Part shown: one piece after another, positions 1 to 64,000 of the stretch | Position numbering within the stretch: the stretch's first letter is position 1 | Layout: every line of letters starts with the position of its first letter | From: Bacteroidota bacterium | Lineage (GTDB): Bacteria > Bacteroidota > Ignavibacteria > UBA10030 > UBA6906 | Assembly: GCA_019637975.1 (NCBI GenBank) | Contig: JAHBUR010000008.1 | Location: forward strand, 77,169-141,168 | Direction: 5' to 3' | DNA: 64,000 bases | Position numbers and translations under genes: made by a program | Notes under the pieces: generated by a model | The model's database searches: none | Told to the model about the DNA's origin: nothing | What the model saw: only the letters and a program-made list of their open reading frames with translations

Positions 1-1
1 G

Positions 2-1000
2 CAGGTGGTTGGCAGGGTATCAACGGTTGTGTTCGACAAAACGGGAACGCTGACCGAAGGAAAATTCACGCTTCTCAACACATTGTCTGATGAGCATCTT
101 CGTCTCGTTGCCTCGCTTGAGCAATCCTCCAATCACCCGATAGCACAGGCAATTGTGGATGCGGCCAGAGGAAGGGGTCTGCAGCTCACGGAGGCGACGC
201 ATGTGCAAATCCTTGATGGAAAAGGAATTACCGGAATAGTTGAAGGAACGCAACTCGCGGCCGGCAGCATGCGATGCGTTCTTGATTCAGGATTCGATAT
301 TGATGAAGGCGCAGTCGAGATAAGCGAGCGTGAAGCAGAACTCGGACACACGATTGTGTTTCTGGGAGTAGGAAGAGTGAAGAATGCAGTTCCGATGGTG
401 CTCGGTGATTCTCTCAAACCCTCTTCGCACAGCGCAATAGAACAACTCACGAAAGCAGGAGTTGCCGTCCGGTTGCTTTCCGGAGATATGGAGAAAACAA
501 CGTCTGCAGTAGCACGCAACGCGGGAATTGACCTGTATACCGCGCAAGCTCTCCCCTCCGACAAGATCGAAGCAATCAAGAAATTTCAGAATGCGCAGCA
601 CATTGTTGCAATGGTTGGCGACGGTGTGAATGACGCGCCTGCTCTCGCGCAGGCAGATGTAGGGATTGCCATGGGAGGCGGAACGGAAATCGCCGTCGAG
701 TCTGCAACCATCACGCTTCTGCGCGATGATCTTACGCTTGTTCCCGAGGCACTCGATATTTCCAAGCGCAGCTTTGCAGCGGTGAAACAGAATCTCGCAT
801 GGGCATACTTCTACAACAGCATTGGTATTATTCTCGCCATCCTCGGCTACCTCAATCCCTTCATTGCAGCGATTGCGATGCTGGCAAGCAGTCTCTCCGT
901 TGTTCTCAACTCTATGCGAGTCAGCCTTCCCAAAGGGATGTTCTCGAAAAGACTCGTTGAGATTCTTTTCCCTTGGATTGAGCCGGCCGAGTCTGCGTAG
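2..1000 (+). CDS. P1B-type heavy-metal-translocating ATPase, C-terminal part (5' truncated by the window edge)
   Basis: The reading frame is open from position 2. The phosphorylation motif DKTGTLT is present (VVFDKTGTLTEG). The hinge motif MVGDGVNDAPALAQADVGIAMGGGTEIAVESA and two C-terminal TM helices are typical of CopA/ZntA-type pumps. Confidence 0.85.
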   Translation, partial: QVVGRVSTVVFDKTGTLTEGKFTLLNTLSDEHLRLVASLEQSSNHPIAQAIVDAARGRGLQLTEATHVQILDGKGITGIVEGTQLAAGSMRCVLDSGFDIDEGAVEISEREAELGHTIVFLGVGRVKNAVPMVLGDSLKPSSHSAIEQLTKAGVAVRLLSGDMEKTTSAVARNAGIDLYTAQALPSDKIEAIKKFQNAQHIVAMVGDGVNDAPALAQADVGIAMGGGTEIAVESATITLLRDDLTLVPEALDISKRSFAAVKQNLAWAYFYNSIGIILAILGYLNPFIAAIAMLASSLSVVLNSMRVSLPKGMFSKRLVEILFPWIEPAESA

Positions 1001-1272
1001 GACAGGCGGTTCCAAGATAGTAAGCCACTTCAACATTCCCTTTCATGAACTCTTGCATCACACCGGAAAATTCCGTTTGATAGTCTGCCGCTGCAACGCG
1101 GTATCACACTCCGGCTCACAGCCACATTGTTCTTTCATGCAGTCTCGCCACAACAGCCCATGCACTTCATCGTTGCCGGACGACAGCGGCTTTTACCCCG
1201 AATCGATTATCCGGTCACCATTCTCAAGCTCATGAATCCACTAAACAACCCACTACAATCATAGGAGCCACT

Positions 1273-1773
1273 ATGCGATCCGGATTTTTCTCAATCACTC
1301 ATGTATTGCTTTTCATCGTTGCCGCTGCGCTTGTAGCCGGCTGCGCGCCCGCGGGCGATGCACCGGAAAAAATGGTGACTGAAGCTGATGCCTTGGACAA
1401 AGCCTGGCTTGAAGCATACAACAGCAAGAATGTTGACGCTATCATGGCATTATATTGGAACAGTCCCGACCTCGTTTCCTATCCTCCCGGCGAAATGGAA
1501 GTGCGCGGCTGGGACAAGATGAAGGAGGGAATGATGAAGGAATTCTCACAGGCAACAGACGGAAAGTTGGAGTTTGTCGAAACGAGCAACAGGGCAATGG
1601 GCACCGTGGTCATCGGCTCGGGCAAATGGCGTTTCACCATGCCTTCGGCGCAAGTGGATGTTACAGGAAGATATACGGACGTGAAGGCGAAGAAGGAGGG
1701 CAAGTGGGTGTATCTGATGGATCATGCTTCTGTACCGATGCCTCCACCGCCTGACCAACCTTCCGGCAATTAG
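1273..1773 (+). CDS. lipoprotein with SnoaL-like/DUF4440 (NTF2-like) fold
   Basis: Lipobox signal peptide (LVAGC). The motif AWLEAYNSKNVDAIMALYWNSPDLV is typical of NTF2-like/SnoaL proteins. 166 aa. Confidence 0.5.
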   Translation: MRSGFFSITHVLLFIVAAALVAGCAPAGDAPEKMVTEADALDKAWLEAYNSKNVDAIMALYWNSPDLVSYPPGEMEVRGWDKMKEGMMKEFSQATDGKLEFVETSNRAMGTVVIGSGKWRFTMPSAQVDVTGRYTDVKAKKEGKWVYLMDHASVPMPPPPDQPSGN

Positions 1774-1781
1774 CACAAATG

Positions 1782-1810
1782 GCGGCGCATGCCGGACGAG
1801 TGTGCGCCGC
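1782..1810. terminator. GC-rich inverted repeat between convergent genes (possible weak terminator)
   Basis: GCGGCGCA-N13-TGCGCCGC forms a perfect 8-bp stem, 9 nt after the lipoprotein stop, between convergent CDSs. No clear U-tract. Confidence 0.3.
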
Positions 1811-1859
1811 GAATTGTGCAGGTGCAATGACTGCGAAAAGACCTCCTTCAACGGCCTGC

Positions 1860-2546
1860 TTACTCTGCGGTGATCAACTTGTACCCCTTGCCGTGAGTGT
1901 TCTTGATCTCGAGTGAGGGATCACCCGTAAGATACTTGCGGAGTTTTGAGATGAACACATCAAGGCTACGGCCGTTGAAGTACGTGTCGCTTCCCCAAAT
2001 CGTGTTCAGAATTGTGGAACGCTCGACTGTCGCGTTCCGATGCTGATAGAGTATTTGAAGAAGAAGCGACTCCGTTGAAGTGAGTTTCGTCTTCTTTTTT
2101 CCAAGAAGAAGAAGCTGCTTGTTTGCATCAAATGAGTACCTTCCGATGGGAATGGGTCCTGAAGCCCCCCTCAACGGTTTTCCTGTCCGCTTGAGAACTG
2201 CTTCAATCCTCAGCAATAATTCTTCCATGCTGAACGGTTTCGTAACATAATCGTCGCCGCCCGCTTTGAATCCTTGAACCCGGTCTTCTTTCATCGCCTT
2301 CGCCGTCAAAAAAATAACGGGCGTTTCCTCGTCCTTCATCCGCAACTCGCGCACGAATGTGAAGCCATCCCGCTTCGGCATCATCACATCGACAAGACAC
2401 AGATCGAAGCGCTCTGCGCTGAATTCTGCAAGCCCTTCGTCACCGTTGGCTTTCCGGATCACCGCAAAGCCGTGTGCCTCAAGATGTTCCTGAAGCATGA
2501 ATGCAAGATTGACGTCATCTTCGAGAAGAAGGATTCGCCGTTTCAT
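1860..2546 (-). CDS. OmpR-family two-component response regulator (receiver + winged-helix)
   Basis: Receiver motifs in MKRRILLLEDD...LCLVDVMMPKRDGF...LTAKA. C-terminal winged-helix LEIKNTHGKGYKL. Shares a 4-nt ATGA overlap with the upstream kinase. Confidence 0.9.
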   Translation of the reverse strand: MKRRILLLEDDVNLAFMLQEHLEAHGFAVIRKANGDEGLAEFSAERFDLCLVDVMMPKRDGFTFVRELRMKDEETPVIFLTAKAMKEDRVQGFKAGGDDYVTKPFSMEELLLRIEAVLKRTGKPLRGASGPIPIGRYSFDANKQLLLLGKKKTKLTSTESLLLQILYQHRNATVERSTILNTIWGSDTYFNGRSLDVFISKLRKYLTGDPSLEIKNTHGKGYKLITAE

Positions 2547-4237
2547 GATACAACCGGAAGTCGCAGTTCAACTGTCGTACCCGATCCCTTCTCGCTCTGA
2601 ATAGATGCCGTTCCGCCGTGCTTCTCCACAACCAGCTTCACATAACTCAATCCGATGCCGAAACCCTTGACGTCGTGCAGGTTACCTGTCGGGACACGAT
2701 AGTACTTTTCGAAAGCGCGTGCCGCGTGCTCTTGTGCCATTCCAATACCATGATCAATGACTCGAATAACGAGGTGATGCTCGCTGTTACCCGTCGTTAC
2801 AACAATGGTCGGAGCGTCGGACGAGTACTTCTCAGCGTTGTCGAGAACGTTTCTGATCACATTCTCAATGTGAACGCTGTCGCCAGCAACTATCGATCTT
2901 CGCGCATCGAGCAATGTTGTAAGCGTTCCGCCTCTCGTTGAGACCGGAACCGAAGCGGCCGCAACCGCTTTGTCGATGATTGCATGAACGTCAAGCAGCT
3001 CGCGGCGGAATTCCACCTCCCCCTCCTCCAGCGCCGCCATGTGCAGTATTTTCTCGATCTGTTTGCGCATCCGCGTGTTCTCGTCGGCAATCACGTTGTT
3101 GTACTCGGCGATCTTCTTCTTCATCCGGAGAACATCGGGGCGCCGCAACGCTTCGCTGGCGAGCGCGATGGTTGAAAGGGGTGTCTTGAACTCATGTGTC
3201 ATGTTGTTGATGAAGTCCGTCACGCGCTCGCCGAGTTCCTTCTGCCGCAACATCGTCCTCACGGTAAACCCGAAGCTTGCAAGCACAACGCCGACGAACA
3301 GAAGGTGCAACACCGATTCGGGTATGAACTCCTTCATCAATTGGGATTTGTAATCGGGAAACCGTACCATCAGCGTTGCCGGCATCCCGGAAAAATCGTG
3401 CGAGAAAACCGGCACCGTGAACGCCGACTCCCGCGCCATCGCCGCGTTGCCGGAAACGCGTCCCGCAACGAGACTATCCTTCTTGTCTCTCACCTCAAAC
3501 TCGTACGGAAAATCAATTCCCCCTTGTTGGAGAAACCGCGCAACAACGGAGTCAACCTGTTCATTGTTGATGCGCTCCGAAAGCGGCGGCGCCTCCTTCC
3601 CGGCAACAGTCTGCGTAATGCGACTGATGATTCTCTCTCCATCAATTTGTTTAGCAGGCATTTCAAACGATACGGCTCCTCCCGCGCCATCCCAACGGTA
3701 TGTCGAGAACAAACTGTCCGTCCGCACTTGAATGATGTACACGCCTTTCTTCATCTTCTCGCCCGGAAGCGTCAACTCATGTTTCCCCTCGCCCTTCTTT
3801 GCATCAACGAGAACGGTGTCTAACTTGCCGAACGGGTCGAACACCTTGACGGTAACTTTCTGCTGCGTGCCGAGTTGGTACGAGAGCTTGTCGCCAACGA
3901 GTGCTGTTGACGAGCCTCCCCCCGTCGTAAACGCCGACACCATAACGGTTTGGCCGGAGTCCCTTTTGAGAACGCGCTTCTTTGTGTCGGAGTATGAGAA
4001 CGTCATCGGGCGATGGCCGGTGGAATCGGATACAAAAAGGAGAAACCGGTCGCGGGCATCAGCTTCTTCGATGACGGCAACGGCGGCGTTGAGTGCAGCA
4101 AGAACATTCTGGCGGAAGGTCTGATCTTTCAACTCGAGCGAGCGTTGGAGAAATCTGTACTGAAGGAACAGAATTCCGCCCAACGCGACTGCCATCCCCG
4201 CAACGAGAATGCCGATTGTTTGCTTCGAGAGCTTCAT
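2543..4237 (-). CDS. sensor histidine kinase with large periplasmic domain
   Basis: H-box HEFKTPLSTI. HATPase motifs DHGIGM and GFGIGLS. N-terminal TM, ~300-aa periplasmic segment, second TM. Start placed at the internal ATG (MKLSKQTIGILVAG); the longest ORF reaches 4303. Confidence 0.85.
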   Translation of the reverse strand: MKLSKQTIGILVAGMAVALGGILFLQYRFLQRSLELKDQTFRQNVLAALNAAVAVIEEADARDRFLLFVSDSTGHRPMTFSYSDTKKRVLKRDSGQTVMVSAFTTGGGSSTALVGDKLSYQLGTQQKVTVKVFDPFGKLDTVLVDAKKGEGKHELTLPGEKMKKGVYIIQVRTDSLFSTYRWDGAGGAVSFEMPAKQIDGERIISRITQTVAGKEAPPLSERINNEQVDSVVARFLQQGGIDFPYEFEVRDKKDSLVAGRVSGNAAMARESAFTVPVFSHDFSGMPATLMVRFPDYKSQLMKEFIPESVLHLLFVGVVLASFGFTVRTMLRQKELGERVTDFINNMTHEFKTPLSTIALASEALRRPDVLRMKKKIAEYNNVIADENTRMRKQIEKILHMAALEEGEVEFRRELLDVHAIIDKAVAAASVPVSTRGGTLTTLLDARRSIVAGDSVHIENVIRNVLDNAEKYSSDAPTIVVTTGNSEHHLVIRVIDHGIGMAQEHAARAFEKYYRVPTGNLHDVKGFGIGLSYVKLVVEKHGGTASIQSEKGSGTTVELRLPVVS

Positions 4238-4406
4238 GTTCGAATATACGAACCTCTTTCGTCCCCTTCTACTCTCTCCTCCGCTCTTTACAAATCTTAA
4301 CACTTCCTCACAAACGTTAACTTGGCGGCTTGCATCTTTTTCTGCAACTTAGCGTTCGAAGAACCGTTCGTCGAATCCATCACATCCTACAGATTGGAGT
4401 TTTACT

Positions 4407-5126
4407 ATGCGCGTGCTACTTCTGCTTCTTGCGTTGACTCATCTTGCCATCTTCGTTTCTCCCGCAGCCCAAAACTGGAGCGGGCAGGGAGAAAAGAAGA
4501 TGATCAGATTTGAAGCAAAGACAACAGTGATCATTCCTGAGATTGGCGCAGTCATTATGGAGGAGAATGGAAAACTCACCGTCGGCACAACCCTCCCGAT
4601 ACAATCATCCGACAAGTCTTCAACCTTCGATATCACGAAAGGAGATGAGGTCGGAATGATCAATGGTAAACGCGTTGGAACGATTGCGGAACTGCGTGAG
4701 AGTTTCGAACAGGCTGCAATTGGCAGCGAGGTAAAACTCGGCTTGCGCAGAGAGGGACGACCGCATATTGTGACGTTTGTGAAGAAAGATCCGAAGGAGG
4801 GTTCTCAGAAGATGATTATCAGGAAAAGCGACGGGGCTTCCGGCGATGAGGACGTTCTTCCCGCTCTCGGCATTATTGTCCGGAAGCAAAAGGATAATGT
4901 GGTCGTTGCAGAGATACTTGACGAAACATCAGGGCTGTTCAAATCGGGGGATGTTATCACATCACTCAACGGAAAACGGATTGCTTCTGTGCAGGAATTC
5001 TCTTCAACGTTCGATGCCACCGCCGTTGGGGGCGAGTTACGCTTCGAGCTTGTTCGGGACGGCAAAGCCGTGTCTTTCACGATGAAGCGCCCCGAGCCGC
5101 GTGGAAACGTCATCATCAAGAAGTAA
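4407..5126 (+). CDS. secreted protein with two PDZ domains and no protease domain
   Basis: Signal peptide MRVLLLLLALTHLAIFVSPAA. Two PDZ-like segments (GDEVGMINGKRVGTIAELRE; GDVITSLNGKRIASVQEF). 239 aa. Confidence 0.6.
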   Translation: MRVLLLLLALTHLAIFVSPAAQNWSGQGEKKMIRFEAKTTVIIPEIGAVIMEENGKLTVGTTLPIQSSDKSSTFDITKGDEVGMINGKRVGTIAELRESFEQAAIGSEVKLGLRREGRPHIVTFVKKDPKEGSQKMIIRKSDGASGDEDVLPALGIIVRKQKDNVVVAEILDETSGLFKSGDVITSLNGKRIASVQEFSSTFDATAVGGELRFELVRDGKAVSFTMKRPEPRGNVIIKK

Positions 5127-5134
5127 AAACAGAC

Positions 5135-6622
5135 ATGCTGAAGATTCTTGTTTTCATAGCATCAATAGTTCTGATATATCCGCAAGCCGAAGCACAATAC
5201 AACAGCTTCAATCAGCGCGACGATAAGTACAGGCTTCTTGGCCTGAAGCGGGCGAAGGAGTATTTTGAAGTCCAACGCAAAGAGTACGAGAGGCAGCAAG
5301 AGTTGTTTCGCAAAGGACTCATCTCGCAAGTTGAGCTTGACCGCGTGAAGAATTCCTTCGCCGATGCCGAGGTGAACTACCAGCAATCGCTGCTTGCTGT
5401 ACTGTTCGAGCAGCAGTATGTTTCCATTGACAAAGCCGTGAAGTATCAAGCAGCAGACGGAACGAAGCGCGTCCGCCTGACGGTTGCGAATGCGTCGGGG
5501 GCGACGGAGGAGTTTCAGAAACTTCTCGGACTCGACGACCCGCTGTTCCGCTCTCTCCAACCCGACATGATTCACAACGTGTACATCTCTCTCTACAACA
5601 ATGACGGGGCAATCATCTCGCAACCGTATGAAGCGAAGATCGAGCAGTTACGGTCGGGACAGCCAAAGCGGGCGGACTTCGGGTTGTTGCAGGATCTCGA
5701 TGCCGTTACCGTGAACATCATCTACGGCAACGGCACAAGCCGCACGCTGAAGATTCTGCTGCAAAAGGACAACACCGCAAACAAAGTGATTGTGCAGTCA
5801 CAACAATTCTCGCAGGAAGTCGAACTCGGAAAATCCGCAACATTCGATTTGCGGCTCGAGCTGTTCAGCGGCATCGACAACACCTTCAGCCTTGAAGTGA
5901 TCAATCTCCCCCAACAAATCAACAGATTTTTCAAGGATGTGGGAAGCCAGGCCCGGCTGAGTCAAATCAAGTTCACGGAAAACGTCAATGCCCGGCAGGC
6001 GGGATTGGAAGTTTCACTGCCTGATCGCCCGAACGAACGCGTGCCGATGGATACAGCCATACCTTTCTATGTTCTCGTTATCCCGGCGGACAAAGTTAGA
6101 GAAGTGAGAAAAGCGGGAGAGAAAGAATGGACGGAAGAAGAAATCAAAGATCTGAATGTCGGATACGTTCGCCTCGAACTTATGCCCCGAGGAAGAGGGC
6201 GCATTCTTGTCCGTGCCCCGCAACTCTATCACACCATCAAACCCGACGGGCAGATGGAGATGACGGTTGATGTTGTAAACGAGGGAACGCGGCGTCTCGA
6301 CAATCTCAAAATTGACGTCGATCTACCGCTGAATTGGTCGAAAACGATCGACCCAGCAGTGATTCCGATGCTCGACATCAACGAAGAAAGGAGAATCGCG
6401 CTGACGGCTGTCCCGCCGTCGGGAATTTCCGTCGGTCGATACGACATTCGTCTGCGCACAAGCGCATTGTCCGACAATCAACCGGTGAATGCAGAGGACA
6501 AGATTGTAACAGTTGAAGTGACAGCCGACGCAAGTGTGTTCGGAACGTTGGTACTCGTTCTGCTGATTCTTGGTTTGGTGGGCGGCATCGTCGCCTTCGG
6601 AATTCGATTATCACGCAAGTAG
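5135..6622 (+). CDS. exported, C-terminally membrane-anchored protein with NEW3/CARDB-like beta-sandwich domain (COG1470-like)
   Basis: N-terminal signal peptide, coiled-coil N-region, C-terminal TM helix (LVLVLLILGLVGGIVAF). The segment MTVDVVNEGTRRLDNLKIDVDLPLNWS...GISVGRYDIRLRTSA fits the NEW3/CARDB pattern. Begins 9 nt after the PDZ gene. Confidence 0.5.
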   Translation: MLKILVFIASIVLIYPQAEAQYNSFNQRDDKYRLLGLKRAKEYFEVQRKEYERQQELFRKGLISQVELDRVKNSFADAEVNYQQSLLAVLFEQQYVSIDKAVKYQAADGTKRVRLTVANASGATEEFQKLLGLDDPLFRSLQPDMIHNVYISLYNNDGAIISQPYEAKIEQLRSGQPKRADFGLLQDLDAVTVNIIYGNGTSRTLKILLQKDNTANKVIVQSQQFSQEVELGKSATFDLRLELFSGIDNTFSLEVINLPQQINRFFKDVGSQARLSQIKFTENVNARQAGLEVSLPDRPNERVPMDTAIPFYVLVIPADKVREVRKAGEKEWTEEEIKDLNVGYVRLELMPRGRGRILVRAPQLYHTIKPDGQMEMTVDVVNEGTRRLDNLKIDVDLPLNWSKTIDPAVIPMLDINEERRIALTAVPPSGISVGRYDIRLRTSALSDNQPVNAEDKIVTVEVTADASVFGTLVLVLLILGLVGGIVAFGIRLSRK

Positions 6623-6646
6623 CTATCAATCTTACAAGGACAACTC

Positions 6647-7378
6647 ATGCAACAGAATCCTCTCTTTGAAGCTGCCAATCTCACAAAACAATATGAAGAC
6701 GGCGTGCTTGCGCTCGACAACGTTACGTTCTCTGTACATTCCGGGGAGATTTTTACAATCCTCGGCGCAAACGGCGCGGGTAAAACAACGACAATCAACA
6801 TCTTTCTCAACTTCATCGAGCCGACGTCCGGTGAAGCAAAGATCAACGGTATCGTTACACACACAAAGCCGCTCGAAGCGAAGAAGCATGTCTCGTACGT
6901 TTCCGAAAATGTGATGCTGTACCAGGATTTTAGCGCAATACAAAACCTCGATTTCTTCGCCCGTCTTGGAGGCAAGACACACTACAAAAAGGATGAATAC
7001 CGGACTGTGTTGCGCCGTGTCGGGCTGCAGGACGAGGCGCACGACAAAAAGCTGAAGGGGTTTTCGAAAGGCATGAGACAGAAATGCGGAATCGCAATAG
7101 CGATTCTCAAGGATGCGCCTGCGATTGTGCTCGACGAACCGACATCGGGCCTCGATCCGCAGGCCGCATATGAGTTTCAGCGATTGCTCGAATCGCTGAA
7201 AGCTGAAGGCCGGGCAATACTTATGTCAACACACGATATTTTTCGCGCGAAGGAAGTCGCTGACACTATCGGTATTATGAACCGCGGCCGACTTGTGATG
7301 CAGGAGTCCGCTCAGGCACTTGCCGGACAAGATCTTGAAAAAGTATATATGCGTTACATCGAAGGCCGTCAGGCTTAG
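6647..7378 (+). CDS. ABC transporter ATP-binding protein
   Basis: Walker A GANGAGKTTT, Walker B IVLDEPTSGLD, H-loop STHD. The signature motif is atypical (FSKGMRQK instead of LSGGQ). Confidence 0.9.
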   Translation: MQQNPLFEAANLTKQYEDGVLALDNVTFSVHSGEIFTILGANGAGKTTTINIFLNFIEPTSGEAKINGIVTHTKPLEAKKHVSYVSENVMLYQDFSAIQNLDFFARLGGKTHYKKDEYRTVLRRVGLQDEAHDKKLKGFSKGMRQKCGIAIAILKDAPAIVLDEPTSGLDPQAAYEFQRLLESLKAEGRAILMSTHDIFRAKEVADTIGIMNRGRLVMQESAQALAGQDLEKVYMRYIEGRQA

Positions 7379-7393
7379 CCCGGAGATCGAACC

Positions 7394-8806
7394 ATGACAA
7401 GACTTATCCTCTTCAAAGAACTCCGGGAGATTGTCGCCTCATCGAAGTTTGCCGTGACATTCGGCGTCTGTTCGTTACTGATTCTTCTTTCATTCTATGT
7501 CGGGGCGAAAAACTGGCAAATCGGGAACGAGCAATACGAAGCATCGAAGCGTGAGAACCTGCGGGCGATGGAAACGATGACGGATTGGTCGGAAGTCCGC
7601 AATCACCGGATCTTTCTTCCGCCGCGCCCGATCGCATCGCTCGTGAACGGCGTGTCGAACGACATTGGACGGACGGCGGAGATTCGCGGGAGCGGCGACA
7701 TCGCCGCGCAAGACAGCCGCTACGGCGAAGACCCGATCTATGCCGTTTTCCGATTCCTCGATCTCGATTTCATCATACAGATAGTACTGTCACTGTTCGC
7801 CATTCTGTTCGCTTATGATTCGATAAATGGAGAAAAGGAACGCGGCACGCTCCGGCTTACGTTTGCCAATCCCATCCCGCGCACGTCGTACATACTGGGC
7901 AAGATGGCAGGATCGGTCTTGGGACTCGCCGTGCCGTTGCTGATTCCGATACTGCTCGGATGTCTCATTCTGATTGCTGCCGGCATTCCAATGCAATGGG
8001 GTGACTGGGTGCGGCTTTCGTTGGTAATCGCAGCAGGATATCTGTATTTCAGCGTCTTTCTTGCAGTATCCATGTTTGTCTCCGCTGCGACGCAGAAGTC
8101 ATCGACGTCATTTCTCATGCTGCTCGTCATCTGGATTTTTTCCGTGATGATACTTCCCCGAACCGCTGTGCTGCTTGCGGGCCGTGCAGTTGACGTGCCG
8201 AGCGTCGACGAAATCGCGTCAAAGCGTTCGCGCTACTCGGCATCATTGTGGCAGGAACAACGGAAGGCAATGGCAGACTTCCGCGCTCCTGAAAATCTCC
8301 CTCCGGAAGAGATGATGAAGGAGTTTCAGAAATTCATGTCAAACCTCGGCTCCGCGCGTGATAAGAACATGCAGGAGTTTGCTTCACGATTGAATGAAGA
8401 GAGAAAGAACCGCCAGCAGGTGCAGGAACGGCTTGCGTTCGGACTTGCGCGTGTATCGCCGTCGGCAGTATTTTCGTTCGCAAGCACAACCGTTGCAGGA
8501 ACCGGACTTCATTTGAAAGACGAATACAAACTCCAGGCGGAACGCTACCAGCAGGCATTTGCGGAGTTTATCAAGGGCAAGACAGGCACATCGCCGAGTG
8601 GCGCGTTTATCTTCCGCATTACTACCGATACCCAGGAGGAGAAGAAGCCGATCAATCCGGCCGAGCTTCCGGTCTTTGCATTTCAACCGCCCTCGCTTTC
8701 TGCTTCGATGCGGAGCATTGCCGTCGATCTCGGTATTCTGATCCTGTTTTGCCTGATATTCTTCGCCGGCGCGTTTATCTCGTTTCTCCGTTACGATGTA
8801 CGATAG
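7394..8806 (+). CDS. ABC-2 family permease with ~190-aa cytoplasmic insertion before last TM (DUF3526-like)
   Basis: N-terminal TM, periplasmic loop, 4 clustered TMs, long coiled-coil soluble segment, C-terminal TM. Paralogous to the next gene: shared MxxLxLFKELR N-termini, ERGTL and FLRYDVR motifs. Confidence 0.7.
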   Translation: MTRLILFKELREIVASSKFAVTFGVCSLLILLSFYVGAKNWQIGNEQYEASKRENLRAMETMTDWSEVRNHRIFLPPRPIASLVNGVSNDIGRTAEIRGSGDIAAQDSRYGEDPIYAVFRFLDLDFIIQIVLSLFAILFAYDSINGEKERGTLRLTFANPIPRTSYILGKMAGSVLGLAVPLLIPILLGCLILIAAGIPMQWGDWVRLSLVIAAGYLYFSVFLAVSMFVSAATQKSSTSFLMLLVIWIFSVMILPRTAVLLAGRAVDVPSVDEIASKRSRYSASLWQEQRKAMADFRAPENLPPEEMMKEFQKFMSNLGSARDKNMQEFASRLNEERKNRQQVQERLAFGLARVSPSAVFSFASTTVAGTGLHLKDEYKLQAERYQQAFAEFIKGKTGTSPSGAFIFRITTDTQEEKKPINPAELPVFAFQPPSLSASMRSIAVDLGILILFCLIFFAGAFISFLRYDVR

Positions 8807-8861
8807 ATGTTTGAACCGTAACTGTAATCTGTAATCCGGAAATCACAAACACGGTCTTATC

Positions 8862-10337
8862 ATGTTCATCACATTGCTGCTCAAAGAACTCCGCTCCATC
8901 CTTCTCAGTCCGAAATTCACGACAACATTTGCTGTAGTCTCCATACTTCTGTTGCTGAGCGTGTATGTCGGAATTCAGGAATTTCATTCATACACCCGGC
9001 AGTATCATGCCGCCAACGAGCTGGTCCGCCAGGAGATGAGGGAAGCAAGAGGGTGGATGCAGTTGAACACCCGCGTGTACCGCGAACCCGACCCGATGCA
9101 GATCTTCGTCTCGGGCGTCCACAACGATGTGGGGCGTGTCTCGGGCATTACCAACTGGCAACCGGTGAAACTTGTCAACAGCACGTACAGCGACGACCCG
9201 ATCTTTGCATTCTTCCGCTTCATTGATTTCACGTTTATCGTTCAGGTTGTCTTGACGCTGTTCGCAATCCTCTTTACGTACGATGCCGTGAACGGAGAAC
9301 GTGAACGCGGCACGTTGCAGCTTCTCCTCTCGAATGCCGTCCCTCGGGCAAGTCTTGTTATAGCAAAATTCGCCGGTACATGGTTTGGACTCGTATTACC
9401 GCTGGCGATTCCCGTGCTCATCAGTCTTCTCCTCCTTCCGTTGTTGGGCATACCGATGACAAGCGACCATTGGCTGAGACTCGGATTGCTTCTCGGGGCA
9501 TCGCTGCTTCTGTTTACGTTCTTCATGGCATTCGGCGTCCTGGTCTCATTGTTGACGAGAAGGTCGAGCGTGTCGTTCCTCTTCTGTCTTGTTGCGTGGG
9601 TTTCAGGCGTCTTGATCATCCCGCGCGCTGCGGTGATGCTCGCAGGCCGGATTGTGCAGGTTCCGACAGTAGCGGAAGTCGAGGCGCGCCAGGACAGCTA
9701 TGCGAAGGATCAATGGAGCGTTCACATGAAGGAGCTGGGGGAAGAATGGCGGAAGCGCAACACATGGTTGCAGCAGTTTCCCGAAAACGAACGTTCCACA
9801 AAGAGAGAGGAAATGGAATGGGAATGGGCCGAACAGGATGACGGCAGCCGCAAACTTGTACAAAACGCCATCGACGAAAATGCCCGCATCTTAAAAGAAG
9901 AACTCCGCAACAGAAAACATGAACAAGAACGTCTCGCGTTTATGCTGTCGCGATTCTCGCCCGTCTCGGCATTCCAGTTAGCAGTCATGAATCTTGCCGA
10001 AACCGATATCACGCTGAAAGCGCGCTACGAGGACGCTTTGAACATCTACCGGACTGCCTTCAACCGGTACAAACAGCAGAAGCAGAAGGAGTCGGGCGAC
10101 TCGGGAGGTATCAGGATTTCCGTCGACAGCGAGCGGGGGGTCAAGATCGATACGGGACGGGAGATCGCGCTCGACCTCAGCGGCATTCCGGAGTTCACCC
10201 GGGAGCGTGCATCAATCAGTTCTGTGCTTGCACGAAGCATCGTGGATTTCGGTTTACTGAGTCTATTCTCTCTGATTGCTTTCGCCGCGGCGTTCGTTAT
10301 GTTCCTCAGGTACGATGTGCGTTACTCGGCTGGATGA
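8862..10337 (+). CDS. ABC-2 family permease, paralog of preceding gene
   Basis: Same architecture and conserved blocks as 7394..8806 (DPIFAFFRFIDFTFIVQVVLTLFAILFTYDAVNGERERGTLQL; C-terminal FLRYDVR). Confidence 0.7.
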   Translation: MFITLLLKELRSILLSPKFTTTFAVVSILLLLSVYVGIQEFHSYTRQYHAANELVRQEMREARGWMQLNTRVYREPDPMQIFVSGVHNDVGRVSGITNWQPVKLVNSTYSDDPIFAFFRFIDFTFIVQVVLTLFAILFTYDAVNGERERGTLQLLLSNAVPRASLVIAKFAGTWFGLVLPLAIPVLISLLLLPLLGIPMTSDHWLRLGLLLGASLLLFTFFMAFGVLVSLLTRRSSVSFLFCLVAWVSGVLIIPRAAVMLAGRIVQVPTVAEVEARQDSYAKDQWSVHMKELGEEWRKRNTWLQQFPENERSTKREEMEWEWAEQDDGSRKLVQNAIDENARILKEELRNRKHEQERLAFMLSRFSPVSAFQLAVMNLAETDITLKARYEDALNIYRTAFNRYKQQKQKESGDSGGIRISVDSERGVKIDTGREIALDLSGIPEFTRERASISSVLARSIVDFGLLSLFSLIAFAAAFVMFLRYDVRYSAG

Positions 10338-10409
10338 AGTCTGGAATTCCGCTGCAACCTTTTGTATCTTTGCAGAGGCAAACCGGGCAACGTCTTCTTC
10401 TCTATACAC

Positions 10410-11096
10410 ATGCCGCGAGCAAAAGAACTCTCATTTCATGCAAGCGAATCATCGGGACGCGTCAGCGCATTGCTGCTGAAGCCGAAGAATGCAACCTGTC
10501 TTCTTCTCTTCGCCCACGGCGCGGGAGCGGATATGCGGCACCATTTCATGGAAAACGCGTCGCAGGAACTTGCCCGGAACGGCATCGCAACTCTTCGCTA
10601 CAATTTCCCTTTCACCGAGAAAGGCTCGAGGCGTCCCGACCCGAAACCCGTTCTTCTGGCAACAGTCCGCTCCGCCGTCGCGCTTGCCGGCAGCATCGCT
10701 GAAGGACTCCCGATCTTTGCGGGAGGCAAATCGATGGGAGGGAGAATGACATCGCTTGCCGCATCCGAAGAGCCGCTTCCGCGGGTGAACGGACTTATCT
10801 TCTTCGGTTTCCCGTTGCATCCAGCCGGAGAACCATCCACCGAAAGGGCACAACATCTCTCAAACGTCAAACTGCCGATGTTGTTCTTGCAGGGAACGCG
10901 TGATGCGCTCGCCGATCTTGGCTTGCTGAAACCCGTCTGCAAGAAATTGGGCAAACGCGCAACGTTGTTTGTTATTGAAGAAGCAGATCATTCATTTCAT
11001 GTGCCGAAGCGAACGGGCAGAAGCGATGAGGATGTTTTGACTGAACTCGCCCGAACCTTCACCGAATGGTCTTCTGAACTAATTTCTCCACGATGA
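10410..11096 (+). CDS. alpha/beta-fold hydrolase (COG3571-like predicted esterase)
   Basis: Nucleophile elbow GGKSMGG and an HGAGAD motif. Start placed at the internal ATG (MPRAKELSF); the longest ORF starts at 10362. Confidence 0.7.
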   Translation: MPRAKELSFHASESSGRVSALLLKPKNATCLLLFAHGAGADMRHHFMENASQELARNGIATLRYNFPFTEKGSRRPDPKPVLLATVRSAVALAGSIAEGLPIFAGGKSMGGRMTSLAASEEPLPRVNGLIFFGFPLHPAGEPSTERAQHLSNVKLPMLFLQGTRDALADLGLLKPVCKKLGKRATLFVIEEADHSFHVPKRTGRSDEDVLTELARTFTEWSSELISPR

Positions 11097-11995
11097 ACTT
11101 CCTTCTCATCGCTTTTTGTCTTACCGCCGGATGGCTCCTTCAGCGTTCGCGTATTCTTCCGAAAGATGCGCACAGGGGAATCAACATTTGGATTCTCTAC
11201 ATCGCCTTGCCTTCTGTCGCTCTGTTCTATGTGCCGGCAATAACCTGGACGTCGGAGCTCATCATCCCTGTAACGATGCCGTTCATCGTCTGGGCCGGCG
11301 CGTGGGCTGCGATAACACTCGCTGCACGCCGGTTCGCAATCGACAGGATGACTCAATCGGCGTTGTTGCTCACAGCAGGTTTGGGCAACACGTCGTTCCT
11401 CGGTTTTCCTCTCACACAGGCGTACTTCGGCGAAGAGGGGTTGCGGATAGCTGTCATATGTGATCAACTCTCCTTTGTCGTTCTCTCAACGCTGGGCGTC
11501 ATGACGGCGATTCACGCTTCATCCGATGGAAAAGCGAACATCACGAAGATTGCCGGAAACGTCTTCCGGTTTCCACCTTTTCTCGCTTTTGTTGCTGCTA
11601 TTCTCCTGCCACCGTTCGTAAATCTTCAATTGTTCAATCCGTTGTTCGAGAAGTTGTCGGATACACTTATCCCTCTCGCCCTTTTCTCGGTGGGGTTGCA
11701 GGTCCGGTTTTCTGAAATGAAAAGCGATGCGCGCAACCTTGCGCTGGGGCTTGCCTCCAAGCTGATACTTGCGCCAGCTCTTGTGCTTCTCGTCGCGCTA
11801 CTTGTCCAAGCGAAGGGGGTGATTCCGCAAACAAGCGTATTCGAAGCTGCGACGGCGCCGATGATCACCTCTGCAATTCTCGCGGCGGAGTACCGGCTCA
11901 ATCCCCGCCTGTCGAACTTGATGGTGAGCATTGGAGTCCCGCTCTCGCTTGTCACAACGGCGCTTTGGTGGTTCGTCGTAACCCGAGTGCTGTAG
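11093..11995 (+). CDS. AEC (auxin efflux carrier) family permease
   Basis: About 10 TM helices, 300 aa, and an AEC/malate-permease-like N-terminus (MNFLLIAFCLTAGWLLQRSRILPKD). Overlaps the previous stop by 4 nt. Confidence 0.8.
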   Translation: MNFLLIAFCLTAGWLLQRSRILPKDAHRGINIWILYIALPSVALFYVPAITWTSELIIPVTMPFIVWAGAWAAITLAARRFAIDRMTQSALLLTAGLGNTSFLGFPLTQAYFGEEGLRIAVICDQLSFVVLSTLGVMTAIHASSDGKANITKIAGNVFRFPPFLAFVAAILLPPFVNLQLFNPLFEKLSDTLIPLALFSVGLQVRFSEMKSDARNLALGLASKLILAPALVLLVALLVQAKGVIPQTSVFEAATAPMITSAILAAEYRLNPRLSNLMVSIGVPLSLVTTALWWFVVTRVL

Positions 11996-12038
11996 CAGCA
12001 ATTCTTGCATCTCCGCTCTTCTGCTTCTATATTCCCAC

Positions 12039-12923
12039 ATGAAACATTACCGCATTCTACCGGCACATCAAAGCCTCGTTGTTCTTCTCCTTCTGTTCAT
12101 CGCTTCATCATCTTTCTCTCAGGTCAGCATCATTGACGATTTGCAGCGAACCGTTATTCTTCGCTCGCCTGCACAACGCATCGTTTCGCTTGCACCGAGC
12201 ATCACCGAGACACTGTTTGCAGTCGGCGCAGGAGATCAGATCGTGGGGGTAACAGACTACTGCAACTATCCGGCAGAGGCAAAGACGAAACAGCGTGTCG
12301 GCGGCGTCATCAATCCCAACATCGAAACCATCATCAGTCTGAAGCCGGATTTGATTGTGCTGAGCATGGAAGGAAATGTGAGAGAGGATTTCAACAAACT
12401 GACGGGTTTCGGCATTCCTGTGTTTGTGACGAACCCGCGTTCCCTCGACGGCATCTACACATCCATCTCTCAACTCGGAACACTAACCGGACGCGCGGCG
12501 CAAGCGATGACGGTTGTCCATTCGCTGAAGACACGCGCAGACTCGATCGTTCTCGCGGCATCGGCATCGAAAAGGCATACAGTGCTGCTGTTTGTTTCTC
12601 TTCAGCCGGTCATCGTTGTCGGGCAAGGGACGTTTCTGGCAGAACTGATCTCGCTTGCGGGAGGAGTGAACACTGCTGCGAAAGCTTCGTCAACCTATCC
12701 GGCGTACAGCCGTGAAGCCGTATTGAAGGACAATCCCGATGTACTTATTTTTCTGTCGGATGTTCTTTCCGATCCTGCCGGCCTCATTCACCTGTACCCC
12801 GAATGGTCAACATTGAACGCATACCGGCAGAAGAAGATTTTCAGGATTGATTCAGATATTGTATCGCGTCCCGGTCCCCGCGCAATCGAGGGACTTGAGG
12901 CGCTGCACAAACTTATCCACTAA
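12039..12923 (+). CDS. periplasmic ABC substrate-binding protein, BtuF/FecB cobalamin-siderophore class
   Basis: Signal peptide. Hallmark motif RIVSLAPSITETLFAVGAGDQIVGVTDYCNYP of BtuF-like binding proteins. No cognate permease or ATPase lies adjacent. Confidence 0.8.
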   Translation: MKHYRILPAHQSLVVLLLLFIASSSFSQVSIIDDLQRTVILRSPAQRIVSLAPSITETLFAVGAGDQIVGVTDYCNYPAEAKTKQRVGGVINPNIETIISLKPDLIVLSMEGNVREDFNKLTGFGIPVFVTNPRSLDGIYTSISQLGTLTGRAAQAMTVVHSLKTRADSIVLAASASKRHTVLLFVSLQPVIVVGQGTFLAELISLAGGVNTAAKASSTYPAYSREAVLKDNPDVLIFLSDVLSDPAGLIHLYPEWSTLNAYRQKKIFRIDSDIVSRPGPRAIEGLEALHKLIH

Positions 12924-12931
12924 GGACACGA

Positions 12932-13621
12932 ATGAACACGAAGAAAAGACCAGTAAAAGCAAACCGCGGAAAGTCAGGGGGAAAACGTCGCGTAACGAAA
13001 AGATCGAGGAGGAAGGTCTTCATCGCAGTCGCTGGCAACATCGGCGCCGGCAAATCGTCGCTGACGAATCTGCTGAGCTTGCGCTACGGATGGAAGCCGT
13101 TCTTTGAATCGGTCGAGGATAATCCGTACCTCAGCGACTTCTATGCCGACATGAAGCGCTGGTCGTTCAACCTGCAAGTCTATTTTCTCTCCAACCGTTT
13201 CCGCAGTCACAAGGCGATCACCGAGGGGCCGGAGTCGGTAATACTCGACAGGGTGATTTACGAAGATGCCGAGATTTTTGCGCGCAACCTCTATGAGATC
13301 GGCAACATGGAACGCCGCGACTACGAGAACTACGTTGCGCTGTATGAAGTGATGACAGAGTACCTCCGCCCGCCGGACTTGCTGATTTACCTGCGCGCCA
13401 ATGTTGACACGTTAGTCAAGCAAATCTCGCTACGCGGCCGGGACTTCGAGCAGTCCATCAAGAAGGAATACCTCGAACAACTCAACAAGCACTACGAGTC
13501 CTGGATTGCCCGCTACAAAAAAGGCCCGCTGCTCGTCGTCGAATCCGACGAGCTGGATTTTGTGAACAAGCAGGAAGATTTAGAACGGTTGGTGAGGATG
13601 ATTGAGAGGAAGTTGGGGTAA
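12932..13621 (+). CDS. deoxynucleoside kinase (dCK/dGK family)
   Basis: P-loop IAVAGNIGAGKSSL. dNK motifs (FESVEDNPYL; DRVIYEDAEIFARN; LIYLRANVDT). Confidence 0.85.
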   Translation: MNTKKRPVKANRGKSGGKRRVTKRSRRKVFIAVAGNIGAGKSSLTNLLSLRYGWKPFFESVEDNPYLSDFYADMKRWSFNLQVYFLSNRFRSHKAITEGPESVILDRVIYEDAEIFARNLYEIGNMERRDYENYVALYEVMTEYLRPPDLLIYLRANVDTLVKQISLRGRDFEQSIKKEYLEQLNKHYESWIARYKKGPLLVVESDELDFVNKQEDLERLVRMIERKLG

Positions 13622-13676
13622 TCATTTCCAAATGAAGTTGGTTTTGGATTGTTTGCAAACGAAACAAGAACCCAAA

Positions 13677-14135
13677 ATGGAATGCCTTATGAAACTTACA
13701 AAAGCTGATGTCGCTAAGTCGGGTCTAGTACCTGGTCTGCGAAAGCTCATTGGAGATTGGCAGCCAACCGAGTTTGATAGTGAACTCAAGTATCGAGACT
13801 CTCTCCTTGCCTACATTCGTGAAGCTGTCCCCAGCGATTGCTCAGTCGAAAAGGAGTACCGACATACAGGCACCACAACTGACATCTGTGTGAAGTGGTC
13901 TGGAATGCTCTTCAAGGGTGAGGCGTTCATTGAGGTGAAGAGAAACTTGGACAAGAAACCAACTTTGGATCGCTTGATCGGGCAGCTGGAGGCTCTGCAA
14001 CCTGGCAAACGCGGAATTTTGGTTGTTTTGGTGGGCAGAACTGATGAAGCCATGCTTGGACGACTGAAAGAAAAATACAGGCGTTACTTTGACGAGTTCC
14101 AGTTTGAGCAACCCTTGGCAATTATTGTCAAGTAG
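13677..14135 (+). CDS. hypothetical protein, candidate PD-(D/E)XK nuclease fold, in a low-GC patch
   Basis: Intact 152-aa ORF. GC and codon usage visibly differ from neighbours, with TTG/AAA-rich codons. Contains E...TTDICVK...IEVKRN, an E/D/ExK-like spacing. Start chosen at the ATG giving MECLMKLTK; alternatives are 13632 and 13689. Confidence 0.4.
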   Translation: MECLMKLTKADVAKSGLVPGLRKLIGDWQPTEFDSELKYRDSLLAYIREAVPSDCSVEKEYRHTGTTTDICVKWSGMLFKGEAFIEVKRNLDKKPTLDRLIGQLEALQPGKRGILVVLVGRTDEAMLGRLKEKYRRYFDEFQFEQPLAIIVK

Positions 14136-14246
14136 ATCCTTCTTGGCTATCGCGGCAGAGAGGGCAGTCGCAGCGACGTGACAGCGGCGCCGGTCCAGTA
14201 TCATATGGAAACAGTATGAATAGTAATTAGGCAAGGAGAACACATT

Positions 14247-14678
14247 GTGAATCTGTACGCTCTTGCAGTAGGCATTGCCGTCGCAATACTCGTCGTGGTG
14301 TTGTTTCGGAAGACGAAATTAGAAAAGGGTAACTGGGTGTATCCGCTGCTGCTCTCGACATTTCCGGTGTACTATCTGGTATTCGCCGTCTACGGCTCTG
14401 ACTACACAGCGTTGCAAAGCGAGTTGCTTGCCGGTGTATTGTTCCTTGCCCTGTCGTATTGGGCATATCGTTTACGCAGCTTCACTGCCTTGTTTGTTTT
14501 GGCAATCGGCTACGTAGGCCATGCACTCTATGATTTTGTTCACAATGCCTTGTTTGTAAATTCCGGTGCACCCTTGTGGTGGCCTGAGTTCTGTGGCTCC
14601 GTCGATTTGCTCATTGGCATCTATCTTTTGGCATTGGGCATTTCAGTGAAAATGGCTCAAGAGAAGATCGCAGCGTGA
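14247..14678 (+). CDS. small integral membrane protein (4 TM), hypothetical
   Basis: GTG start preceded by AAGGAGA. Four hydrophobic helices. No recognised family. Confidence 0.5.
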   Translation: MNLYALAVGIAVAILVVVLFRKTKLEKGNWVYPLLLSTFPVYYLVFAVYGSDYTALQSELLAGVLFLALSYWAYRLRSFTALFVLAIGYVGHALYDFVHNALFVNSGAPLWWPEFCGSVDLLIGIYLLALGISVKMAQEKIAA

Positions 14679-14702
14679 CTCTTCTTCACACATCAGGTTC
14701 CC

Positions 14703-15386
14703 ATGAGCGAAGGTAAAAATATCGATGCGACATTCTGTTTCGTCGATATCGCCGGGTATACCGCGCTCACCGACTCGCACGGCGAAGTTGCGGCCGCCGA
14801 CCTCATAGACGATTTCAGTGAATTGATTCGGACATCCGTCGGGCCACCGGGACAAATCCAGGAACTCATCGGTGATTGCGCGTTTCTCGTATTCCCGGAT
14901 CCCTTTGTTGCATTGGACGCTCTGTCGGCCCTCTACAAAGTTATCGCGACGCGGGCAAGTTTCCCTGTTGTTCGGGCAGGTGTACATCACGGGCCGGCAC
15001 TACTCCGGGGAAACCGTTACTTTGGTTCAACGGTGAATCTTACGGCACGAGTAGCTGCACAAGCGAAGGGGGGCCAGGTTCTGGGCACAAAGCGTATTGT
15101 CGACATCATCAGCGAGGCGGGTTCGTCCAAAATTGAAGTTGAGCACCAGGGACTGATTTCTCTCAAAAACCTGCCGCAGCCTGTCGATTTGTATGAAATA
15201 GTTCTGTCCGGTTTCTCGCACGAATACGCCATTGATCCCGTCTGCAAAATGCAAGTCGATATTGGACGTGCCGCGGGAGAACTCCACGTTGACGGGAAGA
15301 AATATTGGTTTTGTTCGCTTTCCTGTGTTGAACGGTTTGCGAAGGAGCCTTCGTCGTACGTTCGGGTGGATTCGAACACGAGGTGA
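14703..15386 (+). CDS. class III adenylate/guanylate cyclase catalytic domain fused to C-terminal YHS (metal-binding) domain
   Basis: Cyclase motifs FCFVDIAGYT (metal Asp), IGDCAFLVF (second Asp), VNLTARV. C-terminal CKMQV...KKYWFCSLSCVERFAKEPSSY matches the YHS/TRASH Cys pattern. Confidence 0.75.
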   Translation: MSEGKNIDATFCFVDIAGYTALTDSHGEVAAADLIDDFSELIRTSVGPPGQIQELIGDCAFLVFPDPFVALDALSALYKVIATRASFPVVRAGVHHGPALLRGNRYFGSTVNLTARVAAQAKGGQVLGTKRIVDIISEAGSSKIEVEHQGLISLKNLPQPVDLYEIVLSGFSHEYAIDPVCKMQVDIGRAAGELHVDGKKYWFCSLSCVERFAKEPSSYVRVDSNTR

Positions 15387-15410
15387 ATGAAGAAATTAAG
15401 GAACCGATAG

Positions 15411-15806
15411 ATGAACCAATCCCTCGGTCTTGTTTCTCTCGTCGTCCGGGAATATGACGAAGCGTTGGATTTCTTTGTCGGCAAGCTCGGCTTCGAGTTG
15501 GTGGAAGACACTTACATTCCGGAACAAGACAAACGCTGGGTTGTTGTCAAACCGCGGGGAGTTGGCGGGTCGGGCTTGTTGCTCGCAAGGGCTTCAAACG
15601 AAGAGCAGAAGTCGCGTATCGGGAATCAGACAGGGGGGCGGGTATTTCTTTTTCTCTACACGGATGACTTCCGGCGGGACTATGAGGCGTTTCGAGCGAA
15701 GGGCATAACGTTTGTTCGAGAACCGCGGCACGAGGCCTACGGAACGGTGGCCGTCTTTGAAGACCTCTACGGCAACAAGTGGGATTTGATCGAGCCTTCG
15801 CAATAA
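15411..15806 (+). CDS. VOC family protein (glyoxalase/bleomycin-resistance fold)
   Basis: 131 aa. The paired beta-alpha-beta-beta-beta pattern LVSLVVREYDEALDFFVGKLGFEL ... VFEDLYGNKWDLIE is typical of VOC proteins. Confidence 0.75.
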   Translation: MNQSLGLVSLVVREYDEALDFFVGKLGFELVEDTYIPEQDKRWVVVKPRGVGGSGLLLARASNEEQKSRIGNQTGGRVFLFLYTDDFRRDYEAFRAKGITFVREPRHEAYGTVAVFEDLYGNKWDLIEPSQ

Positions 15807-15837
15807 CTCCCGCTGACAACAGAATAAGGAGATCATA

Positions 15838-16227
15838 ATGCACTCGGATACGAAGAAATACAATAAGGTCCAGTCGCCGGGCGAGCGGGCGATTTGCCAG
15901 CTTCTCGCGGAACAGATCGACCGAAAGCTGCCCGAAGCGGAGAACAAGATTTGGCACGCTCATCCCGTCTGGTTTCTCGACGGGAACCCTATCGTCGGGT
16001 ACAGCAAGCTGAAAGAGTGCATACGCCTGCTCTTTTGGAGCGGCCAGTCCTTCAAGCAGAAGGGGCTGAAGAAGGAAGGGAGCTTCAAGGCCGCTGAGGC
16101 CCGATTCACTGCTGTCGATCAGGTCGATACAACGTTGCTCGGGCGCTGGTTGACTGAGGCGAGAGACATTCAGTGGGACTACAAAAACCTGATCCGGAGA
16201 AAAGGCCGGCTCATGCGATTGAAGTAG
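15838..16227 (+). CDS. DUF1801 (YdhG-like) domain protein
   Basis: 129 aa. The motif ICQLLAEQIDRKLPEAENKIWHAHPVWFLDGNPIVGYSKLK is typical of DUF1801. Confidence 0.6.
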   Translation: MHSDTKKYNKVQSPGERAICQLLAEQIDRKLPEAENKIWHAHPVWFLDGNPIVGYSKLKECIRLLFWSGQSFKQKGLKKEGSFKAAEARFTAVDQVDTTLLGRWLTEARDIQWDYKNLIRRKGRLMRLK

Positions 16228-16285
16228 AGGCGCGCGTTGGGAGTCCGGCTGTCTATGAAAAGCACCTCGTGCTTCGCTCGCATGG

Positions 16286-16747
16286 TCACGACGAACGGCG
16301 TTCTTCCTCCGCTCCCAGTCTCGCCAGCTCGTCCGCCCGCTCGTTTAACTCGACGCCGGCGTGACCTTCCACTTTATAGAACTTCACGTTCAGTCCCTCC
16401 AGCAACTCCAGCAATCTCACCCATAAATCCTTGTTCTCGACCGGCTGCTTCTTCGCGTTTTTCCAGCCGTTCTTTTCCCATCGAACATACCATTTCTGGT
16501 GCATGCAGTTGACGAGGTAGGCGCTGTCCGAGTAGATGGTGATCGGTTTGTCCTTTGCTTTGATGGCTTCGAGCGCTTTGATGCAGGCCGTCAGTTCCAT
16601 CCGCTGGTTGGAGGTGTTGCGCTCGCCGCCGTGGAGTTCCTTGATGCGATCTTTGTACTTCAATACAACGCCCCATCCGCCGACGTTGCTGGCGGATTGG
16701 TTGCCCGAACAGGCGCCGTCGCAGTAAATGATAATCGAGTCGGACAT
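16286..16747 (-). CDS. rnhA: ribonuclease HI
   Basis: The DGAC..GG.G...E...TNNRMEL...D..Y fold is recognisable (IIIYCDGACSGN...GGERNTSNQRMELTA...IYSDSAYLVNCM...VEGHAGVELNERADELA). Start placed at the internal ATG (MSDSIIIY); the longest ORF reaches 16771. Confidence 0.9.
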   Translation of the reverse strand: MSDSIIIYCDGACSGNQSASNVGGWGVVLKYKDRIKELHGGERNTSNQRMELTACIKALEAIKAKDKPITIYSDSAYLVNCMHQKWYVRWEKNGWKNAKKQPVENKDLWVRLLELLEGLNVKFYKVEGHAGVELNERADELARLGAEEERRSS

Positions 16748-16853
16748 ATTTTTCTTGAAACAAAGCCACAAAGATCACCAAGGTTCACACAGGGGGCCTT
16801 CCCTTGTGCAGCTTTGTAGCACTTCGTGCCTGAGTGTTGAGAATTTTTTTTGG

Positions 16854-17672
16854 TTAGAAGAAGAACATCTTCACGGCAATCACCAGCAGGAACAAGGCGT
16901 AGAACTTGCGAAGGTTATCGGCGTGGGTTTTGTGCGCCACCATCGCTCCGTACCTCGCCATCGGCACCGTTCCGATGATGAGCGGAATCGAATGTACGTA
17001 GTCCACAAAGCCCATCGTGAAATCGGAAATCTGCGGCGCATACACATCAATTGTCGTCCAGCCTTTGACAATGTAGCCGATTGTGGATGCGAGTGCCGTT
17101 ATGACGATGCTTGCGCTTGATGTACCCAACGCTTTCTTCAACGGCACGCGGATAATATAGTACATCATCGGAATTGCAAACACGCCCCCGCCGACTCCCG
17201 CCAACGACGATACAAGCCCCACAATCAAACCGATGATGCCGAGCTTGATCGGATTGTAGTCCGTTTCGTTTCCCCCTTTTCCGCTCTTCTGCTCGACAAG
17301 CAACCGAACCGCAGCAATGACTACAACCGTGGCAAAAATCTGCTGCAGCGTTTTCCCCGGCAACTCCGCGGCAATACTCGCACCGGTAATCGACCCGATA
17401 ACGCTTGCTCCGCCCATGATGAAGACGATCCGCCAGAGGACATTGCCGTTCTTATTGTGTTGATGAGCGGAAGGGATGGAAGCGAAGATGACAATGAGAA
17501 GGCTCGTTCCCAGGGCAAGATGCGTTGCGACAAGCGAGGAGATGTTGATGTGGTGAAAGTAAAACACTAAAATGGGGACGAGAATGATCCCGCCCCCGAC
17601 ACCGAAGAATCCGGCAAGAAATCCCGCAACGCAGCCCGCCAACAGAAGAAGAACAAGCGCCAGCGGATCCAT
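16854..17672 (-). CDS. TauE/SafE family sulfite-exporter-like permease
   Basis: Two GVGGG repeats (FFGVGGGIILVPIL; LAGVGGGVFAIPMM). About 8 TM helices. Directly abuts the ctpA stop. Confidence 0.8.
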   Translation of the reverse strand: MDPLALVLLLLAGCVAGFLAGFFGVGGGIILVPILVFYFHHINISSLVATHLALGTSLLIVIFASIPSAHQHNKNGNVLWRIVFIMGGASVIGSITGASIAAELPGKTLQQIFATVVVIAAVRLLVEQKSGKGGNETDYNPIKLGIIGLIVGLVSSLAGVGGGVFAIPMMYYIIRVPLKKALGTSSASIVITALASTIGYIVKGWTTIDVYAPQISDFTMGFVDYVHSIPLIIGTVPMARYGAMVAHKTHADNLRKFYALFLLVIAVKMFFF

Positions 17673-19322
17673 TTAGCCCTTTATCTTGTGGGGATTCGCT
17701 TTGCCATTCTTCAGCAACGCAAGAGCGACATCAAGCTGGTTATCGCCATTCAGCGAAGCGGCAATTCTTCCTGTCTCGCCTTTGACGCGTGCCATCATTT
17801 CGATATTCAATTCCCGTTTGATGTGATCGCTGTAGCGGTCGAATCCGCGGTTCTTTTCTTTCTCGAGTGCGGCGGAAAGAAGATCGAGATCGGCGAGAAC
17901 TTCCTTGCTGTAATGCGACCGTTCGGCAATCTGCCGCAGCTCGTTCACTTTGCCGTCGCTCTCTTCCTTGTAGTCGAACTTCTGATCCTCGAGGTACTTG
18001 CGGAATTCCTTCAGCACAGTCTCGTTGACGCCCGTGAACTCCGCGGTCTTGCGGGCAGAGAAATACGTGTTGGCAAACCGGAAGAACAACGACTTCCGGA
18101 ACAACTCCCTCACCATCGGGCCGGGATCCGTTTCGGTGACGGAGGAATCGGGAGTAATGCCGCCGTATTCGTAGACAGTTCTTCCACCTTTCGTCTTGAA
18201 GGCACGTTTCAGGCTGTCGGGAACGGTGGCAAACACGCCGTTCCGATCTTTGTGCATGTAGTCGATTTCCTGAATACTCCTGCCGCTCGGAATGTAGTAG
18301 CGTGCCGTCGTGACCTTCAGTTGCGCCCCGTAATTCAGCGGCACAATTGTCTGAACCAGCCCCTTGCCGAAGCTTCGGGAGCCCACGACAATTCCCCGGT
18401 CAAGGTCCTGAATTGCGCCGGCCACAATTTCGCTTGCGCTCGCGCTGCTGCGATTGGTCAGCACAACCACCGGTACGTCCGGTAACTGCGGCTCTTCCAC
18501 CGAGTTGTATTGTTTCTCCGATTCAGGGCGGCGGCCCTTGGTGCTGACAATCAGATTTCCCTTCGGCACAAATTTGCTGACAACATCAACGGCGGCATCA
18601 AGCAAACCGCCGGGATTGCCGCGCAAGTCGAGGACCATACCTCGAATCTCCCCTTTCAGTTTCAGCTCTTTCAGCGATTGCCGGAGTTCATCGCCGGCCT
18701 TTCGGGAGAATCGCTCAAGCCGTACGTACGCGATGCCGTCGCCGACAAAATCCGCGTACGTCACATTCTTGACTCTGATATCTTCCCGCACGACAACAAA
18801 CAAAACCGGCTTGTTCTCGCCTTCACGCTGGATGAGGATTTTCACTTCCGTGCCCGGCTCACCGCGCATGTACGAGCGGACTTCGTTTGAGTTCTTATCC
18901 GCCACTTTGTCGCCGTCGATCTCGATGATTTTATCGCCGGGAATGATCCCTGCGCGCTGCGCCGCGTGTCCGTCCATCACGCTGATCACCTGAACAGAAC
19001 CGTCGCGTGCCCCGATTGTGACGCCGATACCCCCGTAGCGGCCGTTCGTCAGCATCTCGACTTCATCACCATCCTCCTTGTCGATGAACACGGTGTAGGG
19101 ATCGAGCGTGCCGAGCATCCCTTTGATGCCCGCTTGCATGAACTTCTCGGGATCCACTTCATCCACGTAGTTGAGAGAGATTTCCTTGTAGACGCGTCCG
19201 AAGACGTCGATTCCTTTGTTGATTTTGAAGAAGAAATCGGTATCCACCGGCGGGCCGAACCCGACGGAAAGAACAACCACGCCGATGATTGCTGCTGCAA
19301 ACAGGAAATACTTCTTTCGCTT
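17673..19322 (-). CDS. ctpA: S41 family C-terminal processing peptidase with PDZ domain
   Basis: N-terminal TM, PDZ (GGIGVTIGARDGSVQVISVMDGHAAQRAGIIPGDKI), S41 catalytic region (LVVLTNRSSASASEIVAGAIQD). Start at the ATG preceded by GAGGAGAG. Confidence 0.9.
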   Translation of the reverse strand, partial: KRKKYFLFAAAIIGVVVLSVGFGPPVDTDFFFKINKGIDVFGRVYKEISLNYVDEVDPEKFMQAGIKGMLGTLDPYTVFIDKEDGDEVEMLTNGRYGGIGVTIGARDGSVQVISVMDGHAAQRAGIIPGDKIIEIDGDKVADKNSNEVRSYMRGEPGTEVKILIQREGENKPVLFVVVREDIRVKNVTYADFVGDGIAYVRLERFSRKAGDELRQSLKELKLKGEIRGMVLDLRGNPGGLLDAAVDVVSKFVPKGNLIVSTKGRRPESEKQYNSVEEPQLPDVPVVVLTNRSSASASEIVAGAIQDLDRGIVVGSRSFGKGLVQTIVPLNYGAQLKVTTARYYIPSGRSIQEIDYMHKDRNGVFATVPDSLKRAFKTKGGRTVYEYGGITPDSSVTETDPGPMVRELFRKSLFFRFANTYFSARKTAEFTGVNETVLKEFRKYLEDQKFDYKEESDGKVNELRQIAERSHYSKEVLADLDLLSAALEKEKNRGFDRYSDHIKRELNIEMMARVKGETGRIAASLNGDNQLDVALALLKNGKANPHKIKG

Positions 19323-19354
19323 CATATATCTCTCCTCGTTATAGAAATGCAATT

Positions 19355-20005
19355 TCATTCCCCTGTGCTATGTCCTTCACTACGATTCGTTGCGGCCAAC
19401 TTTTTGTCAACGGCCAGCCGGATTTCCTTTTCAATTGTCTCAATCGAAAGCATCCCGTCAACAAGAAACCACCGGGGGTGGTCGCCGGCAGCAAGTGTAT
19501 GATAGCCGTGCCGTACACGCTCGTAAAATGCCCGCCCGGCACTTTCCATTCTGTCGAATGACAGACCTGCCTGTGTTTTCCTTCTCTCAATCTCTTCGAT
19601 CGGAATATCTACCAGAATCGTCAGGTCGGGCATCGTGCTTCCGGTTGCAAAGCGGTTGATGGTTCGTACATCGTCAAGATTGAGCCCGCGCCCGTATCCC
19701 TGATACGCGGTTGTCGAGTCGCAGTACCGGTCGCAGACGACAATTTCGCCGCGCTGCAACGCGGGATTGATGACTTGACGAACAAGTTGCGAGCGGCTGG
19801 CGGAGAACAGCAAAATCTCCGCCGCATCCGACATTTCAAGATGGTTCTTGTCGAGAAGGATGTCGCGGATCTTTTCCGATATGACGGTTCCCCCGGGTTC
19901 GCGGATAAAGTGGACGGTGTGATGCTGTTGTCTCAACCGTTCAACAAGCAGTTTTGCCTGTGTGGACTTGCCGCTGAAGTCGAGACCCTCAAAGCTGATG
20001 AACAT
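19355..20005 (-). CDS. tmk: thymidylate kinase
   Basis: ISFEGLDFSGKSTQ P-loop, DRY motif (VCDRYCDST), lid region. Start at the internal ATG (MFISFEG); the longest ORF reaches 20050. Confidence 0.9.
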   Translation of the reverse strand: MFISFEGLDFSGKSTQAKLLVERLRQQHHTVHFIREPGGTVISEKIRDILLDKNHLEMSDAAEILLFSASRSQLVRQVINPALQRGEIVVCDRYCDSTTAYQGYGRGLNLDDVRTINRFATGSTMPDLTILVDIPIEEIERRKTQAGLSFDRMESAGRAFYERVRHGYHTLAAGDHPRWFLVDGMLSIETIEKEIRLAVDKKLAATNRSEGHSTGE

Positions 20006-20189
20006 TCGATATTCCTGAAAAGAGAACCTTCCCGTTGTGGAGGATGGCACATCGGAACCGACATCGTTCCGTGTCTGCGCGGTTCTTCGTTCAATTTCAA
20101 CATACGGATTTCATCTGCCTGAGTCAATTGCTACTTATGATGCTTTTAGGTAATTTCATGTCAAAATTCAGAGTTTCACTTCCCACTCA

Positions 20190-20888
20190 ATGGCAAAGCA
20201 AACCCGTCCGGCACGCCGCCTCAAGCCCGAATCTTCAATACCTCCCCGAGGACCTTCCGGCAACTTCCCTCACGATCAGGTGCTTACCATCAAGGAACAA
20301 CAAAAAGCCGAATCGCGTGCCGAGGATTCGCGTCTCATCCAGGCTGCGCTCAACGGCAATAACACCGCCTACAAACGGCTGATGAAGAAGTATCACGATG
20401 CCATTTACAATTTCATCTACAGAATGGTGCACGACAAGCACCAGGTCGAAGACCTGACCCAGGAAGCATTTATCAAAGCATTCGGATCGTTGTCGAGTTT
20501 CAACGAGGAGTACGCGTTCAGTACGTGGTTGTACAAGATTGCGACAAACAACAGCATCGACTATATCCGCAAACGAAAGCTGCAAACATATTCCATCGAC
20601 AAGCCCATTGAGGCAAAGGACAGCGACTATTCGTTCGAGTTGCCGGATGAATCATACGAGACCGACAAGGATATGATCAGCGACCAGCGGGCTCACATGC
20701 TGAACGAAGCCATCAAGAAGCTCCCCGAGAAGTATCGAAAAGTCATTCACATGCGGCATGTTGATGAGAAAAGTTATGAAGAGATTGCCGTCCAGCTCAA
20801 ACTCCCCATCGGAACGGTAAAAGCTCACATCTTCAGGGCAAGGGAGATGCTCTACAAATCCTTAAAAGACAGAATCAGGCATTATTGA
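20190..20888 (+). CDS. ECF-type RNA polymerase sigma-70 factor
   Basis: Region 2 (YKRLMKKYHDAIYNFIYRMVHDKHQVEDLTQEAFIKAF...FSTWLYKIATNNSIDYIRKRK). Region 4 HTH (HMRHVDEKSYEEIAVQLKLPIGTVKAHIFRAREML). A ~40-aa N-extension suggests the start may lie at an internal non-ATG codon. Confidence 0.85.
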   Translation: MAKQTRPARRLKPESSIPPRGPSGNFPHDQVLTIKEQQKAESRAEDSRLIQAALNGNNTAYKRLMKKYHDAIYNFIYRMVHDKHQVEDLTQEAFIKAFGSLSSFNEEYAFSTWLYKIATNNSIDYIRKRKLQTYSIDKPIEAKDSDYSFELPDESYETDKDMISDQRAHMLNEAIKKLPEKYRKVIHMRHVDEKSYEEIAVQLKLPIGTVKAHIFRAREMLYKSLKDRIRHY

Positions 20889-20950
20889 CGTTTGCCGCCT
20901 TGTTTCCATGCAACTAAACAGTCCCCCTGACGTAAGCTATACGTAGAGGA

Positions 20951-21832
20951 ATGAATATCTTACGTCAACATATTATCCCTTACCTGCTCTGTGCTGCGGT
21001 TGTTTCAACAACTCAGGTGTACGCGGGCGATTCCGGCAAGAAGGAAATCGGACGGACGACCGAGCGGGAAATCAACGTCGTGCTCTCCGCCGGTTTCGGA
21101 CGAATCAACCTCGAGCGGGGTGAAGCCGAGAAGGTGATTATTGTCGAGGGATATTCCAAGAAAGAATCATCCCTGCCGACAACGCTCAAATACGATATCC
21201 GAAACAGAGTCGGGTATCTTGATATTTCCATCGGCGAAGATCTTCAGGAATCAGGAAAGAAGAAGGGCACGTTCAAGATCTCCGGAATCGACGGCGGTGT
21301 TTGGGATCTCAAATTCAGCAACGCCATTCCGATTTCCTTTGATGTGGAGTTGGGAGTTGCAAAGGGGGCATTCGATATGACAGGCCTTCAGGTCAAGGAT
21401 TTCAAGCTCTCGGCCGGCGCAAGTGACGTGTTACTGGCGTTTGACAGTCCGAACACCGCGTCTATTGACGAGATGAGCATTGAGTCGGGAGTCGGCAAGT
21501 TTGTCGGACGGAATCTTGGCAACGCAAACTTCAAAAGCTTCCGGTATGAAGGCGGTGTCGGGGCTGCAACACTCGACTTTGCGGGTCTGAGCCAGAGCGA
21601 AGTTGACATCGACGTGGAAGTGGGTCTTGGAATCTGCACGGTGATTATTCCCAAAGATGCGGGGGCGCGTGTGTTCTTTGAGAAAAGCCTCGTCTCGCGA
21701 ATCGACTTCGATTCATCCATTCAAACGGCTGGCGACAATCAATACATCAGCGAAAACTACCGTACCGCAAAGAGCAGGATGAACATCCGCATCGATGCCG
21801 GCCTCGGCAAGGTACGAATCAAGACTGAGTAG
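20951..21832 (+). CDS. exported DUF4097-like beta-strand repeat protein, possibly associated with the upstream sigma factor
   Basis: Signal peptide. Repetitive G/V-rich beta-strand repeats (GAFDMTGLQVKDFKLSAGASDV...; ESGVGKFVGRN...). Sits 62 nt downstream of the ECF sigma gene. Confidence 0.5.
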   Translation: MNILRQHIIPYLLCAAVVSTTQVYAGDSGKKEIGRTTEREINVVLSAGFGRINLERGEAEKVIIVEGYSKKESSLPTTLKYDIRNRVGYLDISIGEDLQESGKKKGTFKISGIDGGVWDLKFSNAIPISFDVELGVAKGAFDMTGLQVKDFKLSAGASDVLLAFDSPNTASIDEMSIESGVGKFVGRNLGNANFKSFRYEGGVGAATLDFAGLSQSEVDIDVEVGLGICTVIIPKDAGARVFFEKSLVSRIDFDSSIQTAGDNQYISENYRTAKSRMNIRIDAGLGKVRIKTE

Positions 21833-21835
21833 GCC

Positions 21836-24415
21836 CTACCACAACGAAAATCCCGCCCACATGTGCGGGGTTGCGTACTCCGCTTTCCCGATCATCTCCA
21901 ACAACGATTTCCTGTACGCATTCTCCGCTGATTCTCCCGCAAGAAGATTCGTGTAGAAGAGTTCATTGAAGAACTTCTTCGCTTTGCGCGGGGGAACGTA
22001 ACTGTTGATCACAATATCCGAAGAGCCGTTCATGATGAAAATGCCCGGCACGGCTGGATGCAAACCTGCATCCGCCAAATTGGAAAACAGCACAATCCGG
22101 AACGGCGCTACCGAGAACATCTCTCCCAACCGGTGGAAATGCGTCGTGCCGTACGCCGCGCCTTCCGACAACACGAAAAACGACAGGCCGGGGCTTTCTG
22201 TCCGGTAGTCAAGTTCGAACGATGCGTGGAGAACATCTCCCTTCTCCTGACGCAAACGGCTGAGTGTAGCCTCCCGGTCGAAGAAGACCCGGGCTTCCTT
22301 GTAGAATGCCTTTACATCACGCACTTCATACTCTGCATCAATCGGCGTTCTCCCCCGATTCCCGAACCCGACAGCGACGGCATACGGGCCAAGCGGTTGT
22401 CGCTGCGTGCCCGCAGCGCCCGCCTCCACCAAATATCGAATCGAGAATCGTCGGAGTGCATACTCTCCGGTGTAGCCCTCGCTTTGCAGCGCGTGAACCG
22501 GAATGATCGGAAGACTGACAGGCATTTCCACAAACACGCTGTTTGCATCGGGTGCGTGAAGAACAATCGGGCGGACAAACACTGCATAGAGCTTCCCGGA
22601 AAGTTCCCGGAGCCGGCGCTCCCGCACGCGCAGATCGCTCTTGTTTGTTTCGGCATTCATCTGCATGAGAACGTCGAGATACTCGTTCATGAGGGAGAGA
22701 AGGGATTCTTTTCCGATGGCAGCTATCTGCTCACTGCTTTTCGATTTTGTATAGATGGAAATATGCAATGACTGCTTCGTCGGAATGTACGTCACGAGGG
22801 CGGCCCCGTCGGGAATCTGCTTCTGCACATCTGCAACGGAGGAATTGCGTGCAGTCAGCGCGGGACGGAGATTGGGGTAGCGGACGGCGAGCGAATCTTC
22901 CAGCTCAGAGGTACGGAGGCGGGCACTCTGCAGGTTGCTCTGTACTTCTGCAGCAAGTGTCCGCGATTCGGCGTGCAGCATGAACGCCTTCGCGAGTTGC
23001 CGCTCGGCCCCTAAACGTGCCGCCCGAACGCGGGCAAGATCTGCCAGTGCAGCGTTCAGCCGCGCATCCTGCGTCCTGATAGTCATTGAGACATAGTCGC
23101 GAAGAAGTCTGCTTTGCCTCTCCCTTTCGGCAGCGGCTGTCGCCTCCTCAGACTTCCCCAATTTGAACAATAGCTCTATCAAGGCATCATACGGCGAACC
23201 CTGGCGCGAGCCGTAGAACGTCGCTTCGCAGTCGTCAAACGCATCGCCGGCACGCGGCACCCACGACGAGTCGAACCGCTTCGCGGCGCTTTGATGGAGC
23301 GCAAGAGCTTCGTTCAGACGACCCTTGCTCTGTGCCAAGTTTCCCAGACATGCTCGCGCGTAAGCGTTTGCCCGCGGCAATCCCATGTAATCGAGCAACG
23401 CTATTGCGGCACTGTAGTTCGTTTCCGCCTCGGCATCTCCACTGGCAGCAAGACAGTGACCGAGCTGAAGCAGAGCATACGCCTCCGTCAGTCTGTTTTG
23501 CGAACCGATTGCGGTCCGAAGCGCGGCATTATAGAACTTGTGTGCTTCTTCGTAACGGTTTCGCCGCAAATGAATATTCCCGACTCGAAGCAACATCTCC
23601 TCTCTCAACGCGTCTGCGCCGCGGATCATATCCGCTCTCCGGATTCCTTCCGTGAACATCTGGAATGACTCCTTCTCGTTTCCCAACAGATCATAGACAA
23701 CTGCGAGAGAAAGGAAAGTCTGAATAGTCAGAAGCGTGTCTTGTGAACGGAGGGCAAAAGGAAGCGCGGCGGCAAAGTTCCTTACGGCGTCACCGTATTC
23801 AGAACGTGAGATGGATGAGTTTCCGTATGCGGAATGCACTTGCGCAAGCATCGCATCATCGCCAATCAGAGAACTCTCGTTCAACAACTCGCCGAGCAAA
23901 CGGCGTTCGAGAGCGAAATCACCGACGGCCCGCGAGACGGGAACCAGCTCCCATTTCATCAACCGGGCGCCCGTTGAATCGCCCAATGCCTCTTCGAAAC
24001 GATGCTGATCCATCAAAACAGAAAACGCCTGCCACTCTTCTCCCCGTACGCGATGCATGCCGGCTTGTCCGAAAATTGCAGCCCGGACACCGGACTTGTC
24101 GCCCGTACGCTGGTACAGATTTCTCGCCTGCGCAAACAACGTTACTGCGTTGTCAAACCCCGCTGCTGCCGAATACGTTTCGCCTAAGAGCAGGGATGTT
24201 TCCGCTTGTCCGGGAACATCGCCCGCCCGTTCATACAATCCCAGCGCTTCCTGAAGCAACCGTTTGCTCTCGGCATGATCGGCGCGGGCCATTGCCTGCT
24301 TTGCTTTTGCAAAGACTTCCTGTGCGCGGAGCGACACGGGGGCGTCATCGCGATTGCATCCCGAAGCAAAAGCAAGAAGGATCAAGATGAATCGATATGC
24401 GCGGAACATTCTCAT
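21836..24415 (-). CDS. TPR-repeat lipoprotein with C-terminal CHAT (caspase-like) domain
   Basis: Lipobox (FASGC). More than 8 TPR-like helical repeats. C-terminal blocks fit CHAT (LPIIPVHAL...RFSIRYL...DVLHASFEL...HMWAGFSLW). The Cys position of the catalytic dyad reads LFSNLADAG. Confidence 0.7.
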   Translation of the reverse strand: MRMFRAYRFILILLAFASGCNRDDAPVSLRAQEVFAKAKQAMARADHAESKRLLQEALGLYERAGDVPGQAETSLLLGETYSAAAGFDNAVTLFAQARNLYQRTGDKSGVRAAIFGQAGMHRVRGEEWQAFSVLMDQHRFEEALGDSTGARLMKWELVPVSRAVGDFALERRLLGELLNESSLIGDDAMLAQVHSAYGNSSISRSEYGDAVRNFAAALPFALRSQDTLLTIQTFLSLAVVYDLLGNEKESFQMFTEGIRRADMIRGADALREEMLLRVGNIHLRRNRYEEAHKFYNAALRTAIGSQNRLTEAYALLQLGHCLAASGDAEAETNYSAAIALLDYMGLPRANAYARACLGNLAQSKGRLNEALALHQSAAKRFDSSWVPRAGDAFDDCEATFYGSRQGSPYDALIELLFKLGKSEEATAAAERERQSRLLRDYVSMTIRTQDARLNAALADLARVRAARLGAERQLAKAFMLHAESRTLAAEVQSNLQSARLRTSELEDSLAVRYPNLRPALTARNSSVADVQKQIPDGAALVTYIPTKQSLHISIYTKSKSSEQIAAIGKESLLSLMNEYLDVLMQMNAETNKSDLRVRERRLRELSGKLYAVFVRPIVLHAPDANSVFVEMPVSLPIIPVHALQSEGYTGEYALRRFSIRYLVEAGAAGTQRQPLGPYAVAVGFGNRGRTPIDAEYEVRDVKAFYKEARVFFDREATLSRLRQEKGDVLHASFELDYRTESPGLSFFVLSEGAAYGTTHFHRLGEMFSVAPFRIVLFSNLADAGLHPAVPGIFIMNGSSDIVINSYVPPRKAKKFFNELFYTNLLAGESAENAYRKSLLEMIGKAEYATPHMWAGFSLW

Positions 24416-24487
24416 TCTTCTGAATTCAAGTTGTGAAAAAGATAGAGAAGTTTGAGGGGAGATACAATCGGAGCGAGGAGAACCCTG

Positions 24488-25801
24488 TCAGTTGCCGCGG
24501 GTCCTGTGCAGCAGGTTTTTCCACTCATTATATCGTGCACGGATGGAGATGGAATGAGCCGGACTGTCTTGCGCCTCTTGCAGCAATGCGGGCAAGGGCA
24601 CATCAATACCAATCGCTTTTCTTACAACGTCGGGAAATTTTGCAGGATGCGCAGTAGCGGCAACAATAATCGGCGGTGAGTTTGTCGTCCATTCAAGCGC
24701 CTTGCGCGCAGCGACAACGCCGACAGCAGTATGCGGATCAAGGATGTAATTCGTTGCATCATACGTCCGGCGGATTTCTTGCAGTGTCTCCTCGTCGGAA
24801 ATGCTTACCGCATCAATATCCTTCTTCAACTCTTGAACATCTTCGCCATACAATTTCCGAAGCCGGACAAGATTGCCCGGATTGCCGACATCCATTGCGC
24901 TTGAATACGTCTGAACACTCGGCCGAGGCACAAACTCCCCCGATCCGAGATAGCGAATCATCGAATCGTTCGCGTTCGCCGCAGCAATGAAATTGCGTAT
25001 CGGAACGCCCATCTTCTTTGCATAAACTGCAGCAGTCAGATTGCCGAAGTTACCGCTCGGCACAACCACAAGCGGAGGTTCATGTCTGTTGAACGTTGTC
25101 CGCAGTTGCATCACCCCCCACGCATAGTAGGCAATCTGCGGTAGCAATCTCGCGATGTTAATCGAATTTGCCGTCGTGACGGCACGCTTCTTCTGCAGCT
25201 CGGCATCGTTCAACGACATCTTCACGAGACGCTGGCAATCGTCAAACGTTCCGTCAACTTCAACGGCGGTGATATTGCCGCCGAGGGTCGTCATTTGACA
25301 CTGTTGCAGAGGGCTGATCTTGTTGGAAGGAAAAAGAATGAACACTTCGACATGCGGAACGTTGTAGAAACCATGCGCAACCGCGCTTCCTGTATCGCCC
25401 GATGTTGCCACAAGAATCGTAACCTCCTGCTGCTGTTGCTCGAGAAAATGCGACATCACCTGCGCCATGAACCGCGCCCCGACATCCTTGAACGCAAGCG
25501 TCGGGCCGTGAGAGAGTTCGAGCAGATAGATATTATCCTGGAGATGCACAAGCGGGGTTGGGAAATCCCAAGCTTGCTCAATGATTGAGGCGAGATTCTT
25601 CTTTGGAATCTCATCGATAAATATGGAGAGAAGGTCTGCCGCCGCTGAATGCAGAGTCGAGTCGGAATTATCCTGAAAGAATTCGGACTTCACAAGGGGA
25701 AGAGATTCCGGCACGTACAAGCTGCCGTCCGGCGCGGTGCCTCTGAACAGGGCCTCGCGAAATGATACAACGGAATTTCCGGTTATGCTGACGAATTTCA
25801 T
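24488..25801 (-). CDS. thrC: threonine synthase
   Basis: PLP-dependent fold with the Lys motif region (FKDVGARF). N-terminus matches ThrC (MKFVSITGNSVVSFREALFRGTAPDGSLYVPESLP). 437 aa. Confidence 0.9.
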   Translation of the reverse strand: MKFVSITGNSVVSFREALFRGTAPDGSLYVPESLPLVKSEFFQDNSDSTLHSAAADLLSIFIDEIPKKNLASIIEQAWDFPTPLVHLQDNIYLLELSHGPTLAFKDVGARFMAQVMSHFLEQQQQEVTILVATSGDTGSAVAHGFYNVPHVEVFILFPSNKISPLQQCQMTTLGGNITAVEVDGTFDDCQRLVKMSLNDAELQKKRAVTTANSINIARLLPQIAYYAWGVMQLRTTFNRHEPPLVVVPSGNFGNLTAAVYAKKMGVPIRNFIAAANANDSMIRYLGSGEFVPRPSVQTYSSAMDVGNPGNLVRLRKLYGEDVQELKKDIDAVSISDEETLQEIRRTYDATNYILDPHTAVGVVAARKALEWTTNSPPIIVAATAHPAKFPDVVRKAIGIDVPLPALLQEAQDSPAHSISIRARYNEWKNLLHRTRGN

Positions 25802-25921
25802 AATCAGGCGATCGTGGCCCTGCCTGTATAGATTCGGGCGACGAATACATTGGCCCAGTTGAAGCCTGTGACTCTCTGGGGATTCCTTTTGCTCAAGTCC
25901 ATTTCAAAAGATCATGCATGA

Positions 25922-27256
25922 CTACCTTCTCCCTACTGCAACAATCCCCCTGTTATTAGCATACCCTACTGCAATGATAAGATCGCCTTTGATGTTCACC
26001 GAGTAGTAGATTCCCGATATTCCTGTTTGGTTGATGAAGTTGCGCCACGTGACACCATTGAAGTGGGTAATCTCGCCGAATGCCCCTGCAGTTACAACGT
26101 CATTGCGGCCAGCCCCCCGGATTGCGAGCGTGTAGTAGTTTGTGACTTCCCCGCGAGGATACAGTTTCCATGGCGTTGAGTGTTCAATATTTCGCTTGTG
26201 GTACACACCATCACCGACAACGTAATATGGTCCGCGAGGAACAAACCAGATTCCCCGCAAACTCCAAGGGAGCCCGTTATCAGGAATAGCCTCAACAGAC
26301 CCTGCGCTGACTTTGAGAACTTTCCTTCCTTCATTCTGATCAATCCTCGATGCCACTGCATAAACTTCCGTTGCTCCCGAAGTTGCATTCCGCACTCCCC
26401 AAATGTCATTGATCGGCAAAGTCGTGCCGCTCTCCAAGGGCTGCCATGTGTTGGCACCGCTCTGGTGCGCTATGAAACCACCATCTCCTACGGCGTACAG
26501 TTTGTCGCTGCTAACACCCCACATTTTGTTCACACCAACTCCGATGAAGATTGGGCTGATTGGAATTTCTTGGAACATTTGCCCGTTCCAGTGAAAATAT
26601 GGATCAAGCCACACATCATTGTGGGCAAGAGCAAACACAAATCGAATTGCTGGAGGTATTCCCTGATACGTTATCCGTCGAACTTGCCAAGTGCCAGTCC
26701 AAATTGCAAGATTATATCTTCTTGGATCAATCTGCCCTGTTGAATCTCTCAAATAAATCTCCCCAACGGCATATGCTAGCGTATCGTTGATGATGGCAAT
26801 ATCACTAAGCGTGCTGGCATTGCCGTCTCCCAACGTATCAATCTGCCACGTAAAGTTATGCGATGTCGTATCAAGCGTCGTGGAAACCACAGTGCCGCTG
26901 GTGTCGGTTATTGTGGTGTCTCGTATTCGTTGTGCTGCAAAGCGGTAGTTACGGTTGGGGAGGAGGTTTTCGACTATCAGGACGGAATCGAGACCATTGA
27001 TACGCGCTGTAAGCCTCATTACGCCATCTTGCGTGATTGCAATCGTTCGCGGCTCGTTCATATCTGTGAGAGAAACCTTCAGCCACGCTTCAGTGCAGGA
27101 GACATCTTCCACTGTTATGTGAATGGTCTGCTGGTACGGAGGGGGCGGCGGTGGCGGCACTACCGGCGGGTCCTTTTTGCAGCCCGCCGTGAGAAGAACT
27201 CCAAGATGTGCTGCTAACAGAAAGAAAAGAGAAAGAGGTTGCCGATGCATCTTCAC
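25922..27256 (-). CDS. lipoprotein with poly-Pro linker, FN3-like domain and beta-propeller (Ycf48/BNR-like blades)
   Basis: Lipobox LLTAGC, PPVVPPPPPPP linker, repeated blade motifs (YAVGDGGFIAHQSGANTW; YVVGDGVY; LIIAVGYANNRGIVAVG). GTG or ATG start. Confidence 0.5.
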   Translation of the reverse strand: MKMHRQPLSLFFLLAAHLGVLLTAGCKKDPPVVPPPPPPPYQQTIHITVEDVSCTEAWLKVSLTDMNEPRTIAITQDGVMRLTARINGLDSVLIVENLLPNRNYRFAAQRIRDTTITDTSGTVVSTTLDTTSHNFTWQIDTLGDGNASTLSDIAIINDTLAYAVGEIYLRDSTGQIDPRRYNLAIWTGTWQVRRITYQGIPPAIRFVFALAHNDVWLDPYFHWNGQMFQEIPISPIFIGVGVNKMWGVSSDKLYAVGDGGFIAHQSGANTWQPLESGTTLPINDIWGVRNATSGATEVYAVASRIDQNEGRKVLKVSAGSVEAIPDNGLPWSLRGIWFVPRGPYYVVGDGVYHKRNIEHSTPWKLYPRGEVTNYYTLAIRGAGRNDVVTAGAFGEITHFNGVTWRNFINQTGISGIYYSVNIKGDLIIAVGYANNRGIVAVGRR

Positions 27257-27393
27257 CCCATGAACCGGAAATCGTGACGTATTCGGATTGTTTCCAACTG
27301 CTGTCGGCGGGAAAGGAACACATCCGAGACAATCCGGTTTTAAGGTATGAATAATCGGGGGAATATCGAACCTGCAATCGGCCTGTGTTGTGC

Positions 27394-28260
27394 TTACTGC
27401 AAGTACTTCTCGAAAAACTCCGTAATGCGGCGGGTGTATTCTTCTCCTCCAACCTCCATCATATCATGGTGTCGGGCGCCGGGAATGAGCCACAGGTCTT
27501 TCGGCTCGTTCGCCGCGGCAAAGACTTTCTCGGAGTAGTTGTATTTGATGAGATTATCCTCCGTGCCGTGCAGCAGGAAAACCGGGACACGCATCTGCTT
27601 CACAGCATCGACGGGGGAAACATCGTTAGCCTTGAAATCAGCAAGAAACTCCGACCGCTTGATGACGATGTTACGAAGATAGTGCCACGGAAGCTTGATC
27701 ATCCGCCTTTGGTAATCATCGAACACCGTGCGAAGCGTTGCAAAGCCGCTTTCAGCGACAACGGCGTGCACGCGTGTGTCAATCGCCGCGAGTTGGATTG
27801 CCACCGCCGCCCCCATTGACCAGCCGAAGAGGCCAATCTTCCCGACACTCACATCATCCCTCGTGAACAGATAGTCGAGCGCATGCTGGACATCGAACTT
27901 CTCGTGATACCCGTATGTGCAGTACCTGCCGCCGCTTTCACCGTGGCGCCGCGAGTCGTACAGAAACACATTGTACCCGCGGTCGTGGAATTCCTTCGCC
28001 ATCGGCAGCCCGGCGATTTTGCTTTCGCTGACGCCATGGAGTATGACGATTGTTCCGCGTGCTTTCGACTCCGCCTTAATAAGCCAGCAACTCAGATCGA
28101 AGCCTTCTTTCGTTGTGAGATGAATATCTTCGTGGGGGAGATTGAGATCGGAGGGACGAAGGATATTGGCCCGTTCACGGTACCATTCGACGGTCCGCCG
28201 ATGAGGCTGAAGCAGCAGTACGGGGCCGATGACCAGCAGTACAAGCGAGACACCCGCCAT
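27394..28260 (-). CDS. membrane-anchored alpha/beta hydrolase
   Basis: GWSMG nucleophile elbow, HGVSESK oxyanion region, catalytic Asp/His near the C-terminus. Start taken at the ATG giving an N-terminal TM (MAGVSLVLLVIG). The longer ORF would overlap the divergent GT4 gene. Confidence 0.75.
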   Translation of the reverse strand: MAGVSLVLLVIGPVLLLQPHRRTVEWYRERANILRPSDLNLPHEDIHLTTKEGFDLSCWLIKAESKARGTIVILHGVSESKIAGLPMAKEFHDRGYNVFLYDSRRHGESGGRYCTYGYHEKFDVQHALDYLFTRDDVSVGKIGLFGWSMGAAVAIQLAAIDTRVHAVVAESGFATLRTVFDDYQRRMIKLPWHYLRNIVIKRSEFLADFKANDVSPVDAVKQMRVPVFLLHGTEDNLIKYNYSEKVFAAANEPKDLWLIPGARHHDMMEVGGEEYTRRITEFFEKYLQ

Positions 28261-28429
28261 AAACAGCACAACCAGAAGAATGAGCCCCAGCAGAATAGTC
28301 ACGCTCTGCGCAGTCCCTTTGCCAATGAATGAATTTTCATAAATATAGGTACAGGGTGAAACGGATGCAACAGAGATCGGTAACAGATGTCGGGTGAATA
28401 GGAGGGATTGTCTTCTTATATTGCAGAAC

Positions 28430-29575
28430 ATGAATACGGAATCCCGCATAAAGCCCCACATTGCCATCGTACACGAGTGGCTCACCGGCATGCGCGGCGG
28501 GGAAAAATGTGTTGAAGCACTCTGCGAGGTTTTTCCCGGCGCAACGGTGTTCACACTTGTTCACGTCAAAGGCTCCGTCTCGCCGACCATCGAAGCGATG
28601 CCGATCAGAACATCATTCATTCAGCATCTTCCTTTTGCGCAGAAGCGGTATCGACATTACCTGCCGCTTTTTCCGACCGCAATTGAGCGATTGGACCTCA
28701 GCGAATTCGACATCGTTATCTCATCCAATCACGCCGTGGCGAAGGGCGTCCGAACAAAACCCGAGACGCTTCACATCTGCTATTGCCACACGCCGATGCG
28801 GTATATCTGGAATTTGTATGATGAATATTTCGGAAAGAACTCGTCCCGACTTCTGACGCGAGCAGGCATGAAACTGTTCGTGAATTACCTTCGGAAATGG
28901 GATGTCCGGACGGCGACGAATCCGCATTTCTTCATCGCAAACTCGCGCAATGTTCAGCAACGCATCAATCGAATTTACAGAAGAGAAGCAGATGTGATTT
29001 ATCCCCCGGTTGATACATCTCTCTTTCAACTTTCTGAAATTCGAGGTGACTACTTTCTGATTGTCAGCGCATTCGTCCCGTACAAACGTCTTGATCTTGC
29101 AATCGAAGCATTCAACCGGACGGGCGAGAAACTCGTTATCATCGGCAGCGGGCCGGACGACGAGAAGCTGCGTTCAATGGCGAAACCGAACATCGAGTTT
29201 CCCGGCTGGCAGCCTGACGATGTACTCAGGAAACACTACGCTGAATGCAAGGCTCTTGTCTTTCCGGGAGAGGAGGATTTCGGCATCGTTCCGCTTGAAG
29301 CAATGGCATCAGGAAAGCCGGTAATTGCCTACGCCAAAGGGGGGGCTTTGGAAACGGTAATCGCTTCAAGCGAACTCAGGACAGGCGTTCTTTTCCACGA
29401 TCAAAGCGTGGAATCTCTTGTGGAAGCGATTCATAAGCTGAACACAGTTCATTTCTCTCCCCTAATGCTTCGGCGACACGCCCTCTCTTTCGACAGAGAA
29501 ATCTATAAGAAGAAGATGAGAGAGTACATTCTCGACCGCTGGAATTCCTTCAAACCCGAATCCCGCCAACCGTAA
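28430..29575 (+). CDS. GT4 family glycosyltransferase
   Basis: N-terminus PHIAIVHEWL. The E-X7-E motif region EEDFGIVPLEAMASGKPVIAYAKGGALETV is typical of GT-B family 4 enzymes. Confidence 0.85.
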   Translation: MNTESRIKPHIAIVHEWLTGMRGGEKCVEALCEVFPGATVFTLVHVKGSVSPTIEAMPIRTSFIQHLPFAQKRYRHYLPLFPTAIERLDLSEFDIVISSNHAVAKGVRTKPETLHICYCHTPMRYIWNLYDEYFGKNSSRLLTRAGMKLFVNYLRKWDVRTATNPHFFIANSRNVQQRINRIYRREADVIYPPVDTSLFQLSEIRGDYFLIVSAFVPYKRLDLAIEAFNRTGEKLVIIGSGPDDEKLRSMAKPNIEFPGWQPDDVLRKHYAECKALVFPGEEDFGIVPLEAMASGKPVIAYAKGGALETVIASSELRTGVLFHDQSVESLVEAIHKLNTVHFSPLMLRRHALSFDREIYKKKMREYILDRWNSFKPESRQP

Positions 29576-29604
29576 ATCTGTAAATGTGTTAGCGGAATTC
29601 GTCG

Positions 29605-29633
29605 TTGACATTCCGCCCTCTTTTCAGTATATT
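29605..29633 (+). promoter_or_regulatory. sigma70-type promoter (TTGACA-N17-TATATT) for the M23 peptidase/bactofilin/atp block
   Basis: TTGACA at 29605-29610, a 17-nt spacer, TATATT at 29628-29633. The ORF track's TTG 'start' at 29605 is the -35 hexamer itself. Confidence 0.5.
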
Positions 29634-29661
29634 TTCGAGCAAATTTTTCGCAGGTGGCGGC

Positions 29662-30534
29662 GTGCCTCTTCTGGGGAACAAACGTAGAAAGAAATCCCGG
29701 GCGTACGAAATTCTCCTCGTTCCCAAGGGAGACGGAAGCAGTCCGAGAAGCTTCAAAGCGGGTACGGCGAAATTTACATTTTGGGGGAGCGCGATAGTTG
29801 CAGTATTCTTCCTCGTTTTTCTCCTTGTGTTCCGTTTTACTCCTTTGGGTGTTCTCGTCGGCGTAACGCCGGTTGACGAAGCCCGAAAGCGCGCAGAGGA
29901 AGAAACCCGCGCCCGTATCGAATCGCTGGCCGAAGAAATCGGGATTCTGAAAGATTATAATACCCAGCTCCGCAAGGCATTGGGGGACAAGACTGAGACC
30001 GGCGGTTCTGCTCCGCAGCAAACAGAAACACAAACGGCTGTTGCGAATCAGCAGGAACAGATCGAGCAACAAAACCCTGAGGTCGCGAGCCCGGCCCGGA
30101 TACTGCAGACAGGAAGGACCGGACCGGAATCAGGCGGCGGCCTGAGAGCAAGTTTTCCTCTTCTCACGCCGGTTGAAGGAATCGTGACACAGAGGTTTAA
30201 TCCGGAAGGACGGCACTACGGAATTGACTTCGCCGCCAAACAAGGGACGCCCGTTTATGCGGCTGCTCACGGGTACGTGGTGTTTTCAAGCTGGACGTAC
30301 GAATATGGAAACGTCGTCATGCTCTCGCACGGCAACGGATACATGACAGTGTACAAGCACAACAGTTCGATCCTGAAAACAACAGGATCCGTTGTGCGGC
30401 GGGGCGAGCCGATCAGCCTCGTCGGCAATACAGGAGTTACGAGCACAGGACCTCATCTCCACTTTGAGGTGATTAAAGACGGGTTGCCGCAAGACCCGAT
30501 GGAGTTCTTGCTGGTAACACAGTCCGCTTTGTAG
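29662..30534 (+). CDS. M23 family metallopeptidase (LytM-like) with N-terminal membrane anchor
   Basis: HxxxD and HxH motifs (GRHYGIDFAA; SHGNGYMTVYKHN; TGPHLHFEV). No in-frame ATG precedes the domain. GTG at 29662 follows AGGTGG and lies downstream of the predicted promoter. Confidence 0.8.
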   Translation: MPLLGNKRRKKSRAYEILLVPKGDGSSPRSFKAGTAKFTFWGSAIVAVFFLVFLLVFRFTPLGVLVGVTPVDEARKRAEEETRARIESLAEEIGILKDYNTQLRKALGDKTETGGSAPQQTETQTAVANQQEQIEQQNPEVASPARILQTGRTGPESGGGLRASFPLLTPVEGIVTQRFNPEGRHYGIDFAAKQGTPVYAAAHGYVVFSSWTYEYGNVVMLSHGNGYMTVYKHNSSILKTTGSVVRRGEPISLVGNTGVTSTGPHLHFEVIKDGLPQDPMEFLLVTQSAL

Positions 30535-30578
30535 AAGCACATGTTGGACGGGGGGATAGAAGAAGAAAGGAGATACAC

Positions 30579-30953
30579 GTGGGCGACAAGCAACAGAACA
30601 CAGATCTGACGCTGATAGCGGCAAACACGACCTTCGAAGGCAAAATCAAAACCGAAGGGAGTATCCGCATCGACGGAAAGTTTATCGGTGATATCAACGC
30701 AAAGGCTAACGCCGCCGTCGGCCTTACCGGCCATATCGACGGAAGCTTGACAGCGCGCAACATCACTGTCGCAGGGAGAGTTACAGGTTCGGTGGTCGCA
30801 TCCGAGAAATTGGTCCTCGAAACGAAATCCGTGGTGCAGGGTGATGTCCGGGCAGTCAAGCTTGTCGTTGACGAGGGCGCAATGTTCGACGGTAAATGCG
30901 ACATGAAACAGGGCGTTGCGACCGGAACACCGGGGTTGCCGAAGAAAGATTGA
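30579..30953 (+). CDS. bactofilin (polymer-forming cytoskeletal protein, DUF583)
   Basis: Bactofilin beta-helix pattern (GKIKTEGSIRIDGKFIGDINA...LTARNITVAGRVTGSVVA...VQGDVRAVKLVVDEGAMFDG). GTG start 6 nt after AAAGGAGA. Confidence 0.8.
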   Translation: MGDKQQNTDLTLIAANTTFEGKIKTEGSIRIDGKFIGDINAKANAAVGLTGHIDGSLTARNITVAGRVTGSVVASEKLVLETKSVVQGDVRAVKLVVDEGAMFDGKCDMKQGVATGTPGLPKKD

Positions 30954-30958
30954 AAGGT

Positions 30959-31264
30959 GTGAGTACACCGCACAAGCCTGATGACGTCGGGAAGAATTCA
31001 CCCGGAAGCATCGGCAGAAATGTTGCAAAGGATTTTGGACCTTTCCTCACGCTTGGCCTGCAGTTGGCAATTTCCGTTGTTGTGTTTCTCTTCATCGGAT
31101 ATTGGTTGGACGGGAAGTTCGGAACGTCGCCGTGGTGTACCATCGGCGGGGCGTTTCTCGGAGCAGCGGGAGGGCTCATCAAGTTCATACGTGAAGCGCT
31201 TGCTTTAGGCAGAAAAGCAGATAATGCGCTTCGCAAACACGGAAACGAAAAGCGTGAGCATTGA
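30959..31264 (+). CDS. atpZ: AtpZ/AtpI-like small membrane protein (ATPase_gene1 family)
   Basis: Family pattern LGLQLAISVVVFLFIGYWLDGKFGTSPWCTIGGAFLGAAGGL. Sits immediately upstream of the atp operon. Start uncertain (GTG at 30959; the open frame begins at 30896 and overlaps the bactofilin gene end). Confidence 0.6.
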   Translation: MSTPHKPDDVGKNSPGSIGRNVAKDFGPFLTLGLQLAISVVVFLFIGYWLDGKFGTSPWCTIGGAFLGAAGGLIKFIREALALGRKADNALRKHGNEKREH

Positions 31265-31643
31265 CCGTCGGTTTCCCGTTCAGGTTGCAGTTACGTTTGC
31301 CGCCGGGCTTGTCGTTGCGGCGATTTTGCTCATATCGACCGGATCGCAAGGGGTAGTCGTGGCTGTAATTGCCGGAAGCGTGTTGAGCACACTGAATGCG
31401 CTCGCGGGATTTCTGGCAATCGAGTACTCGCTTCAGAAACCACACGAAACGTTCATGAAGGCGGTTCTTGGGGGAATGGGAATCCGCATGGTGGTGATGC
31501 TGGGCATGCTGGTCTTCTTGATCAAGGTTGTGAAGTTGCATACCGTTGCGCTGGTTGCATCCGTGCTGGGGTTCTACGTCATTTATCTCGTTCTGGAGTT
31601 GTTGTACATCCAGAAAAAAGTGTCACACAATAGTCAGGGCTGA
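31224..31643 (+). CDS. atpI: ATP synthase protein I-like membrane protein
   Basis: Four TM helices, 139 aa, directly upstream of atpB. Overlaps atpZ by 41 nt in another frame. Confidence 0.5.
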   Translation: MRFANTETKSVSIDRRFPVQVAVTFAAGLVVAAILLISTGSQGVVVAVIAGSVLSTLNALAGFLAIEYSLQKPHETFMKAVLGGMGIRMVVMLGMLVFLIKVVKLHTVALVASVLGFYVIYLVLELLYIQKKVSHNSQG

Positions 31644-31738
31644 ATTTGTACGCGTTCTTTCAGGCAGGTCAAGATACAACACACCACGCAGCGCAACAGG
31701 TTGCGGATACGGCACACGCCGCGGCAACCGACGGCAAG

Positions 31739-32581
31739 ATGTCGGTCTCCGAAATGTTTAAGTACTTGTTCGAGCACGTTCAGGATAGCAACCATCTCGA
31801 ACTCCCCTTTCTCGACATTCATCTTCCCCATTGGGCTCCGATTGAAATCGCCGGACTGACACTCGATCTTTCTCCTACAAAACATGTACTGTTCCTCTGG
31901 TTCGGGGCCGCGGCGCTGATTCTTCTGATGGCTCTCGCCGCCCGTGCCAACAAGAAAAACCGCGTGCCGAAGGGTTGGGGAAATGTTGTCGAAGTGTTCG
32001 TGAAATTCATCCGCGACGAGATCGTTATCCCGAACATGGGAATGGCGGGCATCCGCTACATGCCGTACGTTCTCACGACGTTTTTCTTCATTCTTCTGAT
32101 GAACTTGCTGGGCCTTGTACCGTACGGCGCCTCGGCAACCGGAAACATCAGTGTTACCGCAGGTCTCGCGGTTATTGCATTTGTCATGATTCAAGTATCA
32201 GCCATCCGGGCGCAAGGGTTCGGACATTACCTTGCTCACCTGACCGGGGGCGTGCCCGTATTTCTCTGGCCGATCATGATTCCCATCGAGATTCTCGGGC
32301 TGTTCACAAAGCCGTTTGCCCTCTGCATCCGTCTCTTCGCCAACATTACCGGCGGACATCTTGTGATTGTGTCGTTGTTCGGACTCATCTTCCTGTTCAA
32401 CTCGTGGGTCATTGGTGTCACAACGGCAGCCTTCGTCGTCGCCATCAACTTTCTCGAGTTGTTTGTTGCCTTCCTGCAGGCATACGTTTTCACGATGCTG
32501 ACCTGCATTTTCATGGGGCTCGGCATTCAGGCGGGCCACGGCGAGCATCACGGCGAAGCGGCAAACGAACACGGCCATTAA
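31739..32581 (+). CDS. atpB: F0F1 ATP synthase subunit a
   Basis: Conserved Arg-containing helix (LCIRLFANITGGHLV) and the typical 5-6 TM layout. Start at the internal ATG (MSVSEMFKYL); the open frame begins at 31646. Confidence 0.9.
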   Translation: MSVSEMFKYLFEHVQDSNHLELPFLDIHLPHWAPIEIAGLTLDLSPTKHVLFLWFGAAALILLMALAARANKKNRVPKGWGNVVEVFVKFIRDEIVIPNMGMAGIRYMPYVLTTFFFILLMNLLGLVPYGASATGNISVTAGLAVIAFVMIQVSAIRAQGFGHYLAHLTGGVPVFLWPIMIPIEILGLFTKPFALCIRLFANITGGHLVIVSLFGLIFLFNSWVIGVTTAAFVVAINFLELFVAFLQAYVFTMLTCIFMGLGIQAGHGEHHGEAANEHGH

Positions 32582-32640
32582 GAGACTCTATAACTGTACT
32601 AGAACATATTCATTCACTATCTACCATTAGGAGAAACACC

Positions 32641-32868
32641 ATGGAACATCTTGGTTGGGCATATCTTGCAGCGGGCATTGGCGCGGCACTCACGATTATC
32701 GGCGCAGGGCTCGGTATCGGTAAACTTGCTGCAGCAGCAATGGAAGCAAGCGGACGCCAGCCCGAAGCTGCCGGAGCCGTTCGTACATCCATGATTATTG
32801 CAGCAGCCCTCATCGAAGGAGCAACGTTCTTCGCTCTCGTTATTTGCATTCTACTCGCATTGAAGTAG
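32641..32868 (+). CDS. atpE: F0F1 ATP synthase subunit c
   Basis: 75-aa hairpin proteolipid with the ion-binding Glu in LIEGATFFALV. Confidence 0.9.
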   Translation: MEHLGWAYLAAGIGAALTIIGAGLGIGKLAAAAMEASGRQPEAAGAVRTSMIIAAALIEGATFFALVICILLALK

Positions 32869-32890
32869 TCATCCTTAAGAAGGGTTCATC

Positions 32891-33376
32891 ATGTTAGAAA
32901 TCAATCCGGGACTGATCTTCTGGACGATTGTCACGTTTCTTGCCATGTTGTTCATTCTGAGCAAAGTGGCGTGGAAACCGCTGCTTCATGCATTGACATC
33001 GCGTGAAGAACAAATCCGCACAGCATTGCTCGAAGCAGAAGAGGCGCAGGCCGAGGCAAAGAAGCTGCTTGAGGAAAACAGGCGCCAACTTGCACAGGCT
33101 GAGGCACACGCCCAGCAGGCGATGCGTGAGGGTCGCGAGATGGGCGAGCAGTTGAAAACGGAAATCGTGGAGAAGGCGCACGCGAGCGCACGCAACATGA
33201 TCGAGCAGGCGAAGGAGGAAATCCGTCGTGAGAAGGATTCTGCCCTCCAAGAGTTGCGCGGCGAAGTCGCCGATCTGGCAGTGACCGCCGCGGGCAAAAT
33301 CATTGACGCCAATCTTGACGTCAACAAACATCGTCAGCTTGTGGACGGTGTCATCAAAGACATCAGGCCGAGTTAA
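32891..33376 (+). CDS. atpF: F0F1 ATP synthase subunit b
   Basis: Single N-terminal TM followed by a long charged coiled coil (EEAQAEAKKLLEENRRQLAQAEAHAQQ). Confidence 0.85.
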   Translation: MLEINPGLIFWTIVTFLAMLFILSKVAWKPLLHALTSREEQIRTALLEAEEAQAEAKKLLEENRRQLAQAEAHAQQAMREGREMGEQLKTEIVEKAHASARNMIEQAKEEIRREKDSALQELRGEVADLAVTAAGKIIDANLDVNKHRQLVDGVIKDIRPS

Positions 33377-33381
33377 ACACC

Positions 33382-33933
33382 ATGAAGAACACCCGTGTAG
33401 CGCGGCGATACGCCCAAGCGTTGATGATGACGGCAGACTCGCCAAAAGCGATTGATGGAATTGCGGCGGATCTTGAACGCGTCAAGGCTGCGTTCGATGG
33501 ATCGCGTGAACTCCGCCTTTTCATAGATAGCCCCATCGTTTCGGCGGAAAAGAAGCTCGCCATTCTGCGCGAGCTTTTTTCCTCCCGCGTCGGCACTACG
33601 ACGATGTCGTTCATGGATTTGCTGGTTGAGAAGCAGCGTGAAGGATCGTTGTTGGAGATCATCGAGCAATTCAATGTATTGCGCGACGCAAAATACGGCA
33701 TTATCAATGTTGATGTTGCGTCGGCTGTCGGGATTTCCCCCCAGCAGGAAAAACATCTCTCCGAAAAACTTGAACAATACACGAAGAAGAAGGTGCGGGT
33801 TCGATTCTCCCTCGACAAAGCTTTGAGAGGCGGACTTGTTGTCAAGATTGGAGACACGGTTCTGGATTCGAGTATCAAAAGACAATTGGAGTTGATGCGG
33901 GAACAGTTTATTCACGGACATAGTTTGAATTAG
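33382..33933 (+). CDS. atpH: F0F1 ATP synthase subunit delta (OSCP)
   Basis: N-terminus RYAQALMMTA and C-terminal GGLVVKIGDTVLDSSIK, as in OSCP family proteins. Confidence 0.85.
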   Translation: MKNTRVARRYAQALMMTADSPKAIDGIAADLERVKAAFDGSRELRLFIDSPIVSAEKKLAILRELFSSRVGTTTMSFMDLLVEKQREGSLLEIIEQFNVLRDAKYGIINVDVASAVGISPQQEKHLSEKLEQYTKKKVRVRFSLDKALRGGLVVKIGDTVLDSSIKRQLELMREQFIHGHSLN

Positions 33934-33972
33934 AATTTCGAAGTTCACCACAGAATTGCGAAGGCATACATT

Positions 33973-35529
33973 ATGGCAGAAGTAAGACCGGAAGAAGTCT
34001 CGGCAATACTCAGGAAGCAGCTTGCAGGCTTCGAGAAAGAAACTGATGTGTACGAAGTCGGCACCGTGCTGCAAATCGGAGACGGCGTTGCGCGTGTGTA
34101 CGGACTCTCGAAGGCCGTCATGAGCGAGCTTGTCGAGTTTCCACACGGCGTGTTCGGCATGGTGCTGAATCTTGAAGAGGACAATGTTGGCTGTATTCTT
34201 TTCGGCGAAAGCAGCGAAATCAAAGAGGGTGATGTCGTAAAGCGGACCGGTCGTGTCGCTTCGATACCGGTCGGAGAGGGAATGCTTGGACGCGTTATCA
34301 ACTCTCTGGGGCAGCCGATTGACGATCGGGGTCCGATCAAAACAGACAAGTTGATGCATATGGAGCGCAAGGCGCTTGGCGTCATTGACCGCGCCCCCGT
34401 GAAAGAACCGCTGCAAACCGGCGTCAAAGCGGTTGACGGCATGATTCCCATCGGGCGAGGACAGCGTGAGTTGATTATCGGCGACCGGCAAACCGGGAAA
34501 ACCGCGATTGCGATCGACACCATCATAAATCAGAAGTTCACACACACCGAGCAGGCGAAGGAAATCGGCGTCAAGCCGGTGTATTGTATTTATGTGGCAG
34601 TCGGGCAGAAAAGTTCGACGGTTGCGCAGGTGGTCGACAAGCTCGAGCAGGAAGGGGCAATGACATATACGACGGTCATCGCAGCAACAGCTACCGACCC
34701 TGCGCCCATGCAGTTCATCGCTCCGTATTCCGGGGCAACGCTCGGGGAATTCTTTCGCGACAGCGGCCGTCACGCGCTTGTCGTGTATGACGATCTTTCA
34801 AAACAAGCACAGGCATACAGGCAGGTTTCGCTTCTGCTGCGCCGCCCCCCGGGGCGTGAAGCATATCCCGGTGATATCTTCTATCTTCACTCCCGTTTGC
34901 TCGAACGCGCGTCGAAGCTAAACGACTCGCTCGGCGGAGGCAGCTTAACCGCTCTTCCCGTTATCGAAACGCAGGCGGGCGACGTGTCGGCATACATTCC
35001 CACAAACGTCATCTCCATTACCGACGGCCAGATTTATCTCGAGCCGAACATGTTCAATGCGGGTATTCGTCCTGCTATTAATGTCGGTATCTCTGTGTCA
35101 CGCGTCGGTGGCAATGCACAAATCAAAGCCATGAAGAAAGTCGCCGGACGGTTGCGACTTGATCTCGCCCAATATCGCGAGCTTGAAGCGTTTGCCAAGT
35201 TCGGTTCCGATCTCGACAAAGCCACTATGCAACAACTCCGTCGGGGTTCACGTCTTGTCGAACTCCTGAAACAGGGACAATACGTGCCCATGGCCGTTGA
35301 GAAACAAGTTGTCTCCATTTACGCAGGAACGAACGGCTATCTCGACGAGATTCCTCTGGAACACGTTCAGCGCTACGAGAAGGAATTGCTGGAGGTGATG
35401 GAGTTGCGTCATGCCGATCTTCTTGCAGGGATTGCCGAAAAGAAGGATCTGACCGACGACATTGTCGCAAAATTGAAGGCTGTTCTTCAGGAGTTTACAA
35501 ACTCGTTCAAAGTGAGTGTGAAGGTATAA
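33973..35529 (+). CDS. atpA: F0F1 ATP synthase subunit alpha
   Basis: P-loop [15 protein letters not shown] and the alpha-subunit signature [41 protein letters not shown]. Confidence 0.95.
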
Positions 35530-36413
35530 TGGCAACGCTACGCGAGATACGCGGACGCATTGTCGGCGTCAAGAAAACGCAGAAGATCACCAAGGCAATG
35601 AAGATGGTCGCAGCAGCGAAATTCCGGCGCGCCCAGCGCAACGTTGTTCAGGCGCGGCCCTACGCTGCAAAAATGAAACAGTTGCTGAACCACCTTCACA
35701 CAAATCCCGAGGCTTCGTCACACCCGCTCATTCAGCCCCGGAACGTTAATGCGGTGGCATTGGTCATCGTCACGTCCGATCGGGGCTTTTGCGGCGCGTT
35801 CAATTCCAATCTCGTCAAAACCGCCGAGCGGCTCATCAACGCAAACTACAAGGCGCTGCATGAGCAGGGAAAGGTCAGACTCTTCTGCATCGGAAAGAAA
35901 GGGACCGACTATTTCTCCAAACGCGGACATTCCATTGCGGGCAAATACATCGGAGTGTACAGCAATCTTGTGTTCGGCGAAGCAAAAAAAATCGCAAGAG
36001 AGGTAATCGACGGTTACACGAAGGGCGAGTTCGACCGTGTCGATATCATCTGCAACGTCTTCAAATCCGCAGCACAGCAAACAACTGTGACCGAGCAATT
36101 CCTGCCGATTCCCGCGGGCGCGTTTGATGGAGATGGTGCTGATTTCGTTGACTATATCTACGAGCCTTCGGACACCGACATTGTCAATGCGTTGATTCCG
36201 AAACATCTGAACTTCCAGTTGTGGCGTCTGTTGCTCGAAAGCAATGCTGCCGAGGAAGGTGCACGCATGACTGCGATGGAGAACGCAACAACAAACGCGA
36301 ACGAACTGATCAGATATCTGCAACTCTCATACAACAAAGCACGGCAGGCTGCAATTACCAGCGAGTTGTTGGAGATTGTTGGAGGAGCGGAGGCGTTAAA
36401 GAAAGCGGGTTAA
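35529..36413 (+). CDS. atpG: F0F1 ATP synthase subunit gamma
   Basis: N-terminus [36 protein letters not shown] and C-terminal ITSELLEIVGGAEAL. Start overlaps the atpA stop. Confidence 0.9.
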   Translation: MATLREIRGRIVGVKKTQKITKAMKMVAAAKFRRAQRNVVQARPYAAKMKQLLNHLHTNPEASSHPLIQPRNVNAVALVIVTSDRGFCGAFNSNLVKTAERLINANYKALHEQGKVRLFCIGKKGTDYFSKRGHSIAGKYIGVYSNLVFGEAKKIAREVIDGYTKGEFDRVDIICNVFKSAAQQTTVTEQFLPIPAGAFDGDGADFVDYIYEPSDTDIVNALIPKHLNFQLWRLLLESNAAEEGARMTAMENATTNANELIRYLQLSYNKARQAAITSELLEIVGGAEALKKAG

Positions 36414-36436
36414 CAAGCGGTACCCGCAAAAGTAAA

Positions 36437-36476
36437 AACAGCCCATCCACTACGGAATGGGCTGTTCTATTTTTTG
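36437..36476. terminator. bidirectional rho-independent terminator shared by atpG (+) and ftsZ (-)
   Basis: AACAGCCCATCC-ACTAC-GGAATGGGCTGTT hairpin followed by CTATTTTTT on the plus strand. An A/T-rich run (TTTTTACTTTTG) flanks it on the minus strand. It sits between convergent stops. Confidence 0.7.
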
Positions 36477-36498
36477 ACTGAAGATTTTATCGAACCGG

Positions 36499-37692
36499 CT
36501 AATCCATAATCCTTCTTAAGAACGCCGGTTTCTCCGGATCATTTTTATCGATCTTCTCGCGATCCTCCGTTGTCGAATCCTGAACCGGCCGGTAGGCAAC
36601 TTGCAGGTCAACCCCCCGCCGGGCAAATGCCGGAGTATCGTAGTTCTTCAGTTCGGTCACACCCGTCGGAATGCGTTCAACCGTTTTGGGTGTTTTCACG
36701 GCGGGGCGAATGCCGGTTCCGACCGTCACCGAGGGGCGGCGGTTGAAACCCGTTGCAATCACCGTCACCATAATATCATCCGTCATCTTCTCATCGACCA
36801 CGGCACCGAGAATAACATTCACATCCTCGCCTGCGGCTCCGTGAATGATCTCCGTTGCTTCCTCGATCTCTGACAGCGACATATCGGGCCCGCCGGTGAT
36901 GTTGACCAGAACGCCTTGTGCGCCGCCGATCGTCACATCCTCAAGCAGCGGACTCGAGATTGCTTCATGGGCGGCGACGGTTGCGCGATTCTCGCCCGAC
37001 GCAACACCCGTGCCCATAACTGCATCGCCCATCTCCTTCATCACTGTTCGAACATCGGCAAAGTCCACGTTAATGAGACCCGGAACGGTAATCACTTCCG
37101 AGATACCGCGGGTTGCGCCGTACAGCACATTATTGGCGACATCGAACGCAACCTGCAACGGGGTTGTTTTCTCCACAACCGACAGCAGCTTCTGGTTCGG
37201 GATGATGATGAGGGTATCGACCTGCTTTTTCAATTCCTCGATTCCCATTTCCGCCTGCGCATTGCGTCGCTTGCCCTCGCAGTTGAACGGACGGGTAACG
37301 ATCCCGACCACCAACGCGCCGACACTTTTGGCAATGTTCGCAACAAGCGGGGCGCCGCCTGTTCCCGTGCCGCCACCCATTCCCGCGGTGACAAACACCA
37401 TGTCGGTGCCGGCAAGCGCGCGCGCGATTTCGTCGCGATCCTCTTCCACTGCGCGGTGACCGACTGTCGGGTCGCCGCCGGCTCCAAGGCCGCGCGTGAG
37501 GTTCTTGCCGATTTGAATCTTGTTCGGCGCGGCATTCCGCTCCAACGCCTGCAAATCCGTGTTGATCGCAAAAAAGTCCACGCCATGCAGACCCTTCGCA
37601 ATCATGCTGTTGATTGCGTTGCCCCCGCCGCCGCCGACACCGACGACGCGAATCTTGGCACCGCGCTCGAAGAAATCATCGAGTTCGATCAC
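36499..37692 (-). CDS. ftsZ: cell division GTPase FtsZ
   Basis: Tubulin signature GVGGGGGNAINSM, T7 loop NVDFADV, C-terminal conserved peptide DIPAFLRR-like (EKPAFLRRIMD). Confidence 0.95.
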   Translation of the reverse strand: MIELDDFFERGAKIRVVGVGGGGGNAINSMIAKGLHGVDFFAINTDLQALERNAAPNKIQIGKNLTRGLGAGGDPTVGHRAVEEDRDEIARALAGTDMVFVTAGMGGGTGTGGAPLVANIAKSVGALVVGIVTRPFNCEGKRRNAQAEMGIEELKKQVDTLIIIPNQKLLSVVEKTTPLQVAFDVANNVLYGATRGISEVITVPGLINVDFADVRTVMKEMGDAVMGTGVASGENRATVAAHEAISSPLLEDVTIGGAQGVLVNITGGPDMSLSEIEEATEIIHGAAGEDVNVILGAVVDEKMTDDIMVTVIATGFNRRPSVTVGTGIRPAVKTPKTVERIPTGVTELKNYDTPAFARRGVDLQVAYRPVQDSTTEDREKIDKNDPEKPAFLRRIMD

Positions 37693-37777
37693 AGGATATT
37701 CTCCTTATTGAATGATTGATAATGTGTAGAATTCGTTCTGTTCATCTTCTTTTCGTACCTCACTCCGGGGAGTTGTA

Positions 37778-39040
37778 TTACAATTCATCAAACCACGACT
37801 TCATCTTCTCAAGAATATTCGTTTTGCCGATGAGAGGCATTTTCAATTTGCTCGCAGACTTCTCGCCCGCGTTGGATGGCGTAGCCGATTCCCTTTCTTG
37901 ATATTTGAGTCCGTGATACACAAGGCCGACGGCCGTTGCGTACACGGGGTTTTCAATTTCTCGAATCAGTCCGCCTGCAAAGCCGGTCGGAATTCCGATC
38001 TTGACGGGCATACCGAGAACTTCCCGCGCCAATTCCGCCGTACCCTTGATGAGCGCGCCGCCGCCTGTCAACACAACTCCCGCCGAGAGATGCTTCGAAT
38101 AGCCGGATCGCTTGATTTCCAGCGCGGCAATCTCGAAAATCTCTTCCATACGCGGTTGGATGATTGTCGCCAGAAGTCGCTTGTCGATCTCAATCGGTTG
38201 CCTGCCGCCGACACCCGGAAGAATGATCGGGTCGTTGTCCAGAACAGCGGGTACGTACGCGAAGCCGTGGTCTTTTTTCAGCTTCTCCGCCTGGTCGCCC
38301 AGAATGCCAAGGCCCTTGCGAATGTCATCCGTCACTTTTCTTCCGGCGATTCCGATCACGGCGGTATGCCGGATGGTTCGCTCTTCGAACACGGCAAGGT
38401 CTGTCGTTCCGCCTCCGACATCGAGCAGTGCAATGCCGACCTCCTTCTCTTCGTCATCGAGCACGGCATAACTGGACGCAAGGGGCTCAAGCACCATGTC
38501 TTCGACTTTCAGGCCTGCCCGCTCCACACACTTGAAGATGTTCTGCGCTGCGCTCACCAGACCGGTAATGATGTGAACATTGGCTTCCATGCGAACACCG
38601 GACATGCCAAGCGGGTCGTACACGCCATCCTGCCCGTCGATGATGAATTCCTGCGGGATGACATGAATGATTTTTCTATCGGATGGCAAAGCCACTCGTT
38701 TGGTATCTTCAATCAGTCGGTCGATGTCCGATTGTGTCACTTCATGCTCAGGGCCGCTGATGCCGATGACTCCGCGGCTCTGGAAGCTCTGAATATGATC
38801 GCCCGCGATACCGACAATTACCGACTTGATGTCGACGCCCGATTGCGAACGTGCTTCATCAACGGCTGTGCTGATGGAGCGGATGGTCTTGTCGATGTGC
38901 GTCACAACTCCCCGCACAATACCGTCCGATTGGGCACGCCCGACGCCGAGAATGTTGATGCGCCCGTGTTCGTCCATACCCGCGACAACGGCACACACTT
39001 TCGTGGTTCCGATATCAAGTCCGACAATAATGTTACCCAT
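37778..39040 (-). CDS. ftsA: cell division protein FtsA
   Basis: Actin-fold motifs (IVGLDIGTTKVCAVV; DVGGGTTDLAVF). Start at the ATG preceded by AAGGAA; the longest ORF reaches 39109. Confidence 0.9.
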   Translation of the reverse strand: MGNIIVGLDIGTTKVCAVVAGMDEHGRINILGVGRAQSDGIVRGVVTHIDKTIRSISTAVDEARSQSGVDIKSVIVGIAGDHIQSFQSRGVIGISGPEHEVTQSDIDRLIEDTKRVALPSDRKIIHVIPQEFIIDGQDGVYDPLGMSGVRMEANVHIITGLVSAAQNIFKCVERAGLKVEDMVLEPLASSYAVLDDEEKEVGIALLDVGGGTTDLAVFEERTIRHTAVIGIAGRKVTDDIRKGLGILGDQAEKLKKDHGFAYVPAVLDNDPIILPGVGGRQPIEIDKRLLATIIQPRMEEIFEIAALEIKRSGYSKHLSAGVVLTGGGALIKGTAELAREVLGMPVKIGIPTGFAGGLIREIENPVYATAVGLVYHGLKYQERESATPSNAGEKSASKLKMPLIGKTNILEKMKSWFDEL

Positions 39041-39053
39041 AGATGTTCCTTTG

Positions 39054-39848
39054 TTAAGAGTGAGCGTCTCCGTTGTCATGGTTCCATCGAACCACGACCT
39101 GATCTTCAAATCGCAAGTCTATGTACAGTAACTCGTGCGCCCCTTGCGACGCTACGACGGATTTCCAGAAGCCGTCGAATTTCACCAGCCTCGTTCCCAC
39201 CTGGGTCCGTCCGAGAACGACCGGTATCCCGAATTCCGACGTGTACAAGACAAAATCACCATTGTTCTTTGCGTTGATCTCTGAAATATTCAGATACAAT
39301 TCCTCGTCAACTTGCCGCGCAACGGAAAGAACATGCAAGGCATCGAGAATACTCTTATTGGTTGACTTTTTGCCCGTGACGATAACGCCTTCGCCTAACG
39401 AGCCCGACAATACAGGAAGATCAAAGATATGCTCTGATCGAATCTGCGGAAGAACGTGGCCCTCTTCATCCAGATAATAGAGCCTGTCAGCCACCAGTGC
39501 GGCAACAGGCGCCCGTTCTTCGATGGTGATGCGGACACGATTGGGGATGTCGCGTAGCACGGCCACCGATTTCACATACGCATGTTTCTTGACGCGCTGT
39601 TCAATCGCGTACAGGTCCAACTCGAACAGCCTTGCATTTTCGGGCACTTTTGCCAGGGCAAGGATATCCTGTTTCGGTACATTGCGATTGCCCTCAACGA
39701 TAACATTATCAACCAAGCGGTCTTCTTTCCAGAGGTTCGCCTGAATTGCGACAGCAGACACCATGATCACCAGAAAGGCCATGAAGAGAAAGCTCCTCTT
39801 ACCGCTTTTTCCTGGGTGTTGTCCTGATATGTTGTCCTGTTCCGTCAT
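39054..39848 (-). CDS. ftsQ: cell division protein FtsQ (POTRA domain)
   Basis: N-terminal TM, POTRA (VDNVIVEGNRNVPKQDILALAKV), beta-domain. Positioned between murB and ftsA. Confidence 0.8.
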   Translation of the reverse strand: MTEQDNISGQHPGKSGKRSFLFMAFLVIMVSAVAIQANLWKEDRLVDNVIVEGNRNVPKQDILALAKVPENARLFELDLYAIEQRVKKHAYVKSVAVLRDIPNRVRITIEERAPVAALVADRLYYLDEEGHVLPQIRSEHIFDLPVLSGSLGEGVIVTGKKSTNKSILDALHVLSVARQVDEELYLNISEINAKNNGDFVLYTSEFGIPVVLGRTQVGTRLVKFDGFWKSVVASQGAHELLYIDLRFEDQVVVRWNHDNGDAHS

Positions 39849-39851
39849 GCG

Positions 39852-40382
39852 TTATGCTACTCGGGCAAGAGTATCACTCTCGAAGCCGACAAACTGCATA
39901 TCCATCTCCTGTCGAACACCGCATTGTTCTTCAATAATCCGGCACGCGTGCACTGCAAGGGCGCGAATATCGGCGGCGGTTGCGTTACCTGTATTTGCGA
40001 CACTGTTTCCGACTATCTCGGCGCCGCCGAGCATCACGCCGTTCAATCCTGCCATGTCGATCAGCGCTTCGGCCGCGCCCGACTCGTTGCTCTTGAAGAT
40101 GCGAACGGTACGTTTCATGGCTTGCGCGTCATCCGGCTTATCGACCAGGATCACTGCACCGCGAAATCCTCTGTCCGACACGATTGTGCCTGCCAACAGG
40201 ACAATGTGAGGGAACGCGTTCTTCGTGAAAAACTTCTGTAACGCATCAACTTCGTCGGCGGATGTTGCATGCAACACGTAGTCGGCGGGGCCGCCGACGC
40301 GCAACGGACAGTAGCGCGCTACCGGCTCGCTGAACGAAATCGTGCCATTATAGAATTGCTGTATGTCGGTCAGCGAGAGCAT
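39852..40382 (-). CDS. murB: MurB-like UDP-N-acetylenolpyruvoylglucosamine reductase remnant, internally shortened (176 aa); possible pseudogene
   Basis: N-terminal FAD-domain block (PLRVGGPADYVLHA...) joins directly to the C-terminal block (IFKSNESGAAEALIDMAGLNGVMLGGAEIV...NTGNATAADI). The central ~120 residues of a normal ~300-aa MurB are absent. Only 540 bp separate ftsQ and murC. Confidence 0.6.
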   Translation of the reverse strand: MLSLTDIQQFYNGTISFSEPVARYCPLRVGGPADYVLHATSADEVDALQKFFTKNAFPHIVLLAGTIVSDRGFRGAVILVDKPDDAQAMKRTVRIFKSNESGAAEALIDMAGLNGVMLGGAEIVGNSVANTGNATAADIRALAVHACRIIEEQCGVRQEMDMQFVGFESDTLARVA

Positions 40383-40388
40383 CTTCTT

Positions 40389-41774
40389 CTACGCCTTCTC
40401 CCCCTTTAGTTTTTTGATGAATTCCTCCCCGTACTTCCAGATGTCGCCCGCACCCATTGTGATGATAATGTCGCCGCTTCGTTTCATCTTCATCAGGAAA
40501 TCGGAAACGTGCTTTTTGTCCGGAACATAGTGGACGTTCTTGTGGCCGAATTCCTTCGCTGTATTCGCAATAAGCTCGCCGGTAATTCCCTGTATCGGTT
40601 CTTCCCGCGCGGGATAAATATCCGTCAGCACGAGAATATCGGCGTTGAAAAACGCCCGGCCAAAGTCTTCGTAGAAATCTCTTGTTCGGGAATACAGATG
40701 CGGTTGAAACACACAAACGACTCTGCGTCTCCATCCCGATTTCACCCCGGCAAGTGTTACGGCAATTTCCGTCGGGTGGTGGGCGTAGTCATCAACCACC
40801 ATGATTCCGTTGATTTCGGCCTTCACTTCCCATCGACGGAAAACGCCAGTAAATTTTTCGATGCCGGCTTTGACTTGCGCAAAAGGAATCTGCAATTCAA
40901 GTCCGACAGCAATGGCTGCAAGCGCGTTCTGTACGTTGTGCTTGCCGGGGATTTGCAGCGTGATTTCGCCAAGTTCCTTTCCCTCACGAATAACAATGAA
41001 CGTGGTTGCATTCTCCTTGTGCCGGACATCTACCGCCTGAAGGTCGGCCTGACCGTTCAAACCGTAGGTGATGATTTTCTTCTTGATCTTCGGCATGATC
41101 TCCTGCAATGCAGGCTCATCAAGACAGAGAACCACGAATCCATAGAACGGAACTTTCGACGCGAATTGTATGAATGCCGATTTGATATCCTCAAGATCAC
41201 GGTAGCAATCAAGATGATCGGTTTCCAGCGTCGTCAGCACGGCAATGGTCGGCGTGATCGACAGAAACGATCTGTCGAACTCATCCGCCTCGACAACGAT
41301 GAACTCGCCTTTGCCGAGCCGTGCGTTAGAGCCGGCAAGTCCGTGCAACCGCCCTCCGACAATCACCGTCGGGTCGATGCCGCCCTCCATTAATACAAGG
41401 CTTACCATCGAGGTTGTCGTCGTCTTGCCGTGTGTTCCGGCAATGCCGATGCCGTATTTTAAGCGCATGACTTCGGCAAGCATTTCGGCCCGACGAATAA
41501 CCGGGAGTTTGCGCCGCTGCGCCTCGATAATCTCCGGATTGTCCGGAGTGAGTGCGGAAGAATAGACAAGCGCATCTACATCCGCCTCAAGATGTTTTGC
41601 ATCGTGGCCGATGTATACCTTCGCGCCCAGCGAAACAATACGCTCGGTGTTGTCGCTTTCAGCTTTATCCGAGCCGGTAATCGCGAACCCTTGGTCGATG
41701 AGGATTTCCGCTATACCGCTCATGCCGATGCCGCCGATGCCGACAAAGTGAAGTTTTCTTATTGATCGAAACAC
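40389..41774 (-). CDS. murC: UDP-N-acetylmuramate--L-alanine ligase
   Basis: HFVGIGGIGMSGIAEIL N-terminal Rossmann motif. Mur ligase P-loop GTHGKTTTTSM. Confidence 0.95.
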   Translation of the reverse strand: MFRSIRKLHFVGIGGIGMSGIAEILIDQGFAITGSDKAESDNTERIVSLGAKVYIGHDAKHLEADVDALVYSSALTPDNPEIIEAQRRKLPVIRRAEMLAEVMRLKYGIGIAGTHGKTTTTSMVSLVLMEGGIDPTVIVGGRLHGLAGSNARLGKGEFIVVEADEFDRSFLSITPTIAVLTTLETDHLDCYRDLEDIKSAFIQFASKVPFYGFVVLCLDEPALQEIMPKIKKKIITYGLNGQADLQAVDVRHKENATTFIVIREGKELGEITLQIPGKHNVQNALAAIAVGLELQIPFAQVKAGIEKFTGVFRRWEVKAEINGIMVVDDYAHHPTEIAVTLAGVKSGWRRRVVCVFQPHLYSRTRDFYEDFGRAFFNADILVLTDIYPAREEPIQGITGELIANTAKEFGHKNVHYVPDKKHVSDFLMKMKRSGDIIITMGAGDIWKYGEEFIKKLKGEKA

Positions 41775-41782
41775 AGTTTCTG

Positions 41783-42292
41783 TTACCTGTCAGTAAATCG
41801 TGGTTTGCTCCAGCGCGGGCGTTTGCGCTTCGGAACGTGTTGCGCGATTCTGTCCATTTCGTGAATCAGTTCTTTTTCCTTCTCATACCTGCCGATTCGG
41901 ATTCGGATTGCCCTGCGCCTTCCCTTCAGTTTGATGAGAACGACTTGAAATCTGCCGCTGGTCTGCACGAATCGCTCACGGCCGATGTGCATCCATTCAA
42001 TCTCCTTTATGTGAAGAGCACGCTCATGAAAACGGTTCTTGAACGTAATGGTGTCCTCGGCAATAATCAGACGCCGATTACGAATGTAATTCAGTATGAG
42101 CGACCCGAACGACATCAGCACGAAAAAGATGATGATGTAGAGAATCGGATCGTTCATCACATACCGGAACTCCTTCTCGACAAACGAACCGCGTATGCCG
42201 CCGTATGCTACAAGTGTCAGAAGATAGATCAGCGCCGACACATAGTAGAAATCGAGTTTGTATCTGAACACCTTATCGTGGTGTGCTTCCAT
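41783..42292 (-). CDS. hypothetical 2-TM membrane protein (possible bacterial PH-like domain) inserted in the dcw cluster
   Basis: Intact 169-aa ORF between murG and murC. Two N-terminal TM helices, then a basic soluble domain. Overlaps the murG stop by 20 nt. Confidence 0.5.
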   Translation of the reverse strand: MEAHHDKVFRYKLDFYYVSALIYLLTLVAYGGIRGSFVEKEFRYVMNDPILYIIIFFVLMSFGSLILNYIRNRRLIIAEDTITFKNRFHERALHIKEIEWMHIGRERFVQTSGRFQVVLIKLKGRRRAIRIRIGRYEKEKELIHEMDRIAQHVPKRKRPRWSKPRFTDR

Positions 42293-43439
42293 GCTGCGCC
42301 TTTGCTAATCTCATCACGGCATCGGCAAGCGTTGATGCTGCCTCCTTCTTTCCGAGTGCTTTTGCTTTTTCCGACACTATTTTCCGTTTCGCCGTATCAG
42401 TGACCATACCCGCCACAGTCGTGAGAAAATGATCTTTCAACTCCTTGTCCCGAATCATCACCGCCGCCCCCGCGTCAACCATTGCGCGGGCATTCTCCTC
42501 CTGATGGTTCGCCGCCGCAAACGGGTAGGGCACAAGTACCGATGCCAGCCCGACAACCGTCAGTTCCGCCAGCGTGCTGGCTCCTGCTCTGCACGCCGCA
42601 ACATCCGCAGCAGCGTAGGCATACTCCATGTTCTCAATGAACTTCAGCACCCTAACCCGCTTCTTTGCATCCTGGGTCAGTGATTCCGCAACGGGGGCAA
42701 TACGCTCGAAGTCCCCTTCTCCTGTTTGCCAGATCAACTGGATCCCGAGCCGCAACAACTCAGGAAGGACACGCGCCACCTCGTTGTTGAGTGATGTTGC
42801 GCCGAGACTTCCACCGAATACCAGCAAGGTTGTCACCGCCGGATCGATGCCGAACTTCTCTGCTCCGGCTTTGCGCGAGATCGTTCCGAGCGCTGCCCGT
42901 GTCGGGTTGCCGCTAATCTTCACATTATCCTGGCGGCGGAGATACCGCTTCGAACTCTCGAAACTGAGATGAACCTCGTCCACGCGATGCGCGAGCCGTC
43001 GCGTCGTAACGCCGGGATAGCTGTTTTGTTCCTGTATCAGCGTCGGAATTCCGAGCAGTGTTGCCACGTACACAGGCGGCCCGCACACATAGCCGCCGGT
43101 TCCGACAACGATATCGGGTTTCATCTTTTTCATGAGAAAGAACGACTGCATTACACTCACCGCTACTTTTGCGGGAAAAAGAAGATTCCCCGGTTTCAGG
43201 CTTCTTCTGAACCCGCTAATCCAGATCGGCACGAAGTTGTATCCCCTTTGCGGTACAACCCGCGCTTCAATTTTCCGCCTCGTACCGACGAACGTAATCT
43301 CTGCATCCGGCACGCGACGCCTGATTTCATCCGCAATGGCAATGGCCGGAAACAAATGCCCACCCGTGCCCCCTCCCGCAAAACAAACTCTCACCCCTTT
43401 TTTCTTTCCTGAAGAATCTTCTTCTGTTCGGGATTCCAT
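42273..43439 (-). CDS. murG: undecaprenyldiphospho-muramoylpentapeptide beta-N-acetylglucosaminyltransferase
   Basis: GGGTGGHLFPAIAIADE N-terminal motif. GT28 C-terminal block. Confidence 0.9.
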   Translation of the reverse strand: MESRTEEDSSGKKKGVRVCFAGGGTGGHLFPAIAIADEIRRRVPDAEITFVGTRRKIEARVVPQRGYNFVPIWISGFRRSLKPGNLLFPAKVAVSVMQSFFLMKKMKPDIVVGTGGYVCGPPVYVATLLGIPTLIQEQNSYPGVTTRRLAHRVDEVHLSFESSKRYLRRQDNVKISGNPTRAALGTISRKAGAEKFGIDPAVTTLLVFGGSLGATSLNNEVARVLPELLRLGIQLIWQTGEGDFERIAPVAESLTQDAKKRVRVLKFIENMEYAYAAADVAACRAGASTLAELTVVGLASVLVPYPFAAANHQEENARAMVDAGAAVMIRDKELKDHFLTTVAGMVTDTAKRKIVSEKAKALGKKEAASTLADAVMRLAKAQHGSTPR

Positions 43440-43471
43440 GTGAGATTCTTCATCTTGATCGGAATGTCATG

Positions 43472-44650
43472 TCAATACACCCGTCCGACCGCCGGCTCGG
43501 GCGGCGGGGGCTCCTTCTTCCCGAATCCCGGAAGCACAAACCGCGGATGCAAATCGGTTTGTGACGAGATGTTGAGCAACACGCCGACAGCGATCGACGA
43601 GAACAAAATTGACGATCCGCCGTAGCTGACGAACGGCATCGGCAACCCGGTTGTCGGAAAAATGCCCACCGTTACTCCCGCATTAATGAGTGCGTACAGG
43701 GTGATTGATGCCGTAATACCGACAGCAAGGTAGCGACCGAACTCATCCGGCGCGTGCCTTGCAATTTTCATTCCGCGCAACATGATTGTCAGAAAGAGAA
43801 TGAGAATGAGAAGCGTACCGATGAGGCCGTACTCCTCTCCGACAATCGAGAACACAAAATCGCCGTACGATTCCGGAAGAAAGAAATCGCGTTGCTTGCT
43901 TTCACCGGGGCCAACGCCGAAGATGCCTCCGTTCCCGAACCCGATGATGCCTTGCCAAAGCTGGTAGTTGACTTTGCTTCCCGTTTCTTCGCCAAAGCCG
44001 GTGTAGGCCATGATTCGTCTCATCCGGTACGGTGCACTGAGCATATAGCCAATCAGGGCCGGGAGAAGCGCAACAACCGTCAGTGCTATGTGTAAGATCT
44101 TAACCCTTCCGACGAACAGCATGATGAAGCTGAGCGCCATAATCATCGACCCGTTGCTGAAATTAGGTTGCGCCAGAACAAGAACTGTAACAATGCCAAT
44201 CCAGATGATCACCGGCAGAAAGCCCGTCTTGAAATCCCTGATGCGTTCCTTCTTTATTGAGAGAAGGGCGCAGATGTGGAAGATGAGCGCGTACTTCGCG
44301 AAATCCGACGGTTGGAAGCTGAATCCGCCAATCCGCAGAAATCGTGTGGCTCCCTTCAATTCGCCACCCAATGCAAGTGTCACACCCAGCAGCACCACTG
44401 CTACAATAAGTGCGGGCTTTGTCAGCTTCTTATACTTCCTGTAATCGATATTCATGAAAATGATAATCGCCCCGAAGCCGATGACGACTTTCACAAGATG
44501 CAGCATCATCAGCTTCGAGCTTGACCCCCATTTCTCGAATGCCATTGTTGAGCTGGCGCTGTACACGACGCCGAGACTCAGCACCATCAGCATCAGCACC
44601 GATGTCAGCGTGGCAAGGTCGATATGGTTGCGTTTCGATTTCATTGTCAC
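43472..44650 (-). CDS. ftsW: SEDS-family peptidoglycan glycosyltransferase FtsW
   Basis: Ten-TM SEDS protein (LGGELKGATRFLRIGGFSFQPSDFAKYALI). Position between murD and murG. Confidence 0.9.
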   Translation of the reverse strand: MTMKSKRNHIDLATLTSVLMLMVLSLGVVYSASSTMAFEKWGSSSKLMMLHLVKVVIGFGAIIIFMNIDYRKYKKLTKPALIVAVVLLGVTLALGGELKGATRFLRIGGFSFQPSDFAKYALIFHICALLSIKKERIRDFKTGFLPVIIWIGIVTVLVLAQPNFSNGSMIMALSFIMLFVGRVKILHIALTVVALLPALIGYMLSAPYRMRRIMAYTGFGEETGSKVNYQLWQGIIGFGNGGIFGVGPGESKQRDFFLPESYGDFVFSIVGEEYGLIGTLLILILFLTIMLRGMKIARHAPDEFGRYLAVGITASITLYALINAGVTVGIFPTTGLPMPFVSYGGSSILFSSIAVGVLLNISSQTDLHPRFVLPGFGKKEPPPPEPAVGRVY

Positions 44651-46002
44651 AGTTTCATCACAATGTCCTTGAACACCCGGCCGCGATGCTCGTAGTTCTC
44701 AAACCAATCAAACGACGCACAGGCCGGCGAAAGAAGAACGACATCTCCACGAACCGCAGCATGGCGTGCCAGCGACACGGCTTCTTCCATACTCATTGCC
44801 TTGCCTGCCGGCTTCACGTCTGCGAACGCGGCAAGTACCTTGTCAGCGGATTCGCCGACCGCGACAATGGATCTGACATGCTTGTTGACAAGAGGAACGA
44901 GCGACGAGTAGTCGTTCCCCTTGTCGCGTCCTCCAAGCAACAGAACGATCGGACGTTCAAAACTCTGCAGGGCATACCAAACAGAATCGACGTTGGTCGC
45001 TTTCGAGTCGTTCACATACGTGATGCCGTCGAGTTCCCGTACAAATTCCAGACGGTGCTCCACACCCTTGAAGTTTTTCAGCGTTGCCCGAAGCGATGCC
45101 GTCGGAATGTTCATCGCTTGTGCAACCAGTGTCGAGGCCATTGCGTTCATCAAATTATGCGCGCCTTTGATGCTGATGTCTGCGGTTTTGATGATGTGGG
45201 TGGTGTTGCCGCCGATTCGTGTTACGACGCTGTCGCCCGAGAGGAAGGCCCCCTCGTCGGGCTGTTTCCTTGTACTGAAGGGAAGACGTTTCACTTCGGG
45301 GTGAATTCTTGCCTCAACATGTGTCCTGACGATATCGTCGTCATAGTTGTACACGATGGTGTCACCGCTGCGTTGGTTCTCAAATACCCGGCACTTGGAC
45401 GCCACATACTTATCCATTGAGTGTTCATAGCGGTCAAGATGATCGGGGGTAATATTCAGCAATGCCGAAACCCTCGGTCTGAACGTCTTGATCGTATCGA
45501 GTTGAAAGCTGCTCACTTCAAGTATCGCCGTATGCTGTTCCGTGATCTGTTCAACCAACTGCGAGAACGCGAGCCCGATGTTGCCCGCCACTACCGACGG
45601 GCGTTTCGCATCTTCAAAAATTCTACCGACAAGGGCAGTTGTGGTGGTTTTGCCGTTTGTGCCCGTGATTGCAACTATCGGGCCTTTACACACCAGGCTC
45701 GCAACTTCTATTTCGCCGACAACGGCCTTGCCTTTTGCCCGTGCTGCCTTCACAATGGGGGCATCCTCCGGCACACCCGGGCTTACCACCAGAACATCCG
45801 CCCGCAACACTTCCTCCGAATTCCCGCCAAACTCGTACGGAATATTCAACCTGTCAAGTTCAGCGGCCGCTTGCTGCATTGTTTCCAAAGGCACCTTGTC
45901 GCTGAGAAGAACCGCGGCGCCGTGTGCTTTCAATAACTTCGCGACTGCTATTCCGCTGCGAGCGCCTCCGATGACGCTGAATGTTGTTCCGCGAAATTCC
46001 AC
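44647..46002 (-). CDS. murD: UDP-N-acetylmuramoylalanine--D-glutamate ligase
   Basis: VIGGARSGIAVAKLL N-terminus and GTNGKTTTTAL P-loop. Overlaps the ftsW start by 4 nt. Confidence 0.9.
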   Translation of the reverse strand: MEFRGTTFSVIGGARSGIAVAKLLKAHGAAVLLSDKVPLETMQQAAAELDRLNIPYEFGGNSEEVLRADVLVVSPGVPEDAPIVKAARAKGKAVVGEIEVASLVCKGPIVAITGTNGKTTTTALVGRIFEDAKRPSVVAGNIGLAFSQLVEQITEQHTAILEVSSFQLDTIKTFRPRVSALLNITPDHLDRYEHSMDKYVASKCRVFENQRSGDTIVYNYDDDIVRTHVEARIHPEVKRLPFSTRKQPDEGAFLSGDSVVTRIGGNTTHIIKTADISIKGAHNLMNAMASTLVAQAMNIPTASLRATLKNFKGVEHRLEFVRELDGITYVNDSKATNVDSVWYALQSFERPIVLLLGGRDKGNDYSSLVPLVNKHVRSIVAVGESADKVLAAFADVKPAGKAMSMEEAVSLARHAAVRGDVVLLSPACASFDWFENYEHRGRVFKDIVMKL

Positions 46003-46006
46003 CTTC

Positions 46007-47131
46007 TCATCGTACCTTGAACGTTGCGAGACTGAGAATCATCAACAGTATCGCAACGATATAGAATCGTGTTACAATTTTCGGTTCCGGCCACCCGAGC
46101 ATTTCAAAATGGTGATGCAGCGGGGCCATTTTGAAGACGCGACGGCCTTCCCCGTATTTCTTTTTTGTGTATTTGAAATACACCCGCTGGATGATAACCG
46201 AAAGTGTCTCCACAAAGAACACGCCGCCGAGCGTCGGCAGCAGAAGCTCTTTCTTGATCAAAACACACATTGCCCCGATGGCACCGCCGAGCGCCAGCGA
46301 GCCGGTATCACCCATAAATACTTGCGCGGGATAGGCATTAAACCAGAGAAAGCCCAGGGCCGCTCCCGCCATTGCCGCGCAGAACACTGCCAGCTCGCCG
46401 TTGCCGCGCAGAAATGGGATTGTCAGATAGTTGCTTAATACCGCGTTGCCCGAGATATAACTTATGACGGCAAGCGTGAGAGCAACGATTGCCGTTGTTC
46501 CGATCGCAAGCCCGTCGAGCCCGTCCGTCAGGTTCACGGCATTCGATGTCGCAACAATCACGAAGATCACCATCGGAACGTACAGCAGCCCGAAATCGAA
46601 CTCCATATTCTTGAAGAACGGAACGGTTGACGACGAATTGATCTTCCACAACTCCGGGTCGATCCAGTGGGGATAGAAATAGATCACCCCCCCGACAACC
46701 AATCCGACGAACACCTGACCGACAATCTTGTATCTGCCGATCAGTCCCTTCGGTTTCTTCTTGACAACCTTCATGTAGTCATCCAGAAACCCGACCACGC
46801 CGAGCGTTACAGTCACAAAAATGATGAGCTGGATATAGACATTTGTCAGCGTGCCCCACAACAGAGTCGGAATAATGATGGCAGAAAGAACGATCAGGCC
46901 GCCCATTGTCGGCGTTCCCGCTTTTGTCAAATGGGTTTTCGGTGCTTCAAGCTTCGCCGATTCGCCGATTTGTCGCCGCTTCAGCGCGGCGATGATCTTC
47001 GGGCCAAGCCAGAAGGCGATAAGCAACGCGGTGATTGCCGCTGCCGCTGCGCGAAATGTGATAAAGCGAACCACTCCAAAGCCGGGCGGATGGTACACTT
47101 TGTCGATTATGTCGAACAGATACGTCAGCAT
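46007..47131 (-). CDS. mraY: phospho-N-acetylmuramoyl-pentapeptide-transferase
   Basis: MraY motifs (NAVNLTDGLDGLA; DTGSLALGG). 10 TM. Confidence 0.95.
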   Translation of the reverse strand: MLTYLFDIIDKVYHPPGFGVVRFITFRAAAAAITALLIAFWLGPKIIAALKRRQIGESAKLEAPKTHLTKAGTPTMGGLIVLSAIIIPTLLWGTLTNVYIQLIIFVTVTLGVVGFLDDYMKVVKKKPKGLIGRYKIVGQVFVGLVVGGVIYFYPHWIDPELWKINSSSTVPFFKNMEFDFGLLYVPMVIFVIVATSNAVNLTDGLDGLAIGTTAIVALTLAVISYISGNAVLSNYLTIPFLRGNGELAVFCAAMAGAALGFLWFNAYPAQVFMGDTGSLALGGAIGAMCVLIKKELLLPTLGGVFFVETLSVIIQRVYFKYTKKKYGEGRRVFKMAPLHHHFEMLGWPEPKIVTRFYIVAILLMILSLATFKVR

Positions 47132-48528
47132 TATGCTCTGCTCTTCAACCGTTCTTGAAGAAATGTGACGATGTCCTCCATCTTCATGCTGCGCGAGCCC
47201 TTCACCAGAACCGCATCGCCCGGGCTTACAAGCTCGGCAAGGTATTCCGCGAGCATGTTCTTCTGTTCATAATGGAATTTGAATGTTACCGTTGCCGCAT
47301 CATGAATATGCCGGGCCTGCTCGCCGAATGTAAGAAGGTATTCAACGGGTATTGACGACAGTGATTTTCCGACGCGGGTGTGTTCGTGAAATGCACGTTC
47401 ACCCAGTTCTTTCATATCTGCAAGGACGGCGATTCTCTTGCCTGCAACCCGGGCGGCGCCGAGAACACGTAGCGCCTCGAGTGTCGAATCGGAATTTGCG
47501 TTATACGTATCGTTGTACACGTTTACGCCACCGAACTCGTGAACTTCCATTCGCTTTCCCACGGGCCTGAATGATTCCAAGGCTGACTTTATTTTCCCGG
47601 CCGGTACTTTGAACGTGAGCCCTACCGCTGCAGCCGAGAGGGCATTCAGGGCATTGTGTTTTCCCGGGATGGGCAAACGGGTTTTCGTTTCTGTTTTCGC
47701 GCTTCGTGCTCCAAAGCTGAAATGCACGCAACCCTTTTCATCAGTATTCAGAATGCTACCGCGAACAGAAGCCGCCCGCGTGCTGAAGCCGTATGTGACT
47801 TTCGTTTTCAACGATTTCGCCTTTGCAACAACATGCTTGTCGTCCAGATTGACAAATGCAACAGAGCCTTTCCGTGAGGTCAGGTTCTTGAACAGGAACG
47901 TCTCCTCCTTTGCCACGCCCGCCAGAGTCTTGAAGAACTCCAGGTGTTCGTGACCGACATTCGTCACGAGTCCGTGTGTCGGCTCAAGAATGTTGCACAG
48001 GTATGCGATCTCGCCCGGATGATTCGTTCCGATTTCAATCACAGCAATCTGGTGTTTGTTTCCCAGCCTGAACAGCGTTTGCGGAACGCCGATATGATTG
48101 TTGAGATTGCCGTCCGTGCTCAGCACGGTGTATTTTGTGCCGAGAACGCTTGTCACCATTTCCTTTGTTGTGGTCTTTCCGTTGCTGCCGGCGATCGCAA
48201 GCACCGGAATCCCGAATTTCATCCGGTAGAGCCGGGCTAACTCGCCGAGCGCATGAACGGTGTTGTGAACCACCAACAGCGGCATCGTCTTCACCGGGTC
48301 AATGTTGGCCGACGACTCGACGACAGCAACTTCGCAACCACGTTCGAAGGCCCCGGCCAGGAACTTGTGTCCGTCAAAATTCTCCCCCTTAATGGCAAAG
48401 AAGACCTCTCCTTCCCGAACGGATCTCGAATCGGTGGAGACGCCCGTGATTTTTCCTCCCTTCAACTTCTCCGCGTTGCGAAATTCAATGTGCGAAATGT
48501 GGCGGAGTTCACCGGGAGAGAGTTTCAC
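47131..48528 (-). CDS. murF: UDP-N-acetylmuramoyl-tripeptide--D-alanyl-D-alanine ligase
   Basis: Mur ligase P-loop GSNGKTTTKEM and the MurF-type N-terminus. Confidence 0.9.
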   Translation of the reverse strand: MKLSPGELRHISHIEFRNAEKLKGGKITGVSTDSRSVREGEVFFAIKGENFDGHKFLAGAFERGCEVAVVESSANIDPVKTMPLLVVHNTVHALGELARLYRMKFGIPVLAIAGSNGKTTTKEMVTSVLGTKYTVLSTDGNLNNHIGVPQTLFRLGNKHQIAVIEIGTNHPGEIAYLCNILEPTHGLVTNVGHEHLEFFKTLAGVAKEETFLFKNLTSRKGSVAFVNLDDKHVVAKAKSLKTKVTYGFSTRAASVRGSILNTDEKGCVHFSFGARSAKTETKTRLPIPGKHNALNALSAAAVGLTFKVPAGKIKSALESFRPVGKRMEVHEFGGVNVYNDTYNANSDSTLEALRVLGAARVAGKRIAVLADMKELGERAFHEHTRVGKSLSSIPVEYLLTFGEQARHIHDAATVTFKFHYEQKNMLAEYLAELVSPGDAVLVKGSRSMKMEDIVTFLQERLKSRA

Positions 48529-50030
48529 CTGTTCTCCCCGATAAATGATTTCACTTCTTCCCGATCATCAAAATGGGATTTCGTATCGCCGACAATCTGA
48601 TAATCTTCGTGTCCTTTTCCCGCTATCAGCACAATGTCGTTCTTTTGTGCCATCATCAGGGCTGACGAGATTGCCTTGCGCCGATCGGGTTCAATGGCAA
48701 TCTGTTTTCCCGCGACGCATCCGGCCTTGATTTCCGCGATGATATCCTCCGGATTCTCCCGACGCGGATTATCCGACGTAATCACCGTTACGTCGCTCAA
48801 TTCCGTGGCAATGCGTCCCATGTGGGGGCGTTTGCTTCTGTCCCGATTTCCGCCGCAGCCGAAGACGGTGATGATTCTGCCTGAATTCGACGAGCCGATC
48901 TCTCGAATGGTTCGAAGGCATTTCTCCAATGCATCCGGTGTATGGGCGTAGTCAACGATGGCGATCCATCCTTTCGGAGAGGCAAACTGCTGAAAGCGCC
49001 CGGGTACGGCTTTCAGACCGGCAACGCCTTGTCGAATCAAGTCATGGTCAATCGATAATGCGACGCCTGTGGTGTACGCCGCAAGAATGTTCTGCACGTT
49101 GAAACTTCCGATGAGTGTCGATTCGACATTGTATGCTGTATTCCGATAGTTCACCGTACACGATGTTCCGCTCAAGCTCATAGTCAGTCGACTCGCCGTA
49201 ACATCCGCACGTGTTCGAATGCCGTATTTCAGCGGTCGCGCCTTTGTATCGGCAATGATCCTCTCCCCGTCGCTGCTGTCAGCATTGGCGATTGCGGTCG
49301 CTTCAGCATCCAATTGATCGAACAGAATCTTCTTCGCCTTGAAATACTCATCTATTGTTTGATGGAAGTCGAGATGATCCTGTGTCAGGTTTGTGAAGAC
49401 GGCGGCTGTGAATGTCAATCCGAATACGCGACGCAATGCCAGTGCGTGTGACGAAACTTCCATTACCGCCGCAGTACAGCCCTTCTGCACCATCGTTGCG
49501 AGCAGCCTGTTCAGATCGGGTGATTCGGGCGTTGTATGTATCGCGGGAAACACTTCGTTGCCAATTCTGTATTCGATTGTTCCTATCAATCCGGTTTTCT
49601 CTCCGTTCGCTTCAAGAATCGAGCGGATCAAGTACGCTGTTGAGGTTTTTCCGTTCGTCCCCGTAACACCGACAAGCCTGAGCTTACGTGACGGGTGTTC
49701 ATAATAGTTTCCGGCTATCAACGCCAGCGACTTGCGTGCATCACTGACAACCACCTTGATCACACCCGCATGCATGAAGAATGCATCAGGCAGAGCTGCA
49801 TCGTTTTCCATCACAACAACTTTGGCACCCGCCGAAACCGCGTTGCCGATAAATGCATGGCCGTCAACGCTGCCGCCTCTGATTGCCACGAACAGATCGC
49901 CCGGCCCGACTGCCCGTGAATCATACTGGATGTTCCGCACCTCAACATCGTGTGTAACAACCATTTTCCCGTACATTGTCTGGAACATTTTCTGTACGGA
50001 AACGCCGTCAAGAAGGCGGGAAAGCGTCAT
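48525..50030 (-). CDS. murE: UDP-N-acetylmuramoyl-L-alanyl-D-glutamate--2,6-diaminopimelate ligase
   Basis: GVTGTNGKTSTAYL P-loop and DNPR motif (ITSDNPRRENP). Start ATG overlaps the ftsI TGA (ATGA junction). Confidence 0.9.
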   Translation of the reverse strand: MTLSRLLDGVSVQKMFQTMYGKMVVTHDVEVRNIQYDSRAVGPGDLFVAIRGGSVDGHAFIGNAVSAGAKVVVMENDAALPDAFFMHAGVIKVVVSDARKSLALIAGNYYEHPSRKLRLVGVTGTNGKTSTAYLIRSILEANGEKTGLIGTIEYRIGNEVFPAIHTTPESPDLNRLLATMVQKGCTAAVMEVSSHALALRRVFGLTFTAAVFTNLTQDHLDFHQTIDEYFKAKKILFDQLDAEATAIANADSSDGERIIADTKARPLKYGIRTRADVTASRLTMSLSGTSCTVNYRNTAYNVESTLIGSFNVQNILAAYTTGVALSIDHDLIRQGVAGLKAVPGRFQQFASPKGWIAIVDYAHTPDALEKCLRTIREIGSSNSGRIITVFGCGGNRDRSKRPHMGRIATELSDVTVITSDNPRRENPEDIIAEIKAGCVAGKQIAIEPDRRKAISSALMMAQKNDIVLIAGKGHEDYQIVGDTKSHFDDREEVKSFIGENR

Positions 50031-52195
50031 AGCGCAGCCGTTGCCGCCAGGTTCTTGGGCTCGCATCGCACGCCGATACGGGTACCGACTTTCACTTGTT
50101 CGCCTGCCCGTATTGATTGTGCTGCAACGGTGCCCGACCCTTCGACGCGTACATCAAGCCGGGCCAGTGTCAGCCGGTTAAGCGCACGACGCAATGAAAG
50201 TCCGCGCAAGTCCGGCACTATTGTGTAGTCACCCGCCGCTGTTGCCGTACTGCCGGTTGTGGCAAGCCTGATGGTCTCTCCTCTCGGCACCTTCATGCCG
50301 GGTGCGGGAGTTTGCTTGAGCACCACCGTTCCCTCTCCCGAGGTTTCCACGTTGAATCCTAACGAGGAAAGAACGGTTGTGGCTGCATCGAGGTCAAGGG
50401 TCCGGACATCGGGAGTCGCAACTTGTTCTTTGCTGGGTTCTGTTGGCTTGTGTTGCTGCGCGAACGTGGTTGATGACGTGACCATCTTTTCTGCGATGCC
50501 CTTCACAATCGGTGCGCTCGCAACGCCCCCGTAGTATCCCAATGTTTTCGGATTATCCAACATCACAAGACACACAACGTGCGGATCTTCCGCCGGAAAT
50601 ATCCCGACAAAGGATGCCGTGTAGCTTGACGTGGAGTATTTGCCGTCGAGGATTTTTCTTGACGTTCCGGTTTTACCGGCAACTGCAACCGCTTTTGTTT
50701 GAGCGCCTGTTGCCGTTCCTTTCTCTACAACCCCGCGCAAGAAACTCCGGACGGTATCGGCTGTCGACTTCGAGATCACTCTTCGAATTACCTGCGAGCG
50801 TACCTCGGACAGCACTTCGTTGTGCTCATTCAGAACCTGCTTGAGGATAAACGGCCTCATCAAAGTGCCGCCGTTTGCCAATGCTCCGTATGCTGCTACG
50901 AGCTGCAGCGGGGTGACGCCAACTTCGTAGCCGTATGCCATCGTGTTCAGTGTCGTGCGTGACCATTGAACCGGCTTCTTGAGTTGTCCGTTCACTTCAC
51001 CGGGCAGTTCGAGCCCCGTTGGAATACCGAACCCGAAGTTGCGCGCTGTCGCGTACATGCGTTCCGCGCCGACAAGATCGGACACCTTTGCCATCACGAT
51101 GTTGCTTGACAGTTCGATCGCATCGCGGAACGAAATTGTTCCGTATTTGTGCACGTCGGTAATCGGGGCGGGGCGGCCCCTCACCATGTATTTTCCGTTT
51201 TCCGCAAAGAATTTCTGTTCGGGGGTGACGATGTTGTACTCCAATGCAGCCGAAGCGGTCACAAGCTTGAACACCGATCCGGGTTCGAAGACGTCGGTAA
51301 TAATCCTGTTCCTGCTGGCGGCCGCGTCAATATTCTGATGGCGGTTGGGGTTGATTCCCGGGTAGCTCGCCATGGCAAGGACTTCTCCCGTTTTCGGCTC
51401 GAGCATCACCACCAGCCCGCTTTCGGCATTGTTGCGCTCCACGCCTTTGCGCAATTCTTCTTCTGCAATCGACTGATAGTCAAGGTCAAGTGTAAGCACC
51501 ACGTTGTTGCCGTTCTTCGGTTCGGCACGCGGGTAGTCAACCGTGGGGCGCTTGCGGCCGAGTCCGTCGCGCTGCATAATGATGTACCCGTTTTCCCCCC
51601 TCAACTCTTTGTCGAATGTCAGTTCGATGCCGCTCAGGCCGTTGTGATCGATGTCGGTAAAGCCGAGCACCTGTCCGGCGACGTGGTCGTAGTGGTAGAT
51701 GCGTTTCGGCTCTTCCGTTTCAATTAATCCGTCAAAGTCCTTTGCGTTGATGCGCGAGGAGGTTTGCGGACTTGCCCTCCGCTCAAGCCAGACGAAGCGC
51801 GAGTTCCTTTTTCGCAGCTTGGCAAGATGTTCTTCCCTCTTCGATTCCCCAAACACACGCGCAAGCCTGTCCGCTATCTTTCCTGCATCGTTCCCCACAA
51901 CCTTCGGGTCGGCCGCATATGAAACAGCCATTGTGTTCGAGACGAGAATCTTGCCGTTCCGATCATAGATATTACCCCGCGAAGCAAGCAACGGTACCTT
52001 GACTTCATATTGCTTCCTCGCTATCTCCTTATACCGCGCCGAATCGATAACTTGAATCTGCACGAGTTTCGCTGCCACAACTGCAAAGAAGACGAGAAGC
52101 ACTGCCTTCAGCAGCCGCATTTTCATCAACGAGTCACGAGCCGGATCCGGCTGTTCTGTGGGTTGCTGCGGAGTATTTCGGCTTCTGTTAAACAC
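50027..52195 (-). CDS. ftsI: penicillin-binding protein FtsI-type transpeptidase with two C-terminal PASTA domains
   Basis: N-terminal TM, dimerisation domain, transpeptidase motifs (SxxK region SVFKLVTASAALE; SSN; KTGT). The C-terminal ~130 aa contain two PASTA-like units (PDVRTLDLDAATTVLSSLGFNVE...; VPDLRGLSLRRALNRLTLARLDVRVEGSGTV...). Confidence 0.9.
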   Translation of the reverse strand: MFNRSRNTPQQPTEQPDPARDSLMKMRLLKAVLLVFFAVVAAKLVQIQVIDSARYKEIARKQYEVKVPLLASRGNIYDRNGKILVSNTMAVSYAADPKVVGNDAGKIADRLARVFGESKREEHLAKLRKRNSRFVWLERRASPQTSSRINAKDFDGLIETEEPKRIYHYDHVAGQVLGFTDIDHNGLSGIELTFDKELRGENGYIIMQRDGLGRKRPTVDYPRAEPKNGNNVVLTLDLDYQSIAEEELRKGVERNNAESGLVVMLEPKTGEVLAMASYPGINPNRHQNIDAAASRNRIITDVFEPGSVFKLVTASAALEYNIVTPEQKFFAENGKYMVRGRPAPITDVHKYGTISFRDAIELSSNIVMAKVSDLVGAERMYATARNFGFGIPTGLELPGEVNGQLKKPVQWSRTTLNTMAYGYEVGVTPLQLVAAYGALANGGTLMRPFILKQVLNEHNEVLSEVRSQVIRRVISKSTADTVRSFLRGVVEKGTATGAQTKAVAVAGKTGTSRKILDGKYSTSSYTASFVGIFPAEDPHVVCLVMLDNPKTLGYYGGVASAPIVKGIAEKMVTSSTTFAQQHKPTEPSKEQVATPDVRTLDLDAATTVLSSLGFNVETSGEGTVVLKQTPAPGMKVPRGETIRLATTGSTATAAGDYTIVPDLRGLSLRRALNRLTLARLDVRVEGSGTVAAQSIRAGEQVKVGTRIGVRCEPKNLAATAAL

Positions 52196-52198
52196 GGT

Positions 52199-52702
52199 TT
52201 ACTTGTTGCTGAACTTGTTCAGTTTTCTCTCATCTACATCAAATGCTTGCGCCCGTTTCTCGGGATGCGTCAAGCCGAGCCGGGTTTTTGCCGTATTGCC
52301 GATACTTTCCCAGCCGGATTTCCGGTTGATTTCCGCTTTCAGAACATTGTTGCTGTTGGAAATTTTGTCGTACCGCGTCTGTAGTTGATGAACTTCTACG
52401 ACCAATTGATTCACGGTAATAATGTTGCCGATGTACACCACTATGGCAATGGCCGCGAGAAACAACGCCGTGACGATGTTGAACGTGGAACGCCGCTTCC
52501 TTCGCTCGACCTTCTTGTTCTCCGGGCGAACGGCATACCCGGGGATCTTCGACTGCGGATCGCCGTTGTAAATGCGCCGCGCCGCCGGTTCAGGTGTTGG
52601 CCGTTGAGTCTGCCGCCGAGGTGCTCGTGCGGGGATGTTCGACGCATCTGATTCGGTGCGATGCAACAGGTCTTCCAGGTCACCGGTGTGTTTTCGTTTC
52701 AT
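52199..52702 (-). CDS. ftsL: cell division protein FtsL-like (septum formation initiator)
   Basis: Single TM (IVTALFLAAIAIVVYIG) followed by a coiled coil. Located between rsmH and ftsI. The N-terminal basic extension suggests the true start may be internal. Confidence 0.6.
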   Translation of the reverse strand: MKRKHTGDLEDLLHRTESDASNIPARAPRRQTQRPTPEPAARRIYNGDPQSKIPGYAVRPENKKVERRKRRSTFNIVTALFLAAIAIVVYIGNIITVNQLVVEVHQLQTRYDKISNSNNVLKAEINRKSGWESIGNTAKTRLGLTHPEKRAQAFDVDERKLNKFSNK

Positions 52703-52720
52703 GCTTTCTCGTGCCCCTAT

Positions 52721-53644
52721 TCAATCCGCCAGCTTCTCCGCTGACCTCATCTTTGCGCTTCGAGCTCGCGGGTTTCGCGCAATCTCCCGGTCGGAGGCCA
52801 CTTGAGGTGATTTCGTCAGAATGCGCAACCTCGGACTTACAACCGTGTCGGGTGCATATTTGTGTCCGGAGGGTATTTTTTCGCGCGCCTGCATTCTGAA
52901 GAAATTCTTCACGATACGATCCTCAAGCGAGTGATAGGATATCACCACCAATCGACCTCCGGGCAACAACAATTCCACTGTATCCTCAAGAACCTGCTGC
53001 AGACTTCTCAACTCGTCATTGACTTCTATGCGGATTGCTTGAAACACACGGGCAAGAGTCTTGATGAGGTGCTTCTTGCCGACTGCGGATTCAATAACCG
53101 ACGCAAGTGTTCGCGTTGTGTCGATGTTTCTCGTATCCGCAATGTGCCGGGCAATCCTTCGTGAATTTCTTTCCTCCCCGTACTTCCAAATAACATCAGC
53201 AAGCCGTCGCTCGTCGTACGTATTCACGACATCCCATCCGCTTAAGGCCTGCCCGCGATCCATTCGCATGTCAATCCTCTCATCGCCGCGAAATGAAAAT
53301 CCTTTCTCTTCTTCATCGAATTGAAAGGAGGAGGCTCCCAGGTCGAGAAGCAGTCCGTCAATACATGGGATGCCCCTTGCTGCCAACTCTGACTTCAGGT
53401 TCCGGAAATTTGAATGAACAAACGTTATCTTGTGCGACCACTGCTTCAGTCTTTCCGACGCGTAACGGATTGCATCCTCATCCGCATCAAAACAGAGAAG
53501 CCGGCCATCATCCAGCATTTTGCAAATTTCTTCCGCATGCCCGCCCCCGCCGAGCGTTCCATCAACATAGGTTCCGTTGCGCCCCGTGATGAAAAAGCCA
53601 AGCGCTTCGGTCAGAAGCACCGGTGTGTGGTACGCATCGTTCAC
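52721..53644 (-). CDS. rsmH: 16S rRNA (cytosine1402-N4)-methyltransferase
   Basis: HTPVLLTEAL...YVDGTLGGGGHAEEI SAM motif. Confidence 0.95.
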   Translation of the reverse strand: MNDAYHTPVLLTEALGFFITGRNGTYVDGTLGGGGHAEEICKMLDDGRLLCFDADEDAIRYASERLKQWSHKITFVHSNFRNLKSELAARGIPCIDGLLLDLGASSFQFDEEEKGFSFRGDERIDMRMDRGQALSGWDVVNTYDERRLADVIWKYGEERNSRRIARHIADTRNIDTTRTLASVIESAVGKKHLIKTLARVFQAIRIEVNDELRSLQQVLEDTVELLLPGGRLVVISYHSLEDRIVKNFFRMQAREKIPSGHKYAPDTVVSPRLRILTKSPQVASDREIARNPRARSAKMRSAEKLAD

Positions 53645-54093
53645 ACGTCTTTGTTCTGCAACACTGTTTCCGCAACTTCTTCGTAGCTGCTCTCCTGCGA
53701 AGCAAGATACTTCTTGTATTCATCCGGGTTCCATACCTCGATATGCTCGAGTACGCCCATAATCAGTACTTCGCTTTGTATTGCCGCAAACTGCAGGAGA
53801 TCTTTCGGGATCGTGATGCGCGACTGTCCGTCGAGTTGCGACTCGGCCGCTTGTTGCAACAGCACACGCATAAAGAAGCGGTGCTTTGCATTTGTTGTGG
53901 AGAGCGCCCGAATGGATTGCTCGAGCCTATTCCATTCGTCCTGGGGATAGATGAAGAGACACTTCTCAAAGCCGCGGGTAATGGTAAAGGTGTCGTTGGC
54001 CTCGGGCGAAACGTACTTTCTCAACTTCGCGGGAATGTTGATTCGCCCTTTGTTGTCGATTGAGTACTCGTATGTGCCTTTGAATGCAGACAC
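53641..54093 (-). CDS. mraZ: transcriptional regulator MraZ
   Basis: Duplicated SpoVT/AbrB-like halves (GTYEYSIDNKGRINIPAKLRK; LDGQSRITIPKDLLQFA). GTG start preceded by AAAGAGGAAGAA. Confidence 0.9.
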   Translation of the reverse strand: MSAFKGTYEYSIDNKGRINIPAKLRKYVSPEANDTFTITRGFEKCLFIYPQDEWNRLEQSIRALSTTNAKHRFFMRVLLQQAAESQLDGQSRITIPKDLLQFAAIQSEVLIMGVLEHIEVWNPDEYKKYLASQESSYEEVAETVLQNKDV

Positions 54094-54134
54094 TTCTTCC
54101 TCTTTACTTGTTCAGCCAACAGCAGAGCGGAGGC

Positions 54135-54164
54135 CTCACAATTCCCCACAATTACCCACCGTTG
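54135..54164 (-). promoter_or_regulatory. MraZ operator: three direct GTGGG-type repeats with 10-bp periodicity
   Basis: On the mraZ strand: GTGGG-TAATT-GTGGG-GAATT-GTGAG, about 45-70 nt upstream of the mraZ start. Confidence 0.6.
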
Positions 54165-54170
54165 TGAGGT

Positions 54171-54199
54171 AAGATACGCAAAACAAACGTAAAGTCAAG
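54171..54199 (-). promoter_or_regulatory. sigma70-type Pmra promoter (TTGACT-N17-TATCTT)
   Basis: On the minus strand, TTGACT at 54199-54194, a 17-nt spacer, TATCTT at 54176-54171, immediately upstream of the MraZ repeats. Confidence 0.5.
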
Positions 54200-54304
54200 T
54201 GAAAAATTGTGAATTTAGCCCAAAAACAGCCAAAAACTTCTGCGAATCGTCGTGGGTAAGGTAGCTCGTTCAGTTGGAGAATGGTAGAGGGGAAAAGCGG
54301 AATG

Positions 54305-57300
54305 TCAGACGTTGGCGGGTTCGGTTTCAGGTGGACTTGCCACTTCTTTGAGCTCGTCGAGGATTAGTTCGGAATGAGCAAACGGATTGTTGTTTCCAGA
54401 TTGCGCAAACGAACATGTCAGAATAAGGCTCTTTCCGTTCTGTCGTATGGCAGCTCTTTTCTTCATTTTCTGAGCGATATGAGTCATCAGCAATTGAAAT
54501 CGATCCGATTCATAGAACGCCGATTCCGTTTCAGGCGGAAATTCGATGCTTAGCCCACCCTTTGAAATATTGACCTTGCGGAAGCCCAATTTTGAGGCTT
54601 TTAGCCTGATCCGAACCAGATTAAAGAGGTTTTCGACTTCATCGGGATGCTTGCCAAAGCGATCAACAAGTTCGGCAGCAATTTCGCGGAGAGTGTCGTT
54701 GTTCACAACAGCGTAGAGCCTTCGATAGATAACCAGCCGTTCATTGTCACTCTCAATGTACGAATCAGGAATTCTGACATCGAAGTCCGCCTCGACAACA
54801 GCCTGATTCTCTGCCTCAACCCGTGATTCAACCCGGCCGAACAGATCCTGGAACTCCTGCTCTTTCAACTCCGCCACCGCTTCTTCCAGAATCTTCGTGT
54901 ACATCTCGAATCCCATCGACTCAATGAACCCGCTTTGCTCGCCGCCGAGAAGATTTCCGGCTCCGCGAATTTCCAGGTCGCGCATCGCGAGATTGAATCC
55001 TGAACCGAGCTCGGTGAATTCTTCTACTGCCTGCAGCCTTCGAACAGTTTCGCGGGGCAACACGGATAGTGGCGGAATCAGAAGATACGCGTAGGCTTGC
55101 ACATTCGAACGGCCGACGCGCCCGCGCAGCTGGTAGAGTTCGGCCATTCCAAATCGATCCGCCCGGTTGATAATTATTGTGTTGACGCTCGGTATATCAA
55201 TGCCCGATTCGATAATCTTTGTTGCGACTAGGACATCGAATTTTCTCTCAAGGAATGCGAGCATTACGTTTTCCAGTTCGTGAGCGTGCATCTGGCCGTG
55301 TGCCTGCCGGAATTTTACGTGGGGCAAAATCGTCTGCAATCGCGCAATAAGTTCGTCCATATTGTTCACACGATCGTGAACAAAAAACACCTGACCTCCC
55401 CGCTGGATTTCCCTGAGAATCGCTTCGCGTACATGCTCTTCATTGTACTGGGCAATCTCCGTTGTGACCGGCAACCGATTCAACGGCGGCGTGGCAATAA
55501 TGGAAAGATCGCGTGCACCCATCAGTGAAAAATGCAGCGTGCGCGGAATCGGCGTTGCAGTCAACGTGAGAGTGTCGACATTTGCTTTGATTTGACGGAG
55601 TTTTTCCTTTGCGGCAACACCAAAGCGATGTTCCTCATCAATTATCAACAGTCCCAAATCCTTGAACTCAACATCCCTGGAAAGCAATCTGTGCGTTCCG
55701 ATCACGATATCCGCCGTACCGGCTTTCACGCGGTCGAGGATTTCTGTTTGTTCCTTTTTCGTCTTGAACCGGGAAAGAACTTCAACTCGCGTGGCATATT
55801 TTGAAAGACGGTCGAGAAACGTGCTGTAATGTTGTTGCGCAAGAATTGTGGTTGGAACCAGAACAACAACCTGCTTTCCGCTCATCACGGCTTTGAAAGC
55901 CGCACGCACAGCCACCTCTGTTTTGCCAAATCCGACATCCCCGCACACAAGGCGATCCATAGGAAACGGAGCTTCCATGTCCTTCTTGACGTCGGCTGTG
56001 GATTGAGCCTGATCCGGCGTATCTTCATACATGAATGTCGCTTCAAGTTCTTGCTGCCAGAGCGAGTCCCTCTGAAACGAAAAGCCGGGCGAGCTTTTCC
56101 TTTTTGCGTACAACTTTATAAGATCTCGAGCGATGTCTTTAACACGCTTCTTTGCGCGCGCCTTGAGGCGGTCCCACTCGCCGCTGCCGAGTCGCGTCAG
56201 TTTCGGGACATGTCCCTCCTTTGATGCATACTTCTGAACTTTGTTCAGGTAATTAAGATTGACGTACAACGTATCCTTCTCTTCGTAGAGAAGCTTCACG
56301 ACCTCCTGTTCAACATCGCGGACTCTTATTCTTCTCAATCCGTCAAAACGGCCGATGCCAAAGTCGGCATGAACAACATAATCGCCCTTGCGTAACTCGT
56401 GGAGTTCACGCTGTGTAATGCTTCTGAACTTTGTCCGCGGCTGCTTTCCCCTTCGCTTGAGTCGATTGAAGATTTGATGTTCCGTGAAAACAGCAACACG
56501 TTCATCCGGCAGAATGAATCCTCCGTGCAACGACTCAAGCGAAAACTCAATCCGGAAAACATCAAGATGATGCTCTGTCTCGTGAAGCACCCGTTCTTCA
56601 TTCTCGGCGAGGGGTTCAAGTTGCATTAGCAAGTCCTTCAGCCTTTCCTGCTCGGCTGTTGTGTCGCTAGAAACGAAGACGCTGTAGTCTTTGTCCTGCA
56701 AGTCGGAAATGTGATTGCGAAGCACTTTCACGCTTCCGTTAATCGAGGGTTGGGAGAGTGTTCCAAAATCAACTGCATCCAGGCCACTTCGGGCCAGCGA
56801 TGAGATATTGATTCGAGAGAACAACGCCATGAGTTCTTGAGTTTGCTCCCATGCCCGCTTTGTCTCTGCCCCAGCTTTTTCTGCATACTCTTTCATTGCG
56901 TTGTGCAGCGCGTCGGGCTCTTCAAGAACGATGATTGCATTCGATGGAAGGAAGTCGAGTAGTGTTGAACCCGAGCTGCCGTTCTCCGCTATCTGCGTGC
57001 CCAGCAAATCCGGAATAATACTCGCCTGGGAAAGGTCTTTGATGGATCGTTGTGAGATCGGATCGAATTCACGAATTGACTCCACCCTGTCGCCCCAGAA
57101 CTCGATCCGGACCGGATTCTCGCCAACAAACGGATAGACATCAAGGATGCCGCCCCGAACAGAGTAGTCTCCGTGCTCTGCAACAAATTGTTTCTTCTCA
57201 AAACCGAATTCTACGATCAGGTGAAGCAACCTTGAGAAATCGAAATCGCTGCCTACGCCGATCTTGATTTGCCTGTCTCGAAGAGAAGAAGGATTGGGTA

Positions 57301-57697
57301 ATTTCCTGGTAAGTGCATGTATTTGCGTAACGATAATGCGAGTTCCGGCGTCGAGCAAGGATCGAAGCGTCTCGATATCATTGGTGTTCGATATCGCACG
57401 GTCGTTCCCTTCTTCTCGGGATTTGGCGGCTGAAAACAAGCGGACAGATTGTTCACCCAATATAATTTCAAGATCATCTCTTAGTCCGATTGTTGTTTCT
57501 TTGTCTGGCACCACACAGAGTATCTGTCGTGGCAGAGTTTCCGCCAGGGAACCGACAAGGAACGAGCGCATCGAGCCCGCAAGCCCTGTAGCGTGAATTT
57601 CCGCTGGCGGCCCAGCAGACAGAAGGGCGAGCAGATCGCGGGTCTTACTACTGTCGGAGATTGTGGTTTTGATTTTCTCTATCATGGTGATTGCCAT
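54305..57697 (-). CDS. mfd: transcription-repair coupling factor
   Basis: UvrB-homology N-terminal region, RecG-like helicase motifs (GDVGFGKTEVA; DEEHRFGV; TATPIPRT), TRG motif, C-terminal D7 domain. Start ambiguous; candidates are 57736, 57697 and 57685. Confidence 0.9.
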   Translation of the reverse strand: MAITMIEKIKTTISDSSKTRDLLALLSAGPPAEIHATGLAGSMRSFLVGSLAETLPRQILCVVPDKETTIGLRDDLEIILGEQSVRLFSAAKSREEGNDRAISNTNDIETLRSLLDAGTRIIVTQIHALTRKLPNPSSLRDRQIKIGVGSDFDFSRLLHLIVEFGFEKKQFVAEHGDYSVRGGILDVYPFVGENPVRIEFWGDRVESIREFDPISQRSIKDLSQASIIPDLLGTQIAENGSSGSTLLDFLPSNAIIVLEEPDALHNAMKEYAEKAGAETKRAWEQTQELMALFSRINISSLARSGLDAVDFGTLSQPSINGSVKVLRNHISDLQDKDYSVFVSSDTTAEQERLKDLLMQLEPLAENEERVLHETEHHLDVFRIEFSLESLHGGFILPDERVAVFTEHQIFNRLKRRGKQPRTKFRSITQRELHELRKGDYVVHADFGIGRFDGLRRIRVRDVEQEVVKLLYEEKDTLYVNLNYLNKVQKYASKEGHVPKLTRLGSGEWDRLKARAKKRVKDIARDLIKLYAKRKSSPGFSFQRDSLWQQELEATFMYEDTPDQAQSTADVKKDMEAPFPMDRLVCGDVGFGKTEVAVRAAFKAVMSGKQVVVLVPTTILAQQHYSTFLDRLSKYATRVEVLSRFKTKKEQTEILDRVKAGTADIVIGTHRLLSRDVEFKDLGLLIIDEEHRFGVAAKEKLRQIKANVDTLTLTATPIPRTLHFSLMGARDLSIIATPPLNRLPVTTEIAQYNEEHVREAILREIQRGGQVFFVHDRVNNMDELIARLQTILPHVKFRQAHGQMHAHELENVMLAFLERKFDVLVATKIIESGIDIPSVNTIIINRADRFGMAELYQLRGRVGRSNVQAYAYLLIPPLSVLPRETVRRLQAVEEFTELGSGFNLAMRDLEIRGAGNLLGGEQSGFIESMGFEMYTKILEEAVAELKEQEFQDLFGRVESRVEAENQAVVEADFDVRIPDSYIESDNERLVIYRRLYAVVNNDTLREIAAELVDRFGKHPDEVENLFNLVRIRLKASKLGFRKVNISKGGLSIEFPPETESAFYESDRFQLLMTHIAQKMKKRAAIRQNGKSLILTCSFAQSGNNNPFAHSELILDELKEVASPPETEPANV

Positions 57698-57774
57698 AAA
57701 CGGCACAGCCCCGCCCGGCCTCTCTTGACTATTCATCAAGATGGCAAGCGAGGTGCCATGCACTCCGCATTTCC

Positions 57775-58695
57775 CTATTCTCGTCCTATCGCGACACGGA
57801 CGAAACCATTCGCTTGTTGAAGACACGCTTGTGCTTCGCTACGGGTCATTTTGTTCGCAATCATGACAACGGCTGTCTTCACCTGCCCTCCGGCCTTCTC
57901 CAAATAGGATGAAGCAACCTCGTAGTCCACTTCCGTGATCATCATGATGATGCGCTTTGCCCGTTCTACCAGCTTGTTGTTCGTGAGCTGGAGATCAACC
58001 ATCATGTTCTCGTAAACCTTCCCGAGTTTAATCATCGACGCTGTTGTCAGCATATTGAGCACAAGTTTCTGTGCAGTCCCCGACTTCATCCGGGTTGAAC
58101 CCATCAGTACTTCAGGTCCGACCTCGGGACAAATTGCGATATCAACATCAAGATCGAACGATGCCCGGGGATTCGTTGTGATGTAGATTGTCTTTGCGCC
58201 AAGTTCCCTCGCGCGTCCGACTGCCGCTACAACGTACGGTGTTCTTCTGCTTGCGGCAATTCCGCACACAACGTCGTGCGGTGTTACGTTCGCGGTGTCG
58301 ATATCGCGAATACCACGTTCCTTGTTATCTTCTGCCCCTTCCTGTGATCTGATCATTGCCGGGTTTCCGCCTGCAATGTGTCCGCTGACCATTCCCGGCG
58401 GTGTTCCGAATGTTGGAGGACATTCCGAGGCATCGATCACTCCTAAGCGACCGCTAGTTCCCGCACCAAAGTAAAGAAGGCGACCATCATTACGGAAACT
58501 CTCCACGACAATCTCAACGGCTCGCGTGATGTAAGGAATTTCTTTCTCGACTGCCAACGCAACAAGTTTGTCCTCGCTGTTGATAAGCCTGAGAATCGAG
58601 TCCGTTGAGAGCAGGTCGATGTACTGCGAACGAGAATTTCGCTGCTCCGTGAGCAAGCCGGCAAAGTCCTCGAGGGTATGATCGGTCGGGGTCAT
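57775..58695 (-). CDS. murQ: N-acetylmuramic acid 6-phosphate etherase
   Basis: SIS domain and MurQ motifs (GRLLYFGAGTSGRLGVIDASECPPTFG; LTGSTRMKSGTAQK). Confidence 0.85.
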   Translation of the reverse strand: MTPTDHTLEDFAGLLTEQRNSRSQYIDLLSTDSILRLINSEDKLVALAVEKEIPYITRAVEIVVESFRNDGRLLYFGAGTSGRLGVIDASECPPTFGTPPGMVSGHIAGGNPAMIRSQEGAEDNKERGIRDIDTANVTPHDVVCGIAASRRTPYVVAAVGRARELGAKTIYITTNPRASFDLDVDIAICPEVGPEVLMGSTRMKSGTAQKLVLNMLTTASMIKLGKVYENMMVDLQLTNNKLVERAKRIIMMITEVDYEVASSYLEKAGGQVKTAVVMIANKMTRSEAQACLQQANGFVRVAIGRE

Positions 58696-58714
58696 GCAAT
58701 AGCGGACATAATGA

Positions 58715-59440
58715 TCACATTTGAACTATTACGAGCTTTTTGTCATACAGACCAATCCCGTCATTTCCATTGAAGACAAGGTCAATTACAGTGATTTCTT
58801 TCTCACGTGTCATTAACTTGGCTTTCTTAATCTCGAGATCAAGGTCGCCGCCCTTAAGAGCAAGCAAGGCTCGGTTACGAAAGTCCGCCTTTCCTACAAC
58901 GCCATGTGAGGCCGATTGCTTTCGGGTCAGCAATGGCTTTGACCACCTGATTAGGTCGGTAAGAGAAGCTACAGCCCGCGAAACAACAACATCGAATGGC
59001 TTGGATTTTTTGATGAAGACCGGGTCCTCCGCTCTCCCGGTTTCGACCAAAACATTACGGAGGCCAAGAGTTGAAACAATCTGCTGAACGGCGTTCGTCT
59101 TCTTCGCAATCGAATCAAGCAACGTGAAACTTGCGTCGGGCATCAAAATGGAAAGGGGCACCCCCGGTAGACCACCGCCCGTGCCGAGGTCTAGAACACG
59201 TTGGCCAGGCGAGAAAGAAGTACAGAAAAGTATCGAAATCGAGTGCAGAATGTGACTAAACCAGATGTTTGTCGTGTCGTTCCTTGAAATGAGATTGACC
59301 CCTTTGTTGCAGTCGAGTATTAGGTCAACGTAATGTGCCAGCATACGCAGACTATCATCACTTACAATAAGACCGTTTTCCCTACAGATTCTAGCCATTC
59401 GGAGTGCTGGCTCTGTGATACGTTGAGTATCGCGTTTCAC
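58715..59440 (-). CDS. rsmG: 16S rRNA (guanine527-N7)-methyltransferase
   Basis: GidB family SAM motif VLDLGTGGGLPGVPLSI. Confidence 0.9.
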   Translation of the reverse strand: MKRDTQRITEPALRMARICRENGLIVSDDSLRMLAHYVDLILDCNKGVNLISRNDTTNIWFSHILHSISILFCTSFSPGQRVLDLGTGGGLPGVPLSILMPDASFTLLDSIAKKTNAVQQIVSTLGLRNVLVETGRAEDPVFIKKSKPFDVVVSRAVASLTDLIRWSKPLLTRKQSASHGVVGKADFRNRALLALKGGDLDLEIKKAKLMTREKEITVIDLVFNGNDGIGLYDKKLVIVQM

Positions 59441-59446
59441 GTGGAA

Positions 59447-61324
59447 TCAGCTCCGGAGGTGAATCATAAGGACAGAGATATCAGCAGACGTCACTCCGCT
59501 AATTCTTGATGCTTGACCGAGAGATCTGGGCTTTATATTCGCAAGCCTCTCCCTCCCCTCCTTACTTATCGATTTGACACTGTCAAACACAAAATCATGT
59601 GGAATAACAATGCTCTCGCTCTTTTTGAAATTCTCGATCTGTTCTTCCTGCCGCTTCAAATACCCTTCGTACTTGACTTCAATCTCAACCCGATCCCTTG
59701 CATCGCGGTCCACCAAGAGTGCAAACATTGCCTCGTTTTGCCTGATGCTCTCAACCGACAAGAGGTCGGAGATTGAGATCTCCGGTCTCTTGAGAAGTTT
59801 CCCCAGCGTCTCGTTCTCAATGATACTTTGGCTTCCGGTCCGATCGAGCATAGGATTCGCTACTGACGGCCGAATCGACTGAAAACCGAGAAACTCCTTC
59901 GCCCTTTGAATTCTCCCTTCTTTCTCACTTAGTCTCTTGATTGAATCATTCGAAACAAGACCCAGTTGATGGCCTATGTACATGAGTCGAGAGTCAGCAT
60001 TGTCCTGTCTCAGCAGGAGCCGGTATTCTGCACGCGATGTGAATATGCGGTATGGCTCATCTGTGCCCTTGTTGATTAGGTCGTCAATCAAGACTCCTAT
60101 GTAGGCTTCATTTCTTTTGAGAATGAACGGGGATTGCTCTTTTACAGCAAGTGCTGAATTGATTCCGGCGATGAGGCCTTGAGCCGCTGCCTCCTCGTAG
60201 CCACTTGTGCCGTTTACCTGACCGGCGAAATAAAGCCCCTCGACGAACTTCGACTTGAGAGTGTGCTCAAGTTGATGCGGCGGGAAGTAGTCGTATTCAA
60301 CGGCGTATCCCGGCCGTAACACTCTCACGTTCCTTAGTCCCGGAATTGTCCTGATTGCTTTGCTTTGGATTTTCTCGGGCAAGCTCGTCGAGAAGCCGTT
60401 GACATAGACAATTTGTGACTCGTACCCTTCCGGTTCCAGAAATATCTGATGGCGCTCTCTATCAGAGAATCTGTGGAGCTTATCTTCAATTGATGGACAA
60501 TATCTTGGTCCAACACCCTTAATCCTACCCGTGAACATAGGAGAGTCATCAAATCCTTCCTGAAGAATTGAGTGGGTCTCGCGGTTCGTATGGGTCAGAA
60601 ACATCGGAATTTGAGCATTCCTTATTTCCTTTGTCTGGAAAGAAAAAGGAACAGGGTTTGTGTCGCCTTCCTGTTGCTCTGTTTCGCTGTAATCGATAGA
60701 GCGTCTATCTACTCTCGGTGGTGTTCCTGTCTTCAACCTTCCCATCTTTAGACCGAGCGAAGCCAGTTTGTCCGACAACCCGGATGAGGCCGGCTCTTCA
60801 TATCTTCCTCCTACAGAGGTATGCCGGCCTGTATGCATTATCGCGTTCAGAAAGGTACCCGTACAAAACACAACTGCCCTGCAAGCAATCCTCAAGCCGC
60901 GACCTGTAACAATTGCGGTCAGCCTCCTATTTTCAACACGAATGTCAACAATCGTATCTCGCAGGGTTGTTAGGTTTTCCTGGCACAGTATTCTCCGCGC
61001 CGCCTCGCGACTGTACCACTCCCTATCGCTCTGGCACCTTGGGGACCAGATTGCGGGCCCCTTTGATTTGTTTAGCATCCGAAAGTGAATTCCGGTTGCA
61101 TCGGCAATCTTACCCATCTCGCCTCCCAGAGCATCGACCTCGCGAACCAGATGACCCTTTGCAGAGCCCCCTATTGCCGGATTGCACGACATTCTGCCTA
61201 TCGATGATAGATCCATTGTAATCAAAGCCGTGTTGCAGCCCATCCTTGCAGATGCAAGGGACGCCTCGATCCCTGCGTGTCCACCACCAACAACTACAAC
61301 ATCATATTTCGTGTGAATTTTCAA
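59447..61324 (-). CDS. mnmG: tRNA uridine 5-carboxymethylaminomethyl modification enzyme
   Basis: FAD motif YDVVVVGGGHAGIEASLASARMG and GidA-family blocks along 625 aa. Confidence 0.95.
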   Translation of the reverse strand: MKIHTKYDVVVVGGGHAGIEASLASARMGCNTALITMDLSSIGRMSCNPAIGGSAKGHLVREVDALGGEMGKIADATGIHFRMLNKSKGPAIWSPRCQSDREWYSREAARRILCQENLTTLRDTIVDIRVENRRLTAIVTGRGLRIACRAVVFCTGTFLNAIMHTGRHTSVGGRYEEPASSGLSDKLASLGLKMGRLKTGTPPRVDRRSIDYSETEQQEGDTNPVPFSFQTKEIRNAQIPMFLTHTNRETHSILQEGFDDSPMFTGRIKGVGPRYCPSIEDKLHRFSDRERHQIFLEPEGYESQIVYVNGFSTSLPEKIQSKAIRTIPGLRNVRVLRPGYAVEYDYFPPHQLEHTLKSKFVEGLYFAGQVNGTSGYEEAAAQGLIAGINSALAVKEQSPFILKRNEAYIGVLIDDLINKGTDEPYRIFTSRAEYRLLLRQDNADSRLMYIGHQLGLVSNDSIKRLSEKEGRIQRAKEFLGFQSIRPSVANPMLDRTGSQSIIENETLGKLLKRPEISISDLLSVESIRQNEAMFALLVDRDARDRVEIEVKYEGYLKRQEEQIENFKKSESIVIPHDFVFDSVKSISKEGRERLANIKPRSLGQASRISGVTSADISVLMIHLRS

Positions 61325-61345
61325 TTCGTTTCACGTGAAATGGAG

Positions 61346-62794
61346 CTATTTACCAATGCAAAATTTGCCAAAGATGTTGTTCAGTAGCGTATCTGTGGAG
61401 ATTTCTCCGACTATTTCGGCTAGCGCGTCGATTGCTCTCCTTATATCCAAAGCTGCAAATTCTGCTGAGATACCTTTCTCAACTGCGTTGGAAGCGGAAT
61501 TGAGAGCATCCGATGCCCTGCTTAACGAATCCCTGTGCCGAACGTTCATGGGCTGCAAACCGTTTACTTCCAGACCATCGCTGCCGACCATACCTACCAA
61601 CTTTTGCCGAAGTACATTAATTCCGAGGCCCGTTTTGGCAGAGACCAGAACTTCGTCAACGCGTGAAGCCATTATGCTAAATGAACTTGTCTCTATTCGC
61701 TCTGGCTCGCACAAATCGATCTTGTTGTACACTATCAGGACTCTGTCGGGACACTCGGTTTCTTTAAGAAATGCCACTGCATCCTCTCTATTTGGCTCCA
61801 ACGAGGCGTCGACAGCCAACAACACTACATCGGCCGTTTTGAGTGCAGACCTCGCCCTCGCAACCCCCTCGATCTCAACAGGATCGCTGGTGTTTCTCAA
61901 TCCGGCTGTGTCATGCAGACGGACCATTATGCCGTCAATCAAGATATTCTCCTCTAATGAGTCTCTAGTTGTACCGGGAATGTCGGTTACTATTGCTCTA
62001 CGTTCCGCTAACAGAGCGTTGAAGAGGCTCGACTTTCCCGCATTGGGCTTGCCAATTATAACCACCGAAAGCCCTTCCCTATAGACCTTGCCCGTTCTGT
62101 AGGAGTCTATCATCCGTTGAAGCTCATTCTGTAGAAGGCCAATTCGACTCAGCACTTCTTCGCGGGGTATAAGGGCAATGCCCTCCTCACTGAAGTCCAG
62201 TTCCAACTCCAACAGCGAGCAAACGTCCAAGATTCTACTTCTGATATCCGCTATCTTCTGTGAGAACTTCCCATCGAGGTGATTCAGGGATAGTTTCCGC
62301 GACGCTTCGCTTCGGGCGGAAATGAGACCGGCAACGGCTTCTGCCTGTGACAAGTCAATTCTCCCGTTAAGGAAAGCCCGCTTTGTAAATTCGCCCGGTT
62401 CTGCCTGCCGTACTCCGGAAGAGATAATGGTATCCAGAACTAATTGGGAAATGTAGATTCCGCCGTGACAACTGATCTCAACAGAATCCTCGCCGGTGTA
62501 TGAGTGCGGATTCCTGAAAACCGTTGCAACAATCTCGTCAATGTAGTCACCATCGAGATTCACAAGTCTGCCGTAATGCGCTGTATATCCGGCAGCTTCG
62601 CTGAGACTTGACATTCCGCGGAAGAGGGCATTTATTGCCGCTATTGCGTTTGCTCCAGACACACGTATAACTGCAAGCGCCCCCTCGCCAAGAGGTGTTG
62701 CCCTCGCAACGATTGTGTCATCATGAAAAACCCTGACCACTTCGGCCCTTCTGTGATAAGCGTACTCGGTGATGCTGAACTTAAGAATTTCCAT
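61346..62794 (-). CDS. mnmE: tRNA modification GTPase
   Basis: N-terminal THF-binding domain (IVARATPLGEGALAVIRVSG), G-domain (GKPNAGKSSLFNAL; DTAGLR; NKID), C-terminal CIGK. The true start may be a GTG slightly downstream, near VVRVFHDD. Confidence 0.9.
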   Translation of the reverse strand: MEILKFSITEYAYHRRAEVVRVFHDDTIVARATPLGEGALAVIRVSGANAIAAINALFRGMSSLSEAAGYTAHYGRLVNLDGDYIDEIVATVFRNPHSYTGEDSVEISCHGGIYISQLVLDTIISSGVRQAEPGEFTKRAFLNGRIDLSQAEAVAGLISARSEASRKLSLNHLDGKFSQKIADIRSRILDVCSLLELELDFSEEGIALIPREEVLSRIGLLQNELQRMIDSYRTGKVYREGLSVVIIGKPNAGKSSLFNALLAERRAIVTDIPGTTRDSLEENILIDGIMVRLHDTAGLRNTSDPVEIEGVARARSALKTADVVLLAVDASLEPNREDAVAFLKETECPDRVLIVYNKIDLCEPERIETSSFSIMASRVDEVLVSAKTGLGINVLRQKLVGMVGSDGLEVNGLQPMNVRHRDSLSRASDALNSASNAVEKGISAEFAALDIRRAIDALAEIVGEISTDTLLNNIFGKFCIGK

Positions 62795-62809
62795 TCTGAC
62801 TATCAATCA

Positions 62810-62851
62810 AACGATCAAAACAACAAAGGCTCACTGCATGCAATGAGCCTT
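62810..62851 (-). terminator. rho-independent terminator/attenuator between yidC and mnmE
   Basis: Perfect 9-bp stem AAAGGCTCA/TGAGCCTTT with a palindromic 10-nt loop. On the minus strand it is followed by the T-rich TTGTTGTTTTG. Confidence 0.55.
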
Positions 62852-62878
62852 TGGGTTACCATCTGAAAAGTCGTAGGT

Positions 62879-64000
62879 CTAACGCTTCTTGATATCAGGC
62901 ATGTTCTTCGCGAGCCTCGCTATAATTCCGCTTTGCGCTTTTTTGGGGTCAACTTTCTTGAGCGGTTCATCGCCATGCTGTTTGTTTATCCAAAACTGTT
63001 GACCGATCGATAACAGGTTGAACACAAAGTAATACAGGTTTAGGCCGGAAGGAAGACTGTTGAAGATGAGCATCATCATGATGGGCATGAGCCACACCAT
63101 TGCCTTCTGTCTCGGATCCGTTACAGTTTGCTTCTGCTGAATGAACATTGTGATACACATTGCCAGGGCAACGCCGCTAATCTGGCTCATTCCAAACAAG
63201 GGAACAGTGAAGGGAAGGTGGACGATCGAGTCGGGAATGGAAAGATCCTGAATCCACCAGACAAAGGGAGATTGGCGAAGTTGAATCGTGGAACTGAACA
63301 CATTGTAGAGCGCGAACAGAATAGGCATCTGGAGCAAGATTGGCAAGCAACCACCCGCCGGGTTGACACCATACTCCTTGTAGAGATTCATTATGGATTT
63401 GTTCATCTGCTCGGGATTGTCCTTGTATTTCTCGCGCAGCTCGGTCATCATCGGTTGGAGTTGCTGCATTCGCTTCATGGACTTCATGCTTGTTCTCGTA
63501 AGCGGGTGCAACACAATCTTGATGATGATGGAAAAAACGATGATGACAACCCCCCAATTGGAGATAAAGATATGAAGGAAATTGAACAGGGGTATTAACG
63601 CGTACTCGGTTATCTGTCGAATGACCACGGGGCCGAGGCTCATGATCCGGTCGAGCTCCCGGTCCATCGATTTTATCAAAGAGAAATCAAGCGGTCCGAG
63701 AAAGAGGGTGATTTTTGAGGCTTCGTTACTTGTTCCCTTGAACGGCATTTTCAGAGCAAGACTGTAGTTTTCCTTCTCACCCCTATCGGGCTGCAGCTCT
63801 TTGCTTCCCTCAATGAAGGCTCCCTGGCTTGTTCCGCGGTCGGGAAACATTGCCAGGGCAAAGTACTTGTTCCGTGCAGCTACCCAGTCGGTTACCCCCG
63901 TGATGTCCTTTTTGACCGTCTCAGACTCGCTGGTTGCATCAATCTCGGCTAGCTCGCCGCCCGACATCGCATACGCATGGGCCGAGTGGGATTCATCAAT
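62879..64000 (-). CDS. yidC: membrane protein insertase YidC (N-terminal part lies beyond the window end)
   Basis: The frame is open to the window edge. Conserved C-terminal 5-TM core (LPILLQMPILFALY; RQKAMVWLMPIMMMLIF) and a basic C-terminal tail. Confidence 0.9.
   Translation of the reverse strand: MDESHSAHAYAMSGGELAEIDATSESETVKKDITGVTDWVAARNKYFALAMFPDRGTSQGAFIEGSKELQPDRGEKENYSLALKMPFKGTSNEASKITLFLGPLDFSLIKSMDRELDRIMSLGPVVIRQITEYALIPLFNFLHIFISNWGVVIIVFSIIIKIVLHPLTRTSMKSMKRMQQLQPMMTELREKYKDNPEQMNKSIMNLYKEYGVNPAGGCLPILLQMPILFALYNVFSSTIQLRQSPFVWWIQDLSIPDSIVHLPFTVPLFGMSQISGVALAMCITMFIQQKQTVTDPRQKAMVWLMPIMMMLIFNSLPSGLNLYYFVFNLLSIGQQFWINKQHGDEPLKKVDPKKAQSGIIARLAKNMPDIKKR

Follow-up and report, generated by a model that had tools for sequence, protein, structure and literature searches.

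A conserved seven-gene module in which a two-component system accompanies a predicted type V ABC transporter operon and a NEW3 protein resembling a periplasmic adaptor

The stretch of DNA analyzed here (henceforth the window, 64 kb in length) carries between positions 4407 and 10337 five ORFs, all on the plus strand, coding for proteins of 239, 495, 243, 470 and 491 aa, and beside them a divergently oriented pair of genes (1860-4237, minus strand) for a response regulator (RR) and a sensor histidine kinase (HK). The features of the locus are:

1860..2546, minus strand: OmpR-family response regulator, RprY-like (Pfam Response_reg and Trans_reg_C)
2543..4237, minus strand: sensor histidine kinase (Pfam HisKA and HATPase_c) with a periplasmic sensor domain of ~280 aa
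4287..4322, plus strand: putative operator with four direct repeats, TTTACA-N4-TTAACA-N5-TCACA-N4-TTAACT, period 10-11 bp
4407..5126, plus strand: secreted tandem-PDZ protein, 239 aa (Pfam PDZ_2 twice, E 1.1e-19)
5135..6622, plus strand: NEW3 protein, 495 aa, with a signal peptide, an alpha-hairpin, three beta-sandwiches and a C-terminal TM helix
5213..5407, plus strand: alpha-helical hairpin of the NEW3 protein, residues 27-91 (AF2 model)
5291..5326, plus strand: hairpin tip motif R53-x3-L57-x6-S64
6647..7378, plus strand: ABC ATPase of the DrrA/ABCA-like subfamily, 243 aa (Pfam ABC_tran, E 5.7e-28)
7061..7075, plus strand: ATPase signature FSKGM, residues 139-143
7394..8806, plus strand: permease A, ABC-2 (type V), 470 aa, six TM helices (PF12679 and PF12040)
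8177..8728, plus strand: all-helical periplasmic insert of permease A with DUF3526, residues 262-445, 184 aa
8862..10337, plus strand: permease B, ABC-2 (type V), 491 aa (PF12679 and PF12040)
9624..10250, plus strand: periplasmic helical insert of permease B, residues 255-463, 209 aa

The five plus-strand genes are separated by only 8, 24, 15 and 55 nt, a tight spacing that bears out the first-pass annotation in reading them as one operon with a single transcript; of the gaps that it listed, only the first, given as 9 nt, needs correction. The conservation of the gene neighborhood, proposed there as a check, extends further than the operon: the order RR(-) HK(-) / PDZ NEW3 ATPase PermA PermB(+) is repeated in ~80 loci from MAGs of Ignavibacteriota, Zixibacteria, KSB1, Calditrichia and Zhuqueibacterota, and its recurrence across several phyla places the five-gene arrangement far above chance. 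Of the 80 loci, nearly all of those with enough upstream flank also have the RR-HK pair in synteny with the operon. The conserved unit is seven genes, namely the divergent RR/HK pair and the five-gene ABC operon, and not the five alone. The previously claimed co-occurrence of the NEW3 protein with ABC-2 transporters turns out to be obligate, with its gene being accompanied by ABC-2/DUF3526 permease genes in every clade sampled. In a few loci, those of the KSB1 type, genes for an S41 peptidase and a beta-lactamase-family hydrolase are inserted in the operon.

The response regulator has RprY as its best NCBIfam match (285 bits, E 2.8e-85, under the equivalog cut-off of 370), and its orthologs in the syntenic loci share 51-64% identity. 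The kinase ORF extends to a GTG at 4303, and tblastn alignments with its orthologs begin at query residues 18-23; given that the homologs begin at M23, the start is likely to be the ATG at 4237. Beyond its catalytic domains it shows a weak match to a Por_Secre_tail-like beta-sandwich (Pfam, ORF residues 146-197). The four direct repeats between the divergent promoters are presumed to be the site for two response-regulator dimers. They match 21 of the 23 specified positions of the consensus TTAACAN4TTAACAN5TAACAN4TTAACT and are its sole match in the window, where none is expected. The motif recurs in 50/50 comparable intergenic regions with a mean score of 22.2/23 (top shuffled score 16), keeps a fixed spacing to the start of the kinase gene (36-49 nt in 43 of these loci), and is followed 9-10 nt downstream by a promoter-like block in 25 of the 50, as opposed to 1.2% of shuffles. 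A receiver fused to a winged helix and tandem direct repeats spaced by ~10-11 bp are typical of the OmpR/PhoB type, the binding itself being a prediction. The two-component sensor probably switches on the ABC-2 transporter.

The first gene of the operon encodes a protein with an N-terminal signal peptide visible in its sequence, and with partial NCBIfam matches to the PDZ regions of DegQ/DegP; it lacks a protease domain. In most FCB-clade loci the NEW3 gene is preceded by that of a PDZ homolog, with only 23-47% identity, which several loci lack. The tandem-PDZ protein is plausibly a periplasmic accessory that binds peptide C-termini.

In the 495-aa protein the NPCBM_assoc/NEW3 domain (PF10633; residues 369-442, E 1.5e-11, 44.8 bits against a threshold of 24.4) is the last of three beta-sandwich domains, and it was recovered in all 29 family members tested. 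The AF2 model comprises a signal peptide, an N-terminal helical hairpin, the beta-sandwiches and a C-terminal TM helix, so that the signal peptide, CARDB/NEW3-like sandwich and C-terminal anchor of the earlier description are all present. The signal peptide is of the cleavable type, ending in AEA|Q, and the only anchor is the C-terminal helix (468-494), which is followed by the basic tail RLSRK. Together these features predict an anchor in the inner membrane and a periplasmic body, contrary to the designation 'anchored surface protein' in the first-pass annotation.

The tip of the hairpin bears the pattern RxxxLxxxxxxS, known as the RLS motif of the MacA, AcrA and MexA hairpin tips, where it binds TolC (PMC3391258). 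The full motif is found in 114/120 NEW3 proteins of the FCB clade, with R53 and L/M57 conserved in all 120 and S64 in 114. A profile of the hairpin searched against the PDB retrieved almost exclusively adaptors, aligned at their hairpin tips: TriAB (2.4e-5), 4l8j (1.1e-4), MexJ (1.2e-4) and MacA (4e-3), then AcrA, EmrA, ZneB and MexA; none of these matches is strong in itself (best E 2.4e-5, most 1e-3 to 0.3), and coiled coils are prone to spurious matches. Likewise, residues 32-113 weakly match the NCBIfam models CzcB, RND_mfp, DevB and EmrA. Periplasmic adaptors have a four-domain architecture that includes lipoyl, beta-barrel and membrane-proximal domains (PMC13328181). No HlyD_D23, Biotin_lipoyl_2, HlyD_3 or related Pfam match was obtained in the 495-aa protein at E-values up to 1, nor any lipoyl, beta-barrel or membrane-proximal Pfam domain in the 29 family members at E-values up to 0.1; in the model three Ig-like sandwiches take the place of these domains. 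The N-terminal lipid or TM anchor of the adaptor family is also missing from the NEW3 protein. We accordingly rejected its membership in the HlyD family as it is without the lipoyl, beta-barrel and membrane-proximal domains. The first-pass annotation had named assignment to a family such as the HlyD adaptors, along with permeases of a characterised exporter, as what would overturn its view, and this has come about by half: the family is wrong, but the hairpin is of the adaptor type, and the permeases resemble NosY and GldF at the superfamily level only. The protein thus looks like a previously undescribed periplasmic adaptor, in which a TolC-docking hairpin is borne on a stalk of three Ig-like domains. 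The extended form of this stalk is an assumption, as the inter-domain geometry of the AF2 model is uncertain (pTM 0.43).

The ATPase has intact Walker A (GANGAGKTT), Walker B with the catalytic Glu (VLDEPTSGLD), D-loop and H-loop (STHD) motifs. The PDB entries nearest to it are the NBDs of ABCA4, ABCA1 and ABCA3, with the signature LSGGMQRK, and then NosF; there are also partial NCBIfam matches to lantibiotic-protection and DrrA models. FSKGM indeed stands in place of LSGGQ, as noted before, but calling it degenerate was a mistake, since 99 of 101 orthologs carry [FY]SKGM. We predict that the enzyme is catalytically competent and that the variant signature is under selection.

Pfam confirms every domain assignment made earlier, with PF10633, PF12679 and PF12040 all being matched. 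For the two permeases, paralogs with ~40% identity, the scores of ABC2_membrane_2 (PF12679) are 113.7 and 97.8 bits (E 1e-32 and 9e-28; cut-off 27.2) and those of DUF3526 (PF12040) 31.2 and 38.8 bits (cut-off 25). They constitute two distinct orthologous groups, both kept in all complete loci, and the coupling-helix motif GE(K/R)ERGTL is invariant. The closest solved structure to permease A is NosY (phmmer 5.9e-8; Foldseek TM 0.76-0.79, NosY-normalised), followed in fold by ABCG and ABCA, and the six TM helices are those of a type V transporter. Its AF2 model (pTM 0.73) places insert helices at 271-294, 304-352, 356-368 and 372-397. The first-pass annotation had described insertions of ~190 aa before the last TM, and these are helical and lie between TM5 and TM6 as stated, with lengths of 184 and 209 aa; they are not cytoplasmic. 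Since the fold is of the NosY type, with the N-terminus and the coupling helix in the cytoplasm, inserts at this position are predicted to be periplasmic, a topology supported by hydropathy and charge analysis. Neither FtsX nor MacB_PCD was matched anywhere in the module in the Pfam and NCBIfam searches.

The distribution of outer-membrane factor genes differs between clades. There is no TolC-like gene within the window; in the FCB clade such a gene occurs within 10 kb in only 4/80 loci and is adjacent in none, and the operon also has no such gene beside it in a third clade, drawn from metagenomes of termite guts and digesters. Among more distant relatives (27-48% identity; Aminicenantes and others) a gene for an outer-membrane efflux protein (PF02321) adjoins the NEW3 gene in 8/8 informative loci looked up. 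In L082, L085, L086 and L127 it directly precedes the NEW3 gene; in L084 and L129 it precedes it at some distance, with a gap or one to two small genes intervening; and in L081 and L128 it is upstream but encoded on the other strand. In two additional loci, L111 and L112, it comes directly after the NEW3 gene. The eight loci continue with genes for an ATPase and 2-4 ABC-2/DUF3526 permeases, which a kinase and a sigma-54 regulator usually accompany. At the present locus the tandem-PDZ gene sits where the outer-membrane factor gene stands in those other clades. Coupling to an outer-membrane channel is therefore an extrapolation here, as TolC-like neighbors are absent from the window, the FCB clade and the third clade.

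Synteny, operator conservation, the RLS hairpin, the PF02321 neighbors, the type V fold and the intact ATPase lead us to favor, with moderate confidence, an inducible envelope-spanning type V ABC pump under two-component regulation and with a non-canonical adaptor. In such a pump the kinase would sense a periplasmic signal via its large sensor domain, and the phosphorylated RprY-like regulator would engage the four TTAACA repeats of the divergent promoter region, thereby activating the PDZ-NEW3-ATPase-PermA-PermB operon and probably its own, a scheme which we infer from the arrangement above. Two copies of the ATPase and a PermA/PermB heterodimer would assemble into a type V (ABC-2, NosY-like) transporter, an assignment resting on the Pfam hits and the similarity to NosY, with the tall helical domain (DUF3526) of each permease reaching into the periplasm. 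The NEW3 protein would be held by its C-terminal helix in the inner membrane, with its three Ig-like domains leading to the RLS-tipped hairpin at the far end; the motif, the profile matches and the synteny elsewhere suggest that it could serve as a periplasmic adaptor (membrane fusion protein) that links the transporter with an outer-membrane channel of the TolC type, whose gene would in this lineage lie beyond the window. ATP hydrolysis would then drive a substrate that is periplasmic or embedded in a membrane out of the cell across the outer membrane. As concluded earlier, no particular substrate can be predicted. Standing against a pump is that tripartite assemblies are known only for type IV and type VII ABC transporters (review PMC8277102), and against the adaptor role that the domains with which canonical adaptors bind transporters (lipoyl, beta-barrel, membrane-proximal) are all missing from the NEW3 protein.

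The module resembles the tripartite ABC pumps (MacA-MacB-TolC, HlyBD-TolC, DevBCA-HgdD) in combining an ABC transporter that has a large periplasmic domain with a membrane-anchored partner bearing RxxxLxxxxxxS at an alpha-hairpin tip, in the adjoining outer-membrane efflux protein gene of its distant relatives, and in a two-component control found in many efflux operons. It differs from them in that its transporter is of type V (ABC-2, NosY-like, heterodimeric) rather than MacB/FtsX type VII or type IV, in that no outer-membrane factor gene is present at this locus, and in the partner itself, which has none of the three adaptor domains, is anchored C-terminally instead of N-terminally, and forms a linear hairpin-Ig-Ig-Ig-TM chain in place of the canonical fold-back sickle. 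YbhGFSR of E. coli consists of a HlyD-family adaptor, an ATPase and two ABC-2 permeases. It similarly unites an ABC-2 permease heterodimer, an ATPase and a hairpin-bearing periplasmic partner in one operon, but YbhG is canonically HlyD-type, YbhS/YbhR lack the DUF3526 periplasmic insert, and there is neither a PDZ protein nor a dedicated two-component system of the present type; YbhFSR is mentioned in PMC8277102.

NosDFY (PDB 7o0y and related entries) also has an ABC-2 core with a dedicated periplasmic partner, NosY being the closest solved permease by sequence and fold and NosF among the best bacterial ATPase matches. NosY, however, forms a homodimer and has no counterpart of the 184-209-aa helical insert, and NosD is a beta-helix, unlike the hairpin and Ig stalk seen here. 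Equating the module with NosDFY was rejected, as there is no NosD-like protein and no nosZ/nosL context, and the NosY match covers only TM2-TM5 (E 5.9e-8). GldAFG shares the PF12679 ABC-2 subfamily, the FCB group and a membrane-anchored periplasmic accessory protein, but was likewise rejected: the permeases score only 24.4 and 29.5 bits with the GldF model (TIGR03518) against 288.5, a likeness at the superfamily level, the ATPase scores 155 with GldA (TIGR03522) against 402.6, and no GldG-type protein is present.

NosY serves a mechanotransducer that does not export, and the kinship with it also recommends a different reading, which we consider rather unlikely: a periplasmic mechanotransducer comparable to NosDFY, FtsEX or LolCDE and without an outer-membrane channel. 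ATP hydrolysis would move the DUF3526 helices and the bound NEW3 protein so as to do work inside the periplasm, where a periplasmic or membrane client would be extracted, handed over or activated. This client might be a peptide or protein captured by the PDZ protein, and the hairpin would attach to the coiled coils of the permeases or to some other partner in the periplasm. The lack of an outer-membrane factor gene at this locus and beside the operon in the FCB clade and clade 3, and the PDZ protein in the position held elsewhere by that factor, are consistent with such a device, and the S41 peptidase and beta-lactamase-family genes of the KSB1-type loci would fit periplasmic enzyme control, though these occur in few loci only. 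It leaves unexplained the conserved tip of TolC-binding type and the outer-membrane factor neighbor in 8/8 informative loci of other clades. Still less probable, in our estimate, is a resistance-and-sensing module like BceAB-RS/LanFEG-RK, in which an envelope-active peptide antibiotic would be removed or shielded at the inner membrane only, with no trans-envelope conduit, and transporter activity would feed the two-component system. The close linkage of a two-component system to an ABC transporter whose extracytoplasmic domains are large, the heterodimeric ABC-2 permeases recalling LanE/LanG, the capacity of PDZ domains to bind peptide C-termini, and the partial matches of the ATPase to lantibiotic-protection and DrrA models all suggest this comparison. 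Membership in that family was nevertheless rejected, since its permeases belong to a type other than FtsX/BceB and the kinase has its own ~280-aa periplasmic sensor domain, unlike the intramembrane-sensing BceS; furthermore, the MutG model reaches an E-value of only 0.76, and the high conservation of the NEW3 protein across phyla (59-83%) would be unusual for a resistance determinant.

Similarly improbable is the interpretation originally attached to the locus, that of an exporter or processor of a cell-surface substrate with a surface-anchored CARDB-like NEW3 protein and a partly degenerate ATPase. Its domain calls are correct, NEW3 and ABC-2 permease genes do occur together in every clade sampled, and the PDZ domains, with the peptidase genes of some loci, hint at the handling of proteins or peptides. 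Yet the predicted inner-membrane anchor and periplasmic body do not suit surface display, the ATPase has intact motifs and a conserved signature variant, the permease inserts are periplasmic, and the adaptor-type hairpin and regulatory pair are disregarded.

The regulator is nearest to RprY of the RprXY system of Bacteroides and Porphyromonas, a fellow member of the OmpR family; its score of 285 falls short of the equivalog value of 370, and the sensor domain is not recognisably that of RprX. No connection of RprXY to an ABC-2/NEW3 operon was found in the literature consulted. The divergent two-component system with its operator, the RLS hairpin and the TolC-like neighbor in distant relatives are all additions to the initial description of this locus.

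All five plus-strand open reading frames of the first-pass annotation were recovered at exactly the positions it had given, and its domain guess for each product was matched by Pfam; none of the five proteins reaches the level of an NCBIfam equivalog model. The spacings of 24, 15 and 55 nt likewise hold, with the first gap being 8 nt rather than the 9 nt originally counted. A protein record, KF749_06035, is present in the Bacteroidetes-labelled source MAG. The features of the region are:

2543-4237, minus strand, histidine kinase gene
4287-4322, putative operator TTTACAAATCTTAACACTTCCTCACAAACGTTAACT, with no other copy in the 64 kb (0 chance matches expected)
4407-5126, plus strand, PDZ gene (two PDZ_2 domains in Pfam)
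5135-6622, plus strand, NEW3 gene (NPCBM_assoc/NEW3 at residues 369-442 of 495 aa in Pfam)
6647-7378, plus strand, ATPase gene (ABC_tran in Pfam)
7394-8806, plus strand, PermA gene (ABC2_membrane_2 and DUF3526 in Pfam)
8862-10337, plus strand, PermB gene (ABC2_membrane_2 and DUF3526 in Pfam)

A scan for relatives of the NEW3 protein with one genome per species found 175, and the window proteins were run by tblastn against the best 80 of these loci, all from MAGs, which are labelled Ignavibacteriota, Bacteroidota, Zixibacteria, KSB1, Calditrichia, Zhuqueibacterota and others (hereafter the FCB clade). Minus-strand response regulator and histidine kinase genes, divergent from plus-strand PDZ, NEW3, ATPase, PermA and PermB genes in that order, were recovered in essentially all loci with sufficient flank, and this recurrence refutes a chance clustering of the genes. 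The five genes earlier proposed as a unit are thus real, but the conserved unit is larger and includes the two-component pair. The PDZ gene is missing in several of the loci compared.

Range of identity to the window protein across the 80 loci (tblastn)
NEW3 protein: 59-78%
ATPase: 63-78%
PermA: 48-71%
PermB: 47-68%
Response regulator: 51-64%
Histidine kinase: 25-52%
PDZ protein: 23-47%

Certain operons, which we term KSB1-type, carry two additional genes, namely one for a beta-lactamase-family serine hydrolase (PF00144, E 1e-55) between the PDZ and NEW3 genes, and one for an S41 peptidase (PF03572 and Peptidase_S41_N) between the ATPase and PermA genes. These inserted hydrolase/peptidase genes lie at 8327-9922 (plus strand) in comparison locus L053 and at 12555-14117 (plus strand) in L042, and similar gaps are seen in L052, L058, L062, L043 and L074; they hint at a peptide or cell-wall-related chemistry tied to the module. 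In the window itself, an alpha/beta-hydrolase gene (Abhydrolase_11, E 2e-52) begins 24 nt past PermB and is overlapped on the same strand by an AEC-family transporter gene (Mem_trans), the two spanning 10362-11995 (plus strand). They may be co-transcribed with the operon in the window, and show no conservation beside the module in the other loci.

The response regulator belongs to the OmpR family and is nearest to RprY (285 bits versus a cut-off of 370). Alignments of the kinase with its orthologs begin at residues 18-23 of the open reading frame, because of which the ATG at 4237 is probably its start. Within its periplasmic domain of approximately 280 aa no ligand-binding domain was recognized; residues 146-197 of the open reading frame give a weak match to a Por_Secre_tail/FlgD-Ig-like beta-sandwich (E 0.002). 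Between the kinase and PDZ genes, all 50 of 50 comparable intergenic regions contain a 36-nt element made up of four direct repeats, TTAACA-N4-TTAACA-N5-TAACA-N4-TTAACT, matching on average 22.2 of the 23 specified positions (minimum 18), where shuffled sequences peak at 16. In 43/50 loci the distance between the element and the kinase start is 36-49 nt, and in 25/50 a promoter-like block lies 9-10 nt downstream of the element, as against 1.2% of shuffles. Such an arrangement, with four half-sites at a helical period lying between divergent promoters, fits the expected target of an OmpR/PhoB-type regulator. Hence, the regulator presumably binds this element, and its control of the operon would follow from such binding. 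The RprY literature yielded neither a binding motif nor a link to an ABC operon. A further conserved block, CAATATAC(G) at 4241-4251, whose reverse complement GTATATTG is similar to TAnnTTG, is found no more than 25 nt from the kinase start codon in 33/50 loci versus 3.6% of shuffles; CAATATAC(G) may serve as a signal for translation initiation, or be a -7-type promoter element of a kinase/regulator transcript that is almost leaderless. A sigma-70 promoter scan gave no useful match, as expected in this lineage.

The AlphaFold2 model of the NEW3 protein (mean pLDDT 80, pTM 0.43) has a signal-peptide helix, a helical hairpin formed by residues 27-59 and 65-91, three beta-sandwich domains (approximately 96-208, 216-352 and 357-462), of which the last is the NEW3 domain, and a TM helix at 468-494 followed by RLSRK. 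The first-pass annotation had called it a surface protein; its signal peptide, C-terminal TM helix and terminal RLSRK point instead to an inner-membrane anchor, with a predicted periplasmic body. The tip of the hairpin reads R53-QQE-L57-FRKGLI-S64, i.e. RxxxLxxxxxxS, which is the RLS motif that constitutes the TolC-binding interface of MacA, AcrA and MexA, and which occurs in HlyD with Thr replacing Ser (PMC3391258). At the aligned columns the motif is present in 114/120 sequences of the FCB clade (R53 in 120/120, L/M57 in 120/120 and S64 in 114/120), 102/119 of the Aminicenantes-type set and 52/103 diverse representatives at 50% identity. A 75-column profile of the hairpin, run against all PDB sequences, matched near-exclusively periplasmic adaptor proteins at their hairpin tips, namely TriAB, 4l8j, MexJ, C. 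jejuni AcrA, MacA, a MexC-like protein, AcrA, EmrA, ZneB and MexA (E 2.4e-5 to 0.3), and in NCBIfam the same residues give weak CzcB, RND_mfp, DevB and EmrA matches. The remaining adaptor domains were undetected both in the NEW3 protein and in all 29 relatives examined; it is therefore, as judged from sequence, not a member of the HlyD family, yet it bears what looks to be the docking element of that family. The whole protein compared by sequence with PDB gave only noise, such as designed beta-trefoils. Foldseek with the model recovered, besides adaptor proteins reached via the hairpin in the fold searches, generic multi-Ig strings (integrin legs, macroglobulins and S-layer proteins) that are no guide to function.

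Close homologs of the NEW3 protein number more than 1,400, and its family, which reaches far past the FCB clade, has 502 representative clusters at a threshold of E<=1e-3 or 186 if this is set to E<=1e-30; the distant relatives share 24-48% identity and the same length and architecture. We sampled nine distant loci from Aminicenantes and related bacteria, of which the ninth is truncated by a contig end. In all eight informative loci a gene for a PF02321 outer-membrane efflux protein (henceforth outer-membrane factor) adjoins the NEW3 gene: six have it upstream in the same orientation, with nothing in between in L082, L085, L086 and L127 and with either a gap or one to two small genes intervening in L084 and L129, and the other two, L081 and L128, have it upstream on the opposite strand. 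It is directly downstream of the NEW3 gene in two further metagenomic loci, L111 and L112. An ABC ATPase gene and two to four ABC-2/DUF3526 permease genes come next in the distant loci, usually along with a kinase and a sigma-54-dependent regulator, which in the Aminicenantes-type versions stands in place of the OmpR-type. Such a layout bears the signature of a tripartite pump operon in which the NEW3 protein would hold the adaptor position. In a third clade, which a metagenome scan with a subclade alignment drew from termite-gut and digester samples, the NEW3, ATPase and permease genes occur without an adjacent outer-membrane factor gene. Just 4/80 loci of the FCB clade have an outer-membrane factor gene within 10 kb, and in none is it adjacent. 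No TolC-like gene was found in the 64-kb window with tblastn, a five-sequence HMM and Pfam on 10 of the 23 large downstream open reading frames, the remaining large ones being covered by tblastn and the HMM alone, with limited sensitivity. Together, these three observations limit how far the tripartite signature carries over to the window.

Among the distant loci, L081, L082, L084, L128 and L129 each have four ABC-2 permease genes or equivalents and L086 three, in comparison to two in the window module; in L128 two permease genes are apparently fused, with a 1004-aa product. L085 and L086 have a gene for a small STAS-domain protein after the NEW3 gene. A PDZ gene is also upstream of the NEW3 gene in L097 (6707-7879, plus strand), L107, L108, L113, L114 and L119, and such PDZ-bearing metagenomic loci outside the main FCB clade show 27-40% identity, indicating that the pairing is recurrent in more than one lineage.

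The nearest solved relative of PermA is NosY (phmmer 5.9e-8, over TM2-TM5), which Foldseek also recovers with a TM-score of 0.76-0.79 normalized to NosY, followed by ABCG and ABCA transporters, thereby placing the modelled PermA in the type V fold. Both permeases have six TM segments, of which TM2 and TM3 are joined by an invariant GE(K/R)ERGTL coupling region. This region and the N-terminal amphipathic helix are cytoplasmic in proteins with the type V fold; the 77-aa TM1-TM2 loop and the TM5-TM6 insert (184 aa in PermA and 209 aa in PermB) are accordingly periplasmic, reversing the cytoplasmic location initially given to the insertion of about 190 aa. The insert is all helical, with one helix in PermA being 49 residues long. 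The ATPase is most like the ABCA NBDs and NosF, and its Walker A, Walker B (including the catalytic Glu), D-loop and H-loop are all intact; a pseudo-ATPase was rejected on the conservation of its motifs. Its signature, previously described as degenerate, is [FY]SKGM in 99/101 orthologs across all clades; it shares the Met with the LSGGM of ABCA and retains the Ser and second Gly, and such conservation marks it as a family trait rather than decay. At residues ~85-87 'SEN' aligns with the Q-loop 'PQH' of ABCA4/ABCA1 NBD1, such that Glu apparently takes the place of the Q-loop Gln.

We tentatively propose, at a little short of an even chance for the reading as a whole, that the NEW3 family defines an unrecognized architectural class of trans-envelope pump. 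Its parts would be a heterodimeric type V ABC-2 transporter (four-permease in some clades) with periplasmic DUF3526 towers, a C-terminally anchored adaptor whose Ig-domain stalk bears a grafted adaptor-type TolC-docking hairpin, and an outer-membrane factor. In Ignavibacteriota, Zixibacteria and KSB1 the system would have been rewired, with the tandem-PDZ gene replacing the outer-membrane factor gene in the operon, and control passing to the RprY-like two-component system via the four-fold TTAACA operator. By the mechanism proposed for the window module, the kinase would sense a periplasmic signal, and the regulator on its four boxes would activate the operon, probably together with the genes of the two-component pair. 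We infer that (ATPase)2-PermA-PermB with its helical towers associates with the NEW3 protein, whose Ig stalk would position the RLS hairpin for docking to a TolC-family channel, so that a substrate would be expelled across the envelope. The evidence is computational: sequence and comparative analyses support the gene content, synteny, conservation of the operator and motifs, fold assignments and the outer-membrane factor synteny of other clades, whereas binding by the regulator, assembly of the complex, docking in the window, the direction of transport and the substrate are inferences. Foremost among the rival readings is a periplasmic mechanotransducer of the NosDFY/FtsEX kind, working without any outer-membrane channel. 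It is favored by the lack of an outer-membrane factor gene, by the PDZ gene occupying the position of that gene, and by the S41-peptidase and beta-lactamase-family genes within the KSB1-type operons.

The module is akin in logic to MacAB-TolC and YbhGFSR, and its transporter is akin in fold to NosY; membership in the NosDFY, GldAFG and BceAB systems was rejected as the defining features of each fail. The tripartite pumps described to date combine RND, MFS, or type IV or VII ABC transporters with four-domain adaptors that have an N-terminal anchor, the ABC partners being type IV and type VII only (PMC8277102, PMC13328181). The candidate NEW3 adaptor matches none of the adaptor classes in these reviews, and literature searches on DUF3526, the NEW3 domain in connection with ABC transporters, COG1470 and PF10633/PF12679 turned up no paper describing the system. 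If the proposed pump is real, a type V ABC-2 transporter with an Ig-stalk adaptor would be a new solution to spanning the periplasm, the TolC-docking hairpin would be a portable module, and the DUF3526 and COG1470/NEW3 membrane proteins, which are widely distributed among uncultured bacteria of the FCB group and Aminicenantes, would gain their first functional context. The conserved operator and sensor would offer a ready regulatory handle toward the inducing signal and substrate.

Scans for tRNAs and Rfam families detected none in the whole 64 kb. Other content of the window includes:

17673-19358, minus strand, CtpB-like S41 peptidase that itself contains a PDZ domain
21836-24415, minus strand, TPR-CHAT protein
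25922-27256, minus strand, 444-aa open reading frame with no Pfam match at E 1e-5
33973-41774, ATP synthase alpha-subunit gene and a partial cell-division/cell-wall cluster (ftsZ, ftsA and a Mur ligase gene)

Follow-up and report, generated by a model that had tools for sequence, protein, structure and literature searches.

A predicted TPR-CHAT lipoprotein family of the Ignavibacteria that appears to have lost the CHAT catalytic dyad

The stretch of 64,000 nucleotides analysed here (contig JAHBUR010000008.1; hereafter the window) encodes a predicted periplasm-facing lipoprotein in which a TPR-like solenoid is followed by a CHAT domain that, judged by alignment and by the strand positions of a structural model, has lost both of its catalytic residues. 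The loss is common to relatives across Ignavibacteria-type bacteria, so that the protein almost certainly binds or scaffolds without cutting and is not a new kind of protease; very probably, the TPR-CHAT lipoprotein is a pseudo-protease that has been put to new use in the periplasm as a module for binding or as an adaptor. Its CHAT domain would no longer cut, the TPR solenoid together with a remodelled, now basic, domain surface would engage some envelope partner or ligand, and the lipoprotein would then serve as a scaffold, adaptor, or sensor, as other pseudo-proteases and TPR lipoproteins do. CHAT domains now attract attention for acting as switchable proteases in CRISPR, CBASS, and sigma-factor signalling.

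Gene, domain architecture, and lipoprotein signal

The features of the gene and its product are as follows, in order along the protein after the entry for the whole gene.

21836..24415, minus strand: whole gene, encoding the 859-aa TPR and putative pseudo-CHAT lipoprotein; stop codon at 21836-21838
24356..24415, minus strand: signal peptide whose lipobox reads FASGC; lipidation is predicted at Cys20 (24356-24358) (PROSITE-like pattern and family Cys column)
23267..24346, minus strand: TPR-like solenoid, residues 24-383, ~19 helices
22817..23242, minus strand: helical linker spanning residues 392-533, two of its helices being long (451-480 and 482-512) (full-length model, DSSP)
22556..22804, minus strand: N-terminal sub-domain of the CHAT module, a three-stranded beta meander (538-565) and helices (569-620) (DSSP of the full-length model)
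21839..22540, minus strand: caspase/hemoglobinase-fold core of the CHAT domain, residues 626-859, apparently without the catalytic dyad
22493..22495, minus strand: His641, a conserved His specific to the family, located in the loop that follows the first core strand (family conservation)
22304..22339, minus strand: the family's most conserved segment, D-A-E-Y696-E697-V-R-D700-V-K-A-F704 (conservation in full-length members)
22211..22228, minus strand: former His motif H730-A-S-F-E734-L735, canonical H-x-A-T-H-G (hhalign, family counts, strand ends)
22076..22084, minus strand: former Cys motif S778-N779-L780, canonical S-A-C (hhalign, family counts, strand ends)
21950..21988, minus strand: family-specific basic motif R810-K-A-K-K-F-F-N-E-L-F-Y-T822 (HMM and hhalign alignments)

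The original prediction concerned residues 572-859 (21836-22700), within which the strings DVLHASFEL (residues 727-735), RIVLFSNLADAG (773-784), and HMWAGFSLW (851-859) had been singled out, and its reading of this region as CHAT-like is borne out. Residues 604-857 match the Pfam CHAT profile PF12770 over profile positions 2-285 of 289 with 44.9 bits (cut-off 24; E 1.4e-11), and profile-profile comparison by hhalign with an alignment of 76 canonical CHAT sequences extends over 238 columns (probability 99.2%, E 1.8e-19). The CHAT assignment of residues ~604-857 is thus far above chance. AF2 models of the CHAT domain alone (pLDDT 78.5) and of the full-length protein (pLDDT 93.6, pTM 0.90) give a caspase/hemoglobinase alpha/beta fold with greatest likeness to solved CHAT domains and separase, and the TPR-like helical solenoid lies N-terminal to it in a single chain, which is the TPR-CHAT architecture. 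The canonical exported TPR-CHAT protein P0016 has a stretch analogous to the N-terminal sub-domain ahead of its own CHAT domain, as judged by eye from the unaligned sequence.

The canonical comparison set is phylogenetically narrow, being made up of Acidobacteria-type CHAT sequences; with a narrow canonical HMM the alignment was confined to the query's C-terminal 67 residues, and the full domain required hhalign. Against the PDB, sequence queries made from the whole protein, from its CHAT domain alone, from a canonical CHAT domain, or from the family profile returned TPR proteins or noise only. The canonical CHAT profile reached only the Cys region of separase (E about 0.5), where its Cys column aligned with the Cys of the LMGCSS motif of Ct separase, which we take to be the separase catalytic Cys. 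The column of the catalytic His has no such sequence anchor to a solved CHAT structure in the PDB, and its placement therefore relied on the profile-profile alignment, the strand positions of the model, and the published clan CD motif. No second, active CHAT gene was found within the window, and promoter and terminator scans around the CHAT gene gave sites no more numerous than those in shuffled controls.

The N-terminus, ILILLAFASGC, fits a PROSITE-like lipoprotein signal pattern, and all but one of the 72 full-length family members (71) have Cys in the Cys20 column, which makes the protein a predicted periplasm-facing lipoprotein. With this lipobox, the TPR solenoid, and a CHAT fold lacking the Cys, the earlier description of a TPR-scaffolded, lipid-anchored pseudo-caspase-like protein remains apt. 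Three cysteines of the TPR region, C321, C356, and C396, were considered as a metal or disulfide site and rejected, as they are invariant in close orthologues but present in only 55, 16, and 44 of the 72 members family-wide.

The former catalytic motifs and their fate across the family

The dyad of clan CD peptidases sits where strands beta3 and beta4 reach their C-terminal ends (PMC4357240) in a motif of the form His-Gly...Ala-Cys (PMC12445089), and in the canonical CHAT set the H-x-A-T-H-G and V-L-S-A-C motifs are 92-100% conserved. In the hhalign alignment, the catalytic His-Gly of HxATHG falls on Glu734-Leu735, and V-L-S-A-C aligns with V-L-F-S778-N779-L780, so that Leu780 stands at the Cys, Asn779 at the Ala, and Ser778 represents the ancestral Ser of the LSAC motif. 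According to DSSP of the full-length model, strands 728-733 and 774-779 end directly before Glu734 and Leu780; loss of the dyad at 734 and 780 is supported because both positions directly follow strands where clan CD dyads sit. Both halves of an active clan CD site are accordingly absent from the model, Glu734-Leu735 occupying the place of His-Gly at the end of beta3 and Asn779-Leu780 that of Ala-Cys at the end of beta4. DVLHASFEL had been proposed as the catalytic His region, but its His730 pairs with the upstream, non-catalytic His of HxATHG and lies mid-strand. The nucleophilic Cys is missing, as originally suspected, with none at or near its position; its replacement, however, appears to be Leu780 and not Asn or Ser.

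Further canonical invariants have gone in the family (HE, S48, R56, D74, GEG, D243, and Q272), and the Asp of W-x-V-x-D, which is 100% conserved in the canonical set, is Arg810 here, where it opens a conserved RKxKKxFxExFYT motif. E697 is the counterpart of a canonical invariant Glu, D700 is family-specific, and hhalign places His641 against a canonical column dominated by Ala (70%), one column after the Phe of PFxAL (97%; column 640).

The family amounts to 145 clusters at E<=1e-30, with lengths of about 850-890 aa and all members from metagenome-assembled genomes; dyad columns were counted in 139 representatives (50%-identity clusters) and full-length conservation in 72 full-length members. 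Position 734 is never His in the 139 representatives (E82, D29, Q8; Glu/Asp 80%), and position 780 is Leu, Ile, or Val in 112 of them (81%; L62, I33, V17, with Q11 and C2), the two with Cys also lacking His at 734. Among relatives, position 779 is Asn in 98 and Asp in 26 of 139, and Ser778, kept in 88% and in certain members exchanged for Phe, Ala, Tyr, Val, Ile, or Met, is not invariant. No column of the family's domain alignment (139 sequences) has Cys in at least 20% of sequences. The suggestion of a shifted Cys finds no place in any alignment of the domain, so that the ground on which the original prediction was itself to be abandoned, a conserved Cys elsewhere, does not arise. All 49 genome loci and both named metagenome representatives carry Ignavibacteria/Bacteroidota labels (one Chlorobi, one Chlorobiaceae), and dyad loss appears ancestral to a large orthologous family that belongs, as far as sampled, to genomes so labelled.

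An artefact might also produce a missing dyad, through pseudogene decay, faulty assembly, or an alignment error concealing a real Cys, and it is true that the exact protein comes from a metagenome-assembled genome and that the precomputed Pfam list lacked PF12770. The reading frame, however, is intact over 859 codons, 139 independent representatives drawn from many assemblies show the same substitutions, confidence in the AF2 model is high, and a conserved Cys occurs nowhere in the domain. The probability of an artefact is negligible, the family counts and the AF2 model having effectively refuted it already. The 145 clusters, the Cys20 column, and synteny across 27-89% identity point to a real, selected, and exported gene.

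A second alternative holds that the protein is still a hydrolase with other apparatus, either Ser778 with His730 and Asp727 or Glu734, or a centre of His641, Glu734, Asp700, and Arg810. Conservation of Ser778 (88%), His730 (79%), Asp727 (90%), His641 (94%), and Asp700 (97-99%) is compatible in its strength with catalysis. In active CHATs, however, the LSAC Ser and the first His of HxATHG are each 100% conserved beside the true dyad; Ser778 and His730 are inherited from these proteins, so no new function is required to account for them. Both vary within the family (His730 is Gln in 23/139), His730 lies away from the strand end in the model, and residues invariant at the canonical substrate site (GEG loop, HE, R, D) have been lost too. 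The Scalindua protein Csx29, with its active dyad H585/C627, is dead as C627A or C627S (PMC9729208). A hydrolase of either design is very unlikely, and the Ser-nucleophile variant raised in the original prediction, for which the partner His is also absent, shares in that judgement.

Tyr696 (100%), Asp700 (99%), and Glu697 (97%) stand out among the 72 full-length members, and the basic motif is conserved across the 139 representatives at R810 (94%), K814 (88%), F816 (99%), E818 (90%), and Y821 (93%). The family thus seems to have fixed polar residues of its own, namely His641, Asp700, Asp727, Glu/Asp734, Asn/Asp779, and Arg810-Lys-x-Lys-Lys. Very highly conserved polar residues such as His641, Tyr696, Asp700, and Arg810 could in principle form another catalytic centre, an observation that counts against a pseudo-protease.

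Genomic neighbourhood and candidate partners

Three neighbouring genes bear on a possible role for the lipoprotein.

20190-20888, plus strand: SigW/RpoE-like ECF sigma factor of the convergent neighbour operon (Pfam and NCBIfam)
20951-21832, plus strand: exported LiaF-like_C/toast-rack protein of the same operon (20190..21832) (Pfam and NCBIfam)
17673..19358, minus strand: Prc-type S41 C-terminal processing peptidase, a candidate partner (Pfam Peptidase_S41, PDZ, and CtpB_N-like; TIGR00225 prc, 289 bits against a cut-off of 218.6)

The toast-rack gene ends 3 bp from the CHAT stop codon, and the sigma/toast-rack operon is taken as context, a functional link being a proposal. This tail-to-tail junction is kept in most of the 49 genome loci and also in L001 and L002, and the order of the CHAT gene, LiaF-like_C/ECF sigma, and then Tmk, S41, and TauE holds in most of the 49 with CHAT identity as low as 27-30%; synteny of the locus persists across 27-89% protein identity. 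Even in the distant member P0112 the junction is present, with an inserted YaiO/TPR gene. A PADLOC defence scan gave a match to a generic TPR-repeat model only, the neighbours include no CRISPR or defence genes, and the protein does not qualify as an anti-phage component of the Craspase, CBASS, or SAVED-CHAT-like kind.

A refinement, which would not contradict the pseudo-protease explanation, is that the lipoprotein serves the neighbouring envelope module specifically, as its non-catalytic adaptor or sensor. It would present substrates to or activate the S41 peptidase, in the manner of the TPR lipoproteins NlpI and LbcA, or it would pass a signal from the envelope to the adjacent SigW/RpoE-like ECF sigma and toast-rack operon, much like the periplasmic TPR-CHAT part of the anti-sigma DdvA. 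The neighbouring S41 belongs to the prc subfamily of C-terminal processing peptidases, and the TPR lipoprotein LbcA activates CtpA (PMC8764530, PMC11021448); the periplasmic TPR-CHAT protein DdvA, which is among the structural matches, is an anti-sigma for an ECF sigma (PMC11506125). The genes are convergent, however, and the CHAT gene and the sigma/toast-rack genes therefore do not form one operon; the conserved block includes the clearly unrelated Tmk and TauE, members P0070 and P0101 do not have these neighbours, and DdvA retains its dyad and is fused to an anti-sigma domain. Upstream, GDPD, Adk, RlmN, or ThrC are as conserved as the downstream block, so that phylogenetic inertia accounts for the pattern. 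Housekeeping neighbours comprise ThrC, Tmk, S41, the dcw cluster, Mfd, and MnmG, and since synteny extends to RlmN, Adk, GDPD, ThrC, and Tmk as much as to envelope genes it may reflect conserved gene order alone. As evidence of partnership we judge the synteny to be mostly inertia, and the adaptor or sensor role to be possible though doubtful.

A more elaborate proposal is that the conserved residues (His641, Asp700, Asp727, Glu734, Asn779, and Arg810-Lys-x-Lys-Lys) make up a rebuilt site on the former active-site face, which would recognize an acidic envelope ligand or the C-terminal tail of a client, or perform new catalysis, and would couple the SigW/RpoE-like ECF sigma module to the Prc-type S41 protease as a dedicated sensor or adaptor. 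This we think unlikely; were it true, the family would be an Ignavibacteria-wide 'dead Craspase/DdvA' that captures instead of cleaving.

Relation to known CHAT proteins and meaning

Separase, Csx29, and DdvA share the full TPR-CHAT architecture with the window protein. Csx29, of the type III-E CRISPR Craspase, is cytoplasmic and both bound and activated by Cas7-11, whereas the window protein is a predicted exported lipoprotein that appears to lack either dyad residue. DdvA keeps its dyad (H862/C907), and a transmembrane helix joins its CHAT module to a zinc-binding anti-sigma domain in one fusion protein (PMC11506125); the window module, by contrast, is a separate lipoprotein with the dyad apparently gone, and its gene and the sigma operon are on opposite strands. 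The canonical exported TPR-CHAT proteins (P0015, P0016, and P0018, from Acidobacteria and others) are homologous over TPR and CHAT (E 3e-6 to 6e-5), with the same domain order, an N-terminal signal sequence, and a common structural core that includes the LSAC Ser, the first His, W853, Y821, and G797. Their HxATHG, VLSAC, GEG loop, and W-x-V-x-D are invariant; at these places the window family shows E/D-hydrophobic and N/D-L/I/V, lacks GEG, and replaces Asp by Arg.

Parallels in fate are the bacterial pseudo-orthocaspases, which have Tyr/Ser in place of His/Cys (PMC6426788), and human FLIP(L) (PMC7586951). Both keep the fold with both dyad residues substituted, as in the window family, are conserved across whole lineages, and are thought to bind and not cleave; they differ in having a C14 p20 and not a CHAT domain, in Tyr/Ser against Glu/Leu, in being cytoplasmic, and in having no TPR or lipid anchor. 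NlpI-Prc and LbcA-CtpA are alike in pairing an envelope-anchored TPR lipoprotein with a Prc/CtpA-type protease in the genome, here nearby (PMC8764530, PMC11021448); NlpI and LbcA have no CHAT domain, however, and beyond generic TPR no sequence similarity, or structural similarity among the top 60 matches, to the window protein. They offer a working model of how a non-catalytic TPR lipoprotein can matter. A literature search for inactive CHAT or pseudo-protease CHAT lipoproteins found no description of the window family.

On its own the finding opens no long-standing question. The CHAT family gains what appears to be a clear and large pseudo-enzyme branch, and the annotation 'CHAT domain-containing protein' should be read with the warning that it does not always denote a peptidase. 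An entire lineage of bacteria retains one well-conserved TPR-CHAT lipoprotein that seems to have dropped its protease chemistry and fixed a new charged motif, and that would thereby provide a natural example of a caspase-fold cleft reused for binding in the cell envelope.

Catalytic positions of the CHAT domain

The gene is a single open reading frame of 859 aa (21836..24415, minus strand), of which the region originally singled out (21836-22700) makes up residues 572-859 and contains DVLHASFEL (727-735), RIVLFSNLADAG (773-784) and HMWAGFSLW (851-859). By Pfam, TPR repeats occupy the N-terminal half, and the CHAT profile PF12770 matches residues 604-857 over profile positions 2-285 of 289 (44.9 bits, E 1.4e-11; gathering cut-off, 24 bits), which bears out the domain assignment. 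The N-terminus, MRMFRAYRFILILLAFASGC, fits the bacterial lipoprotein signal pattern. The lipobox Cys is present in 71 of 72 full-length family members, and the strict pattern is matched by 68 of 105 long members, most of the remainder keeping a hydrophobic leader with Cys at its end. In the TPR region, C321, C356 and C396 (about 23228-23455) are invariant in 12 close orthologues, and their columns hold Cys in 55, 16 and 44 of 72 sequences in the wider family; in this periplasmic protein they may make up a disulfide restricted to the lineage.

The motifs H-x-A-T-H-G and V-L-S-A-C are 92-100% conserved in 76 canonical, active-type CHAT domains, a phylogenetically narrow (Acidobacteria-type) set. 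In a profile-profile alignment of this set with 139 family domain sequences (probability 99.2%, E 1.8e-19, 238 columns), canonical L-L-H-F-A-T-H-G pairs with V-L-H730-A-S-F-E734-L735 of the query and V-V-L-S-A-C with V-L-F-S778-N779-L780. In Chaetomium separase, the LMGCSS Cys, which we take to be catalytic, falls in the canonical CHAT Cys column. A full-length model of the query, built from 72 family sequences, is very confident (pLDDT 93.6, pTM 0.90).

Segments of the full-length model (residues)
3-18: signal helix
24-383: TPR-like helices, about 19
392-533: helical linker
538-565: three-stranded meander
569-620: helices
626-858: caspase-like alpha/beta core

Strand 728-733 stops directly before Glu734 in this model, and strand 774-779 directly before Leu780. 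For the C-terminal 300 residues, an AF2 model (pLDDT 78.5, pTM 0.82) matched, in a Foldseek search of the PDB, Csx29/TPR-CHAT of type III-E CRISPR (E about 3e-9) and the periplasmic TPR-CHAT anti-sigma DdvA (E 6e-8), with further matches to SAVED-CHAT, separases and gingipain.

The active-site motif of clan CD is described as His-Gly...Ala-Cys (PMC12445089), with strands beta3 and beta4 bearing the dyad at their C-terminal ends (PMC4357240). By the profile alignment, these descriptions and the modelled strand ends, Glu734 stands in place of the catalytic His and Leu780 in place of the nucleophilic Cys; His730 is the conserved non-catalytic His of HxATHG, with Asn779 in place of the canonical Ala and Ser778 as the ancestral Ser of LSAC. 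The original prediction was therefore right that the nucleophilic Cys is absent, but DVLHASFEL, which it took as the His region, lacks the catalytic His, and the Asn/Ser that it offered as one possible replacement of the Cys are neighbouring residues. Its pseudo-caspase reading is supported, both dyad residues being missing and not the Cys alone.

Conservation of dyad loss across the family

A profile search over 1.84 billion cluster representatives returned 145 clusters at E<=1e-30, nearly all 850-890 aa in length.

Residues in 139 family representatives
Position 730: His 110, Gln 23
Position 734: Glu 82, Asp 29, His 0
Position 778: Ser 122
Position 779: Asn 98, Asp 26
Position 780: Leu 62, Ile 33, Val 17, Gln 11, Cys 2

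Both members with Cys at 780 carry Asp at 734. Nowhere in the 139-sequence domain alignment does a column hold Cys in at least 20% of members, so a displaced conserved nucleophile, which would have overturned the original claim, was not found. In a small sub-group of representatives (P0096, P0101, P0125, P0150) the former Cys motif is Y-N-C or Y-N-L, and position 734 is Asp, not His.

A Ser-nucleophile hydrolase, also proposed at the outset, is unlikely: Ser778 and His730 come down from active CHATs, in which both stand alongside the true dyad, each varies inside the family, His730 lies mid-strand in the full-length model, and the Cys-to-Ser mutant of the CRISPR protease Craspase is dead (PMC9729208).

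Column-by-column comparison shows that other canonical invariants (an HE pair, a Ser, an Arg, an Asp and a Gln) have decayed in the family, as has the GEG loop that follows the Cys in canonical CHAT. The Asp of W-x-V-x-D, 100% conserved in the canonical set, is replaced by Arg810 (94% in the family), the first residue of the best-conserved family motif, R-K-x-K-K-x-F-x-E-x-F-Y-T; His641, Tyr661, Tyr696, Asp700 and Asp727 are near-invariant and specific to the family. Dyad loss is ancestral to this large family, which is evidently under purifying selection. An artefact or pseudogene is ruled out by the family data.

Distribution and gene neighbourhood

The 49 family loci from species-representative genomes all derive from metagenome-assembled genomes and are mostly labelled Ignavibacteriota, Ignavibacteria, Bacteroidota or (a label probably used loosely) Chitinophagales, with one Chlorobiaceae. 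The closest of them (89% identity) is labelled uncultured Chlorobi bacterium, and the two more distant representatives bearing a source name are likewise labelled Ignavibacteria. In the window, thrC precedes the query gene, which faces a convergent operon.

20190-21832, plus strand: SigW/RpoE-like ECF sigma and exported LiaF-like_C/toast-rack operon

The stop codons of the toast-rack and pseudo-CHAT genes lie 3 bp apart, tail-to-tail (21832-21838), and their 3' transcript ends probably overlap; in related loci the gap is mostly short (roughly 8-120 bp), and a few have several hundred bp. The sigma factor (232 aa) is extended at its N-terminus by about 45 aa, and the toast-rack protein carries a signal peptide. 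No anti-sigma ORF lies between these two genes in the window; a distant locus (L054) has a 107-aa ORF there. Across the lineage, identity is far higher for the sigma factor (65-94%) than for the pseudo-CHAT protein (23-84%).

Past the operon follow tmk, the gene of an S41 C-terminal processing protease (Prc subfamily) and that of a TauE exporter; this whole downstream order, operon included, is preserved in most of the 49 loci even at 27-30% CHAT-protein identity. The distant member P0112 retains it with one inserted YaiO/TPR gene; two other distant members inspected lack it. Upstream, most of the family (27 loci: L014, L017 and 25 others) carries co-directional RlmN-Adk-GDPD (median GDPD-CHAT gap, 65 bp). 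This GDPD is a cytoplasmic-type glycerophosphodiester phosphodiesterase, in place of which the window's sub-lineage carries ThrC. A DUF6588 protein is often close to the family gene (L014, L017 and 25 others; L052-L055).

Core chromosomal genes (dcw cluster, Mfd, MnmG, ATP synthase) fill the remainder of the window, and the window has neither a defence signal nor a second CHAT gene. The dcw cluster includes an FtsI-type penicillin-binding protein (50027-52195, minus strand) with two C-terminal PASTA domains, a feature more usual in PBPs and kinases of Gram-positive bacteria. A predicted 444-aa lipoprotein (25922-27256, minus strand), with a signal peptide ending in TAGC and then a PPVVPPPPPPP linker, matched nothing in Pfam or NCBIfam. 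We read the synteny mainly as the gene order that a housekeeping region has inherited; a link to the sigma module or to the S41 protease would be compatible with it.

A pseudo-protease reading and its precedents

The query is an exported TPR-CHAT protein, complete and with a confidently predicted fold, that lacks the two catalytic residues together with several further active-site invariants. It is most probably a pseudo-protease that acts through binding; a wholly new catalytic centre is less probable. Judged by sequence position, the polar and basic residues newly conserved in the family would lie in the loops and at the ends of strands making up the clan CD cleft. In that case the cleft would have gained a new use instead of merely decaying, and an acidic ligand would suit both the RKxKK cluster and the change from Asp to Arg.

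NlpI is a TPR lipoprotein that activates or loads the S41 protease Prc, and LbcA is one that does so for CtpA (PMC8764530, PMC11021448). Caspase-fold pseudo-enzymes have precedents in pseudo-orthocaspases (PMC6426788) and FLIP(L) (PMC7586951). DdvA is likewise a periplasmic TPR-CHAT module, wired to an ECF sigma, but unlike the query it retains the dyad (PMC11506125). The query family is a lineage-wide inactive variant within the known CHAT family, new as a variant and not categorically new, and its value lies in annotation and as a lead into the envelope biology of Ignavibacteria.

Follow-up and report, generated by a model that had tools for sequence, protein, structure and literature searches.

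In peptidoglycan synthesis, the MurB step is treated as universal and essential, and MurB as a target for antibiotics. The dcw cluster described here raises the question of what its MurB still does, and of how MurC, the next enzyme, obtains its substrate. In the window (the whole stretch of 64,000 nucleotides of DNA that was analysed), the place between murC and ftsQ is held by an ORF of only 176 amino acids (AA), which we call mini-murB:

39852..40382, minus strand: mini-MurB ORF (ATG start, 176 AA plus stop), a domain-2-less and, on our reading, catalytically dead MurB homologue
40389..41774, minus strand: murC, the upstream neighbour (UDP-MurNAc--L-Ala ligase; TIGR01082 542 bits, cut-off 335), which needs UDP-MurNAc as its substrate
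39054..39848, minus strand: ftsQ, the downstream neighbour (POTRA_1 and FtsQ_DivIB_C domains in orthologues)

A preliminary description had pointed to this MurB-like ORF between ftsQ and murC, and we found the ORF, its ATG, the spacing and the quoted motifs all to be present. The packing is tight, with the mini-murB start 6 nt past the murC stop and the ftsQ ATG 3 nt past the mini-murB stop. The protein is identical to MBX2990750.1 and MCW5894618.1, which come from two NCBI assemblies and are both named 'hypothetical protein'. The GC and GC3 of the gene are those of its neighbours, and we rejected a horizontal origin on this ground. In the window, the murC TAG and the mini-murB ATG (40380-40391, minus strand) stand in one frame with two codons between them (TAG AAG AAG ATG), and the TAG stop separates what would otherwise be a single MurC-MurB ORF. 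This layout is in frame in the window and at locus L003 and out of frame at L001 and L006; because it is not conserved, we reject stop-codon read-through into a conserved MurC-miniMurB fusion, and the in-frame arrangement is probably incidental. Further downstream, a mechanically called ftsA ORF (37778-39109, minus strand, TTG start) overlaps ftsQ (39054-39848, minus strand) by 56 nt; since ftsA orthologues are called at 410-425 AA, the true start is probably an internal ATG (MGNIIVGLDIG…), with no overlap.

The protein divides into two MurB domains, the short stretch that joins them and a tail:

40134..40382, minus strand: MurB domain 1 (AA 1-83), retaining VGGPADY and VSDxGFRGA, with an AlphaFold2 (AF2) pLDDT of about 90
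40107..40133, minus strand: junction (AA 84-92), variable in sequence, standing in for all of domain 2 (~135 AA in canonical MurB)
39882..40106, minus strand: C-terminal part of MurB domain 3 (AA 93-167), Pfam MurB_C positions 26-99
39855..39881, minus strand: C-terminal tail (AA 168-176), ending ...LARVA, conserved across the short family, with low model confidence

Mapping with HMMs placed the missing segment clearly: MurB_C was the only Pfam match (E 4e-9, covering positions 26-99 of the 99 in the profile), and FAD_binding_4 (PF01565) gave no match even at E<=10. The curated NCBIfam equivalogs for the MurB reductase (EC 1.3.1.98; TIGR00179 / PRK13905) fell far short of their cut-offs (best NF010480, 74.3 bits vs. 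259; TIGR00179, 34.9 vs. 144.5). A phmmer search of the PDB returned MurB without exception, aligning AA 10-87 with S. aureus MurB 26-105 (domain 1) and AA 95-167 with 245-320 (domain 3), and tblastn with three full-length MurBs gave two abutting HSPs (40104-40340 and 39885-40100) and no other MurB-like stretch in any frame of the 64 kb; the earlier remark that there is no room for a hidden exon is right. Some 135 alignment columns are missing, which is domain 2 in its entirety; the central internal deletion first described is thus real, and its estimate of ~120 residues was slightly low. The slot itself is that of murB, since a canonical 304-AA MurB (P0262, of a family named by its sources UDP-N-acetylmuramate dehydrogenase of Ignavibacteria, Ignavibacteriales or Bacteroidota) lies in the same order of murG, a 173-AA ORF, murC, murB and ftsQ, making mini-murB the positional orthologue of murB. 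With homology to both domain 1 and MurB_C and a MurB-like fold, mini-MurB is descended from MurB.

AF2, given an 11-sequence alignment, modelled mini-MurB with a pLDDT of 86.5 and a pTM of 0.81, with confidence low solely at the junction (residues 84-89, pLDDT <50) and in the last seven residues. The top 18 Foldseek matches of this model in the PDB were all MurB (4pyt, 3tx1 and 1hsk first; TM-score 0.72-0.73 by query length), in alignments of ~290 columns that bridge the absent domain. The protein is therefore predicted to be a compact unit of domains 1 and 3, alike over these two domains to canonical type II MurB (PF01565 + PF02873; S. aureus 1HSK, Listeria 3TX1 and 4PYT). It also shares its dcw position, an N-terminal M(V/I/L)S(L/I)xD(I/L) and a C-terminal …xVA tail with the ~305-AA MurB of Ignavibacteria. 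What sets it apart from canonical MurB is the lack of domain 2, of the FAD loops, of the catalytic Arg and Ser and of the contacts to the substrate diphosphate, together with the trimming of two more active-site loops.

To follow these losses residue by residue, we used a map anchored on E. coli MurB and checked against 1mbb_A (342/342 identical); E. coli Arg159, Ser229 and Glu325 are equivalent to S. aureus Arg188, Ser238 and Glu308, the 1hsk numbering being read off the printed alignment. Canonical Ignavibacteria MurBs retain G47-x-G49-S/T50-N51, P111-G112…G115-G116, N121-A-G-A-x-G126, Y158-R159-x-S161, G228-S229, K232-N233, the S-E-K-H loop (285-288), E323 and E325. In mini-MurB, the flavin loops GxGSN, GxPGxxGG and NAGAxG are all deleted or replaced: the flavin-pyrophosphate loop GxGSN of domain 1 is swapped for LLAGT, which is 2 AA shorter (in the short proteins at large, this site holds a 2-AA gap and unrelated residues), and all of the short proteins lack the segment with the flavin loops, Arg159 and Lys217. 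Among the three catalytic residues, Arg159 is thus deleted, Ser229 is replaced by Arg94 (R, Q, T, S, P, K or E across the short proteins) and Glu325 by Asp161 (usually D or E); the loss of the catalytic Ser and Arg had been claimed before, and the map confirms it. To go by the title of a 1997 study by Benson et al., Ser229 reportedly acts as the general acid in MurB. The contacts to the substrate diphosphate, Lys217, Asn233 and residue 288, are likewise gone, with position 233 being S, T or P (Ser98 in the window protein) and the 285-288 (S-x-K-H) loop carrying a 3-AA deletion in the 174-177-AA proteins, that of the window included. PMC12844806 reviews how Arg159, Glu325, Tyr190, Lys217, Asn233 and residue 288 take part in substrate binding.

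With the FAD loops, Arg159, Lys217, Ser229, Asn233 and the 288 loop all lost by deletion or substitution, FAD binding and the reduction of UDP-GlcNAc-enolpyruvate by this protein are, judged from its sequence, not credible. The minimal reductase that the preliminary description had entertained might use flavin that is free or bound in another way, or it might be one part of a split enzyme whose domain 2 sits on another polypeptide. Mini-MurB is the sole MurB-like gene in a cluster whose MurC requires UDP-MurNAc, it mostly retains an acidic residue at the Glu325 position, and it keeps the F-K/R of the GS.FKNP motif, all of which would suit such an enzyme. Against it stand the absence of every flavin-contacting loop and of Arg159 and Lys217, the variability of the Ser229 position, the loss of Asn233 and the deletion of the 288 loop. 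Moreover, the same motifs have decayed within an intact domain 2 in full-length relatives (see below), and this speaks against an active domain 2 encoded by a gene of its own, and tblastn detected no domain-2-like sequence in the window. We regard an active reductase as very unlikely. VGGPADY and GFRGA are invariant in the short family, and as both are conserved in active MurB too, residual nucleotide binding by domain 1 is possible.

Whether the short form is an artefact can be judged from its recurrence. The window lies on a single MAG contig, and the gene has lost an internal segment without a shift of frame, so that an assembly collapse or local misassembly taking ~400 bp from a normal murB, as suggested at first, might come to mind. 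However, the identical protein occurs in two NCBI assemblies, the length is fixed at 174-177 AA, and the short form recurs, with its gene order and at 41-81% identity, in independent assemblies of other samples (NCBI, ENA and Logan); we give misassembly practically no credence. A word-indexed search found eight clusters of 174-177-AA homologues (41-100% identity to the window protein), after which the next matches were ordinary MurBs of ~300 AA, and a HMMER profile search that covered 1.84 billion representatives exhaustively brought in more short forms, at 174-180 AA, as well as a 200-AA one. In a scan of 185,579 species-representative genomes the short form was present in five, labelled Ignavibacteria, Ignavibacteriales, 'Chlorobi' CHB1 and 'Chitinophagales'. 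The loci of P0004, P0005 and P0007 all read murG, a 169-AA ORF, murC, short murB, ftsQ, ftsA and ftsZ, with the ATP synthase operon next on the opposite strand, and the comparison among relatives yielded the 174-177-AA form in this order. In the window, the F-type ATP synthase operon (31646-36413, plus strand) converges on ftsZ (36499-37692, minus strand), where the dcw cluster ends. The mini-MurB lineages L001, L003, L004 and L007 retain this junction, the canonical L055 and the dead-MurB L056 do not have it, and it may prove useful as a synteny marker of the mini-MurB clade.

The gene is also under selection. We estimated dN/dS by the Nei-Gojobori method for unsaturated pairs, with 95% bootstrap confidence intervals (CI). 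For the window against L008 (dS 0.52), mini-murB gave 0.22 (95% bootstrap CI 0.14-0.34), three further unsaturated pairs gave 0.14-0.17 (bootstrap upper limits 0.22-0.27), no bootstrap replicate exceeded 0.5, and both domains were constrained (dN/dS well below 1 in each). The neighbouring genes in the same comparison ranged from 0.02 to 0.12 (murC 0.034, mraY 0.026, ftsW 0.057), making mini-murB the highest in the cluster; its constraint is relaxed relative to its neighbours, yet it is clearly under purifying selection.

These values bear on two explanations in which the protein itself would not matter. One is that mini-murB is a recently decayed, functionless pseudogene remnant heading for loss, in keeping with the disappearance of the catalytic residues and of an entire domain, with the highest dN/dS of the operon and with the NCBI name 'hypothetical protein'. 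What is seen is neither a broken frame, nor dN/dS near 1, nor patchy retention: the ORF is intact at every locus and in all lineages seen, even at 41% identity, dN/dS stays at 0.14-0.22 and no replicate lies above 0.5, 37 positions are invariant among 8 short sequences, and the fold is predicted with confidence. We consider a pseudogene highly improbable, and of the decayed murB proposed at the outset, the decay of catalysis stands, whereas the gene is not decaying, being part of a conserved family under purifying selection with full-length dead relatives, two of which were examined in the same dcw slot. The other explanation is that the ORF is retained only as a translated spacer, setting FtsQ levels through translational coupling or mRNA stability, with the protein irrelevant. 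The spacing of 6 nt from the murC stop and 3 nt to the ftsQ start is what such a spacer would show, and there is a B. subtilis precedent: a 2006 study by Real and Henriques reportedly, by its title, found the location of murB within the dcw cluster to matter for growth and sporulation, an effect reportedly linked to DivIB levels. A pure spacer is nonetheless unlikely because selection acts on the AA sequence, as seen in the dN/dS well below 1 in both domains and the invariant motifs; the conserved length and the confident fold also speak against it, and we think it improbable, if a little less so than an active reductase.

Mini-MurB is homologous to an enzyme, has lost the catalytic and cofactor residues of that enzyme and is under purifying selection, as expected of a pseudoenzyme. 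The best reading is that it is a conserved and previously undescribed pseudoenzyme derivative of MurB. Our literature search found no account of a MurB family that is truncated or has lost catalysis, and nothing relevant on MurB in Ignavibacteria or Kapabacteria or on Mur pseudoenzymes.

The relatives of the short family indicate how such a protein may have arisen. The full-length proteins that best match the profile of the short family have its N-terminal signature and C-terminal tail, and in some 20 full-length representatives close to that family most of GxGSN, NAGAxG, YR.S and GS.F are missing. In P0027, P0030, P0031 and P0032, position 229 is R, W, A and V, respectively, and GxGSN, NAGAxG or YR.S is degenerate in each. 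The full-length dead MurBs P0027, P0030, P0031, P0035 and P0300 fall into one neighbour-joining (NJ) clade with the short forms (weak support) and have lost the catalytic and FAD motifs as mini-MurB has; they differ in that their domain 2 is of normal length (296-329 AA in total), whereas it is excised in the window protein. Both of the loci examined, those of P0300 and P0030, hold the dead form in the same dcw slot (L056, 10001-10915, and L057, 7337-8269, are the positions of full-length dead MurBs).

In the NJ tree, built on shared columns with bootstrap, the dead and short forms nest together, on longer branches, inside the canonical Ignavibacteria MurBs (bootstrap 62% for the 174-177-AA core clade and 33% for the dead and mini forms with P0292). 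P0026 (180 AA) and P0050 (200 AA) lie outside the core clade, and all short forms together are monophyletic in 1%. P0050 has retained the spacing of GxGxN, some 20 residues from the beginning of domain 3 and the loop at 285-288, and P0026 combines the 2-AA gap with a retained 285-288 loop; the deletion boundaries of the two differ, and each groups with different full-length dead forms (NJ, weak bootstrap). These patterns hint, on weak support, that domain 2 may have been lost stepwise or repeatedly and independently. As the closest relatives include full-length MurBs already without the catalytic and FAD motifs, inactivation probably came before the domain deletion, an order for which NJ support is weak. 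The dcw-encoded MurB of one branch would have lost its FAD-binding and catalytic motifs while still of full length; the whole of domain 2, by then useless, would have been excised; and two active-site loops would then have been trimmed, leaving a compact protein of 174-177 AA in which domain 1 is followed by the C-terminal part of domain 3 and then by the tail of the family.

We consider it likely that the whole explanation is a pseudoenzyme that arose from the dcw murB, lost catalysis and was retained for another role. Such a role follows from purifying selection and co-expression with murC and ftsQ despite catalytic loss: mini-MurB would do something non-enzymatic. Domain 1, domain 3 and the tail have been selected after the loss of catalysis, and the …xVA tail also occurs in active MurBs, from which we infer that the MurB of this lineage has a second, non-catalytic role, the sole one that mini-MurB has retained. 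The …LAxVA tail was rejected as a new functional motif, …xVA being frequent in canonical Ignavibacteria MurB.

As for what the role might be, mini-MurB may act as a binding partner or scaffold in the assembly of cytoplasmic peptidoglycan precursors or of the divisome. A partner in precursor synthesis or the divisome, with MurC as the first candidate, is suggested by the tight embedding between murC and ftsQ and by natural MurC-MurB fusions, which appear among the matches of our profile search of representatives at ~750 AA and are known as fusion proteins (PMC10214165). In the chimeras of Verrucomicrobia (PMC10214165) the MurB part is a complete enzyme; here murC and murB are likewise adjacent and their products presumably associate physically, but the ORFs are separate and the in-frame layout is not conserved. 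A non-catalytic binding or scaffold role is the likeliest that we can name, and it is a guess that we hold tentatively, with more doubt than belief.

If mini-MurB is inactive, as we infer, the cluster still has to be supplied. MurC, MurD, MurE, MurF, MraY, MurG, FtsW and FtsI are all encoded in it (Pfam, orthologous loci), and all seven genes tested (murC, murD, mraY, murG, ftsW, ftsA and ftsZ) are strongly constrained, so that peptidoglycan is evidently made. As MurC needs UDP-MurNAc, this must come from a gene outside the window, whether a second murB, MurNAc salvage or an unrelated reductase. With the three full-length MurBs as tblastn queries, no second MurB-like stretch was found in any frame of the 64-kb window; the 10 kb beyond the window start hold cbb3 oxidase genes and no second murB; and among the best 120 of 7,966 matches to the canonical Ignavibacteria MurB P0029, none was tied to a mini-MurB genome. 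A canonical murB paralogue elsewhere in the genome is the most likely of the three sources.

Salvage has a possible precedent in Tannerella forsythia, which makes peptidoglycan without MurB catalysis and is Bacteroidota-related; it lacks MurA and MurB and relies on exogenous MurNAc (PMC7670621, PMC5790795). The window has a murQ (N-acetylmuramic acid 6-phosphate etherase; 57775-58695, minus strand, between mfd and rsmG; TIGR00274 380.6 bits, cut-off 302), a sign of MurNAc-6-P metabolism beside the dead dcw murB that is relevant to salvage. As murQ is widespread, it does not discriminate among the sources of UDP-MurNAc. Tannerella is not known to have a MurB remnant. A further possibility, which we regard as rather doubtful, is that no functional MurB exists genome-wide across the dead and mini branch, with scavenged MurNAc (AmgK/MurU-type) or an undescribed, non-homologous enolpyruvyl reductase in its place and mini-MurB as a structural subunit of a Mur complex.

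The ORF between murG and murC was considered as a replacement for MurB and rejected, because it adjoins canonical murB too. It is part of the conserved operon context of canonical, dead and mini-MurB lineages alike:

41783..42292, minus strand: 169-AA ORF between murG and murC
Counterparts: L001 8092-8601; L003 5194-5703; L055 3994-4515; L056 8091-8606; L057 5365-5871

An ORF of 168-173 AA fills the murG-murC gap in every Ignavibacteria-type dcw cluster examined, and has no Pfam or NCBIfam match. Between the window and L008 it is 94% identical with a dN/dS of 0.043 and is very strongly constrained; visual inspection shows two hydrophobic segments towards its N-terminus and a C-terminus that is basic, and it looks like an uncharacterised, lineage-specific dcw gene. 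Elsewhere in the window, an 859-AA protein with TPR and CHAT domains (21836-24415, minus strand) is apparently unrelated to mini-MurB; the CHAT domain belongs to a caspase-like protease family often tied to signalling or defence.

In the dcw cluster of this lineage, then, the sole MurB would be dead and domain-deleted, with the other peptidoglycan genes there intact. Annotation may mislead here, since the full-length dead forms carry both PF01565 and PF02873 and a MurB label (JGI names P0030 and P0035 'UDP-N-acetylmuramate dehydrogenase') and the mini form is called 'hypothetical'; domain-based annotation may thus overstate or miss pathway completeness in genomes with dead or mini-MurB. UDP-MurNAc would be supplied by a paralogue, by salvage or by a new enzyme, which is checkable directly on genomes, and MurNAc scavenging, if true, would be a free-living counterpart of the Tannerella auxotrophy. 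That the Mur enzymes work as a complex is a long-standing idea, and it is on this idea that our reading bears: MurB would have a non-catalytic role that is separable from its chemistry and selectable in its own right.
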